Shown in pieces: positions 1-64,000 of a stretch of DNA of 64,000 nucleotides. Positions within the stretch are counted from its first letter, which is position 1; each line of letters begins with the position of its first letter. Source of the stretch: Setoptus koraiensis (taxonomy: Eukaryota; Animalia; Arthropoda); contig CM106585.1 of assembly GCA_048013815.1 (NCBI GenBank), positions 23,126,001-23,190,000 of the forward strand, read 5' to 3'. The notes below the pieces were generated by a model. That model was not told where the DNA came from. It made no database searches and saw only the letters and a list, made by a program, of their open reading frames with translations. A program made the position numbers and the translations under genes.

Positions 1-1294
1 ATAGATGGCTATAGTAGAAAAGCTACATGGGAAGATAAATGAAAGATGCATTTGATTAGACTATTGGCTGTATTGACCTGATATGTTTAGGATACCTCAT
101 CAATCAGGGTTGATTAGTCAATTGGGTGGTAGCATTACCTCAAATCTTCCAAATCTTCTAGCGAATGGTTGGGCTAAGGCCATTACCATCAATATGAAGA
201 GCAACATCCATCCAGTTAGACAGGCACAACCACCTAACCAGCCTATACCCAGATGGGTGTCGATCAATAGACTTGCTAGTGGGATGTTTTTCTCATAAGA
301 GACTCTGTTGAAGTTTAGTATGTGTCCTAAGGTGTGTAATACTGCGTTGATCACTATGAGCCAACCAATTAATTTGTGGAAGTAGACGCTGTCATCCAAC
401 GGTAAATACTGTCCGAATCCTCTACATCTCAGATGATTTATTGATCTGCGACAAACTAATAAAACGATTATTGAACAAAGGAAATTAAGACACTGACCCG
501 ATGCTCTGGCCAACATCAACCATCCGCATTGTCCCCAATAGGTGACTAATCTGGCCGCAAATAGTGCTACTAGTAAAAGGCATAATGAGCAAAAGAAGCC
601 GACACGTGCTAAATTGTTGCTGATGTATTCCCATCTGAGCTTATTCAATATTGGCAATCTAGTAGAATATCTGGCAAGTAGAGAATCCCAACAACTGGTA
701 TTGTTTGTTTTTGCTTTTACACCTGTGTTTGAGCTCGTTAATTGATTGTGGTGCGCTTTTGTCACCAATATCGAGGCTCTTCTTTGTTGATGTTGTTGTT
801 GCTGTTGTTGTTGAGTGTGAAGGCTGTCCGATGTTGGGCTGGTGGTATTGATTAGAGAGAGCTCATTGATGAGATTCGGTCTCAGCTGAAGAACCTCTCT
901 GAGATCAGCAATCGATATTGTGTTACGATCAGTGTGATTGGCTTTGTCGAAAACTGCCTCGGCTATTTGTTCTAGATAATTATCAAATTCCAAACCAATG
1001 TCGTTGGCGCACAGTGCAAGAACGTTCTTCAATTCTTCTCGTTCGATCTTGCCATCGCCTGAAATGAAAGTGGACAAAGTAAACAAATGTTTATCAATTA
1101 GTTAATTTAGGTTGATTAGTTGGTGTTTTTACGGCTGATTGGCGTGCTAATCAACAAGATAGAATCAACGTAACAATGATAATCTTACCGTCTGTATCGT
1201 AGAAGTCGAATAGGTTACGTAACTTCTCATCTGCGTTTCCCTCAAATATGTCTTGTATAAAAGACATTTGAGCACTAGTTTTACTCAAAGCCAT
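1..1294 (-). CDS. NOX5: NADPH oxidase 5 (EF-hand plus ferric-reductase TM region); partial, continues off the left edge, 5' end uncertain
   Basis: Exons 1189-(1251 or 1294), 139-1058 and 1-22; GT-AG introns 1059-1188 and 23-138. Splicing rebuilds a canonical EF loop (FDFYDTDG/DGKIEREE) and the NOX motif FE/LFYYSHL. TM region has ARASGQCLNF, the heme-region His residues (FHKLIG, LHTLGH) and CLTGW. Confidence 0.9.
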
Positions 1295-3014
1295 TGATTT
1301 GATGAAACCAATTTGTTATCTTGATGAAAGATATAACTCACTTACTAAAACATTGGGCTAAAAATCAATTAAGAGGTCAGTTGAATAATAGAGTGACGGT
1401 AATAAGATATGTGATAGGACTATGATTTGAACAGACAAAAACAATTGATTTGCAGATGATGATTTGAATACGTTCAGGTGTGTTAAGAGCACATTTATAA
1501 TTTATCTACACAAATTTGTTAAATGATCCACCAGAGGCTCTCGCGACGTTTCAAGAATGTACACTAAATCACGATGTGTCTCGGTGAATGTTCATTTTGT
1601 TAATCGATTTATTTTAATGAGCATTAAATCAGTTTGGTGAGCGCCAAAACTAGTTCTGTCTCGTCCGGAATAGAGAAAGCATGATGGCGCAGCCCTGGCG
1701 GATTCTTGCCTAAACCGATACGAATGAATTGGATAAAGTATCAATCATCACCGAGTTGCAACTCGCGAAAGGTTGTCATTCGATAAAAAGATACTTTGAT
1801 GAGATACACCTTTGTCACAAAGGCATTGTGAGTATCCACAATATCTAAATATAATGAGCAGTGAAGTTTGACACAACAATTATTATAATCATTGTTATCT
1901 ATGCAGTACGCAGCAATTAATCGATAAAATGTGTGTTGCCCCCATACAGCACCCAATTATGGTGATCATCACACAACAATCATTCCAATATTGATAACAA
2001 GCTATTCTGAATCAATCGATGATGATTGCGTACCCATTGTGTTGTTGTTGTCGCTGTCGCTGTTGTTTATGTTTATGTATGAACACTGACAAAATATTGT
2101 TTTTTGTTTTTACTTCGTCGACTCCGCCAAGCAACTATTGTGTTTTGGCGCGCCAAAACTATATAACTGCATTTCCTCAAGCAAAAAGTTTTTCTGGGAA
2201 TGTCACAATGACTGTTGCTGGAAAACAGGCTATGCGTTCATTCTTTCATGGTCCACTCAACAAGCATTCTTTTCGAAATCCATTCAGTATATCTACCCAA
2301 CCTCTCCGCTATTCTTATCTAATCAATCAATCAATCAAAGGCTTCAAGCTACCACAAGAAGCCCAAAGTCTGAAGAACATCCTTTGTTTTATCTCAAAGT
2401 GATTGATATGAGAACAATCCATTGTATCGTCTGCGTTCTTCACTCATCTTGTTATATGACCAAGTATAACGGACTCGTTTACAGTATTATATGTGTGTGA
2501 TTTTTTTCTGTGTCACTGAGAATGTCCATTTTTCAGTTTCTTCTCTTTGGCTTAGCGAGATCAGCCCTTCAAGACCTTGCCCATGAATACCTTTGAACAA
2601 CTTGGACATGTTCAAGGTTAACGTACCATTAGTTTTAGTTCGGTAACTATATCCTACTGTACTGTGATTGATCTATGCTAGTTTCTTGCCAGCAGAAGTG
2701 ACCAAGAATCGATATGGTCAACCAGCTTGATTTGATGTTGTGCTCGAAAATCATTCAAGCAAGAATTGTACAGAAACTAACTTCTATAGATGAGTAAAAA
2801 ACTTGATTCGTTGACGATTTTCTCGCCTTTTCCGATCGTTTCGCTTACTCTAAAATACTTTATATTCACGATGCAGTGTTCATTTGGACATTAACGAGGA
2901 AACAAGTAAAAAACATCGAAAAAGATCCAGATACCATCGGCGAACATTCTATATATTCTTCATAAAAGTAACTGGTCACCAAGCATTCCAAAGAGGTGCT
3001 ATCAATTTGAAAAA

Positions 3015-3601
3015 ATGTCATCTTCATTAATTGTACAATCTTTCCTGCTGATTATCATAATTTTAATTCTCCTATCAGGTGATAGTAGCGCAACAACACC
3101 ATCAACGCCTCAAACTCCAGGCAGCAACCCCAACAAACAGCAGAATAGCCAAACATCAAACATCGCTAAACAGTATCCATCATCTGCTGATTTTACGTCT
3201 CGTCAAGCAGCCACTGGTCTAATGACTTTCTTATCATCCGTAATACCAAGTGTTGTCAATAGCCTGATGCCGCTGGCCATTCTATTTGGTCTAGGTGCTC
3301 TAGCTGTACCGGCGCTTGGTTTAGGTATACTTCTTCGAAATGACGGTCGCAGAAGGTGAGTAACAGTGTGACTACTAGGTAACAAGCAAAATTTTGATTC
3401 CCTCATCACTGAATGCGTTTACTTACTAAGTTACCTTCCACAACAACGAACATATTCCAATTCAGTGATCTATATACGTCCAGGTCTTATCAAGGTCCAT
3501 CGATGGCCGAATCCATCATTGATTTCTATGATCAAATGTCAAAATTGATCGAGAACGCCGAGAAGAAATACAAGCAAGCTAACAAGACTTATCACTATTG
3601 A
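3015..3601 (+). CDS. Small secreted or membrane-associated protein, 158 aa, 2 exons, unknown family
   Basis: Exons 3015-3355 and 3466-3601, intron GTGAGT...TTCAG (110 nt), frame continuous. N-terminal signal peptide (LLIIIILILLSGDSSA), second hydrophobic segment (LMPLAILFGLGALAVPALGLGILL) followed by GRR, then a helical charged C-terminus. Confidence 0.7.
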
Positions 3602-3835
3602 GATAGAAATTCAGCGCTTCTGGGCTCTTCAGAACAAATTATTTATATTGTACAAAAAATAAGGATATTTCTCAGACAGAAAGCAAGAAGGAACAATAAA
3701 ACAACCAGGTATTCTCAACCAGTGTATCTGCTGGAAAACCAGCACACGTCGTTTATATAATATAGAAAGCAATGTGTAAAAACAGTGCCTAAAACTAATA
3801 CAGTATCGTAAATTTTTAAAGATATTGTTAATTGA

Positions 3836-6800
3836 TCAACGATTCATCTTGAGAGTAAAGAAACTAGCCTTTTTCTTTTCGGGCTCCGATCTCGAAGCCG
3901 GCAGTGTTTGTGCTCTACTGGATGAGCCCTGAGTCGACTGTTCCTGATTAGCGCTGATAGCTGTTGCGATGTGCTGTATCCAAGCATCCATCTCTTGGTC
4001 ATCCTTTGCCTTGAATAGATATTCGGCGCCATTTTGTAGCTTCAGTCGTAAGCAATGTTTTCGCTTGTAATCAGATGCAGCCTCTACTATTGCTTCAAAC
4101 AACTCTATGGGAGGTTCAGTTTGTTTATCCATCTTGGCGTGTTTCTGATCTTTATAGGCTATAAGTTGATTGGGTTTAACCACGAAGTACAGTTTATCCC
4201 AGGCACGATGAGAAGCGGGTTTAGACAACGACTCCCAAATATGTTTCCTGTAGAGATGGCCACGGGTGATGATATCTTCATCACCAGGTCGCTCACCTGA
4301 TTTTGATCAGAAAGAAAGAGGATATTCTCAGTTACTTTGAGCTCATGAGACATTTTAGATCCATCGGAATCTTCTGATAGACATGTGTAAAAGTTTAAAG
4401 ATATACATGCAATCATACAGTTAGAAGGATTTAGATCTGACTGGTGACCCAGCGATCTAGCTGATCTCCTGAACCAGCTAATGTTAAATGGTGATTTTGA
4501 TCTAACTATTGCGGATCTGGTTGAATTGCGATCTAACCAAAACAGATATTTGTTTGTACAATTTCATGCAAAATTAGTTTGTTTGAGTGGTATTGAAGAG
4601 ACATGCAATATAAATAGGTCAGACGTGCACAAAAAAAAGACATAAGTCAAGACATTTTAGGATAGATTTACTCACCGCTAGTTCTATGTCTAAAAGTAGG
4701 AGGAGTTGGACTGATAGACAGTGATTCTGGATAGTCTGAACAATGTTCGAGAGAATTAGACATGCAATTTAAGTTGAGAAACATGCGAGAGGAACATTCA
4801 GTGATTTTGCTAAACAAAAGATAGTACGACGCAAATACTTTGGACTAGTTCTCTAATTTCAGCCAAAGATGAGGAATTCTATTGTTTGCGTGCATTTTGG
4901 ACACCTTTACGGGGGAAACCTTCAGGTTATAGATAGATAAATAATATCAATGAGTAGTGTTACTTACTTTGTTGAGTTTCACTCGTAACTCGCTCAGTTA
5001 GGCTCGATGGGTCAGTTCGACTGTCTTCAGATGGAGACCTAGCGCGTTGTCGATCAGAGGCCCTGGCTGGGTCATCACGACGTGCAGCCTGCTCGGCCAA
5101 TTCTTGGTCGCGTAACTCGAACGTTGTTAGTTTATGTAACGCTTCAAAACGTTCGTGCTGAGCGGCGGCAGATTTTTCGAAAGCTTCGTGCTTCTTAATC
5201 AAAATGTTAACCTCGTCAATGGTATGTCCTAATTCCTTGCTCAGCAAGTATGGTTCTTGTGCCACCAGCCATGCCTCTGCAACCGCTGCATCGCGGGCAA
5301 ACTGATAGACTTCCAAAATTAATTTCAGATGAATCCATCTCTCTTCCCATCTAGAATCCATTGCATTACGTTTATTTTGCAATCCAGCCAACTTTTCCTT
5401 GATTTCATCTCTAGCGTAGTGATTACGCGCTAATAGCTCCTGACCGAGTTTTTCGCAAGTTGTAAAATTGTCTCGGCGCGCAATAATCTCAGCGTTCAGG
5501 CTCTGGTGATTATTCATCAGCAATTCAACTCCTGATACGTCACGAGGCTTCTCGCTAGTATCCATCTGGCGAACAACGTCCTCCATCCAGAGGTTAAGAT
5601 CCCTGACCAAATTGAAGAATTTGAAGAGATCACTAGTGTCAGCGAGGCGTCTTCTTCTAGAATCGCACATGCTCAACAAATTCTTGAGTGCTGTAGTGAC
5701 CTCTAGCTCGCGAGCTTGTATCTCGCGTGACTTGTCACCAGCATAGGATGCCTGCAATTCGGTAGACTCGGCGTGGATTTGGTCAACGCTATTGATTAGC
5801 GTTTGCAAATCATGCTCAAAGTTTTCATGCTTTCTCTGAGAGTTGGACACCGATAGAGCATCACGTCCGACCTCATCACTGAGGGCATTCTGTTTCTCCA
5901 CAATCCTACCGAGAACATCGCGACAGTCATGGAAAAATTGATGTAACTTCCATGAGGCGGATAACTCCAAGCTTCTGTTCTTGATCATCTCTAACAAATC
6001 TGTCCAGGCTTCTTCGAGCATATCTTTCCATTGCGCAATTAGATCTTTATCTCCATGACCGCTGAGTATGAGCTTGTCGGCGTTCTCATTGACCTTCTCT
6101 ACGCGTTCGCTTCCAATCTTTTCGGTATCTTTGGCGAATTGCTTGAAACGGTCACGTAACATTGTAACATGATCGAAGTCCTGACCAAGCTCTCTCGAAT
6201 TGGCCACAACTTCGCGCTCTGAAATCCATTGCATAAGATCTTCGATCTCACGGTTTAGTCCGATCAATTCCGAACCTTGTTCCAATTTTGCGCGTCGTTC
6301 ATTTGCCAAATCTTTCAGATTAGAGTACAGATTATCCACTTGTGACTGGCGTATTCTAATCTTTTCGCTCTCAGGTTGTCTTTCCTCTATCAACTTGTTG
6401 GCCGTGTCATTTAGTTGATTAATATTAGCACCATAATCTCGTATCGCAGCCTCAATAGCTTCGTGCTTCTTCTTGAGATTTTGAGCACTGAATTCATCTT
6501 TGCCCCTTGCATCAGTCATCATGAACAACTCTTGCTCGCTCATCCACTGTTCTGCTTCAGATGCATCGAAATAGTATTGCTGAGCTCTCTCGGATTCTAT
6601 GAGTTTCTCGCGACGCCTGTCGACTTTTTGCTTGAGTTTGTTCCAATTGTCCGACAGTTGGTCAATCAATTGACCGAATTCTTTGGAATCCTCATGGCCC
6701 TCTTCTATAAGACGGCGACCAGTCTGACAAATATTAGTGATTCTTGGCTCATGGTTGTCGATTTCGTTTCGCAAGGATTGATTTTTTCGCAATAGCACCT

Positions 6801-9800
6801 GCACGTCGTAGAGACTGCTTCCGTAATCTTCCGATTCGGCGAGTGGCAGTTTTTCTCTGATCCACATCTTTTCATCATCAACATCCCTCCTGAATTGTAG
6901 GGCCTCTTTTTTCTTGATCAGTTGTTGCTTTCTTTCAAGTAGTGGTGCCTGCAATTTTTGGAATCTCTCTTCAACACGAACTTTTTTAGCTTTTATGACT
7001 TGACTCTTCTCTGGTTCAATTTTTTCTAGGTGCACGGCTTGGTTTTCTAGCTCATTAACTTGACGGGCTCTGTCGGCCATCTGACTTTCAATATTTTGTT
7101 GCTTGACTAAAGCGAGATTCACGCCAGTCAAGTCTTGGCCAGGTTCGGTTGTCAAGATTGGTTCCAATTCATCAATCCATTCCTCGATATCGTCGCAGGT
7201 TTGCTCGTACAGCAATGGTCGATTTGCATCAAATAGTTTTTGACCCTTGTCTTTCGTGATCTTATCCAAACCAGCGAATTGTTGATCGATTTCATTCAAC
7301 CGAGAGTTGACAACTTTAGCTAGATTCGGTTGATCTGCTCTCAGTTGTTCACCCTCTTGGCGCAGTCTGTCCAATCTTTCTTTGTTGGCAGCAATTTCAG
7401 CCTCGTGAGCTTGATGGCGAGTCCATTTACTGTGTAAAGTCTTGGCACTTCTATAAGTCTCATCTTCGGCAATAATTGATTTCTCTTGCATCCATTCATT
7501 CATTTCGTCACAATTGCTCAAGAATTGTTGCAACTGCAGTTGATCTTTCAGTTTCTCGGTAAGGTCATTGGCTCTTTGTATATTACCGTCTCTCTTTTCA
7601 GCTATGGCATTGGCCTTGGAAATGACTTTCTCTCTATCATTATCATTGGCAAAACTGTCTTCGTCTTTGATTAATCGTTGAGCGAAGTTTTCAACATTTC
7701 CCAGTTTTTCTGCATTGGCAGTCATCTTAGTGAGAAATTCTTCATGATTCTTAAGCAGCATTTCCGCTTCCTCCAGGCTTGTAGGTGTTTCATCTTTGCA
7801 GAGATAGTTTTCTTGCTGATTAAGAACGCGTTCTGCTTGCTTAGCATCGCGTAGGAACATTTGTAGGGCATATTGCTGAGATAACAGTTTTTGTCTATTC
7901 TCCCACATCTTATGAACTGCTTTCCAGTCATCATCTAATGAGTTGAGACGTTGTCTTAGGAACAGGTATTGAGGATCACTTTGATCTCGAGTCAATCCTT
8001 CACCATAATCCATCATCTTCTGATGGTCATCGATGTAGTTATCAATCTCTTCTTTTATCTGTTTGTGCTGAGAGATCAATTGTTCAGCTTCAGGTAAAGA
8101 TGCAGGTATATCTTCGGAGGCGATGTCTTTCTGAGTCTTCGAGAGCCATGCTTGGAAGTGATCCAAATCGCGCAAGAATCTATGTAGATCTCCTGCCTCT
8201 TCGAGTTTAGCATCACGATCTTTTATGAGTCTATTCAGATCATCCCAACTTGTTCTGATTCGGTCAACTTCTTTATTAATCTGTTTGGCTTCTTCGGGAT
8301 GGTCTCGCTCAATGCGACGAGATTCAGCCTCAAGCTCAGCAAGTTTGTCTTGGATAGCCTTGAGGTCTCTTTCCATTCCACCCAACCGACGCTGTAAAGT
8401 CATAACTCCAGTCAAATTGTTTCCCAACTCCTCAGTATCTTTGAGTGATTTACTCTTCTCTTCGATCCAAGATACAGTCTCGCTGCATTCAATGTAGAAG
8501 GTTTGCACACCATGGGCTGCTTTAATGTCACCACGCTTTTTATCTGCATAGTCGCGAAGATCTCGCCATGATCTATTCAATTGTTCTTGTCTGCTGATTA
8601 TAGCTTTGGAGTCAGGGTGATCAGTTTCCACCAATTGGCGGCCAAGTTGATTCACTAAACCGACACGGCCTTGATTGGCGTCCATTTCTTGTTCGAAAGT
8701 ATCAAATCTATGACGCATTACTTCAATGTCTTCCATGTCTTTGGTTGGATGCATAGAGTTAAGCATTTTGTGTTTCTCTTGGATCCATTGTTCCACGCCA
8801 TTTGCCTCATTAAACAATTTGTACAATGCACTAGCGTCGATAAGACGTTGTTTACGTTGTCTAGCTAGATCATTGAGCTCAGCGTAACGTTTGTCCACAG
8901 AATCCAACCGACTGATGACATCTGGACTCTTTCGATCGGTTTCTCCAAGATTTTCAGCTTGTTGATGTAAATTATTAATCGTTGTTTCGTAATTTGCCAG
9001 CTCTTCCATCACGTCATTATGTTTCTTTAAGAGAGATTGCGCATTAGCTTCATCAACTCCGACATCTTCACTGGTGACAAGGCGGAAAGTATCGAACATC
9101 CAAGCGTCAACATCATCAGCGTCGGTGAAGAATTGGTGGAAATCTATTGCCTCGGTAAGGCGCATTGTTCTCATTGCCTGTAGTTCTTTTAGATGCTCCC
9201 ACATTGCTTCGATTTCATTCAGTCGGTTTTGAACTCCATCCGCTCCGAAATGGTTCTCCTTGACGAGACTCTCCCCAGTCTTCAGAACATCCATCAATTG
9301 CTGCTCATGAGCTTCCAATTCATCTTCCAAAGTCTTATTCTTGCCAATCAACATATGCACAGTTGTAAGATCGTGGCCAATCTCTTTGGATAGAAGAATC
9401 TGCTCTTTCTCACTAATCCAGGCTTCCTCTTGGTCCATATCCCAATAGAATTGCCACAGCATGCGTGAATCCTCCAATTTCTTGCGGCGTCTAACTGCCT
9501 GCTTGTATAGCTCGTCATAGGCCTTTTCTAGTTCGGCATTTCTTGCGAGAACTTTCGATGGTTCGCATGGTTTGTAGGCATTGGTCTCATCACCGATGAA
9601 CTCTTGTGAGCTCTGAACAACATTTCTAACTCTTTCACCCAAGACATTTATATCCGCCTCCACAAGACTGTGTTTCTGGAGAAGATCTTCGACACCCATG
9701 AGATGCTTGCCGTGATCATCTGTCACAAGTCTCGATTTTAACTCGTCCATAGAGGCTTGAATATATTGCATTTCTTGGAACAATTGCATCATTGTCATGA

Positions 9801-11370
9801 ATCTCTCCAACCTCATGCGTCGGTTGGAAAGCAATTCAAGCAAATAGTTCCATAATTTGAGAACATTATCTTTTCTGGCGTTGATTCGGTCAGAATCGTG
9901 GTACTTTTCTGCCTCCAAATCACTCGCAACAGCAATGACAGCCTGTACACGTTCTTCGTAGGCGAATATGTCCGTTTCGATAGCCTCATGCTTCTTGAAA
10001 GCGGCTTCAACAGAAGCAAGATCATTGCCGAATACATCCTTGTTCACAAGACGTTGATTTTCGCTCAGCCATTGCTCCCTCATGCCAGCTTTCTTATCGA
10101 ACCTGGACGCAAGTTGTTCCAGTTTCTCTTGACGGATGAGTTCTTCCCTAAGGGCGAGCTCTCTACCGTGTTCGGCTTTTTCCAAACTTTCCCACGCGCG
10201 GTTGATATCATTAATCAATTTGCCTTCTCCAGGTGTGTAGGGTTTTTGATTGTTGGCCCTCATACGACTCTTAATAGTATACAAAGCCACTTCTAAATCA
10301 CCTTTCTCTGCGAACTTGGGAGGCTTCTCATGAGTTCGATAGTTGTTGAATTGAGAAAGTTCATGCTTGACACCTTCCAAAGAGTTAGGAAATTGACGTC
10401 CAGAAAGGCCCTCTATTGTTGCTTCGATCCATTTTAAAAGTTTTGAAGTTAAAGTCTCATACTCGTTGATGAGTTTTTCATTTTCCATTGCTTTGCCAAC
10501 AGCGCCGCCAATACGTCTACCTTGCACAGTATCTGCTTTCATTTTTGAAAAATAATGGTAATAGGTTACAACGTAGGTTATGATGGACTTTTCATCAGGG
10601 TTATCTGTAAACACATCCTCAGCATCCAAGAGACGAGCTAGGCCTAGCTTTTCTTCAGCTACTTGGAAAGCATTGTTGAGATTTCTGATTGGTTCAGATT
10701 TGCTAAGTTTTTCGTATTGAATCAAGTCAGGACGGTGCTTGTGTATAATTGCATTAAAAGCTAGACCGTCTTTGAAAGAAGATGTAAAGTTTCTGACATT
10801 GACATTGCTATATCCAGCAGTTTTCATTTGAGCCCATAAAAGCAAGGCATCCTTGGCCGATTTCGTTTCTTGATTATCAATTTCCTCGATAGTAATGTCT
10901 TGAATTTGAAATCTTAAAATAATAGTCCATATTAAACCTAAAGTTAGACGGGGATTACCCTCAACAATGTCCTTTGGGCCTAAATTTTCCAAATGTACAC
11001 GTTGTTCGTGTAATAGAAATTGCAATGCTTTGCCTACATTTTCCAAACAATGTATGATCATTTTGCCTTTGGTGGGCTTAGGCAACCTTTCACCAGATAA
11101 TATTTCCAACAGTTTTATAAGCATTTTGCCATCGCGCAAATCAGTGTATAAATCTCCTATTTTACAATTGGCTCTAATCAAATGTGAATTAACCCATTTG
11201 CAGAATGTTTTCTTCTGAACGTTTTCACGTTCAACAGCAAGTGCCATAATTCTGTTGCGCTCAAAGAGACGCGACGAACTATTTCCGCCATCGTAATCAT
11301 AGTCGTAATCCTCGATCTCCGTGTTGGTCTCGGGATCCCAACGCATACTCACCGAAATATCGGTAGTCAT
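3836..11370 (-). CDS. SPTBN/beta-Spec: Beta-spectrin (2 CH domains, spectrin repeats, C-terminal PH domain), 2287 aa in the exon-skipped form
   Basis: Exon 4968-11370 carries CH1/CH2 (VQKKTF.KWVNSHL, SAKDALLLW), spectrin repeats and the tetramerisation helix pair (LILEVYQFARDA). A phase-1 GTAAGT donor at 4967 joins the acceptor at 4297 into exon 3836-4296 encoding PH (GHLYRKHIWES...RAWDKLYFV...EMDAWI) and the KKKASFFTL tail. Confidence 0.97.
4419..4532 (-). CDS. Predicted in-frame 114-nt alternative exon of beta-spectrin (RNSTRSAIVRSKSPFNISWFRRS...)
   Basis: TCTGTTTTGGTTAG acceptor, GTATGA donor with TGCATG 7 nt downstream, phase 1 to phase 1, no stop. RSKSPF resembles the RSKSPF-type insert I recall from insect beta-spectrin isoforms. 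Confidence 0.7.
4676..4735 (-). CDS. Predicted in-frame 60-nt alternative exon of beta-spectrin (NYPESLSISPTPPTFRHRTS)
   Basis: TTGTTCAG acceptor, GTGAGT donor, phase 1 to phase 1, no stop, flanked by TGCATG motifs. Confidence 0.6.
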
Positions 11371-12951
11371 TTTGTTATATTGCTTAGTATTTGGGTATAA
11401 TGATGATTATTAATTGATTAAAAATGTGTTGGGTGTTTTATGAATGTGCTGAACTGGATGTATTATGTACATCGGGCGACGATAATTGAATAATAATTGA
11501 ATAATAATTGAAAAAACAATGATAACAATGATAATAAGAGTAGAATTGTGTATTGTTATTGTTAACGAGGTTGCTGAGATGGCAAATAAAGCGGTATCAG
11601 TGAATGGAATGTGATCTCGTGTTTGGTGTCATGCGGTTTGCAGCGGCGTCATACTAACCTAAAAACAGGCACGCCTTTATGTAAGTCATAGGAACTGTTC
11701 GTTCGTGCTATCTCGATGCATATGGTTATAAACGAGAATCATATTTGTATAGTTGAAGTGTTTAATTTGCAACAATGATTATTAATGTTGATTGAATACT
11801 ATTGCTATTAGACTAATTTGTTTATTATTTACTGCGCTTCCTCTTTTGATTATGATTATATGGTTAAATATTGATTAAATGTGTGAGTATAGTGTAAATT
11901 TGTATATATTTTGTGTAAAGGCTTATCTTATATCAATGATAGCAATAATTGTATAGTAGTGGTAAAGGTGATCCGGTATAATAATGACGAGCCCTACAAT
12001 TTGTCTTTATTCCAATATTTCGCTTTCCCTTTATCTTTATCTCTTTTTTTATCCATGAGACTCTACGATCCTCCGCTCATAACGATGGTACAGACGAGAG
12101 GATGTCGGATAATGGGGGAAGAAAATGGAATAAAAAATCTTTATCGAACTTTATGCTGTATAGCTGCTGATGTAGCTGTAGTTGCAAACACAATGCAAAC
12201 TTGAGAAGCATCCATCTGTACAAACACACACACATACGAACAAACAGACAGACGGGGACACAGGCAGGCAAAATCATGGAGACACACGCACTAACGCACG
12301 CACAAGGGAGAGACTCATTAGCGAACTAACAGGGTTTCTCTCTTGTGCTGCTGCTGATTTTGCTGCGTTATGTTATACAGACACACACAGCAGGCACGCA
12401 TTACATTATAATAATCATGCTCCATAGCGTGTGTACATGCAGCCAGTACAATGCAGCATATAAAAGCGGGCGAGCGAGCGAACAAACGAACAAACGAACC
12501 AACGAGCGAACGAACGAAAAGAGCGAACAAACCACAGCAGCAGCAACAGCGCATTAGCAGTGCTGGTGTGGGGAGACACGCCTAAATAAAAATACAGTTC
12601 TATCTGCAGGTCGCACACAATTGCGATGCAACATCCTAGACACCATAGAGACCAGTCAAGGCCGCCCGCGCCCGTCTAGCTTACACACTGCTTTGTTTCG
12701 TTCTGTGCGTGTGCTTGTGCGTGTGCGTGTGCGTCATCCCATGTGTGGGTGTGTTGCTGGGCTGTAAAGCCTGCGTCAGCTGCTTCAGCAGCAGCAGCTT
12801 CACTATCGTGCAAATCGTTTGTACCGTACACTTGTTAGTCTATTGGAGAGACGCATTTACTTCTTGTTTTATTCCTAACAACTCTCATTACTCACTAACT
12901 AACTATTGTTACTATTGATATTATCATCAACATCTCCGCGACAGCAACACT

Positions 12952-13365
12952 ATGGATTTGCCACAATCACAACAACAACAACACGCACAAACAAATATAG
13001 TCAAAGTGGTCAATGGTTTCACCGATACTGAAGGTCTCAATAAAAAAACCATTTTATGCCCCAAATGTTCCTCCATTATCTTAAAGCCAAACATAGCCAC
13101 CTTAACCGATGCCACTGATCTCACGAAAAATTGTAATTTAGATACTACACTCTTAACCAAAGGAAATAATGATCAAATAGATGAATTGAACAACACATTG
13201 TGGTGTGTCGAAGATATTTTCAAATTCGAAAATATGGGATTCAGCCATACTGTGGACGAATACAAATACCTCTGTTGTGCTGATTGTGAATCAGGCCCTG
13301 TTGGATGGCATAACGTCCAGTCAAAATATACTTTTGTTTGTCCAAACAAAGTAGCATACAAATAG
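12952..13365 (+). CDS. RABIF: MSS4/RABIF Rab-interacting guanine nucleotide exchange factor/chaperone, intronless
   Basis: Zn-binding CPKC and CADC pairs, W.VEDIFKFENMGFSHTV and GPVGWH motifs; 137 aa. Confidence 0.93.
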   Translation: MDLPQSQQQQHAQTNIVKVVNGFTDTEGLNKKTILCPKCSSIILKPNIATLTDATDLTKNCNLDTTLLTKGNNDQIDELNNTLWCVEDIFKFENMGFSHTVDEYKYLCCADCESGPVGWHNVQSKYTFVCPNKVAYK

Positions 13366-13645
13366 GTTGTCCGTTGATATATTATAAGAGTATATATTTG
13401 ATGAAATCTCATTTCTTGATATTGTAACTAGAAAAATTTGCCTACTTTCGTTGGGTCCAGTCAATGTGCAATTTTAAACTATGCCATGCACTTATGTAAT
13501 ATTTAAATATTGCGCTCACTTTTAATTTTTTCTACAGTATTCCTATCATAGTGAGATCAACAATAAATTTAAAAAAGAACGTGCTACTCGTAGCGAGCTT
13601 TTAACTTTTTGCACCCAAAACAGTATGGATTAATTTGGGAACGAA

Positions 13646-16600
13646 ATGGCCAAGTCAGATAAGATCACATTTTCTCCAACTGTTAAACAGAATATTAATA
13701 TAGCGTTTGTCTTGGAGGCATCACCAGACGAAGATGATGGTAACTGTGATCAGAAGAAAACTTGGACTAGATCAGTTATTCAATCGATTCAGGAACTTTG
13801 CAGTGAACTAAATGCAAACTTCAAGCTGGTTCTCTTCCAAGAACTAAACAATGGAGACCCTAGTGCCTTAGATGCATTCTATGACGCGGATGCTGCGATT
13901 CTCGACATGACTTTACAGGATAACAGGAATACTATTTACTATCACCTTGGGGTGAGGGAAAGTTTTTCAATGAAACAAAATATTCTAGTCATCACAGAGG
14001 AAAAATCTTCTGATAATCCTCAAATTCTGTCCACGCTACCTTCATACCCTCTCATAACTTTCAAAATAGTTAATGAAGAATGCATTGTAGTTGATGATTT
14101 ATCGGGAGCCTCAGATAATATGATCAATCAAAATGATGTGCCAATTGAAGGCTCTTCACAAAAAATGCCTCACGATACGGATATGTCGCTTTCAATTGCA
14201 GGTGGAAGCCCCACAAGACTTCAAGATAAACTGAAACTAGCTCTAAGAAACGTGGAGTGGCAGGCTAAAGCACATATGAAAGAAAAGTTCCTTTCTGATC
14301 TACGTAAAGCCAAAGATACCTATCAAGGTAGCGAGTTTTCTAGAATATTACATAAACTTCGAAAGCGATTAAATGATCCTAATTTATTATCATGTGATGT
14401 TGTCTATCAGATGCTCCTCTCATTTCGAGAGATACAGGACTACAATGCGATGATACAACTTGTTGACGACCTTAATAGAGTGCCAAATCTTTCAAAGATC
14501 ACTTCGGCGCCGTTGATTGTATTCAACTATGCCTTTGCATTAAATCGAAGGCATCAAGAAGGGGATAGCGATAGAGCATTAGACTTGATAACGAAAGCAT
14601 TGGAAACCAAGGAACATCAGGTACCGGATTCTATTTGTTTGTGCGGCAGAATATTCAAAGATCGTTTCATTGAATCGGGTTATGAGGACAAAGAAAGTTT
14701 AAATTCGGCAATAGCTTGGTATAGACGGGGTTTCAAGAACGAACCAAACGAATATGCAGCCATCAATTTGGCCACCCTCCTCTTCATAGCGGGTCACAAC
14801 TTCACAGCATCTAGCGAACTACGTCATGTTGGTCTAGTGCTAAATAATCTCATTGGAAGGAAAGGACCTGTTCACGGATTGTCAAATTATTGGGATGTAG
14901 CTACTTTTTTTGAATTTTGTCTTTTAGCTAACCAGCATGCAAAAGCAATACAAGCTGCAGAATGCATGTTCAATTTGAACCCACCAAAATGGCATCTGAA
15001 ATCTACATTAGGCAATATCAAACTCATTTATCAATTCAAACCTAAACCGGAAATTGATCAAGTGCCCTCTCCAGAAGAACATCTAGTTGAATTCTGGATA
15101 GACTACTTCATGGAGGCAGTCGCAGAAGATTGTGCACATGAGATAAGGTTTGCTTCCTTGGTTTTAGAGCCGACTCGGGACTTTATGCCAACATATGTAA
15201 CTGTCAACTTGGATGCGGAGGAAAAATCTCTGACCATCAGTCAAATGTGTATATCTCACCTTCGCGACATAAATGTATGTCGGAAGCCACATCTATGGGA
15301 CATCAAAGCAACAGGTATTAGAGGAATAAGTCTCTACAAAAGAGATGAAAGATGTATATTTCTATATGTTCACGATAATTCCGACGATTTTCAAATTTAT
15401 TTTCCGTCGGAACTAATCAGGTCCAGATTTTATTCACTAGTCCTCGAGATAACTGCAGATCGTGCAGTAGATATGAGTCTAGACTTCAAAGAAACCGAAC
15501 GTAAAATAAACTACGAATACGAATTAGACTCAGAAAAGAGGCGCATAGTATTAGGTAAAGGTTCGCGTGGAATAGTTTATGCAGCGAGGGATTTGGATAC
15601 TCAGATGATGATTGCGATAAAAGAAGTACCAGTGAAGAATATTGGTGAAGTTCAGCCTCTGCATGAGGAGATTCGTCTCCATTCCTTGCTAAGGCATAGG
15701 AATATTGTGCAATATTTAGGTACTCTTCACGAGAATAACTACTTTAAAATCATCATGGAAAGAGTTCCTGGAGGTAGCCTATCACAGCTTTTGCAGCAGG
15801 AATGGGGCCCGCTCAAAGAGAACGTGGTAGCATTCTACTCTCGCCAGATACTCGAGGGTTTGCAGTATCTACACAGACAAAAAATAGTTCACAGGGACAT
15901 TAAAGGCGACAATGTACTTGTTAATACATATAATGGTGTTGTTAAGATATCGGATTTCGGAACGTGCAAGAGATTAGCAGCAATCAATCCAAACACTGAA
16001 ACTTTTGCAGGTACAGTTCCGTTTATGGCACCAGAGCTATTAGATAGAGGTCAAAGGGGTTATAGTATGCCCGCGGACATATGGTCTTTTGGTTGTACCT
16101 TAGTTGAGATGGCCACTGGACAGCCACCTTTCATCGAGGTAGACTCAGGCGCTCAAGTTATGTTTCGTGTAGGTTTTTACAAAGAACATCCCGAGATACC
16201 AGCTCATTTAAGCGATAAATTTAAACAATTTATTCTTCGTTGTTTTGATGTCAATACTGAGACAAGAGCTACGTGCGAACAACTATTGGTAGATACTTTC
16301 CTAGATGAGACTAGAGGCAGTGTTGTTAGCATTGAAAATAAGAAACGCGACTCATCAATATCGTCGCCGTATACAACTACTTCAGATAATTGTGAGACTT
16401 TGAATACTCAAGAATTGGACCAGCGAGAGATTCGATCGCCCGGGCCAACTGACTTCAATATGACCGGTCATGACGAAGAATTATACGACACTAATATATT
16501 TGAAGATGCAAAGAAAGTAACTTCTGATGATAATATGTCCGAACTAATAGAAAAAACTGAAAAACTGAGTGAGGAGAATTCAAAGCTTTGGAAGGAACTT

Positions 16601-16714
16601 TACAGATTACAAAACGATGTCCACAAATTGTTACGCATGCAAATTGAAGATAAAAAAAATGAAATTATGTCCATCAAATTACTATCATCATTGCCCAGAA
16701 AGCCGTCGATTTGA
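13646..16714 (+). CDS. MAP3K5: ASK1-family MAP kinase kinase kinase (MAP3K5/15), intronless, short C-terminus
   Basis: N-terminal regulatory/TPR region (YHLGVRESF, KFLSDLRKA, NEYAAINLATLL, YWDVATFFE), PH-like segment (RDERCIFLYV), kinase with AIKE, HRDIKGDN, DFG and TETF.GT..MAPE; 1022 aa. Confidence 0.95.
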   Translation: MAKSDKITFSPTVKQNINIAFVLEASPDEDDGNCDQKKTWTRSVIQSIQELCSELNANFKLVLFQELNNGDPSALDAFYDADAAILDMTLQDNRNTIYYHLGVRESFSMKQNILVITEEKSSDNPQILSTLPSYPLITFKIVNEECIVVDDLSGASDNMINQNDVPIEGSSQKMPHDTDMSLSIAGGSPTRLQDKLKLALRNVEWQAKAHMKEKFLSDLRKAKDTYQGSEFSRILHKLRKRLNDPNLLSCDVVYQMLLSFREIQDYNAMIQLVDDLNRVPNLSKITSAPLIVFNYAFALNRRHQEGDSDRALDLITKALETKEHQVPDSICLCGRIFKDRFIESGYEDKESLNSAIAWYRRGFKNEPNEYAAINLATLLFIAGHNFTASSELRHVGLVLNNLIGRKGPVHGLSNYWDVATFFEFCLLANQHAKAIQAAECMFNLNPPKWHLKSTLGNIKLIYQFKPKPEIDQVPSPEEHLVEFWIDYFMEAVAEDCAHEIRFASLVLEPTRDFMPTYVTVNLDAEEKSLTISQMCISHLRDINVCRKPHLWDIKATGIRGISLYKRDERCIFLYVHDNSDDFQIYFPSELIRSRFYSLVLEITADRAVDMSLDFKETERKINYEYELDSEKRRIVLGKGSRGIVYAARDLDTQMMIAIKEVPVKNIGEVQPLHEEIRLHSLLRHRNIVQYLGTLHENNYFKIIMERVPGGSLSQLLQQEWGPLKENVVAFYSRQILEGLQYLHRQKIVHRDIKGDNVLVNTYNGVVKISDFGTCKRLAAINPNTETFAGTVPFMAPELLDRGQRGYSMPADIWSFGCTLVEMATGQPPFIEVDSGAQVMFRVGFYKEHPEIPAHLSDKFKQFILRCFDVNTETRATCEQLLVDTFLDETRGSVVSIENKKRDSSISSPYTTTSDNCETLNTQELDQREIRSPGPTDFNMTGHDEELYDTNIFEDAKKVTSDDNMSELIEKTEKLSEENSKLWKELYRLQNDVHKLLRMQIEDKKNEIMSIKLLSSLPRKPSI

Positions 16715-16839
16715 CAAAACTCTTTTTATATCCTCAAATAAAATGGACTTTTACTTAAGTAGTAATATACATTTTCTGCATATGGTGAAACTTAGTTTAT
16801 CGAGGCTAGTCTCAACTTCAGTGTCGTGTTGAACTCATT

Positions 16840-16883
<44 letters not shown>
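16840..16883 (+). repeat. (AG)n microsatellite
   Basis: About 22 AG units with one interruption, in the ASK1 3' flank. Confidence 0.95.
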
Positions 16884-16885
<2 letters not shown>

Positions 16886-17417
16886 TAATCCGCTACAATG
16901 GGGACTCTAATTTATTTTTAGGCTTGCTCCAGTGATTCATATGCAATAGCCTCAGTTAAGTCCACATGAAATATGTATAGATGCTTTCACTTAACCAGAT
17001 TTGTGGATAGATAGACTATTTCTACATCAGTGCCAATAATAGATTGCGTGGTCAATGAAACTTTTTTTGTTCAGCTTACACCAAGAACAACATCTAACGG
17101 GGCTGAAGTTCAGCCGCTGAACACTCATTCGCTCAGGCTAAAACTTGTTTTTGCGAATGAGTATCAACTTCGAACTCTCAATGTAGCCTCGCCTTAATCG
17201 TTTTAGTATAATCGTTATAATATATGAAGCTTCCTTGGCATCATTACGGGCTCGATGGGCAGACTTTCAACTTATTGCGTTCTCGAATCAGGTCAAATAA
17301 CTAGATATGATAAAAATTTGTATCCAATTTATACTCAGTGTTGTTAATGCTCGTCGGAATAAGTATCTTCTGATATAAAATACAAAGTTTTTGTTTTCTT
17401 CTGAATATTTTGTAACT

Positions 17418-17881
17418 ATGTCTTACGATCCAAAAGTTTTCGAACTTGGTTGGGATTTCATCTTGGCAGGTAAACTTATTCAACTGAAATCTTATACAAA
17501 TACTACAATCCCTAAGTTCTCTCAACTATTACTAAACTTACAGCATCTCATCCCTGCAGGAGAGAAATACCGTTCTCTAGAAATGGATAAGATACCAGCG
17601 GAGGAGCAAGCAATGATGTGCGGTCTCTTCAAGCAGGCTACCTTTGGTGACATAGATATCAAATGTAAGTTTAAATTTAAAAGAATAGCTAATCCCCAAC
17701 TCAGTAGCTGAGATCATTACCAACTCTATGAATCTTTCCAATGCCCTCTCTAGACGCTGATCGCAGTGGAACAGAGTTTAATAATTGTCATTCTTGGCAT
17801 CAACTAAAGGGATTGAGCAAGCCAGAGGCTATAAAAAAATACGTGACCAAGAGCAAGGAAATTGTAGCCGCCTATAAATGA
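17418..17881 (+). CDS. ACBP: Acyl-CoA-binding protein (ACBP/DBI family), divergent, 94 aa, 3 exons
   Basis: Exons 17418-17469, 17560-17664 and 17754-17881 with GT-AG introns of 90 and 89 nt. The spliced protein has GLFKQATFGD and W.QLKGLSKPEAIKKYV, matching ACBP helices 2-4. Confidence 0.85.
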
Positions 17882-18209
17882 TGATATAGCTTCTCGTTTT
17901 CATAGACTTGGGAAACTCAGACACTCTTTTCATGCAATATTGAACAATCAATAGGCAAAGAGGAATCTTCACAAAATCCAGGGAATGAGGATTGCGTAAG
18001 GACTTGATTGTCAAACAGAATGTGAAAGTGGTATAGACGATAATTTTTTAACATAAAATAAATAGATTCATATTTTCTCTCAATGTTGATACAAAACGTT
18101 GATTCGTAATTTAATTGGGCAATCACTACAATCATTTGAAAAACCTTAGTGAGAACTATTCAGATGGGCCTGCTGAGGTGCAGGCCTATCATGCAGGGAA
18201 TTGTCGTTT

Positions 18210-21200
18210 CTACACATAGTAATATTGGTCGGATGTCTGATCCGGGAAAGTTTTTTTCAATCCATCGCTGATCTCTCTTTTAAAGGCTAGGACGTTTTGA
18301 GAAAACCTGTAGAATTATTAAATGATTCTTAGAGTTAGTCGCAGTCAGAGTTAAAGTGGTTGTTTAGAGATGAGTGAGATTTACTGTACCTATCACGATT
18401 TTTTGGAGTCAAATTCCTTGCAATCCCATCCATGAGGGTCTCAAACCAGGAGGACATGGGCTTCTGCCTGTCAATCGGCTGAGAGTTAATAATACTTTGA
18501 CGTAACTGGTTGAAATAGTCCTCGTTTAGAAGGATCAGTCCAAGGAAAGGTTTGGACAGGTTGGCATTAGCACAAGTTGGTTCCTCATTTATCGTCGTGT
18601 TCAATATAGTAGCCAACATACCATGAAACTCTTCAGAGTGAGCTTCTAGTGCTTTTAAACATATCTGCCTTTTTTCTTCATCATGTTGTGCTCGAGTGCT
18701 TGGACACGATTTTCTCGGAACCTTGGAGAGCCACTTAAACAGGTATGAGACAATGTTATTGAGCGACTGAAAACTGCTTGGCGGAATCCTAGCGTCCAAT
18801 GATGTAAGTCCAGCATGAATAGATTTCAATAAATAACCGAAAATTTGTGACTCCAATCCTAAAAGGAAGTCGCAATGATTGTCTGTGAGGACTTCCATGA
18901 GGGGATAGTATTGTAGACTCAATTTCGTATAGGTGAGTATATCACAATTTAAGATGGATAAAAATAATTTAATGAACATTTGGAGCAAATCGTTCAAGGC
19001 ACTATCACCATATAACGCGAAGATGGCAAAATTTATATAGCCTCTTAAGGCGGAGTGAAGTATTTTGAATACTATGGATATGCCTTTGAGTTTGCGCTGA
19101 TAGATATCCTCCTCCGGTATATCTGTTAGGCTTAGAAAACGCTCTCCGTATGCTACAGTTATAGAGCTGACCTCTTTGAATAACAATATCCCATTGGCGG
19201 ATGATGCGCCAAATTGAAGTCGATTGTGGCGATCGTCGACCAATTCAGCCACAAGTTTCAACGCTGGGGTCGTAACTGATGGGTCATGGTACCATAACTC
19301 AATAGCTCTTCTTATTACTGGCGTGTATGTAGGATATATCCATTCAAATAATAGTACGTATGTAGTTTGTGATGTAAAGCCTTGTGAGAGGCCAGTTAGA
19401 TCTCTACAGACTCCAATGAAAGCACTTTTTGCTTCAAGATTGTTTGTTATGGAAGGATCGGGATTCATTAATATCACTGTTCTCAGAGCCTCGAAGGCAC
19501 TGGTCAGAGGCGCCATAAAATCATCGAATTTATCTTCAGTTCCTTTATCGTTCACATCCTGAAGTAGGATGCGTCCCAATGAAACATAGAAGATTGTGCG
19601 ATTTTTCATCGCACGGACATCAATCGAATTGTTCAAGAATGGAAAATATTCGCTGGTGTGATTATTGAGCATGAATTGTATCTCATCAAGCTTGATCAAC
19701 CTCCTCAGACTTGCGTATCCAACAGACAGCTCATTCAGTATAGATAGTGTGTTCTTGATGACCACTTCACTGGAACTCCAATACTTTAAGTTCGTGATGA
19801 TTTTAGTTACGAAGACACTTAGCAGCCTTGACTCCTCAGTAAGGCCAAGGACTTCAGATAGTCTTTTATACATTTTTGTAGTGCGCTGCTGTTGGTCTCC
19901 AACGTAGCATTTTCTGTACGATTCAAAGAAGCTGAGCATGGCGAGTTCAAGCTTTTCGCAACGACGACCTTGGGCCAGCTGAGAATCTGAGAGCCTCATC
20001 AGTTGAATAACTCTGCATGCAAGGTCGCCATCAATGCTATCATACTCCTCGCTGGGGCTGAAAAACATTCTGCTTGAGATTGCTGCGCCTATTATGTATA
20101 CTAGCCAAGCTAGGCGTCCCTCTTGTATAGAGAGTTCAATGTGAGGTGGAGAAGAAGGTGTCAGAAGCTTTTCTTGGTACGTTTTGGCAGTTTGATCGAA
20201 AACAGATATGATAAATTTGCCAGTCTCTCCAAAGGCCTGACGTGAAATAGTTGCCAACTGTTCTAACTGCTGTTGTAGCATTGGCGTGTCGTCCAATGGG
20301 TCATCGACTCCATTTTGAACAACGGCAGTGACTGATTCTAGTCTGTAAGTGATGTAAGCTTTCATAACTTCTGGCGTGTATTTGTCCAATAGATGAGGCT
20401 CTGTTGGTTGTTTACAGTAGCAAGCCGAGCTAACAAGTTTTTGCCACAACATTAACAGGTAATGTATAGAATTCGGTGCATATTGCCACATTCTAAGCGA
20501 AGTCACCGTAAAATTTGTAATAAGCGCTATCATCTCAGGGTAACCGGGGACCTTCGTGAGCTCTGTAAGCTGATAGTTGGCTTTAAATCTTGCCAATAAA
20601 CGGCAGAATTCATGGTACGTCACTGCGTCTGAAAGACCTGACGGATTTTCCAGAATCCGCCTGACGCCTGTGATGATACGAGTCAAAAATTGTATTCTTT
20701 CGGGGTTACTAAACAGGGACCTCCTGACAGATGCGATTTGGACAAGGCACGATAATGATGTAGCGGCCATCGATGGCGGTAGGGTGTGATATAAATTAAA
20801 AAACAAATCCAATGTTGAATCCCCGAGAAATAATCGTCTCCAACTGGTTGGTATTTGAACTGTTGGCAAATCGTCCGAGTTAGACTCATCTGGAGTTGTG
20901 CCGATGAAGTCATAAGATAAACAATTAAGTGCCAGCCGCAAGGCGACATCAACTAGGTTCATTCGCTCAGCACTGCGATCATTGGATAATATTTGCGTCA
21001 GTGATGCCTGCAATATACTGCAGGACACTGAAAAAATCTCGTTTAAATATGAATCACGGAATGTTGACGCTATTCGGCGTTGTTTTGTCACCGATCTAGC
21101 CAGGGCCTCTCCATCCAAGTGGTTGATTTCCTGTACGACCTGGCTTAAAATTTGAACTCCAATTACTTGATGCTTTGGACTAACCTGAAAAAAGTATTGA

Positions 21201-21622
21201 TCCACCTGAGCGATAACTTGTTGAGAATCTTTTGATTCGAACCAGGATAACTTGGTAATTTTGGCGTATAACTTAGTTAAAGCTTGAATGACGAATGGTG
21301 CCAGATTTGGCTTGCTAGCCAGGTAGTTCAAAGAGAAATTTCTTATCTCCAGACGTTGCTCGACGCCGAGATTGTTAGCGTGCTGTTTGCTGATAATTTT
21401 TGTTAATGTAGTAGCAGCCAATAACTGGGCGTAACAAAGATCACTGTGCTCTAAGAGTAAACGGCACTTAGTGAGACAATTTGGTGATGAAGTAAATTGT
21501 ATCATTGCCTTTTCGGCTTCATTTCTTTCATGGGCGTCCTGTGATTCGTACATCTGCTTACATATTTGCTCCAGCTGAACGAGCTCCTGCTGTTGGTCCG
21601 ACATGAGCGTTATTTTCATCAC
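18210..21622 (-). CDS. XPO7: Exportin-7 / RanBP16, 1109 aa, 2 exons
   Basis: Exon 18390-21622 (importin-beta N-terminus LEQICKQMYES, QIASVRRSLF, YHEFCRLLAR.K.NYQL), intron 18307-18389, last exon 18210-18306 restoring the conserved end KNRDR/FSQNVLAFKREI. Confidence 0.95.
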
Positions 21623-21852
21623 GCTAATTAATAAATTATATTATTATTATGATTTAGTTTTTAATAATAATGGTACAATAGTACAATAACAAAATAATAA
21701 GCAAAAGGGTCTATGCTGACAATGCACTGACAATGGCTATGGGATAAACAATCGGGTATAAACTGACAATGTATTACAAAATATTACAACAAAACGAATC
21801 AACACCAGCTGCGCATGCGCAAAATGATGCATTCTGAAATCAGCGCAAATCT

Positions 21853-22591
21853 TATAGGGTGTTTGTCTGGAGAAGACTAATACACTGAATTTTCTACACT
21901 GCCTATCGCAATGCATTACTTCGAAATTGTGCACTGAAATCAGTTCGATGGCCTTGATAGAGGGCGCTGTTGTATTGCAAAGATCGTACTTCTGCATCTA
22001 AAGCGTCCTCTACAGTATATTCTAAGAACTGCATGAAACAACGCGAATCAGCGTATGGAATAATATAGAGTGTGGTCGACGTTTACACGCAAACACCCGA
22101 TGAAAGAGAGGGAAGAAAAACTCACTCTGTGTTGTTTTCTGACAAACACACACTAGCACACAAAATGCATTCACACACACACACAAGGTGTTTGCATTGA
22201 AACGTCGACTACGCTTAAATATTCTACGCTGATTCGTGCTGTTTTATGCAGTTCTTAGAATATACTGTAGAGGACGCTTTAGATGCAGAAGTACGGTCTT
22301 TGCAATACAACAGCGCCCTCTATCTAAGCCATCGAACTGATTTCAGTGTAACTATTTGCGTGCGCCAGCAAAGAATGCACAGACACAGCACCAGTACAAG
22401 TTGTGCATGGTTCTATCAAACTGTGTAACTAAATCAGATTCGAACCTAATTGAGTTTATCTGTCTGTTCGAGCACATTTGACTTAGGAAGCACGAAACTC
22501 AAATTTGTGCCGCACAATTTCGGAGTAATGCATTGCGATAGGCAGCGTAGGGAATTCAGTGTATTAGTCTTCTTCGGACGAACACCCTATA
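21853..22591. repeat. Long imperfect inverted repeat (fold-back): left arm 21853-22097, right arm 22187-22348 plus 22512-22591
   Basis: The reverse complement of the left arm aligns to the right arm including a 50-nt perfect stretch (ATGCAGTTCTTAGAATATACTGTAGAGGACGCTTTAGATGCAGAAGTACG). Loop 89 nt; 163-nt insert in the right arm. Confidence 0.93.
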
Positions 22592-22799
22592 CACACAATA
22601 CACACACATATACACTGTATAGGTAAGACACACGATTCCAATGAAAATACAACACCTAGTATCACAACAAATTCATGTAAAATTTTAGATGTTGAGCAGC
22701 TTCTTTGTCATTGTCGTAAATTATTAGCCTTAACATTACCATCATAGTTGATTATATTAATCGAGAGTTAATTCCATCTCCCCATCTTGACTTACAATC

Positions 22800-23282
22800 A
22801 TGGATCAGTTGGCATTACCCAAACGAATTATCAAAGAAACACAAAGATTGATGGCAGAGCCAGTGCCTGGCATTAGCGCAATACCGGATGAACAAAATGC
22901 TCGATATTTTCATGTTATTGTTAGCGGACCTCAAGGATCTCCATTCGAGAGCGGCGTCTTTAGATTAGAACTTTTTTTACCCGAAGAATATCCCATGTCA
23001 GCACCCAAAGTGAGATTTGTAACCAAAATCTACCACCCCAATATTGATAAATTGGGAAGAATCTGTTTAGATATTCTCAAAGACAAATGGAGCCCCGCTT
23101 TGCAAATCAGAACAGTACTACTTTCTATACAGGCTTTATTATCTGCACCAAATCCCGATGATCCCTTGAACAACGAGGTCGCTGAGCAATGGAAAACAGA
23201 TGAAGCAGAGGCTATCAAAACTGCCAGGGAATGGACAAAAGTATATGCGTGCGAGACACCAAACACCACCTCGAGCAAGTAA
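22800..23282 (+). CDS. UBE2N: Ubiquitin-conjugating enzyme E2 N (Ubc13/bendless), coding region intronless
   Basis: [51 protein letters not shown] with the catalytic Cys intact; 160 aa. Confidence 0.97.
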
Positions 23283-23403
23283 TATTTTCATCCATATTGA
23301 TGAATCTTACTGGACTACGATGTTTTTAATAAAAAAAAAATGTATATGAATTACAATGAGATAAACAAGCCTTATTCCACCAGGAAATCAACAATGTACT
23401 GAC

Positions 23404-24259
23404 TCAATAATTTATTGTCTGATCCTGGCCGTAATTGTTTAGATCAGCTGTTTGCACATTGTTGTTGTAGTCGCCTGTGGCATATTGGTCTCCGAAACCA
23501 TCGTCCTTATATTGATCAGTCGGTACAAATTGGCTCATATCCACACCCGACTGATATCTAATGTATGCTAAGGCTGCACAAGCTGCCATTGAAAAGATAG
23601 ACAAAAACGATAGCACAATCGAGATCCTACAGCTATTTATACCGATTCCCCAAGGTGGATAGTCCGACTTTATCCATGATATTCCCAAGAAAACAAATAA
23701 TAGAACATACAAAACGGTGAAACCTCCTGGAAGTTTTAATGGCACAGAACAAGAAAGATCAAATTATTTAGATTAATAACAATAAAAATATTCGAAGTTA
23801 TTTACATTGTGCAATTGTGCAAAATCATTTTGACAAACCTGAAAATATAACATCTCCAATTGCTATCCTTCTTCTGACTTTAATGCTGGGTATCTGATTA
23901 AATAAAATTTCTAAAATAAGTAAAACCGTGCATCCGACAAAGCCAATCAAGGCCATGGATCCGAATCTGCAAACTCCACTGTATCCATTGAACAGGCATC
24001 TTCCTTCATACCAACCAGCACTTATACAAGAATAAGTGACGATAGACAGTAGCTGCAATAGCGATGGGGTAAAAGGTTAAATATATTCTTAGAGTGAGAC
24101 CAAGGAAGTTGGTAAATCCATTTCTTACAAAAAAATCTAACTTTAACTAACCGATGATGCAAGCTTGAATATAATTTGAGGTTTCATCGCCATACTGAGA
24201 GGATCAGCGCAAAGCCCACCGGATGCCATAGTCGCCTCGAATGCTTTTGGTTCATTCAT
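23404..24259 (-). CDS. SYNGR: Synaptogyrin (MARVEL domain), 214 aa, 3 exons
   Basis: Exons 24152-24259, 23839-24052 and 23404-23726, introns 99 and 112 nt. DPL...KPQIIFKL start, C.FNG....C loop, SIKVRRRIAIGD, SIVLSFLSI..W-type TM4, acidic Tyr-rich tail. Confidence 0.88.
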
Positions 24260-24722
24260 CTTTGAATTACAAACCTGTATAAAATATCTTCGCTAACTTT
24301 AATTTTGAAACGGTCGTATTAAATATTACTTTCTCGCTAATTTAACATTTCTTAAAAATCGCATTAGTCCACTTGGATCGCAAGGATCTCAAAAAGGGGC
24401 CCTAGCTTGGTGGGGCCCCAATAGCGCGTATCAGGGCGCGCTTCAACATTGTGTGGTCAGCGGAGCTTCACGAATCTAGGGAGCACGCGCCAGTTTCAAA
24501 TGGTCTGAATATTACGTCAGAGTACAACGTTTGGCATGTGGGGCACGTTTGATAGGAGGTGTCTATTGTAATGTATAGACTCAGTAACTCAGTATTGACT
24601 GTATTTATTAAAAAAAATGTACCGTTACACATTTCATATGATGCTGTTCAATGGTCTGTTGAGGAGTATGTGCAGTAGTAATTCATCTATGAATGATCAA
24701 TATCTAGTTTTTTGATTCGTGA

Positions 24723-26954
24723 TCACAATTCGCTCACTGGAAATGAAACTGATCCACATCTTGTGGGACCGTAGACTCTTAAAATCATCTTGATTGACTG
24801 AGAGTCTACTCTTAAGTTTGATAGGTCCACGTAGCCTATGCGACCCTTCTCTGACTTGGCCAAATATTTACCAGGAGGATTTTCATGCATCCTGAGTACT
24901 AATACTACTTCGCCTTTCTTCAACTTCAAATCATGTTTGTTCTTTCGCGAACAATCGTCTTTGACAACTCCAGCGCATAATGGTACCTCTAATCCGGTCA
25001 AGCCGAATTTCTCACCTGACTTCAAGGCTAATATCTCACGTTTTTTGAATATTCTGAATATACCTTTGACATTTGCGTTGTCATTACTCTTACTGATCAA
25101 TTTTTCATAATTATCACCTTTAGAAAATGCGTCCATTTTATTATAAGGACAACTTATAAAGTTGTCAATACTGCTCATGCAGTTGTGGTGCGGAGAACTA
25201 CACTGCATTTCTACTGTATTTCTGATGGGTGTAATCGGCATATCTGTCGACGATATCTCGCTACTGCTTGACCAGATCCTGTTTATTGCATCTATTGGAT
25301 ATATCATTTTATACGTAGAAGATGATTGGCTTTGGTTCGGTCCAAAGGGCACATTCAATGTGTTGCAGGCTAGATCAGATACTTTAGAATATACAATACT
25401 ATCAGCTTTCTCATCACAAGAGCCGTGGGTCAAGTTTGCGATGCTTTCATCGGTTATTGTTTCGTAAATAGCCTCTTCGGAATCATCGTTATCACTAGAA
25501 TCGCTATGATCCATACTGCTTGAAGTGGAGGAGGACATGAAGCCATAGGCAAAGAGATGATGATCTATACTTGATTGAAAAGTAGGTGAATTTAATTCAT
25601 TGTAGTAATTATTATTTTCTTGATGGTCAGTTTTGCGTTGTAAATGCTCGGAAACAACATTCCAGTTGATATAGGTTTCTTGATTGGTAGTGTCGGGTGC
25701 TATTCTGGGCGGAAGAGGAGGTGGCTCAGAAAGTTCTTCTTGATTTTCATCTTTCGCATTGGATTTTGATTTGTCTGATCCGATAGCATCGTTAGTTGGT
25801 GAAATAGATGAACCATTGCGAAAAGGATTGACGTCTTGATTCTGCGAAAACATCTGCATTAGTGATTGGCGTTTAGTGAGCATCATAAACTCATTCACAA
25901 TCATTTGTTGCATGTTCATTTTAGGATCTGAACTATGACTCGGCTTGATCAGTCGATTATTTAATGCGGATATCTGCTGAGAGTGCTCTTTTATAACAGG
26001 TGTCGATTGCGTGTTGTTATTTTTTGCGAGGCTCTGTCTTGGTTTAGGCGTTGGGCACGATTTTAGTTTTGATGTTTTCTCGGGTACCACTTCGTCAGCG
26101 GGCGGATGAGTCACAATAACAGGAGTATCAAAAGAGGCTGTGGACAAGCAACTTTCATTGCTCGAGGTACATCGCTGGGAATTTTCATCCGGATAGAATT
26201 TATTGTTTGTCTCTTTTTCGCGCGAATAGTGTGCCAAGCAATTTGAATCATTGTGTAGCGTCTCACTTGTTTTGTCTGCATCGATGGATGAAGCTGATGA
26301 AATATTTGGTTTAGTCGATGGGTTATGTTGATGATTAGCTTCTTCTAATATGGGATAATCTGCTAATAAAAGACGTCCTTCGAAGCTTTGGCTTTGAAAT
26401 TTGTCCTTCTTATTCTTTTTGCTGGTTCCTCTTTTGAGAAACGACGCCAACGAAGCAAAAGAAGATTGTTTCTTTTTGGCAAACGAATCTCTTTTGTGGT
26501 CTACATTTTGGTTATTGGTTTGGGCTTGTTGTTGTTGTTGTAAATTGTTGGAAGATTTTTTAGCTTTGTGTTGCTTTGATTCCTTATGAGAATTGTTTAA
26601 GTTGATTAAGTTTGAAGTGTCCTCGTTATGTGCTTCATGTTCAGATGGCGTGACGAGCGCCCCAATCTGACCAGTTATGTAATTGAAACCTCGTGCAAAT
26701 TGATTGTTGTGATATTCATCATCATCATCATGGGCACCATTTTGATCAATAGTTTGATGACCTTTGTTGGCTGTAATATAATTGTTGTTGGCGCTATTAG
26801 TATGGTTGTTATTATTGATCAATTGCTTGAACGAGCTTATGCTTGACGTTCCATCGTCGTCATCATTCATTATGTCCGTAGGAGCGTTGTTGTGTTTGAC
26901 ACTAATGATTGCCCTCTCTTGAAAGAATTGTTTCAGTTCCTTGACATTGGACAT
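24723..26954 (-). CDS. FYB/ADAP-PRAM1-like adaptor: long disordered region plus C-terminal helically extended SH3 domain, intronless
   Basis: C-terminal DLKLKKGEVVLVLRMHENPPGKYLAKSEKGRIGYV preceded by a basic helix matches the ADAP-type hSH3 pattern (..DNPEGKWL.R...G.YGYV). Also PPPLPPR and acidic YETI/YSKV motifs; 743 aa. Confidence 0.72.
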   Translation of the reverse strand: MSNVKELKQFFQERAIISVKHNNAPTDIMNDDDDGTSSISSFKQLINNNNHTNSANNNYITANKGHQTIDQNGAHDDDDEYHNNQFARGFNYITGQIGALVTPSEHEAHNEDTSNLINLNNSHKESKQHKAKKSSNNLQQQQQAQTNNQNVDHKRDSFAKKKQSSFASLASFLKRGTSKKNKKDKFQSQSFEGRLLLADYPILEEANHQHNPSTKPNISSASSIDADKTSETLHNDSNCLAHYSREKETNNKFYPDENSQRCTSSNESCLSTASFDTPVIVTHPPADEVVPEKTSKLKSCPTPKPRQSLAKNNNTQSTPVIKEHSQQISALNNRLIKPSHSSDPKMNMQQMIVNEFMMLTKRQSLMQMFSQNQDVNPFRNGSSISPTNDAIGSDKSKSNAKDENQEELSEPPPLPPRIAPDTTNQETYINWNVVSEHLQRKTDHQENNNYYNELNSPTFQSSIDHHLFAYGFMSSSTSSSMDHSDSSDNDDSEEAIYETITDESIANLTHGSCDEKADSIVYSKVSDLACNTLNVPFGPNQSQSSSTYKMIYPIDAINRIWSSSSEISSTDMPITPIRNTVEMQCSSPHHNCMSSIDNFISCPYNKMDAFSKGDNYEKLISKSNDNANVKGIFRIFKKREILALKSGEKFGLTGLEVPLCAGVVKDDCSRKNKHDLKLKKGEVVLVLRMHENPPGKYLAKSEKGRIGYVDLSNLRVDSQSIKMILRVYGPTRCGSVSFPVSEL

Positions 26955-29900
26955 TGTTGTTGTCGTGATTGTTATAATTGTATGGAGTAATTGATTGATT
27001 TTCCTATTGTTGTATATTATATATATATGTGAAATAATATTATATAATATAATAATGTATGGTGTGTTGGCTGGCCTGTGATATTGGTTGGCGAAAATGG
27101 TTGTGGTTGTTGTCGTTCATGGGGTTCAGATATTATAATTATTGAGTGTGTTTATTTAATAGTTTAATAGTGCATTGGTCAGCATCGGTGGCAAGATGAT
27201 GAGTAAGTGAGTAGCGGCGGCACTCACTGGTGGTAACTCGATAAATCAACATCATCATCAGCGAATAATAAGTGATATATTAACCGATCGGCAACAATAA
27301 GTTTTTCTTGTTGTTGTTGTTGTTGTTTTTGTGCCATTCTGTGTTAAATGAGCAGCGATTTAGCATGACTAGTACGCTGGTGTGGTACCATGTATTACCA
27401 TGTTTATGTGAGCGATTGTGTGCAAAAACATATTTCTCTTTTTTGTCGTGCGCCGTGGATATAGTTTTGAATAGTGTTCACAATATTCTGTGATTATTAT
27501 TAGTCATTTATATAAGTAATAAGCAAGCGGTGGTAATAGTAACTTTTCCATTCCATTCCATCACAATGTGCACAATGTTGTAGCCGATGCAAGTGCCTAC
27601 AAGTGGTAGCAGCCTGCGTTATAGTCAATAAATGACTAAAATTACTGCTCACATGCTCATTAGGCTGCAACTTGTTGCCTGTTATGCCTGAGTGGCGGCA
27701 CGTTGATGTCAAAGTTGTTTCATGGTGATGTTACTGTCGTCTTTGCAAGCACCATCATGTGTGCTGCTGCTGCAATCTGCAGATAGAGAAAGAGAGAGTC
27801 GTCGTATTTCCAATTGCATGCCAAACGTATACTAATTCCAATCGACGCCAATTGACGCTTGCCTCCGACAAACACTCTGGCTCTTCAGCTCACTCGTGTG
27901 ATAATGGCAACACACATTATAACATCGACACACACTACAACACACTATCTAGCGCAGACAGTCTACGTGTTACGCATCTTATCTAATCTCGTTAGTTAGT
28001 CATGTAGTTGCAATCGCTTTAGTTGTTCATTTTAATTTCAATTGTTCCCGCCGGCCTGTTATCTCAATCATGTACAAAGTAAGCTGTTGATTAAACTAAT
28101 TAACTGTAGCACTACTGACAGTGCAAAAGTTGTCCCAATTGCTTGCACGAATCAATTTAACTTCAATTGTCAACTTTGCTAGTTTGTGATTCACAAATTG
28201 TCAATGCGCTTCGATTCGCGAATTGTCAGTTCGATGATAACTCGATGATATAGATCGACAGTAAGTCGATTTTAACTCGACACACAGACAGACAGTTGCC
28301 CGCAGACTCGATGGAGCCGGTGGAACGCGTGTTGCTACCGCAATGCACTGCAATGAACGGTTAAAAGTACTTGAGCTGTTCAAGTTGAACTTACAACTTG
28401 TTAATACTTGTAACAAATACTAAATAAACTAATAACCTGTTGCCGTCTCCAGTGTATGAAAGTATAACTTTATTTATGACTAACTTGGTGCAGTCAACGT
28501 GCGTACTCGTGTTAACATTGGTCCAAGATTTGCGCGCGCTTTCCCAGCACTCACTTTTGCATTGAACTTACATTGTACTGTCCATGTTATTTATAAGCAT
28601 ATAGGGTGCAAGGAGCAAATGCCCAAGGTTCAAAAGAACCTGTGCAGCACACAGGCACAGAGAGTACAAAGTAGCATTGTGTGCCCGAGCTCCACTGCGG
28701 CGCCAAACATGCCCAGAGTATTGCTTAGGCACGAACTGTGCGATCTAACAATCTTGTAACAATCCTGCTAGCGCATTGTGGCCAACTTACAAGTTGACAA
28801 CTTGAAGTTGTTGGCCAGACCAACTGCTTTATGATGATGCACCCTCATTGGTTCGCAAAACGTCCGCGAGGGCATTGCATTGGTGCGGCGCATTGTTTGT
28901 TAATTGTTAATGTTATGTGATGTAAAGATGTGTAAAAGATGTTATATTGGCTGTTATACTGGCCATAGTGGCTGGTATCAGTGGCCATGGTTGCGGCACC
29001 ACAGTGCACAGTACGCGTTGGCACACACTGTGCACTGTGCAGTGTGGCAATGGCTGTTCTCAAGTGTTTATTTGATGCAATAAGCGAATATTCGAGCGAC
29101 GCGATCACATTTCACAATGTCACAAGCAACTAAATAAAGTTGAGTTAACTAAAGTCATGGGTGAACTTTAGACTATTAGTTGACTCATTATTGGACTATA
29201 GTGACTTTGGTTGGCATGCACAATATTTGGTGTATGGCATGATGATAGGATATGGTTGTTTGAAGCGACACAAATTGTTGTTTAGATAGATATAGCATTA
29301 GCATGCGACTGATCCAAGCAGCGAGCGTTCGATTTTAGCTGCCAGCGAGTGTCACAACTAGTGACATGGCGCACACTGTGAGCTGTGGTATAGTGGTGAT
29401 GCGCCGCTCTCACTGGGCGATCGCTATGTGTTGCTATGTGGCTTGATATTGGTGTATGATGTTGATATTCGTGCATCATTTGGTGTTCGTATGATGTTGA
29501 TATTCGTGCATGATTTGATATTTGTGTGCGATTTGATATTTGTGTGTGTGATTCGGTTTGATTTGGCTTGATTCGGCTGGGATTCATTTCACAATTGTCA
29601 GTGCACTCGTGTTCACATTCACGCTCGGATTTTGTCGATTGCGTTCGGATTTACGCTCACATTTCTGTTCCTATTTGTGTAACAGTTGATTGTCTGTTCA
29701 GTTGTTTTTGGAACACAATTGAGCGCGTTGAACAATAACGAAGCGTGGGCTAACTCTGTCGCGTCGGAAGCGCTCACTTCTCGCCGTTGTCCGTTCTCTA
29801 TCGGCTCACACTGGCAGCAACAGCAACAGCAACAGCATCGACACTGGCAGTGGCAGTGGCACAACTGTTGTTGTCGCTGTGGTGTCGACATTGTGCTATA

Positions 29901-29995
29901 TCACTCAATGAATCAACCAGACTGATTCAACTATTAATTATTAACTATATAATAACTGTTAATTAGACACTCTCACCCATTACATTATATGGACC

Positions 29996-30979
29996 ATGAT
30001 GGACGATTATATCAACAATTTAAGTTTACAATTAATGGCCGAAGTCAATTGTGATGACGCTCTATTAAACGACATCGATTGTAGTTTGTTTGGCTCAACG
30101 AGATTCCTATTATCGCCAGCCAGTTCGCCCTCGTCGCCGCCTGCCTCTTGGTATTCGTCGTCTAATGATGACGAAACACCCTCATCTATGTCATCTATGT
30201 CTATAATCACCACGACATCGCACCAAACAGGCCAAGCGTCGCTAACATCAACAACACCGCTAAATCTGAGTAATCAATCTTCGCCACTCAATCAATCGCC
30301 AACATCGTCGTCCGTCAATTTAGTTCAACAAATCAAATGCGAACCACTATCCCCGACGCACTACACCTCTTATCACACCACTAACAAACAAATCAAAATC
30401 GAACCGCTATCCCCGACGCACTACGCCTCTTATCACACTCCGAACAAACAAATCAAAGTCGAACCACTATCCCCCACGCACTACACCTCTTATCACACTA
30501 CAAACGAACAACAACAACAACAACCACAACTACTACTACTAAACAAATCAACTAATGGGACAATAGGCAATACATCAACAACTACAAACAAATCAACAAC
30601 AACTGCTGGCAACCTAGAACAGGACAAGACCTTTCCCTGTACCTATGATGGCTGTTGCAAAATATACTCAAAGAGTTCCCATCTTAAAGCCCATCTAAGG
30701 CGTCACACCGGAGAAAAACCCTTTGTGTGCACTTGGCCCGATTGCGATTGGCGATTCTCGCGCTCAGATGAACTGTCCAGACACAGTAGGTCCCATTACG
30801 GCATTAAACCCTATGTTTGTACTCTTTGCTCAAAGCGTTTCTCTAGGTCAGATCATTTAACTAAACACTTGAAGATACACAGGAAAGATACGCCAAATAT
30901 TGAATTGTTTATGCCGGAGAAAAGGAAGGCAGGAAGAAAGCCAAAAAGCCAAACGCAAATAACAACGGCAACCAAATAA
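29996..30979 (+). CDS. KLF15: Kruppel-like factor with three C2H2 fingers, KLF15-like, intronless
   Basis: [37 protein letters not shown] and RSDHLTKH; LRRH and [11 protein letters not shown] are KLF15-type residues. Confidence 0.85.
30329..30508 (+). repeat. Coding tandem repeat, 3 x 60 bp ([20 protein letters not shown])
   Basis: Units 30329-30388, 30389-30448 and 30449-30508 are near-identical at the nucleotide level. Confidence 0.95.
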
Positions 30980-31320
30980 CAACACCGAGCGAGTGTTTCT
31001 TCAACTCTAATTTACATTGTTATTAAGTTTACTTATTATTATTATTATTCCTATTATTATTATTCCTATTATTATTATTATTGTTATTTAAAAAATGCTG
31101 ACAACAGCACACGTTATTATTTAGTTATGGATTTACAAATACAACTTGCAACAACCAATGGACCGATAGACCAATTGACCATGACCGCTGCCAGTGACCA
31201 AAGCTGATGTGTTTTTTTGCTTCTTTTCGCAATCTACTACGGCTAGGGCTAGTGGATGTATTCGACTTTGGGGAAATTGGGTTTGCATGTTTAAGTTGAG
31301 ATTGTTGAGAGTTTACTTAC

Positions 31321-34300
31321 CGTTTACCATGAGCTTAATTACCTTTCTCAAATGGTGTCCATCGGCGCCCGATTGAATTGTGTTGTCTGGCGAGCTTGAT
31401 AGGTGGTGCGCATTACTCGCGCGACATTCATACAATCCCGAATCGTTTATAGAGGCTCTGTCTATTTTGAAGCTCTTGCTGGGTATGGTACTCATGTCTG
31501 TGTGTGTGTGTTTGAGTGGATAAATATAAATTAAATGTTGTCATCGTTTGTTATTTCGATTACATGCCGACTAGTGGTGGTGATGTGATTTGCGCGTGAT
31601 ACTTTTGTTTGCCCAGTGAGCGCAGGCAGATCGGGTGGAGATAATGTTACGCAAGGTTTGATCGAAATGTCGTCCAGTATTCGCTTTAATCGAACAGTTT
31701 GGAGACATACGTAAGAGATACAATGACGGTGTTGACCTGAGCCAACACTGAAGATTGTGTTGGCCGAACACACGAAAATGTGGCACAAACTAGTGAGTTT
31801 GCCAAAGAGAGAGAGACAGAGCGGCAAAAATCAACTATTGCAGTCACCGACGGCTATGTAATTTGGCGCCGGATCGGCCCCTACTATCGAGGTCCGAAAC
31901 GAACAAGAGGTCGTGATTGATGAGGGCAGCACCTTGCGTGCTGTATGTGCCGTTGCAACAGCAATTTGTATAAGTTGTTGGTTGTGTGCTCTGTCATTTC
32001 TGGCTGCCGACAAACGGAGCCCCAATGCGACCCCAATGCCCAGGTCTGTGTGTGCCAGGCGAAACGGCCAGCTTATCTGGCCGCGAGCTGTCGTGGGTGG
32101 ATGTAGCCGCTCAGCACAGGTAAAGCGAGCTATTCTTTCTGGGATTGGAAAAGCTCAAAAGTCGAGAAGCCCCCGCGCCCCCTATCATTATTATTATTGT
32201 TATTTTTGTTTGTTTGTTTTTCGTTTGTGTTCGTCATGCTGAATATCCATGCACATCCACATCTTCTTTTGATACATCTCTTGATAGTTGGCTCGCTTTT
32301 GACTGTGGCACAAACCAACCGGCACAGGTAACAAACGCACTCACTCGAACTGGCTAGGCTGACACTGGTGCTAGTGCCAACAACAACGATAGTCGTCGTA
32401 ATAACTGTACCGTTGCCACCGTAATCATTTGTACCTAAGTAACCATTAATGGACGGCCGCAATCTGTGTTGCACTCGCAACGGTGTTGTTAGTCCATTTA
32501 GTTAGTTGGCGGCGGCAGAACCACCAAACTGATGGTGCCGTTTTGTTGTTTGTTTGCACCCTGTAACGGCCTATTGCACGTACCAGCCTTTGAACAACAT
32601 AACAAATCGATTAAAGATTGAAAGTACCTCTAGGTGTCTCACAGTCTCACAATCTCTCTCCCTCTGTCTCTGTCTCCCTGTTGTATTATGTAATACGTTG
32701 TTCGCTCGCTCGCTCGCTCGTCCGTTTGTTTGTTTGCTCGTCTGTTCGTCTGTGTCTCTGGTTGGCTCTGGTGGTTGAATCATCAGCACCAACCAGAGCA
32801 CAACAACAGCTGATGATGTAACACGTGAGAATAATAATAATTATTGTTGTGGCGCTCGCTTTCTTCGGCCCCCGCGTGATTTTTGGCCGCTCGACGGCGA
32901 CCCGACAGGACAAAACAAAAAACGCGCAGACCCATTTGTTAAAACTTCTCTCTCCTTCGTGCGCATATATTATCACATTGTCAATGCTCTGTATTTAGCC
33001 AAATACTCACCTCTTAGTCTAGTCCAAGTTATGACTGGCGCTGGTTGGCCGCTAGCGTCGCATTCCATCTGCACTGATTTACCTGCCTTCACGGAAATGT
33101 CGCTAGGCTCCTTGAGCCATTTGAGGCGCACTGATTTTTGTGTTCATCCAACGGCCAGCAATGATGACCCAATAAGGAGTGTGCGATTTTTGGTTGGCGA
33201 CATTTAGATGGTTCCACATTCATTGATTGGGTTGGCAAGCGATTTGGTTTGGCAACAATCGGCATCGGTCATCAATTGTCATGGTGAGCGTTACGTAATG
33301 AAAACGAGAGAGCAATAAAAAGGAAGCCAATAGAAGAAGGGAGGCAATAGAGAAAGGGAGACGATAGAAAAAAGGGGCGATAGAGAGAGGAAGAGGCGAT
33401 AGAAAAGGGAGGCGATAGAGAAAGTGAAAGTGGTTAGTTGGTGATAGTTAGCAGTTGGCACGAGCAACAACAATATGGCACGAGCAACAACCGTCTCGGT
33501 TTGTGTGAAATGTGTATGTCAAGACACATTTCACGTTCACACAAAAGTATCCGTTCATCGTTGTGGTCGACTAATTTATGATTGATGACGATACCCGACA
33601 CACGACAGACTGAACGGAGCACGATATTCATTGGCGATGGTGCTATATTGGTCGGTGGCGATGAGTGTGGTGGTCAGTGCGATGACATGCGACCACCGCC
33701 ATCCATTTAGTATGTCCATCGGTTTGATAGCGGTCAGTCACGGAATCACTCGCAATCATCGCGTATGCCGCGTATTTGAACCTTGCGCAACACCACAACC
33801 TAGCTATAGGTTGCGGGGAGCTATCTAATGAAACTAGATGATGTGGTGGCAATAATAATAGCAATGATAATAATAATAGCAATAATAATAATAATAATAG
33901 CAATAATAATAATAATAGTAATAATAATAACTGCAATAGTAGTAATAATAATAATAATGGCGAAAATGATATAAATGATAAAAATGATAAAATGGTGAAA
34001 ATGATAATGATAATAGCTGTGCACACTAGACTGCACCTCCATTGGAAATGGTCATGCCCACACAATGGCTAGCTGACTGCCAAGAGAGTCATTTGTCGTT
34101 GTTCACTGTTGCCGAATCATTAATAACTATTACGTAACACACGTACACATAGAGAACATACGAGGCAAATAAATATCCTACAAATAGTGAGCGAGCGAGA
34201 GACTCACCATTAACGAATATTCGCACTGACGACGAATCTTGACCATTGTTATTTCTGGCCACGCAAGTGTAATTTGCTCTGTCGTATTGAGTGAGATTAA

Positions 34301-35349
34301 TAATTTTTAACATTGAGGCCGTATCATCCATTTGGGTTATTATCATGTGCTGCTGCTGCTGTTTCCTATTGCTGTTATTATTCTGGCTAGTGAGGTAGTT
34401 TTGTTGTTGCTGCTGTTGGCCACTTGTTCCACTTGATTGCAGCAACACTGATGATGATGATGGCGTTACTGACCAACTAATTCCATTGCTAACGCGCTGG
34501 TTATAATGATGATTGTATGAATTAACATAACTGTTATCAAGTAATTCATCATTCTTTCGCCATTCAAATGTCATCTGTTTTGCCTGCTGATCGTTATTGG
34601 CTGATTTGGCACCATTGTTGCTGTTATGTTGTTGTTGCTGTTGCTGCTGATCATTAGCAGTGGACGTCAGCGAGGCCGTGCAAAACAACTTCAACTCGGC
34701 GCCCTCCTCGTAACTGTCGAGCGCCGACAGGGGGATCAATTTGGGCGCCTCTGTTTGCGCAATCAATTAAGTAGATCAAGTGCACGTGGTAGCGGTAAGT
34801 GTGCGTCAAGTGATCGCCAGATGAAACCAGACGAAGGGCGCGTATCGATATTAATTAAATGACGTGATATGTATTAATTAAATGATCGTAATTGAATCAA
34901 TTATAGCAAGCGTCAGCATATTGCACTTTGTTGTGATTAGCCCGCTGGTGTGACTTACCCGCTGTACTGGCCAATGCGGTGTGATTTATTAAAAATAGAG
35001 GCACCAATAATATGATTGTTCCTATTAGATGATATTGCTTACAACGCCAATTTAATTGTGTCGACTGTGCACAATAAAATCTGACACTTGATGACGCCGC
35101 TGTCTGTCGTTTGCTGTTTGTCATTGTTGGTTGCGTCATCAAGACACGAGCTGTCTCTGTTTTGCTTGTTCCGGCAGCACAAATATCATCGTGGCCCAAA
35201 TGTGACCATGATGATATTGTGCAATTTGTTGAGACCGAATCGGGTGAGACTGACAAAAGACGCTCATTGATGGTGATCACATTAAATGGGTTAGTGGCTA
35301 CTCTGGGGCCTCTGTTATGCTGGCCGCTGTTTCTATTGGTGCTGGCCAT
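31321..35349 (-). CDS. Dscam-like: sDscam-beta-like cassette B: signal exon, Ig7-like exon, split Ig8-like exons
   Basis: Exons 34959-(35139 or 35349) ending in a hydrophobic leader; 34208-34750 (EAPKLIP..EEGAELKLFC..FEWRKND..DRANYTCVARN..VNG); 33011-33130 (VRLKWLKEPSDISVKAGKSVQMECDASGQPAPVITW); 31321-31497 (FKIDRASINDSGLYECRASN..LRKVIKLMVNG). All junctions are phase 1 with GT-AG. Confidence 0.85.
33849..33958 (+). repeat. Compound (AAT)n/(AGC AAT) microsatellite in a cassette B intron
   Basis: Runs of AAT interrupted by AGC, AGT and GAT. Confidence 0.9.
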
Positions 35350-38300
35350 CTCGTGACGCTGTTTATTTATGATGAACTAGATATATGTACAGATATTGTG
35401 TGCGAGTGTGGTTGCAATGGCAATTGCGGTCACATGGTGATGGTGGCAAAAAGAGAGAAAGAGAGTGAGAGATAATTTATTCAATTTCATGCTTCACGTG
35501 TTATTGCACAAAGTTCTGGCAGGAGCCTCTTTCTATCGGCCACTGGCCATCTGCTATCGGCTATTTGCTATCTTATACTGGCTGCTTGCTATTTGCTGTT
35601 CGTTATTTGTTATTTGTTGTTGGCTTGCAGGCTACAAAACTAACGCTCCGTCGTCCATCCTATTCCGATATGAAAGTCCGTTACGTAACTCACAACTGAT
35701 GCTGCTGTCCACACTAGGACATTTGACAGCGGCAACACTCTCGAGTGAAGCAACAAAATTGAAGCAACCAGGTGATATGTGTATCACCTTCTTATAGTGT
35801 AGTCTTATGGCGAGCGACACACAAATTCAGTGAAACAGAAATGGAAATGCAATTGCAATTGGAAATGTTGATTATAAACGCTGCTCTTCTCTCTCTCTCT
35901 CTCTCCCCGCCTCTCTTATCTTTCTTCTCTTGCGTGTGTGGCCCTATATAAATATGAAAAAGCGATTGCGTAATAACAACAACAACAACAACGAAAAAAC
36001 AATACAACCGCCAACGTGGGCACTGAGCCAGCCAACAACCCACAGCGGCACCGTTCACCTGTCGATGGCACCATCACTAAAACTGTTACTAATTCCACTG
36101 ATGCCGCAATGATATCAATGTGTGAGTAGATTTCCTGTCAACGACACTTGTTCTCTCTATCACTATCACTATGACCACTGCTACCTGCCTTCCCCCCACC
36201 CGATGCCATATGCTTGCCAGCTCGATTTATATAATATTGGCTGGCAGCTCCAACAGCAATCATGATGATGCTGATACATCATCATCATCATCGTCCGGAC
36301 ATTACGTAACATAATCCCCCTTTCTGTACTGTGTTCTATTGTGATGTTGGATTGCTTGTTTCTCTTGCTCACTACACTTAATCTATTCTTTGTGAGATCT
36401 TACTGTTGATTCAATTAGTTTGCTTTTGTGCCACATATTGCTGCTCATGGCAGAGCTGCCTCTGGCTGGCCGCTCAATTCAACTGTCTCTATCTGTCTTG
36501 TTGCTGTTGTTGGTTGTTATTGTTGGATTGAGCAGCGGGTTTAGTTTTGTTTTTGTTCTGTCTGGCCAACTTATATCGGCAGTGTTCTAGTTGGATTATT
36601 TTCACCTTTCTCATTCACACACTCATACATTTATTGCGATTCACTTGTGCAGTGTGTGAGCTCACAACAACGGTGTGTGTCGTTGTTATCGTAGGTATTA
36701 TTATTGTTGCCGCTGCATGATACGACTTACCTGATATCTATTTCTATTTGATTGTTGTGTGTGCTGATGCGAATCACATGTAACGGCAGCTTTTGAGGCC
36801 CCTTCCCAGCGAACGAGCTTCTCTTCGTTTCCGGTCGCTTGTTATTTTCTATTTGTGGCTTCTATTTCGAGCTCACTGTTCGTTGTTGCACAGCGCACAC
36901 AATTGGTTGGTATGATTAGATTATAATTAGTTCACCTGTGTTTATTTGTTGTTCTCTCAATACTGTTTGTGTGTTCAGTTGGAGTGTGCGAATATCGGCT
37001 GATTTGGGCGACTGCTGTTGTTGTAATTGTTGTCGATAACTGTTGTTTTAATCATTGCCGCCAGAGTCGCGATTGTCGATCGTTGTGTCTTGCGTAACTT
37101 GTGGCCCGTGTCTGTTTTTAGCGAGCAGCTGCTGCTCGATTGAACTGCTAATGGATGAACTGAGTTTAGAGTGTCTCACAAAGTTATTTATCTCTTTGAA
37201 ACTTTGTTTCGAGCTGTCTCGCGAATGAATAGTTGCGATAGTTGCGATAGTTGCGACAGTTGCAATAGTTGCAATAGTTGGCCCAAATGGGCAGTTTAGA
37301 CACTTGCCAGTCTACACAAGACGGCCAGTTGCAATCTGCAGTTGGTGAGCGGCAAAACTGCTCAGTTGGTGGTCGCACGACTCGCGATTAAAGGCGAACG
37401 CGAGCACGTGGCAAATGGCAAATGTGGTTTACTGCCGCTTGTGACGAGCATTGAATTTGGGCCAATTTGGTTAGTTTGGTTAGCTTGCTTGGCAGTTGGT
37501 TGGCGGGCGTTGAGGTAGCGACAGTGCGTTCGCTGGCCACCGTGTCGTTCAATGTGAGCCAGCCAATAACTGCTGGTCAGCCGGCACTGGGGCCAAGATT
37601 GTTTCAAGAAATAACGGTCAGCATATGTACATATACACGGTGTGTACAGCTACACTGTATATACACGGTACAGTGTATATGCGCTGTTCATAAGTTAACT
37701 TTACACAGCGCTTATATGATAGCGCAAGTTAGTGTCCAGTGTTAACGGTAACACTAACTACACAACACTAAAGTGTATGACGATGATGATGATGATGATG
37801 TAATATTACGTAACGCGTAACGCGGTGGCGTGTCCACTATAATCATTAGTTGTTTGTTGCACTAAATGCAATATATGGAATATACTAACTGGCACTAGCG
37901 ATGATGATTTGCTTTGAGCACTTTCACTTGCACTTTCGCTTGCTGTTGGCGTCGTTGTTGCACTTGCTGTCTCGTTGCGCTATCTTGTGATTCAAGTTGC
38001 CAGTTGCCGGCCAGTTTGCAGCCAGTTTGCGGCCACCAACGAGCTCGCACAGGCCAATGAGTGGGGCCCACGCTGACCGGTGCCACGGCGACCGGAGACA
38101 AGTGCGTATGGCGAGTAGTTTAGCTTGTGTGTGTGTTGCGTAATGGCCGATGATTCAAATGAACTGGCCAACTGGTTACTCCGTCGGCCACCAGCCAGCG
38201 ACTTGTAGTGTGTGTGCTTGTGCTGCAAAAACTTAAACTTGAACTGGCCCAAAGCCCGGATAATGATGATTGCTGGCTCCCCTTTATGCTCTCTACACTC

Positions 38301-39029
38301 TGGACGGCGTCGCTGGAGTGGAGACTTTATCTCTGCAACGTTCTCAGCACTTATTATGGCGAGCTTGTATTATCTCTCTTGTTGTGTGCTACTCACTGAC
38401 CATTGATAAAAGTAAGACGACGTCGTGCACTTATTTGCCAATATGTTGCCTTGGCGCAACTTTGCTTAATAACTTTATTAAGCTGTCCACTGGTGTTTCG
38501 GCTGGCCTAATAAAGGCTGGCTTTGCCCTGCCACTCGCTAGCTTTTATTCTTTTACTGTGCGGCCCCAATTTTCGTATCGAGCTCGCCAATTGAGCCGCC
38601 AATCTGGCCAGCGCCGATCATTACGCCACCAACAACAACAATGTAAATCTGTGAATGCCACAATCTAAATATTCCATCTAAATATCGCCCCTCATTGGCT
38701 CACTGTGTGCGTGTGTGTGTGTTTCAATCAGCTAATGATGGACCGGGCTAATGATCGATTCTGGTTGCCGCCGCCGCCGGTTGCTGCTTCTATCGCTGTG
38801 TCACTTGCTGTTGTCTAGTGGTCTGGTTGCTGGTCGTCGCTGGTTGTTGCTGGCATAATTATTCGCAAACACTGCTCGCAAATACTCGCTGGCTCCTCGG
38901 TGCGTCTCGCCTCAACGCTCGCATCCAACTGAGCACTCGGACGCGCGCCCGCTCGACACACTCTGTTTAAAATTTGTAACTTGCTCGCTCCTCACGGGCC
39001 CCACCAGCCAGACTCTGTGCCGAGTTTGC

Positions 39030-39099
39030 GCACAAACTCGGCACAAACTCGGCAAAAGCTCGGCACAAACTCGGCACAAACTCGGCACAAACTCGGCAC
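39030..39099 (+). repeat. 11-bp minisatellite (GCACAAACTCG) x6
   Basis: Five identical units and one variant (GCAAAAGCTCG); an inverted unit lies immediately upstream. Confidence 0.9.
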
Positions 39100-42000
39100 G
39101 AACAAACAAACTCTGCCATCAACGAGCACCACTTGCCTACCTTTTGCTAGCTAACCGATGGGCCCCGAACGGTCAATCCAGTCGCCGCGCCCCAAGACGC
39201 TCAGATGCGTTCCACGGCTACACACTGCAGCGCAGTGCCCCGGAAACCCGAGAAATCCGAGGAACCCGAGGAACAGCAAAATGGTGGCAAATTGGCTAGC
39301 TAAAAACTCACTTCACTCTGCAGTCTCTGCACAGGAGTCTCTACTCCTATCCAATCCAATCCAATCCAATCCACTCAGCTCAACTTCACTTGGGCGCTTC
39401 AAGTTGCCGCTTCAAATTAAATCAATCCGATTCAATTCAGTTTGATGCGATTGCATTCGATTTTGTTCGCTTCACTTCACTTGTATTCTTCTTGTGTCAC
39501 AACGGGGCCCACGACAAAACTATTATACAACTATTATACAACTGCAACTTTTGTACTGCTGATGACGCTGATGACGCCATCATAAATACCAATTATCTCG
39601 TTTATACACTATCGCTCACCTGTCATAATCTGCAACTGTCAATGGGCGCTATTGGGCACCGCACAATCTCTTGTGCCAGACCATTGCCACAATTTATCTT
39701 ATCTACCCATGATACCTGCTTCACCTGTACAGTTTGTTTGCGCAGGTATGTCGATGACGAGCAAATAAATGTCGCTCAACATACTAGATCATTTCACTAT
39801 TTATATATGTATGATGGCACAGTTTATTCATACATGATGGTGCATTTGCAAAGCAAGCAAACAATTTCTGTTTTGCTTTGCCTTCAACGGGACATTTGGT
39901 GCAGTGATGAGTGGCTTGGCAAAACCAAGCATCGGTAATTCTGATCGATGATCTGCACTCATGTGCCCATTTATACTGTGCCCATCGGGTTAAAAATGCT
40001 AGCCTCTATGCAAAAAATTGTATGAGCTAACTCATGCGATCATAATAAGTAATATATCTGGTGTATTGTAGGTTGGTTATATGACAATGGCGCGCACAAG
40101 TTTGGCTTCATTTCAGCGATTATTTGAATCTCGATCGGACAGTTGCAACCAAAAGTTATTGCCAAAAGTTGCGTCGTACCGTACGCAATGAAAATTGTGT
40201 AAAATTAAATTGTCGTGACACAATTAGTGATGATGTTCAGTCAGATGAAGCAGTCAGCGGCGATCATTCTCGTGTACTTACACTTTTAATTTTAATTGTC
40301 GTGAGCAGCACCTACAAGCCAGAACAATCCACCGGCCAGATAAATAGATGGATAAATCTGTTAGCGGTTGTTTCCACGGACAAATGTTGGTCGACGCCAA
40401 GACGCCCAATAGATGACCAAACTGTTACGCGACGGCCAAAGCGCCGAAACACGGCGGCCTGAATGAATTCCCTATCATCGATATGAGCAACAATGATTCT
40501 CATAACAAACAAAACCACTGGCAGATACTGTATTTGCTTGCGGTGGTTACAAGCTCAAAATAGTAGCGCCAATGTGCGCGACACGCAACCAAAGATCCAT
40601 CATCAATGATCCAATACAATCTACGATCCGATCTATCTTATGGCAGATATTAGAAACAACCAGGTGAAACTTGACCACAATTTGTCCCTTGAAAAGCCTT
40701 TTCTTTAGATTCACGATATCGCTGAAAATGGGGACTCGTCGTTTAGAATCGCACTGGCTACACCCAATACCTATGGCCGCCACATAGTATGGCGCAATAA
40801 CACGCAAACTGCACGCAGAGAGGATAATATTTGTTTACAGCGCAGCAACAATGTCGAAATTGTCGTTTGTCATTGTTGCTCGTTTGGTCGTGTGTGTGTG
40901 TAGGTTTAAATGATAAACCCCTCAATCATGTCATATATCACTAATGTTATTCACATCGAATGTCATGTTTGGGCGCGTCAAGCCGCGTCTCACAGTGCTC
41001 CCATGGAAGGAATTCATTTTTATTTTGCAGCGACCAATTGGTCAATTTCTGGCATTGCCCGGCATAGATGGCGCCTGTCAAGCCGAAAATAAATAAACTG
41101 CAACTACTGCGAGCTCAAGAGCGGGGGGCTTCTATCTCTGTAGGCTCGTTTCTGCAGGCTCGTCTCTTTGGGCTCTTAGGGCTCCCCGGCTCGACGCTCG
41201 GGGCCAAGCTTATCCAGATTACTTATCTGTTTGGACGCTCTATCCGCTGTTGCGACCGTTGGTTGCGTGGGCCTTCTTTGCAGCGCTTCTTTCGCACGGA
41301 CACAACCAACGGAGAGCGCCCTCCTTTTTTGCTCTCGAATTAAATGAGCGTGTAAACTTTTGAATGGTGACGTATGCTCACTTATCCCTGTTAGTTGGTC
41401 GGCTGGCCATTTATTAGATTCTCTCCACTGGCCCTCGCTCTCTCACTTGTTCTTGTCGGTGTTGGGGACTCTCGAATCGAGAGGCCGCTGTCAGTGTTGT
41501 CATTGGCCTGGCATCAGTGTCTCATTTTTGTGCTTTTGCACCACACTCTCGATGCCAACAAGACACTGCGCACTCAAACAGCTGCTTGGGGCCCATCTGT
41601 CTTGCCGCTCTCACAACAACATCCGATCTGATCCGACTTGACTCGTCGTTTCGTTTCGTCGATTCAATTCGATATGAAAGCGCTCGATGCGCCCCTCGAA
41701 CTGGAGGCGCCGGCACACAAAACGGCACTGACTCAAGATGCCAGCGTCGACGTTGCGACGGCGATAGCAGCTCTGCTGCTCGCTGCTGCGGATATATGGA
41801 TATCTGGATATCCCGCGACAGCACTCGAGCCACTGGTACTGCGAAACCGTCCGCACTGCAGAGGCCATTCAACTATGCTGCTAACACGGTGGATATGTGT
41901 ATTTATATACAAACACTGCTCACATATACGTATATATAGGCTACATGCAGTGAAAATAAAATTCGCGCGCGCGTTATCGAAAGAATTTGAGGCGCTTCAC

Positions 42001-45000
42001 ACAAACACCATATGGGGGCCATTTTTTGCATAGTGTCCAGGCTGCTTATTATAAATGATGATGCAAACACACACACACACACACTGTTGGTGTACGTCGT
42101 GTGTTTGCTTGGCCACGACTGGCCGAACACACAAATATTTGGGGCGACTTAGTTAGCCGGATTTGGTTGGAGCTCGCTGGACACACTGGTCATACAGGCA
42201 TGGTCACATGGTCAGAGATAGAGTTTCCTCTCGCTCTCTTTGGCCCCAGTGGTCAGTTTGTTGAGTGTGTGTGTGTAGCAAGTATTGAATACGGCAAAAG
42301 CTGATGGCAAACACACACACACAAACAAATTGAGTGAGCTCGCCAAAACAAATTGGTTGCTTTCACACAAGGAGCGAGTCGGCGAGCGACGGCGAGGAAA
42401 TAAGAGGCCATAGAGCGCAGCACAAAATGTAAACAAAACTGCGGGCCGAAATTGGAATTGGCGAGCCAGAGGCACGAGCAAAGTCCGGCGAGCAAGCCGA
42501 CGAGAGAGAGCAAAAATGATTCTTGTCGTCGGTGTTATTTCGTGCCATGAAAACTGCTTTTTTTCACTCTCTCTCTCTCTCGCGAACTCTGAATATTTGG
42601 AGCTGCAACCAAAACAGCAAAATACCCAAATAGCGGCCAAATAGCGGCCAGATAGCGGCCAGATAGCGGCCGAATAGCGGCAGTGGGGCGCGCAACTGTA
42701 AAGTGCATCGTAAAGTGGTTAGAGATAGAGACAGTGCCACTGGTGATATTGCTTGCCACTCAAGAGTGTGCATGACGCAATGATGTTTGCATGATGATGA
42801 TCGTTAGGCTTGGCCGGTGGCAGCTTCTTTTGAAATTCTTTTCTTTCCATTCTTTTCGCATTCGCTGCTGGCTGCCGGCTGCCGGCTGAGAATTTCTTCT
42901 TCTGTTGGCCGTGTCGCCGTCGAGTTGCCCAAAGTGAGTTTAGCGAGAACAATTCACTTGCCAGCGCCGCTTGCCGTGTCAGTGCCATCGACGGGGGCCT
43001 CAATACTATTGAGTCAATAGTAACAAAGTGTAGCTGCTGTGTTGGCGCCGCTGCTGCTGGCATAGATTTGCATAATAATTCCTATACATAAACTTTGCCA
43101 TTTTGCACGCTATACAACATTCCATCTATAACATGGATAGAAAGTTATCATCGCCGAATATAATAATATTTTTTTTTTCTTCGCTGGGGCCCCGTTTATC
43201 GCCAACTGTGCACTCTCTGTCTAATAGCTATAAAATGGATAAAATAAAATCGACAAAATCGACGATCGATTTAAACTGGCCCTGAGACAGACACGCGCAC
43301 ACGAGATTGCGATGATCGGACTAGACTGGCAACTAGAGACAAGGTGACACGTTAAGGGGCTGCGCATATGGAGCGGTTGTTGCTTCGGTGGTTGTCACGA
43401 GCCGCTCAAGTTCAAGAGATCGTCGCAACAACAACAGCAACGACAGCAACAACAACAACGACAGCAACAGCAACAACGACGCCAACAACGACAGCAACAA
43501 CCGCAACAACAGCGCATGGCTAACAAACAGACAAGTGAGGGCGAAATAAATAACAAATGCTGCCAATCGCGGCAGCATTTTTATCGCCTAATGATCAGAT
43601 CATTTTATCGTCTGCAATATCGGCTGCAATGTCGGCTGCAATATCGGCCGTAACATCGCCTGTATCGTGCGCATTACAGACTGTCTGTAATGGGGCCAGA
43701 TGCAAGCGATGGCCGGGCACCCTTGAGGAGTGCGCGCCACTTTAAAGGGTCCCGTTTTGTCGCCGTGGCGCATAATCATGAATCATCACATAGTTAGTGG
43801 TACGTGATGATATGTCAGGCCGCTACCACAACATGAGTGGGGTAAAGAGCCCTGTAAAGAGCAAATGTTTATATCGTCAAATGTGTATTACATAATAGAG
43901 TTTTCTCTCTCTATCTCTATTTACGCGATCAGCGATATAGCAGCACGATCGGCAGCGCTGACTTACGCGCCTCGTATTTCAGTCATGATTCAGCGCCCAT
44001 CACTGGCTGACGATCGCCTGGGGCCCAATCAAATTATTCTCGCCGCGCCATTGACGCTCCTCACATGCAGATGATCTAGATTTAAAGTTGTCGTTGTTGT
44101 CGGCGCTGTCGGCGTTATCGCGCGTCAACAAGATGCCCAAACAAACAACTTGTACTACACACATTTCGACCAGCACACACACAGCTGATGAGGCCAGCAT
44201 AATATTACAGTTTTGGCTGGATAATTCAGCCAGCGTTTTAGCCAGTCGAAACTTGCTGAGTTGCACAACGAAACACAGCACACTGGCGACAGTTTCAGTT
44301 TGACATTTTGGCCAAACTGATTCGATTAGGTGTGTGTGTTGTCGACAGTCGACCATTTTCGGCTGGCGGATTTGCTCCATTTGGTTCACAATTCGATGGC
44401 AAGCGAGCGGGCGCCAACTATCCGCGTGTGGATAGCGCCATTCGGTAATAGAGAGCGATGAAAAAGAGTGCACAAAAGTTGTGCAAACTCCAGACTCCAG
44501 AGTCCGAAGTCTGGAGTCTGGGGGACTCTCAAATGTGTAGGCTGCCGAGAGGAAATTTCAACAGCATTTCGTGTCTCATCTCGTTGGCTGGCGTGCACTT
44601 GATTAGCACTCGCAATTGCCGATTCCCCAGTTGTCTACACACCGTGATCGGCGCAGTGATTTTCGAAGCATCCGACCATTTGTGAGAGCGTGCTCGCTAG
44701 ATTGGCTGGCTGGCTGGCCGGCGAAACAAGACAAGTGGCAAGTAACGAGTGACGAGTAACAAACAGCAACAATGATTTCATGCCGTTTGCACTGGCACGT
44801 TGCACGGGATACTTACGGAAATTTCGTCCGACAACAACATTCTACTGAAGCAAAAAGGTGACTATTATGAAAATGATAAACTAGCACCAATTTCAATTTA
44901 AGAATTCACAATTTAAGAGTTCGCTTCTCATTCTTTTGTCCCCCTCACCTTGTTGTTGCATTGCCATCGAGGGCGATTACGCAACCGTGTTCATATTGTT

Positions 45001-46200
45001 CCTGTTGTTTTTGTTTTTTGCGTACACAAACAGAGCCATTAGTAGCTGCGCGTGTGCTCACCTTGATGCTACACTTTTCCTGTTTGTATAGGTGAGGTGC
45101 GTTATGAGGCGTCGCTACGTGCCGACGCCAGATACTGCATTCTGCATGTAACGTGGGGCTTGTGTGTCGGAGCAGCATCTTTCTACTTGGACGAATCACT
45201 CGACATCATCGCCGATAATCACCGAGAACGAGAGAGAGAGAGAGAGAGAGGGCGCGCGAAATTACGTAAACCAGTTTGTTTGTTGCCGCTTGAAGGGAGA
45301 CTAACCAGTCGCGAACAGTCGCTCGAATTCTCGAAGCGAATGAACAGTAATGTTATTATTATTATTATTAATAAGGCAAGATGAGAGTGGCTCTGTTTTT
45401 CAATCTAAATTCACTTTATTGTTAACCAGTTTATTTTTGTTTTATTTTATTTTTATTATAAGCACGCCATCGACAACAAGGCACTTTATTATTATTTCGT
45501 TGTGATTGGTGCACGCAATACAACAAACAAACAAACAAACTAACCAGCAATAATAACATCACTCAAGTAGCTGCTCGTACCTGTACACTGGCAAATGTTG
45601 TTGCGCTGTTGTAAAATTGTAGTTGACAGTTAGTAGTTAGCGTAGTTAGTAGTTGCCAATTACTGGCGCTTTAATTTTAATGCCTCTAATTGGCACGAAC
45701 AACCCAAATGGATGTATGGGCACTTAATACCATTACATAACAAGCTACAACAGCCAGCTAGCCAACCATTCGTTACATGTAATACCCATAGGCATTGGCT
45801 GTTGGCTTCAATCAATACGTTACGTGACTTCCTGTTTTGTTTGCTAAGACCTTTTTGGCTGACAATGACGATGACAATCATGATTACGGTGATCGCTTCA
45901 GGGTGCGGACAGAGGCCGACACACAAGCCAGCCACTGGTGCAGCGGGCAAGTGAGGCCAGGGGAGCAGGGCATGTAAATGGGGAGGGAGGGGGCACCGGA
46001 AGCGGGTGCTTCGGTTCGGGGGGGGGGCGGGCCGGGCAAGACATATACAAGCTAGACACACGCACACATTTGTAGCTAGGGTCTAGCTTGTATGTAAGTC
46101 TACAACAGAATGGGGGCGTAAAACCATTGAAAGGAGGACTATTGTTGGTGTTGTCGTGTGTGTGTGTGTGTGTGACACATGACGTGTCCGTTAGACTTAC

Positions 46201-49200
46201 CGTTGACTTTGATCTTAAATGGTCGCCTCAGTTCGCTACTGCTCGTCTGCTGCTGTTGCTGCTGTTCCCCCGTTGGGGCCCTGATTGAATCAGCTGATTG
46301 CCTCATCAATTCTGTATTTGCACCATTGCTGCTACTTACCAGGCATTCGTAGAGGCCGGAATCGTTCAATTGAATGGCCTTGCTGCTGAGATAAGAGGTG
46401 AGCCGATCGGTGCCCTGATTGAATTCGGTAATTTCGAAATTGGAGCCTGAACGAATCGGCGTTGAATCAGCGTTGAATAAGCAAAATAAGTGAAATGAGT
46501 GAAACGGGCGAAATGGGTGAAATGGGCGAAATGGGTGAAGCGGGTGAAGTGGGGCAAATGGGCGAAATGAGTGAATGGGCAAGGCGAGAGGGCAAACAAG
46601 AGAGGAGTCGCAATTAATTAAATAGAACAGCGACCAAGGGCGACAGTGATCATAAGCATCGGTGTGTAATGTTTACCTGTGGGCAGGGGCGAATCGGCGA
46701 AATTCCAAGGCAGCCGGTGCCAGGTGATTGCGGGCCTGGGCTGTCCCGAGGCGCTGCACTCGAGGCGAATGGGCCGGTTCAGGGGAACCTCTATGTCCGT
46801 CGGGGCGTTTATCCAGCGCAATTGAACTGAGCACGGGGCAGACGAGAGAGAGATGATTGATAAAAATAGTAGTAGTTGCCAATGATTCATGCTATCGCCG
46901 CTCGCAATCTCGCCCTATCTCTCCGAATCTCGCCGCACCTCACCCTATCTCGCCCTATCTCGCCACATCTCACTGTGTCTCGCCGTATCTCGCCGTGTCT
47001 GGCTGTATCTGCAGCTCGCCAGCCAGATCTGTCTGCCTGCTGTGACATAGCAGACGTAGCTGGCTGGCCGTATCGACTGCTCACATGTTAGATATATTAG
47101 AGATATCAGATATATTGGCGAGCGACATGCCGACGTGGCAACACAGCAGCCATCTAATCTAATTGGTACACCGCCTGACAAACGTCATGCAAATGATGAA
47201 ATGCGCTGATAAACCAACTGACACGACAGCCGCTGGCAGCAGCAAAAAAGAAGACGGAAAACGGAAAATGCAAAATGCGAAATGCAAAATGGAAAACAGA
47301 AAATGCAAAATGCGAAATGTCGAGACAACAACCACTCAACTAACCATTGACAATGACGCGCGTTGTCGAGCTGTCGTCGCCATACTGATTCTTCGCCACA
47401 CACTTGTAATCACCGCTGTCGCTGCCGGATAAATCACGGATTTTCAACAGCGAATGATCCGCATGAGTATCCACAATAACTCTGTTGTTGATTGTTGTTG
47501 CTAATTGAATCTGTTGTTGTTGTTGCTGCTGCTGCTGTTGCGACAACACCAAGCCCATAATTGGCCCATCCACTCTGTTGGATATGGTCGGCATAACAAC
47601 TACAGACATTGGGTTGTCATCTCGTGTCATGTTATGCAAATGACCTTCAGATAATGGTGACATTTTGTCGTTCAGATCGCCCACATTATCTGGCTGCCGT
47701 CGTTGTGTTTTGGCAACTATTTTGCTAGCAGCCTGTGGCTCCATCTGGCGGCCATAAAAATCACTAGTGTAGTCAATTTTGAAATTGTTCCTCTTATTAT
47801 CATCTTGTCGTGTAATTCTGTTGTGGTCCGACATTACATTTGAACCAATTAAATTGGCGCCTCTCTTGGTTTTAATCATTGTTGTTGTTGTCGCATTTTG
47901 AGCACCACCATCGATCGGTGGTTGTTGTGTGGAGTTGTCTGCACAGTGACGGTCACTATTGGCGGTGATTCCGGCGCGCGATTCTGTGAGGCCGCAATCG
48001 GTTTTGTTGTGTGTCGATAGATTGGCTTTATCGATAATTGTTGTTGCTGGGTAGTTGCTGTCGGAACGTCGGCTCAAATGATGGCCCGCATCAATGGCGG
48101 TCAAATGGGTATCGCGGTTGCTCGCGTCAGATATAAGGGCCGCTGCCGATCCAGTGTCCAGCCAGTTGAGGCCGGCATCATTATTGGCATTGTTGGCGCT
48201 GTTATTTGACAATGGCAACAGCGTCAACGGTTGGTTGTCCTTAAACCACTCTAAAGTGGGCGTTGAGGCACCGATTGATTCGAGGGTGCAAGTTAAAATT
48301 AGCGTACTGCCCTCATAGTGTTTGATGGTATCACGAGATTGAGGTACTATCTTGGGGGCCGCGAGTAACCTATTATTTGTGCCGCTAATACCCGAGCCGC
48401 CGGTCGGATTGTACTGGTATTGTTGATGATTTACACTATTGTTGGTGTCTCTGTGTCTTGTAAATTGAATTGCGTCTAGTTGCGTCAGTGCGTGTCCATT
48501 GTTGCCGTCAGCCAGGTATATCAACGCTGTTCCACATAAGTACAAATAGATTTGGTGATGTCGTTGTCGTCGTCGTCGGTGTTGTTGTTGTTGTTGTTTT
48601 GTTGTATGGTTGTATATTATTATATTGGCACGGTTACGTAATGGTGGTGGCGTGCAGTTTTGTGTTTATGTACAGAAGAATAAGAGAAGAAGACGAGAGA
48701 TTGATATTAGATGAGAAAATGTCGATTAGTATTAGATAATGTCGATTAGATATAAAGATTAGAGAGAGAGAGAGAGAGAGGGAGCCATTGTTGTTGTTGT
48801 GCGCCAGCAAGTTGACAGAAATCACATCAGCAGATCATTTGACGACGGTGATGCAACAAGATAAGTCGATATTTGTAATATTTATGTGGGCTCCTCACAA
48901 CTTGCCGTGTGCTTGTCGCGTCTAGCCAAAAAGAACTTTTTCAAAGTCAACCGACAGCAATATCTGACACGAGCCGAGCGACAATAATGAATATTGTCGC
49001 TACTGCAGTGACAAGAATGGCCAAAAAGTTGGCCTGTTGAGAGTGTTGCTCTCGATCATCGTCACTTCCTGCGACTGGCATTTTGTAACTATCAGTGGGG
49101 CCACAGCACACACTCGCTTGCCAGATTACGATCAGCTAGCGACGAGGAAAAGCCGATGAGGCAAACGGCGACATGGCTAATCTACATTGCATGGCTTATA

Positions 49201-50597
49201 CTGTATAAATATAAATTTACTAGGCTCTTTATCTGGCCAAACATTTTCTCTGTGTGTTTTTGTTTGTCTGGCTATGTGACCGTCGTCTCATCTAGATTCT
49301 GTGTGTCTGTCCCCCATTAGATAAGATCTGTTTGCGTCATAAAAACCATCATTGGATAAATCATAAATCATTTGACGGGGGCGAAATCTTCTCTTGTGTG
49401 TGTGCTCAAGCAACCGCTGGACATACCCGCCACTGGTTTGCCACTGGTTCGTTTGCGCGACACTTTTTCTGGCTCCCTTTTTCTCGTCTTTTTTCTCTCT
49501 CTCTCTCTCTCTCCCTCTTTCACTCTCCAGTTTGACACCAACGAGGTAGCCAGCAACGACTCGATGATAAGCCTACTTAAATTTTGCCAGTGCCCATAGT
49601 GCGGATAATATGGATAATGTGTCGTGCAGATATTGCAGCCACACTGACCAGTGGTCAGCGGGGGCAGTTATGCGAGAGCGCTTCGCCTTGGTCTAGTCCA
49701 GTCTCTGGCACAGAGACTGGGGACACTTCGAGCTTGTTTGCTCAGCAAACAAACAAACAAACAAAGATTAATATTGAGATTGCTATATAAGATGCGGTAA
49801 CCAGATATGCTTTTCAGGATTCGCGTTGTCGCCAACGAGGCAAGGTTTGCAATCAGACCGAGGTAATGGATTCTCGCATGCAAGTCGCTCGACTAGGCAC
49901 CGTGCAAGTGAGTTTATTGTTGTGATGCCATTGTTGTTATTATTCGATATTATTGTTATCGAAGAAAATCAGGGGATCAGTTTTCTTTTTGATAATAGTC
50001 CGTCAATTTAATTTAGTTTTGCGCCTAGGGCACACACTACACAAACAACTGCTATGTATGCAACACAAAAACACCTAGACGCCAGATTATAGCCGCCAGT
50101 TATAACTTTATATCGTATATTGCCACTCTAATATCGTCAACAATAATAAATGACAGTGTGTGTAAGTAGGCTAGGCAACTAGCAATTGCATAATCATCTC
50201 GATGGGAGCCTCTATCGGCAGTCACCGGCACTAATAATCTCAGGGGCAAATAATCTCAGGCACTTATTCGAATCGTTCAAGTCGCCTCAGCTGACAGTCT
50301 AACTGCACTTGCACCCCTTGATATCGATGCCCATCTATCACTCGGTGTCTTAACTTGGAGAGAGTGCAGTTTAGTCTAGCCGTTGGATTACAGTCTTAGC
50401 TGGACTTAGTTAGATCATATTCAAATTGCTACGAGCGTTTGTTTCGCTTGTTTCGTGAGATACCGTTGTCACATCATGGTTGCGTCATTCGTGTATGCAC
50501 ATCATAATAAACATATCATCTAATATTATACATGACACAATTATATAATATATTGCTTACCTAATAATAATGATGATGCTAGTAATGGTGACATCAT
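46201..50597 (-). CDS. Dscam-like: sDscam-beta-like cassette A: signal exon, Ig7-like exon with large insertion, split Ig8-like exons
   Basis: Exons 50561-50597, 47345-48526, 46677-46826 and 46201-46446, all phase 1. Joining exons 1 and 2 creates a signal peptide (MMSPLLASSLLL/ALIYLADG). Ig7-like APKIVP..EGSTLILTC..LEWFKDN..DSGDYKCVAKN; Ig8-like LRWINAPTDIEV..LECSASGQPRPAITW / DSGLYEC..FKIKVNG. The signal exon is the least certain part. Confidence 0.82.
46492..46580 (+). repeat. 9-bp minisatellite (GAAATGGGY) x~10 in the intron between the two Ig8 half-exons of cassette A
   Basis: Degenerate tandem units, pyrimidine-rich on the transcribed strand. Confidence 0.85.
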
Positions 50598-53500
50598 CAG
50601 ATTAGCTGATAATAAATTTTGAAAACAAATAGCCAATTCTCAAGTTAAGTGTTGGCCGATGCTGCTGTGCGACAAATGGTTTCGTTCATAGTTTAGTGAC
50701 TCGACGATGGCTCGGCAACAACAGAGTCACTTCTTATATCCGGTTATTGCTTGTATCACCTACTGATTCGGTCCAAGATGCTGCTTTCAGTGGGGTGAGT
50801 GTCCGACCGAAATGGAATTCGAAGCGTATAATTCAAATCGTATAATTCAAATAGTAAAATTCAAATAGTATAATTCAGATAGTATGATTCAGATGGATGA
50901 TTGGACTGTAGCACTGGGTTTATATCGGATGTTTGTTTGGCTGGTGGATGTTTGTGTCCACTGCAGCAGCGTGACTGATGATGATAATTGTCGCCCCTAA
51001 AATGACACCACGAGCACTTGTCTGCTGTTTATATGTTGATATACTGATACTAATTTGCAGTTGTACAACAAACAGATTGAAGGCGTGCGATCGCAATCAC
51101 TGTGTGCACTGATTCAATTGGATAGTTTTTTATACTTGTGCCCACTCAATTGTATGCTTGTGTGTGTTATAATTGGTGTTTCAGAGGAACACAATCAGTG
51201 ATTTTAATTAGAAATGGAGACTAAATTGGTTTTGTGTCATTTGTGGCTGCAAAGCATTAGCTACAAAACAAATTGATTAGTGCGAGCGTTGAGCTGACAA
51301 TAAATGATGAATAATGTCGAGATGCGGCGCGCCAGCAATAATGAGTGTTGCATCGGTTGTTGTATGGGTTGTTGTGTAAGTTGTTGCAGCAGTTGATCAT
51401 GAGTGTGGGCGTAAGGTGCGTTGCTGTTGATGAGGCCAGCAAATGGTGGGCACGCTGGCGCTGTTGCCCGAATAGATATAATTTGGCTATTATTTATGAG
51501 GCCAACGAATGTACGCAATGCCCCAGTGTATGCAATTTGAGCGGCAATCGGGCGTCTCGTTGAGGCAAACACCGCAAGCGCTGCAAGTATAAAAGTGTAA
51601 GTGTCTGGCCCCAACTATTGAGCTGATTTAAGTTGTGTACGTGTGTTGTTGTTACTGTTGCACTAATCGTATTCGCGGTCTAGAAGAAATTGGCTTGCTT
51701 TGGAATAAATTGATTATATTGCTGATCAATGGAAAGCAGCAGCAGCAGCAGCAAATGTGTGTCTTATTTGCGATTGGCTATGGTGGCGCTGATATCAGTG
51801 GCACGACACTACTACTGATTAGTGTCGTGATATTGATATTGATTATTGAATTTGTGCTCTTCACTGTGATCTGCTGTTGTGTTTGTGCGCTATTTGTCGC
51901 TACTTGTGTATCCGTTTGTGCAAACTATCGCTCTAATATTGATACTATAAACATACTTGCTGCCACTGGCCACAAAGAAGCCAGCGCACACAGATAAACG
52001 GATCGCGAGAGGGGATAATTAGTTTGAGTTGGCTGGCTGTAATGGCTTTGATTGCGAGGGCGCTCTTATTATTATTCTTGTTCCATGCGACTCTTGTCCG
52101 TTGTCCGTTGTCCGTTGTCGCTCGCAGAGTCGCAATGTCGCTATGTCGCTATGTCGCCATGTCGCTATGTCGTCTTGTCGTTACTGTCGGTGCTGTCGGT
52201 GCTGTCGGTGCTGTTGATACTGGCATCGTTATCGTTGGTGTCGCTGCTGTTGCTGGCGTTGTCAGCGAACCCTTAGGTGCCCATATATTTGCACACTGTT
52301 CTCGCGCACTGAGCTCGCAAACAAATTCCTCGTCGCGCACACCGTCGTATAACGGGCCGTCTTATCTCTCTGTCTCTGTCTGCTGTGTGGCCAATGTGCT
52401 GTGTGGCCAAAAAGTAAACAACGGGCCGGCAACTGGCACTAAATGGTCTCTTTGGGCCGACTTCTATCCTCTCAATTACCACCATTAATGTGCACGGACA
52501 CCACTAACACCAGTGAGCGCGCCACCATGTTGTCGGCTATCTGGGCTGGGGATGCGTCGCCGCGTCGTCTATCTCTGTCTATGCTTGTTATGATTATTAC
52601 CGGATTGGTTAGACCGATTATTTGGATGTCGCGCTCGTGTGCACAATTCGCGTGCACAATTCGCACTGTGCGCTGTTCGCGAGCAGTATTTGTATGTGGG
52701 GGGGTGATGCGCGCGTTTCTGCTCAAGTGTCAGTTGTCTTCGGCGGGGCCTCTTTATATATCTCTTATATATCTCTCATATATCTCTTTATATGTACGTC
52801 TGTCTCTGGTCGCGCGGCTCGTTTGGGCTCGTTTGGGCCGGCGTCTCTCGGCGAGCGTCTCCTCTGCTGTCTCGTTTGGTCTCGTTTAGTCGCGTTTAGG
52901 CTCGTTTGGTCTCGTGTCAAGCGTCTCGCGATTCGTCTCGTCACCCGACTCGTCGCGTTATTTTCTCGACCGGCCGCTAGTGCGACACTGCGAGCGCAAC
53001 AACGACACCCACGCCAACAGCGACACCCGCAACAACAACAACAGCGACAACGACAACAGCACCACCAACGACAACAACAACAGCAGCAGCGCCACCAACA
53101 ACGACAACGCCGACAACAGCAAAAACAACTGGAGCACAACTAAGGAGAAAATCTCCACCAAACCAATATAACAGCTCAACTTGAATGGATAGACAAGACA
53201 ATAACGAAAACAAAAACAACAACGACCACGCCAATGAACGGCAATAACGCGCACTCGCCGATTGTCGGGCCAACAATGCAGCTCACGCTGGGCACGCTGG
53301 GCACGATGGGCACGATGGGGCCCAGATGAGGCCAGCAGATGAGCAACGAGCAGCGATCCTGATCACGCAAGATGACAAAAAGACTATACACTTATTTTTG
53401 CCAGCAGCAGCGGCAGCCCCACAATCCCGGCCAACCGAAGCCCAATCAGATCGCGACAGGAAGAGGCACTCGCACAGCCAGCGACTCTCCGCTTGCGGGG

Positions 53501-55840
53501 CCCGCACTGAGGGAGAATGGGAGACGGGAGTGGGAGACGGGGGGGGGGAAGGAAAGAGATGTTTGCATGAAATTGGCCAGTGTGTCGTCTTATATAACTT
53601 TTATATTGTTACCAGCAGCCAGTTGGCAGCGTAACAATATAGAGAGACAATGCAAACATACACACAGCACAGTGTGTATATTCGGTTATTCCGTCATTCG
53701 GTTATTCCGTTATTTGTCTTGGCTTTGGCCGAGCAGCGGATAACAAGCGCAGTCTTGCCATTTTCTGGCGTCTGGCATTAGGAGGCGCCGTGTGCTAGTC
53801 AATCATTTGTTTGTTCCCGTCGCTCCCGTCGTTCCCGTCGTTCCCGTCGCTCCCGTCGTTCCCGCTATTCCCGTTATTTTCCGCTATACCCGCTATTGCC
53901 GTTTTTCCGACTTGCAGCGCACCGAAGCCGCCATTGGCAATTGCCTAGCTCTGCCTGCTTCGCTTTGGCACCGTCAACAAACGCAATTGGCAAGCCCAAG
54001 CGAGATTGTATTTGTCTTGCCAATTGTTTGCTCGTTTTTGTTGTTGTTTATTGATTTGCTGGCTGACGTAATAGCGCTGTCACATTGAGCCACTGCCATA
54101 TATCTAAATACAAATACATGCAAACTCTCTCTCTCTCTCTATAGCGCGTCATATAGCGCCGTGACATATAGAGTGCACTTGCATCACTTCAATCAGTTAT
54201 CCATCTTGGCCGGGCATTTTTGCGACAAATCGTGCTTCTCGCATGGGCATATCATCAAATATTCATCGGTATTGCTCGGGTTGCATTTGCATTTTTCTAG
54301 CGACTAGCAACTGAAAATGCGCATTCATTTATTCATTTTATCTACGCCAATCTAACTCACTCTCATTCCAGCTCCAGCATATCCCCTGGCCCCCTCACTG
54401 TACTGACAGTGGCTCGCCAAGCAGCCAGCTATTCCGCATGGCCAATCATCATCATCATAAGTATGCAACTCGGGTGACAACCGTAGCTACAGTGCCGGCC
54501 ACTGTAGTTTTGGGAGCACACATAATTGGCATAATTGCATAATTGGCTCATGTGATTGCGCCATTGCTCGTTGCGTCTACTTGTGTCGTTCAATGTTCAG
54601 TTGGTTGTGATAAACCAACAACCAACTTAATATTCACCGTGGCACACTAGTTACGGCAGCAGTCTTATGACGCTAATTCAGATATATACTATTCACGACA
54701 GGTAAGGCCAGTTTGACGGCTCGCGTGATTGAGTTTGCTCATGCAAGCTAACGTGATCGAGTGACTGATGATTGATATTGACAATCAAGTATGTTGACAA
54801 CAATCACACACATCACATTTTCCATCTTCAATCAGCTGTTCACTCATTCAGCACCCCCCGGTGACTCACTATAAACATAAATGATAATAAACTATAAACA
54901 TACCATACTCACTAACAAAAATTCATTATTATTACAATGTATAATTATAATTAAATTGTAACGCACGTTGCGTCACTTAACTAACAATGTGTAACAATAA
55001 TTTAATGAACAGCGCCCAAGTGATTAAGTAAATCAACTGAGTGTGGCCATTGCGCAGCAAGCAATTGTCGGGTATTGCCGATATTGTCACAGCACTAATT
55101 GCATGTCTACTCTGATGCAGATATAGATTGATTCAGTAGTAGATGCGACTATATTGTTATATAACTATTTTGTTGCTGTTAGTTACTAGTTGCTAGTTGC
55201 CAGTTGCCAGTTGCCAGTTGCGCTTGTTTTTTGCGAGCCAACAACGTGATGCAATGTGATTGTTGTTTTGGCAATCAATTGATTTTGTTGTCGGGCGCAC
55301 ACGGTAATTACATTTACGTTTGTTTCATTTGTTATCATCAATTTGTTGTTTTAAATTAATTTCACTGTCGTAATTAGTCATAACTTTCATCTGATCTCTT
55401 CTTCTTTTTTACGCTTTCCTTGACGCTTCACTACTAACAAACGACCGAAACTGAATTCATGCCAATTGTTATCGCTAACGATTGTTAGATATATAAATCC
55501 ATCAGCAGCACAATGACAAAATGACAAAATGTCATTGCTGTTAGACAACGATCCAATGATGACAATCACGGCCTGACTCAGACTCATACAGTGCTCTCAG
55601 ACATCACTAGTTACAAATAGTTTTAGTAGCTAACTAAATGTAAATAACCAACAACAAAAGAAAGATGCATATTGCAAATTCCGATCGCGATAGATATAAT
55701 GTGTTTTGCTATATTAAGTGAGTAGTCTACCGATTACATCACCATCACTTGATTAATTAAGCGTCACGGCTGCTTGTAATTATTAGTTGTAATTATTCTC
55801 TATTGACGACAAAAACGTCTGTAATTGATAAAAATTAATA

Positions 55841-56386
55841 ATGATTAATTTAAATATAATTGTATCATTTATACTTGTATCTCAGGTAGTCATTGTATCA
55901 TGTGATCAGGTTGATTCATTTGGCCACACAGTTGATAATGAGGTAATTGATGGTTGGGAGACACACCAAGACACAACCAACGACAACAACAATGATAATA
56001 TACAGGACACAACGGTAAATAGTGGTAGTGATAATTCAAATGACTACAGCATTGTCGAAGAGCCATCAAAATTCAGTTGCATTGGTAAACAAATGGGCTA
56101 CTATAGTGACATTGAAAGAAAATGTCGAATTTATTATTTATGTTTACCGACAGAGGTCGACAATCGCTTTGCCTATAAGAAATTATCCTATTTATGTCCA
56201 TCAGATGAGATATTTGACCAAAGGAAATTGAGTTGTGTTGATTCAAAGAAATCTACCATTAAATGTGATCAATCAATTCAATTCTACGATAGAGCCAACC
56301 GAGTGTTTAGAGATGTTGTTGCGAGCGCCCTCAAGTCACAGCAGCAGCAACAACAGCGACAACAACAACAACAGCAACAACAATAA
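55841..56386 (+). CDS. Secreted chitin-binding peritrophin-A (CBM14/ChtBD2) domain protein, intronless
   Basis: Signal peptide, acidic linker, six-Cys domain FSC.GK..GYYSD.ERKCRIYYLC..SYLCP..EIFDQ..LSC..C, poly-Q tail; 181 aa. Confidence 0.88.
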   Translation: MINLNIIVSFILVSQVVIVSCDQVDSFGHTVDNEVIDGWETHQDTTNDNNNDNIQDTTVNSGSDNSNDYSIVEEPSKFSCIGKQMGYYSDIERKCRIYYLCLPTEVDNRFAYKKLSYLCPSDEIFDQRKLSCVDSKKSTIKCDQSIQFYDRANRVFRDVVASALKSQQQQQQRQQQQQQQQ

Positions 56387-59300
56387 TCAATTAGACAATT
56401 AGGCTACTTGGAAACTATCAGACTAGAACATAATGAAGATTATAGAACAAAGAGGAGGAAGAAGAAGAAAAAAGCGCAAACAAACATGACGATGTTTGGA
56501 GTACGTTAAAACGTTAAATTTAATTTAATTTGCAACTACCGACTTGGGCGAGCAAACATCCGCAATAAACTGGTTACCTTGTTCGCTTGTCGTCCAATGT
56601 TGTTTGATGTGGTCCAATATTATCGTTACCAATGCGTTTGAAGTTTGCTTGTAACTTAAATTTAATGTTATCCACCATCCACCAAGTGCATCTAAGTAAG
56701 CAGCCAATAAAACAAAACGAAACAAAACAAAACAAAACGAAACGAAACAGAACAAAACAAATCCATCACTATGAATTGTCCATCATGCTCTTCTACTTTT
56801 TCTTTCATTTTGTGTCTTATTGTTTGCGTCGAGTGGTTGAATTTTTTAATAATGCTCTTGTTATAACTGCTCTATCATGTTGATGTTGTTGTTGTTGATG
56901 TCGTTGTTGTTGTTGTCAAGGTACAGAGCATAGAATACAAATTAGTGAGTGGAAGAAATAACAACACAACAACAAAACAGATCATTGAGATCATTATGGC
57001 GCTGCTGTGATTATTACCGTTGTGAAAGTGAGAGAAAAACAACCACTGTTGTTGTTGTTGTTGTTGTCCTTTACCTGTTTTATTATGAGCTAACTAAATA
57101 CAGTAGCCAACTAAAGTAAAAAGTAGAAATAGACTAGTGTGGTCTAGTTTCATTCGATGCAACTTGCACCAAGCGGAGAGCCAAATAATGATATTATTAT
57201 TATTATTTTCATTCTGATAAAGCTTGCCTTGTATTGGCGAGCTTCGTCAGCGAGCTTTTATCAGGAGCAGGCTGGCAAAAGAACAAAAATAATAGACAGA
57301 CAGATAGATTGTTGTTATTGTTGCCAGCGGAGTAGTTGTTGAATGTCTCACAAGAACGCTTGCTATCTTCTATTCGCCGTTGTCACTCGTTGCGTAATAA
57401 CACTTACACCTGTCGCAATAACGGTAATAATAATAATAATAAAAATAATGCATGCCCTGGTGAGTATTTATATTCAACCTCGTATTGTGTGCAAAATGGC
57501 AAAATGATAAAATGGTGAAATAAAAAATAAATACCCGGTATTGTATACATACAAGTTGTTGTATCGTACATACGGCACGCTATACCCACTTTACGAATAC
57601 CTTATGAAGCCACGATATTCATATCAATCAAGTTGGCTGTCATTTGATAGCTATGGAATAAGCAAGACAGTTATTATAAGTAACATGCATTATTCTATAT
57701 ATATCACTATCATCATTGTTACATGTATCATCATGATGATGGTCATTATTATGATGTAATTATTACCGTTATTATCATGTGTTGTGCTATGTGTGTGCAA
57801 TTGGCATTGTGATGACCACAAGCGACACAAATGATGATTTACTCGTTCTCATACGATCACAAGTATTCACAATTGGCCGAAATAGGCTGAACTCATTAGT
57901 TCAGTTTGTCGTTCAGTGGTCACTTAAATCTGCTGATGACCGCTCGTTATGATTGGCTCATTGTTTGCTAGCTAACAACCAGCATGAGTCAATTGAGAAT
58001 TATAAAGTATTGCGCAATGGTTGGCGCTATCAACCAATGAGTGAGTCGCCAAACAATCGACTGATATAATGAAATAATTGATTTGATACCATTGCCATCA
58101 TTACCGTTTGTCGTTGCTGTTTATTATATTGATTGTTGTATGTTTCATAAATCATTGCCATAGTCTGATCAAAATATTGATTAGTAATGGTGATGTAATT
58201 GAGCAGTGTGATTCGGTAACAAGAGAGAAATCATTGTCACCCACGCCAATGCTACTGTAATACAGTAACTGTATTCAAGCACTGCAAGGCCCCCGCAATA
58301 ACGGTACACAGCAGCACTGTACATTATTAGCTGACTATTAATAGTAACTCAAGATTATTTGTGTTCGAGATCTATCAATGCTGTAACATATGGCTGGCAA
58401 ACAAAGAGCCAATACAGTAGATCACAGATAATAGATGGTAATTACTTATTATTATTGGTGCATGTACAGCAGCTTGACTTGATTTCTAGTAGACATATAA
58501 TGTTGTTCAACTTGATCTAGATGATCACACAACGACAGCAACAGCAACAGCGACAACGACAACGACGACAACAACAACAACAACAACAACGACAACTATG
58601 GCGACGATACCAAGTGCAGCAGTTTTAATTTTGATTTCGACCGTTGCTCGCTGCTTTGAATATCGCTCGACTATTTGTGACTATGAAACTCGAACACTTT
58701 CCCTCATTGACTTGCTGTAGACACTAATATAGCCAACTGTGTAATGATATATCGGCTAATGATTTATTTTCAAGTGGTCATTATGTGCAACAACGGCTAA
58801 TTTTGTATCCAGCGTCATATCCAATGTGTTGTATCCAATGTGTTACATCCAATGTGTTACACCAGTGGCCATCTAGTGGTGTTGCTGCGATGCACGCATC
58901 AGTGATTAGTTTTGTGTCACTATTAACTAACTATGCCGGACAAAACTTATTGCAACTGCTCCAAATTATATCATGTCCAAAATGTCCATGAGACAATGTC
59001 CATTTAATGCTAGTTGTTGTTGGCCTTTTGAGCCGTGCAACAACCAGTGTCAGCCAACTGTGTCTGGCTGTAGTTGTAATTTACTACCAGCTGTATCTTA
59101 AATTTTATTTTATCTGTTGCACTTTGGTCTAACTACTTTGGTCTTGGCAAACACTGTTGTTGTTGTTGTTGTTGTTGCTCATGGCAATTGCGTACAATGG
59201 CATAGTAATTAGTTAGTTTAGCTAGTAAAAATAGATAACACTATGGTCGTCGTGAGAATACAAGCAACTGTGACCCTTTATCCTCTAGTTGCTCTTACTG

Positions 59301-59760
59301 GCTCTCATCCTCATATCTTGATTTATATTACATATATCTATATATATATATATTTATAGCGATGGCACAACAGCAACAGCGCCAGCAACAACAACAATGA
59401 CCAATGATGCCGGTTGCTGCTGCCTCCAACTGTCTGGCAACAACAAAAAAGCGGTTACACACACACCTGTATTGTTGTTAATGAGAGATTGTGTGGAAAT
59501 TCCAGTCTGAGAAATTCTTTTTTCTGTCTCTCTTTTTTCTGTATCTGTTCTCTTCTATTTGAGAGGCGAGAACAGCAGCGGCCAGTCACGACCATGAATT
59601 AATAGAATGAGCACCAATATAAACTAGATTATATTGAGACGACGGACGATTGGCGTCGAGGATGTGCTCACTGCTTTTTGTCGCTCACTGTGCGATTTTA
59701 TGAGGTCAATCAAGCCAATAATGAAACTGTGACAACACATGATGATGACAATGATGATGG

Positions 59761-59885
<125 letters not shown>

Positions 59886-62369
59886 TAATCATGGGATCAC
59901 TCGAAACAGTTACTCAGTGCACTCTAAAACTACGGCAAGCGACTTGCTGTAGATTTGTTCAACACTTGTTCATGGTCGTCACTTGATCAACATCTCGATC
60001 ACAATCACAGTCACCATTGGCGTCATCGGCGATCACAATTGTAGTCACACAGTTGCAATCAGTTAACGGTCAGTGTTTACAATAATAATCTAACATAACC
60101 ATTGAAATGTTATGTCATGTATTGTCATGCTGGCCAATTGGCAATGTCACCATACCCATGTCACTCACTGGAACTGCATGATTTGTGTCTGTTGCATAAT
60201 AAGTTATGTAATGTGACACACAGTGTCCGTTATTTGAGACAGTTCAATAAACAACAAAGTCGCCATCACATCTCCTTCACTTGAGTCGATAGAAAGCTGA
60301 GATCAATTCGTGCTGCTTGTTGCGCCACTGTACCTGTCGACCAATCAACTGTCGCCTTGCATTGATGCTATCAGCGAGTTCATCAGTCGAGAGTGAAAGT
60401 CGTCGGTAGTAAAACATCGCATCATAATAAATAATAATATAAAGGTATAAATAAATAAATGCAAATGTTCTTTTGCGAATTAATTATCATCACTTTATTT
60501 ATCACTCATAAAAGCAGTGGCGGTCGTCATAATTTATGTATGAGCACTCTATTGATAGTAGCTTTGCTGCAATCCATTGATAAATCCAGTTTGGTTGTTT
60601 GCAAAAGTTTGCAACTGAAATAATAATAATACTAATTGAACCTCTCTTCGATCAGCATCGAGCTCATTCATTCATCAATGGCTTGTTTTCTGTTTTCCTT
60701 CACTTGTTTGCCTACTCATCATAGTCACTCACTCTGATTGTATTCTTGTTGTGCAGTTCAGGCCTAGTGGCTGAAATTTTTCATAGTCTCAGTGAGCTAA
60801 TTGAGACTATGAAAAACACCTATAATCAAATCGATTCTGTGTATTCTAGGGGTAACAATACTTTTGTTTGGAGAGGCAATCTAATTGGAACATAATCAAA
60901 TTATACAGCCAATTGCAATTGGACTCTTTCACCGGAAGTATCAGTTCTGATGTAACGCACACACACACACACAATATGGCTAACTTTAAATAATAGCGTC
61001 AACAATCACTCAATAGCCAGCGTTTTTCTCAATAGAGTATTTCAGACCTCTTACTCAATTTTCGATTCTTTTCTATGGAATTCAGCCGCATGACACAGAC
61101 CCACTAACTAAAAATCTCCAATAGAGCGCGAAAAATCTCACTTATATCCTTGAGTGTGCAATTCGAAATCTTTCTTTTGTTTGTTTCGGTCGTGTGGTAT
61201 CATCGATGTGTCAGGCAAACTTTAGACATTTAGCACAATATATTTGTGCAATGACTATGCGATCAATTAAAATGTCAAACAAAAATAGCTACAATGAGAC
61301 GTCGGACCGACAGCATTTCGCGAATCAATGGAACCTCTTCTTCAGGAACTTCAGTGCTGTCGATCGCCTTGTCGATGGTCCTGTCGATCAAAGTGCGATC
61401 GTCGGAGTGCATGCCGCAGAGAAGAGAGAATGATTTCTTGTATGTTTGTATGGATTAACATTAATTGAGATGTCACTCACTTGAGATGCGCAACAAATAA
61501 ATCAACGTTCGATGACTACCTGTGCGTTGTCAGATTCTATTTGGAAGCCAACGCTGACAAGTTTTAATTTATTTGAACCTCTGACAAACAGTGATAAAAG
61601 TGGACTTATTTCTCGTTAGTGGAGATTAGTTTGCTGCCAGACAGTTGGACATGCGGACTAGCGGACAGAGCTATTTAGTGCGATGGATATTTTGGCAGCT
61701 ACAACAACGGCCACAACGGCGACACACGGCTCGAATTAAAATGAAATAATTGTATCAACTGACGTTGTGTTCGTTTGTATAAAACCAGTGACAGCTTTCT
61801 ACTTGTTACAGTGGCCCCATGTCAGTTTGTTGCGACAACAGCGACGACACCAGCAACTCTGTCGCAAACTCAAACAACTGCAACTCATGTTACTGTCAAA
61901 CGCGCAAGATATATATAAATGCATATTGTTTGATAGCATTCGCATCATCGTCGTCGTCGCCGCCGCCGTTACAGGCAAAGCGAGCGAGCGACTTGTTTGG
62001 CCATTTCAACCTGTTGTTGTCGTTGTTGTCGTTGTTGTCGTTGTTGTTGTCGTAGCTTCTCTGTTGTCTCGATTGATAACAACGGCGAATAATGAACGAT
62101 AATGATAGTAACGACCAGTCGAGCCCGGCACCGTTGCAAGCGCACAAACACATCAGTTCTCTGGCTAGGAATTGCCAGCCTCGAACTGTGAGCTTCGAAA
62201 TTGTAAGCGTCCAACAAGGTGGTTAGATGACGTTTTTAACGACGAATTGTTGGCTGGTTCTTTGATCGAGATAACAAGAGACGGAGCAACAGACTGAGCT
62301 CGGCGGCGACAAGCTATTCAAAGCATGCAGCTTGTGACAGCCAGCAGCCAGACAGCAGCGGCAACAGCG

Positions 62370-62408
<39 letters not shown>

Positions 62409-62700
62409 GGTGGAGAGAAGGCCTGATGCGGTTGCTTTTGGCGCTCGAAGCAGGTAGCTGCTGCTGCTGTTGTTGTTTGTTAATGGTCAAACTACTACTA
62501 ACGGTGGCAGTGGTGGTGGCGGCGGTGGTTGCTGTGGTAGTGTTAGTGGAAGCATGGCCAAAGAAGCAATGCCCACCTAGCTCTCTATTTTTTACTTCTT
62601 TCCCCCGCTCTCTCGCTCACTGTCTAAACAGATCTGTCTTGTTCATTTATCATCAGACACACACACTTTGCTACACTGCACTGTCAAGAAACTCTCACTC

Positions 62701-62771
62701 CCAGCAACAACAACAACAACAACAGCAACAACAACAACAGCAACAACAACAACAGCAGCAACAACAGCAAC
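62701..62771 (+). repeat. (CAA/CAG)n compound microsatellite
   Basis: About 23 CAA/CAG triplets in non-coding context; similar tracts near 43425-43510, 53000-53120, 58540-58595 and 62365-62408. Confidence 0.9.
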
Positions 62772-64000
62772 GAGACCGTTAGTGGTGACCGTTACCAGCT
62801 AGCTGGTTGGTTGGGTAGTAGTTGTGTCATGTGTGTGTGTGAGTGTGAGTGTATGTCATGAAATTGAAAAATAACAACTAGCGAGCGGCTTCGTTTCACC
62901 GAGATTAGTCACAACACAGCGAGCCAGCGAGAGAAAGCAAACAAGCAGCAACCAGGTGAACCGCATTACATAACATAATCACAGTTAGATGTGACTGGTC
63001 GATCATCAAATGATCATTCTGTCTCGGGTACTCATTGTTCACTATAGTCATCACTTAATCATTTAAAATCATTATAAATATATATATATATCAACCTCGT
63101 CAACGTCATCAGCGTCGCCAAGACACCCAAGCGCCAAGAAGACCCATTGACAGCAAGACACAATCAACACCTTCGACTGATACCAGTTTCACAGAGCAAT
63201 TCATCAGCGATCAAACTAACGAATAAGAGGTAAAGTCTTTCTCGCAATCTGTCTCTTTCTTTTGTCTCAATTTCGTTATCAATTATCGGCTGTATCAATC
63301 AGAGAGTGACAATTAGAGATAAAGAGCGAGATGCCAATTAATCAATGAGCAGTGATCACGACAACTCGCTATTGTCTTGTGAGCCTGCAACAGTGTCTTT
63401 GTGGCCACATACAGATCCGCTAATTTATTTAAGTAGAAAAACTTTAAATGCGACAGAGAGCGAACAACAACAAAAAAATATAAATATAATTTTTAATTGT
63501 TACATAACGTTGCAAAGCATTGTGAAAGCATCATTGTGTGTCAGCCGCGAGGCCAATGATCTCATGATTTCAATGGTCCTGTCATTGATTTATCTTTCGC
63601 AGCTTTTTTTTTCATGCGACTCCCACTGAGAGCCCCAAACAACTAACAATACTGTTGCTTTCATCATCTTTGGCTTCGCTATATAATTGACAGCAATCAC
63701 AAGATCATGTTACATTTGTCGCTTGTCAACTAACCCACTAACCAGCACCAACTTGTTGCACAATTTTCTTTTATCAGGTTAGTATACCGATTGCTAAAAT
63801 ATTTTGACCAGACTCATACAGAGAAAGCGATAGAGAGAAAGTCTATAGTGAGTAAAGAGAGCGAATGAAGCAACAATTTCATCATAAATCAGCATAAATA
63901 AATATCACTGTCATCTGCTTGTGAGCAAATCTGAGTATGAACTAGTTAGTAGTTAACATAAAAATCCTCATTACATCTTGTGACTAACCGATTATAAACT

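What the first reader, a model, noticed from the sequence alone, without database searches (positions are those of the whole stretch)
31249..50597. Two sDscam-beta-like variable cassettes with no visible constant region
Chelicerate sDscam-beta loci have tandem four-exon 5' cassettes (leader, Ig7-like, split Ig8-like), each spliced to shared exons for a further Ig, FNIII repeats, TM and tail. Cassettes A and B reproduce this four-exon, all-phase-1 layout and end in VNG|GTAAGT donors, but downstream on the same strand lie the convergent KLF15 3' end (about 340 nt away) and unrelated genes; no constant exons were found in the 31 kb downstream. Either the cassettes have become stand-alone secreted two-Ig proteins (soluble decoys or immune-type binders), or they reach a constant region by very long-range or trans-splicing, or the locus was broken by rearrangement.
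Basis: partly seen in the sequence, partly recalled or inferred. Interest (0 to 1): 0.78.

Follow-up and report, generated by a model that had tools for sequence, protein, structure and literature searches.

The report
Orphan short-Dscam cassettes, probably trans-spliced
Two stand-alone "front halves" of a nerve-cell recognition receptor (short Dscam) lie here with no "back half" on the same chromosome. They belong to 15 such halves scattered over this small mite genome. Most likely they are joined at the RNA level to one of two headless back-half exons on the other chromosome.

Summary
On the minus strand there are two four-exon units: a signal-peptide leader, one Ig exon and one split Ig. 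All junctions are phase 1 and both units end in G|GTAAGT (31321 and 46201).

- **Identity:** the Ig exons align position for position with Ig1 and Ig2 of mite short Dscam (sDscam).
- **No constant region in cis:** chromosome C1 has no FN3 or sDscam constant exon within more than 3 Mb. The 94 kb around the finding has no gap.
- **Genome-wide picture:** I count 15 such orphan cassettes at 9 loci on both chromosomes. All end in G|GTA(A/G)G, and most have their own leader. 11 of 14 distinct ones have AATAAA within 300 nt of the donor.
- **Matching partners:** two "headless" sDscam constant exons (Ig, 4 FN3, TM, tail) lie on C2. Their phase-1 acceptors recreate the junction seen in this genome's cis sDscam gene.
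- **Precedent:** Tetranychus sDscam-beta cassettes trans-splice, but within one locus (PMC9258826).

Best reading (about 0.58) is a split sDscam system assembled by inter-chromosomal trans-splicing. Secreted two-Ig proteins are the main rival. No RNA evidence was available. Evidence for selector/docking RNA pairing is only at motif level.

The scan had already flagged sister loci and one headless exon on other DNA of this genome.

The parts
50561..50597 (-). Cassette B leader exon: ATG plus the start of a signal peptide, 37 nt, phase-1 donor G|GTAAGC
   Evidence: Read directly from the sequence. The length is 1 modulo 3.
47345..48526 (-). Cassette B first Ig exon (Dscam Ig7-like, sDscam Ig1), with an insertion of about 245 aa of low-complexity sequence. 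Phase 1-1, donor G|GTTAGT.
   Evidence: Open frame. I-set E=3e-13 in two pieces. Borders. The acceptor at 48526 is the only phase-1 AG I found with a plausible pyrimidine context, so it is inferred.
46677..46826 (-). Cassette B second Ig, first half (Ig8a)
   Evidence: Ig_3/I-set match. 51% identical to the Ig8a exon of A. Borders.
46201..46446 (-). Cassette B second Ig, second half (Ig8b), ending ...FKIKVNG
   Evidence: Contains the DSGLYEC motif. Phase-1 borders.
46195..46200 (-). Terminal 5' splice site GTAAGT of cassette B, with no cis partner
   Evidence: No AATAAA/ATTAAA before +519, and only one GGTC in 700 nt.
34959..35139 (-). Cassette A leader exon: ATG at 35139 or 35124, hydrophobic signal-peptide core LIGTIILLVPLFLI, phase-1 donor G|GTAAGT
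34208..34750 (-). Cassette A first Ig exon (Ig7-like, sDscam Ig1) with Q/N-rich loop insertions
   Evidence: I-set E=3e-6. Aligns to residues 39-113 of the mite sDscam P0040. Borders.
33011..33130 (-). Cassette A second Ig, first half (Ig8a)
   Evidence: I-set E=4e-8. Aligns to residues 127-158 (Ig2) of P0040, E=5e-10. Borders.
31321..31497 (-). Cassette A second Ig, second half (Ig8b), ending ...LRKVIKLMVNG
   Evidence: The end motif is shared with all 15 cassettes.
31315..31320 (-). Terminal 5' splice site GTAAGT of cassette A, with no cis partner. Reading through it gives K then a stop.
31161..31199 (-). Cluster of five GGTC motifs, 121-160 nt downstream of the terminal donor of A. This is a candidate selector-like or protein-binding element.
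   Evidence: GGTCA is the third most enriched 5-mer downstream of cassette donors. Its reverse complement is enriched upstream of the headless exons.

Best explanation
Cassettes A and B are two of 15 autonomous 5' modules of a split short-Dscam (sDscam-beta) system.

**Proposed mechanism**
- Each module has its own start codon and signal-peptide exon, two Ig domains, and a strong terminal 5' splice site. Usually a poly(A) signal follows within 300 nt. The module therefore makes a short pre-mRNA whose last donor has no acceptor in cis.
- The matching 3' halves are two 'headless' constant exons on the other chromosome, at C2:17,693,135-17,695,066 and C2:7,519,957-7,522,260, both on the minus strand.
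- Each headless exon encodes the third Ig, four FN3 domains, a transmembrane helix and the cytoplasmic tail. Each starts at a phase-1 acceptor behind a CTAAC branch-point-like motif.
- Inter-molecular (trans) splicing would join any cassette to either constant exon. That would give up to about 30 receptor isoforms with different recognition domains.
- Transcripts that escape trans-splicing would end in GK-stop and could give soluble two-Ig by-products.

**Shown**
- The anatomy of the cassettes and headless exons.
- The genome-wide census.
- Compatible splice phases and the junction sequence.
- Nucleotide-level conservation of the terminal donor.
- Absence of cis partners.

**Inferred**
- The trans-splicing itself.
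- Any role of the GGTC/GACC motifs or of the second GGTAAG sites.
For: **1. The cassettes are sDscam N-terminal cassettes**
- The exons align with Ig1 and Ig2 of P0040, a 763-aa Dermatophagoides sDscam.
- A complete cis sDscam in this genome (L025, C2:2.878 Mb) has ...RVNG|gt followed by VPAHF.... That is the same junction the orphan donors and headless acceptors would make.

**2. Census**
- A profile of the Ig8 exon finds 11 whole and 4 split cassettes, and nothing else above E=1e-11.
- They lie at C1 0.58, 6.12, 9.95, 14.64 (two), 21.59 (two) and 23.16-23.17 (two) Mb, and at C2 6.65, 11.17 (three) and 22.33 (two) Mb.
- Unrelated genes follow closely. A lipoyl synthase lies 0.5 kb after the cassettes at C1:21.59 Mb, and a SET-domain gene lies 1.6 kb after those at C1:14.65 Mb.

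**3. The terminal donor is conserved at nucleotide level**
- The Gly codon is GGT in 15 of 15 own cassettes and in 6 of 6 outside cassettes.
- It is followed by AAG in 20 of 21. Selection on Gly-Lys alone would not do this.

**4. No cis terminal exon**
- AATAAA occurs 15 times, in 11 of 14 downstream stretches, against 3.0 expected. It is among the most enriched 6-mers.
- Poly(A) signals (AATAAA or ATTAAA) lie 37-186 nt after the donor in 12 of 15 cassettes.
- No conserved downstream peptide exists.

**5. The headless exons need a 5' partner**
- They have no upstream Met or signal peptide, and both have phase-1 acceptors.
- No Ig cassette lies within 12-13 kb upstream of either.
- They appear to be under selection. 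39 relatives at 54-63% identity keep the same open exon, and in 25 of them the called protein starts exactly at (V/M)PA(R/K)F; two more begin a few residues upstream.

**6. Most cassettes have their own leader**.

**7. Strand-specific motifs**
- GGTCA appears 14 times against TGACC once downstream of the donors (3.3 expected).
- In an unbiased scan GGTCA ranks 3rd of 1024 5-mers. Upstream of the headless exons its reverse complement ranks 8th and GACCA ranks 2nd.
- GGTC:GACC is 25:6 in own cassettes. In six outside cassettes, examined only after the motif had been picked in this genome, the bias recurs at 17:2.
- A second GGTAAG occurs in 6 of 14 introns, against 0.6 expected.

**8. Precedent (PMC9258826)**
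- In Tetranychus urticae every four-exon sDscam-beta cassette trans-splices to the constant exons of other clusters.
- About 60% of the sDscam mRNAs there arise this way.
- A constant exon with no 5' variable region also exists there.
Against: - **No transcript evidence.** None of the tools gives RNA data.
- **RNA pairing is not shown.** Overall complementarity between cassette introns and the introns upstream of the headless exons barely exceeds the same-sense control, for example 200 against 179 shared 7-mers. The GGTC/GACC motif was picked after looking at the data.
- **Both window cassettes are atypical of the family.** Cassette B lacks the GGTC cluster, and neither A nor B has a poly(A) signal within 300 nt. 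Both carry large low-complexity insertions in the domain that sets binding specificity in Tetranychus sDscam.
- **A poly(A) signal just after the donor also fits stand-alone mRNAs** with a retained last intron.
- **C17 may not be strictly headless.** A leader-like exon lies 600 nt upstream of it. If real, C17 could work without a cassette.
- **No precedent for distance.** In Tetranychus all the partners lie in one locus, where nascent RNAs are close to each other. Efficient trans-splicing between chromosomes has not been reported for this family.
Confidence: 0.58

Rival explanations
1. The cassettes are stand-alone genes for secreted two-Ig proteins, acting as soluble binders or decoys. The terminal GTAAGT is not used. 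The mRNA runs through it, translation stops after Gly-Lys or a few more residues, and the nearby poly(A) signal ends the message.
For: - Each cassette has its own leader.
- A stop follows the donor at once in 7 of 15 cassettes.
- AATAAA lies within 300 nt in 11 of 14.
- Unrelated genes follow closely.
- Outside contigs show the same orphan clusters.
Against: - GGTAAG(T) is kept at nucleotide level in 20 of 21 cassettes, although amino-acid identity between cassettes is only 40-50%.
- The tails after Gly are unrelated in length and sequence.
- This reading leaves at least the C7 headless exon without any source of a signal peptide or N-terminal domains.
- The G-strand ends exactly where Ig3 follows in cis sDscam.
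Confidence: 0.22
2. The cassettes splice in cis to something not recognised here. That could be a short terminal exon nearby, or a constant region reached over a very long distance, or one hidden by an assembly error.
For: - All the exons are phase 1, so many joins are possible.
- 500-N runs lie near two sister loci.
- Cassette B could in principle splice to the Ig7 exon of A, 11 kb downstream, giving a four-Ig product. The phases match.
Against: - No conserved peptide lies downstream of any cassette, and poly(A) signals come 37-186 nt after most donors.
- The window and its flanks have no gap.
- No sDscam constant exon lies on C1 beyond 9.4 Mb, and none lies downstream on the minus strand closer than 19 Mb.
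- Eight unrelated genes on both strands fill the 31 kb downstream.
Confidence: 0.08
3. A and B are decaying relics of a former sDscam cluster that lost its constant region by rearrangement. They are no longer functional.
For: - Large Q/N-rich insertions lie in the first Ig: about 245 aa in B and about 70 aa in A.
- The Ig8b of B departs from the family motif: VSS replaces ASN, and RRPFKIKV replaces LRKVIKV.
- B lacks the downstream motifs seen in its relatives.
Against: - All eight exons are open. The splice sites are canonical and the phases intact.
- The Ig hallmark residues Cys, Trp and Tyr-x-Cys are kept.
- Large in-frame low-complexity insertions are common in other proteins of this genome, as seen in the FN3 exons.
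- The orphan state is shared by 13 other intact cassettes.
Confidence: 0.07

Closest known systems
Tetranychus urticae sDscam-beta locus (Hou et al. 2022, Sci Adv, PMC9258826)
   Same: - Four-exon variable cassettes: a leader, Ig1 and a split Ig2.
- The constant region is one large exon.
- One constant exon there also has no 5' variable region.
- Cassettes are joined to constant exons of other clusters by trans-splicing at the ordinary splice sites.
   Different: - In Tetranychus all 33 cassettes and four constant exons lie in one locus. Three of the four clusters also have a constant exon in cis.
- Here 15 cassettes are scattered over 9 loci on both chromosomes, and none has a constant exon in cis.
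- Most cassettes here carry their own poly(A) signal.
- The docking/selector pairing shown there (selector 43 +/- 10 nt after the donor) is not evident here beyond short GGTC/GACC motifs.
Drosophila mod(mdg4) and lola trans-splicing (Gao et al. 2015, PMC4387717; abstract seen)
   Same: - Separate transcription units are joined by the spliceosome.
- An intronic U1-type site downstream of the donor promotes trans-splicing in mod(mdg4). Six of 14 cassette introns here carry a second GGTAAG.
   Different: - In the fly genes the 5' part is common and the 3' exons vary, and all the parts lie in one locus.
- Here the 5' parts vary and are dispersed, and the 3' part is common.
- Whether the second GGTAAG has any function here was not tested.
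Vertebrate clustered protocadherins and canonical chelicerate sDscam clusters (Yue et al. 2016, PMC4835542)
   Same: Many alternative 5' units, each with its own promoter, supply the recognition domains to a shared constant part.
   Different: Those systems work strictly in cis, as a tandem array upstream of the constant exons. Here the array is broken up and the constant exons are elsewhere.
Two-Ig and three-Ig secreted or GPI-linked IgSF proteins (Dpr, DIP, beat)
   Same: The size and domain count of the cassette product, if it is not spliced further.
   Different: - The cassette Ig domains match sDscam Ig1/Ig2 position for position.
- The cassettes end in a conserved splice donor instead of a conserved C-terminus.
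- A Dpr-like gene in this genome (L022) looks different.

Membership tests
sDscam-beta variable cassette | Two Ig domains homologous to Dscam Ig7/Ig8, at the Ig1/Ig2 position of sDscam | tested here: met
   - The Ig7 exon of A aligns to residues 39-113 of the Dermatophagoides sDscam P0040.
- The Ig8a exon of A aligns to residues 127-158, E=5e-10.
- A sister Ig8 exon aligns to residues 127-207, E=3e-13.
- Pfam gives I-set matches.
sDscam-beta variable cassette | Multi-exon cassette with its own leader/signal-peptide exon. PMC9258826 says mite cassettes generally have four exons. | tested here: met
   A and B each have a leader, one Ig exon and one split Ig, all phase 1. Leaders were found for most sister cassettes.
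sDscam-beta variable cassette | A terminal donor that matches the acceptor of a constant exon encoding Ig3, FN3 domains, TM and tail | tested here: met
   - All 15 donors are phase-1 G|GTA(A/G)G.
- Both headless exons have phase-1 acceptors.
- The predicted junction equals that of the cis sDscam gene in L025 and of P0040.
sDscam-beta variable cassette | Tandem array lying upstream of shared constant exons in the same locus | tested here: not met
   - No FN3 or constant exon lies within more than 3 Mb on C1.
- A and B are 11 kb apart.
- The 15 cassettes are spread over 9 loci.
sDscam-beta variable cassette | Selector sequence close to the donor that pairs with a docking site upstream of the constant exon | tested here: inconclusive
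   - GGTCA is enriched downstream of the donors, and its complement is enriched upstream of the headless exons.
- The strand bias recurs in outside contigs.
- There is no excess of overall complementarity.
- Cassette B lacks the motif.
Trans-spliced gene (mod(mdg4)/lola/T. urticae sDscam type) | Chimeric mRNA joining exons from separate transcription units | not testable with these tools
   No RNA data were available. The word search returned no eriophyoid protein longer than 622 aa that joins a cassette to the constant part, but those entries are ORF calls on contigs.
Trans-spliced gene (mod(mdg4)/lola/T. urticae sDscam type) | A 5' unit with a donor but no cis acceptor, and a 3' unit with an acceptor but no cis donor or start | tested here: met
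   - Cassettes.
- Headless exons.
- Caveat: a possible leader lies 600 nt upstream of C17.
Stand-alone secreted two-Ig protein (Dpr/beat-like) | A conserved C-terminus or stop, and closest similarity to a two-Ig family | tested here: not met
   The tails after the donor are unrelated. The best positional similarity is to sDscam.

The most novel reading that the evidence does not exclude
An animal recognition receptor is encoded entirely in pieces. Fifteen dispersed 5' mini-genes on two chromosomes each supply a different pair of recognition domains. They must be trans-spliced, mostly between chromosomes, to one of two headless 3' exons to make any membrane-bound sDscam. That would turn the facultative, within-locus trans-splicing of spider mites into an obligate, genome-wide way of assembling a gene.
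Probability: 0.5. Interest if true: 0.85.

Novelty: new variant of a known kind. Interest (0 to 1): 0.72.

Why it matters
- Dscam and protocadherin diversity is the textbook case of neuronal self-recognition built from tandem cassettes in cis.
- Spider mites showed that trans-splicing can add to this diversity, but only inside one locus where nascent RNAs are neighbours.
- A genome in which no cassette has a cis partner, and the partners lie on another chromosome, would show two things. Spliceosomal trans-splicing can carry a whole gene family. Clustering is not needed for cassette choice.
- It would give a compact system (15 cassettes and 2 constant exons in 49 Mb) for asking how two pre-mRNAs find each other.
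- If the cassettes instead make soluble two-Ig proteins, that would be a new secreted branch of the Dscam family.

Tried and rejected
- **RNA duplex prediction.** It then gave only long, loop-filled global duplexes with no common docking position. I did not use it.
- **Short-word BLAST and 10-mer pairing profile**. Peaks were barely above shuffled sequences. One site, TTACCTGATCGG upstream of C17, is complementary to the GATC(A)GGTAAG-type sites in some introns. It is a single case.
- **Global complementary versus same-sense k-mer sharing**. There was no clear excess, so Tetranychus-style docking/selector pairing is not demonstrated.
- **Search for a hidden cis terminal exon**. No conserved peptide was found.
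- **Synteny of cassette loci with metagenome contigs**. No shared flanking genes were found, so orthology of the outside clusters is unknown.
- **Rfam scan of 30-52 kb**. Nothing was found.
I could not read the DNA around the relatives' headless exons.
- **Joined model left out.** The step of joining exons into one spliced protein for a search or a fold was left out.
- **Searches not run.** I did not run the large representative-protein search. I also did not run a second word search, because the family identity was not in doubt.


Full report
**Where the window lies.** The window is G000:C1:23,126,001-23,190,000. The assembly has 48.76 Mb in two chromosome-size pieces, C1 (24.22 Mb) and C2 (24.53 Mb). 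One of them is named, from the eriophyoid mite Aceria tosichella. I therefore treat the organism as an eriophyoid-like mite with a very compact genome. As an example of that compactness, beta-spectrin sits almost entirely in one 2,136-codon exon.

**The observation.** Two units lie on the minus strand.
- Cassette A has a leader at 35139-34959 with a hydrophobic signal-peptide core. Its Ig exon is at 34750-34208, and a second Ig is split into 33130-33011 and 31497-31321.
- Cassette B has a 37-nt leader at 50597-50561, an Ig exon at 48526-47345, and a split second Ig at 46826-46677 and 46446-46201.
- All six Ig exons have lengths divisible by three, with phase-1 borders. Both leaders have a length of 1 modulo 3. 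The terminal donors are G|GTAAGT.
- Pfam finds I-set/Ig_3 in every Ig piece.
- A convergent gene with three C-terminal C2H2 fingers stops at 30979, which is 341 nt from the last donor of A. It is KLF-like; I did not test the KLF15 subtype.

So the description is correct at the coordinates given.

**Are these Dscam cassettes?** Yes, by position and not only by fold.
- Against P0040, a 763-aa sDscam of Dermatophagoides pteronyssinus, the first Ig of A aligns to residues 39-113 (Ig1).
- The Ig8a exon of A aligns to residues 127-158 (Ig2, E=5e-10).
- A sister Ig8 exon aligns to residues 127-207 (E=3e-13).
- In that protein Ig2 ends ...LRKSITISYN and Ig3 starts VPARFDEKY. The cassettes here end ...LRKVIKVDIQG, or LRKVIKLMVNG in A.
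- This genome also holds an ordinary cis sDscam gene (L025, C2:2.878 Mb). There an exon ending ...RVNG|gt is followed by an exon starting VPAHF....

**Is a constant region really absent?**
- The 31 kb downstream of A holds eight unrelated genes on both strands.
- A genome-wide FN3 scan finds no hit on C1 beyond 19.52 Mb.
- Searches with a Dscam Ig9-FN3 junction and with a whole sDscam constant exon find nothing of that type on C1 past 9.4 Mb.
- The window plus 20 kb downstream and 10 kb upstream contains no N.

A nearby cis constant region and a local gap are therefore excluded, as far as the assembly can be trusted.

**The wider picture.**
- The exons of A detect the same paired Ig exons elsewhere in the genome.
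- A profile built from eleven sister Ig8 exons (A1) finds exactly 11 whole and 4 split copies. Everything else scores at E=1e-11 or weaker.
- That makes 15 cassettes at nine loci. On C1 they are at 0.58, 6.12, 9.95, 14.64 (two), 21.59 (two) and 23.16-23.17 (A and B) Mb. On C2 they are at 6.65, 11.17 (three) and 22.33 (two) Mb.
- None has a constant exon behind it. For example, a lipoyl synthase gene starts 0.5 kb after the cassettes at C1:21.59 Mb, and a SET-domain gene starts 1.6 kb after those at C1:14.65 Mb.
- Most cassettes have their own Met plus signal-peptide leader 50-250 nt upstream of the first Ig exon.

**The missing halves.** I looked for it independently and found two.
- L022:2957-5260 (C2:7.52 Mb, minus strand) lies behind a Dpr-like gene.
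- L020:3135-5066 (C2:17.69 Mb, minus strand) is the second.
- Each is a single open exon encoding one Ig, four FN3 domains, a transmembrane helix and a tail.
- Neither has an upstream Met or signal peptide.
- Both begin at a phase-1 acceptor (...TATATCCAG|TA GTA CCA... and ...AAATCATAG|TG CCA...). A CTAAC branch-point-like motif lies 26-31 nt upstream of each.
- Joined to any cassette donor they would read ...V(Q/N)-V-(V)PA(R/K)F(N/D)EKF. This is the sDscam Ig2-Ig3 junction.
- No cassette-like exon lies within 12-13 kb upstream of either.
- The exon is conserved. 39 relatives at 54-63% identity keep it open over 560-622 codons; in 25 of them the called protein starts exactly at (V/M)PA(R/K)F, and two more begin a few residues upstream.

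**Is the last donor functional?**
- Across cassettes that share only 40-50% of their amino acids, the Gly codon is GGT in 15 of 15 own cassettes.
- It is also GGT in 6 of 6 cassettes from outside contigs.
- The next triplet is AAG in 20 of 21. This is conservation of a splice site and not of Gly-Lys.
- Beyond the donor, the read-through tails are unrelated. Seven stop right after Lys, and the others run 2-22 residues or more.
- An unbiased k-mer scan of the 300 nt after the donors puts AATAAA among the most enriched 6-mers. It occurs 15 times, in 11 of 14 stretches, against 3.0 expected.
- Poly(A) signals (AATAAA or ATTAAA) lie 37-186 nt after the donor in 12 of 15 cassettes.
- No conserved acceptor-plus-peptide fits in between.

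Each cassette thus looks like a short transcription unit that ends soon after a strong donor with no acceptor in cis. The window's own two cassettes differ from their sisters here. Neither has a poly(A) hexamer within 300 nt. B has ATTAAA at +519, and A runs into the convergent KLF-like gene.

**Known precedent.** Hou et al. 2022 (PMC9258826) reported the following for Tetranychus urticae.
- The sDscam-beta cassettes generally have four exons.
- Every cassette trans-splices to constant exons of other clusters.
- About 60% of sDscam mRNAs arise that way.
- One constant exon has no 5' variable region.
- A selector sequence 43 +/- 10 nt after the donor pairs with a docking site upstream of the constant exon.
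- All of this happens within a single locus. The authors argue that the proximity of nascent RNAs helps.

**Test for pairing elements here.** The result is mixed.
- For: GGTCA is the third most enriched 5-mer after the donors (14 occurrences against 3.3 expected), while its reverse complement occurs once.
- For: upstream of the two headless exons the picture is mirrored. GACCA ranks 2nd and TGACC ranks 8th of 1024.
- For: GGTC:GACC is 25:6 after own donors. In six outside cassettes, examined only after the motif had been picked in this genome, the bias recurs at 17:2.
- For: cassette A carries five GGTC in 40 nt at +121 to +160 (window 31161-31199).
- For: a second GGTAAG lies in 6 of 14 introns, against 0.6 expected. 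This recalls the intronic U1 site that promotes mod(mdg4) trans-splicing (PMC4387717; abstract seen).
- Against: the motif is short and was chosen after inspection.
- Against: cassette B lacks it.
- Against: overall complementarity is hardly above the same-sense control.
- Against: duplex prediction gave nothing usable.

I count this as a hint and not as a demonstration.

**Outside contigs.**
- A scan of metagenome contigs with profile A1 found clusters of the same cassettes in plant-associated metagenomes. L026/L051 hold three in tandem, L027/L028 hold two, and L048 holds one.
- In each case no constant exon lies in the 10 kb downstream.
- Each cassette ends in VRG|GTAAGT, and five of six have AATAAA within 300 nt.
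- L032 (JAALOO010000684.1) is an ordinary cis sDscam, with the constant exon directly after the second Ig.
- No flanking genes are shared with the loci here. The taxon and the orthology of these clusters are therefore unknown.
- They do show that orphan cassettes are not peculiar to this assembly.

**Conclusion.**
- The most economical reading is a split sDscam-beta system. Fifteen autonomous 5' modules and two headless 3' exons fit each other in phase and in sequence. They have no cis partners and are joined by trans-splicing. For A and B this has to happen between chromosomes.
- I put this at about 0.58. No transcript was seen, and read-through mRNAs for soluble two-Ig proteins (0.22) fit much of the same anatomy. 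The two fates may also coexist.
- One caveat concerns C17. A leader-like exon with a phase-1 GTGAGC donor lies 600 nt upstream of it. If real, it would allow a cassette-free one-Ig receptor. Nothing similar lies within 12 kb of C7.
- Hidden cis exons or a misassembly (0.08) and decay (0.07) are less likely, for the reasons given above.

**What was left out or blocked.**
- Joining the exons into one spliced protein for a search or a fold was left out.
- The scan had already noted sister loci (s1-338115, s1-336074) and one headless exon (s1-325903) on other DNA of this genome. I re-derived those points with my own searches.

Noticed in passing
L004:3300-5300 and L004:6950-8950 (G000:C1:14,643,300-14,648,950): Two tandem sister cassettes are 97-100% identical from the end of the first Ig through the second Ig and about 150 nt past the terminal donor. 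In the leader and the first half of the first Ig they are only 33-81% identical. The pattern suggests partial gene conversion, or diversification of the domain that sets binding specificity.
   Followed up: partly
L020, about 600 nt upstream of the acceptor at L020:5044 (G000:C2:17,695,6xx, minus strand): A leader-like open frame (MPQTLMVACIGSV...) ends in a phase-1 GTGAGC donor. It could give the C17 constant exon its own signal peptide and a one-Ig receptor in cis. It is a single hit from a loose pattern search over 24 kb, so it may be chance.
   Followed up: no
L026/L051, L027/L028, L048 (metagenome contigs Ga0209372_1000197, UOVY01000158, Ga0058701_10000007, Ga0268247_10001296, Ga0058701_10000321): Clusters of one to three sDscam-type cassettes, each with a GTAAGT end and usually a nearby AATAAA, with no constant exon in the 10 kb downstream. 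The source organisms are unknown, and no flanking genes are shared with this genome.
   Followed up: partly
window 30979-31560: After the stop of the KLF-like gene (30979, plus strand), the only poly(A)-type hexamer on that strand is ATTAAA at 31530. That is beyond the last exon of cassette A (31321-31497). The two convergent transcripts probably overlap in antisense across the exon, its donor and the GGTC cluster.
   Followed up: no
window 35400-46100: The 10.7-kb spacer between cassettes B and A has no convincing open frame and no Rfam match. It is GC-richer (0.44-0.49) than the rest of the window (about 0.38-0.42). A spacer this long is unusual in a genome this gene-dense.
   Followed up: partly
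L001:120-619 (C2:11,164,119-11,164,618) and L006:7580-8079 (C2:22,328,579-22,329,078): Runs of exactly 500 N lie close to two sister cassette loci. One is 6 kb downstream of the three-cassette cluster, and the other is between the two cassettes at C2:22.33 Mb. They may be scaffold gaps or withheld stretches.
   Followed up: no
window 31016-31100: An AT-rich simple repeat (AAT-type) between the KLF-like gene and cassette A matches about 60 places across both chromosomes at 76-96% identity. It is low-complexity sequence and not a mobile element.
   Followed up: partly
L022:9179-9562 and 7120-9108 (G000:C2:7,524,1xx-7,526,5xx, minus strand): A Dpr-like Ig exon and a 663-codon low-complexity open frame lie on the same strand, 2-4 kb upstream of the headless C7 exon. 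I did not test whether they ever splice to it.
   Followed up: no
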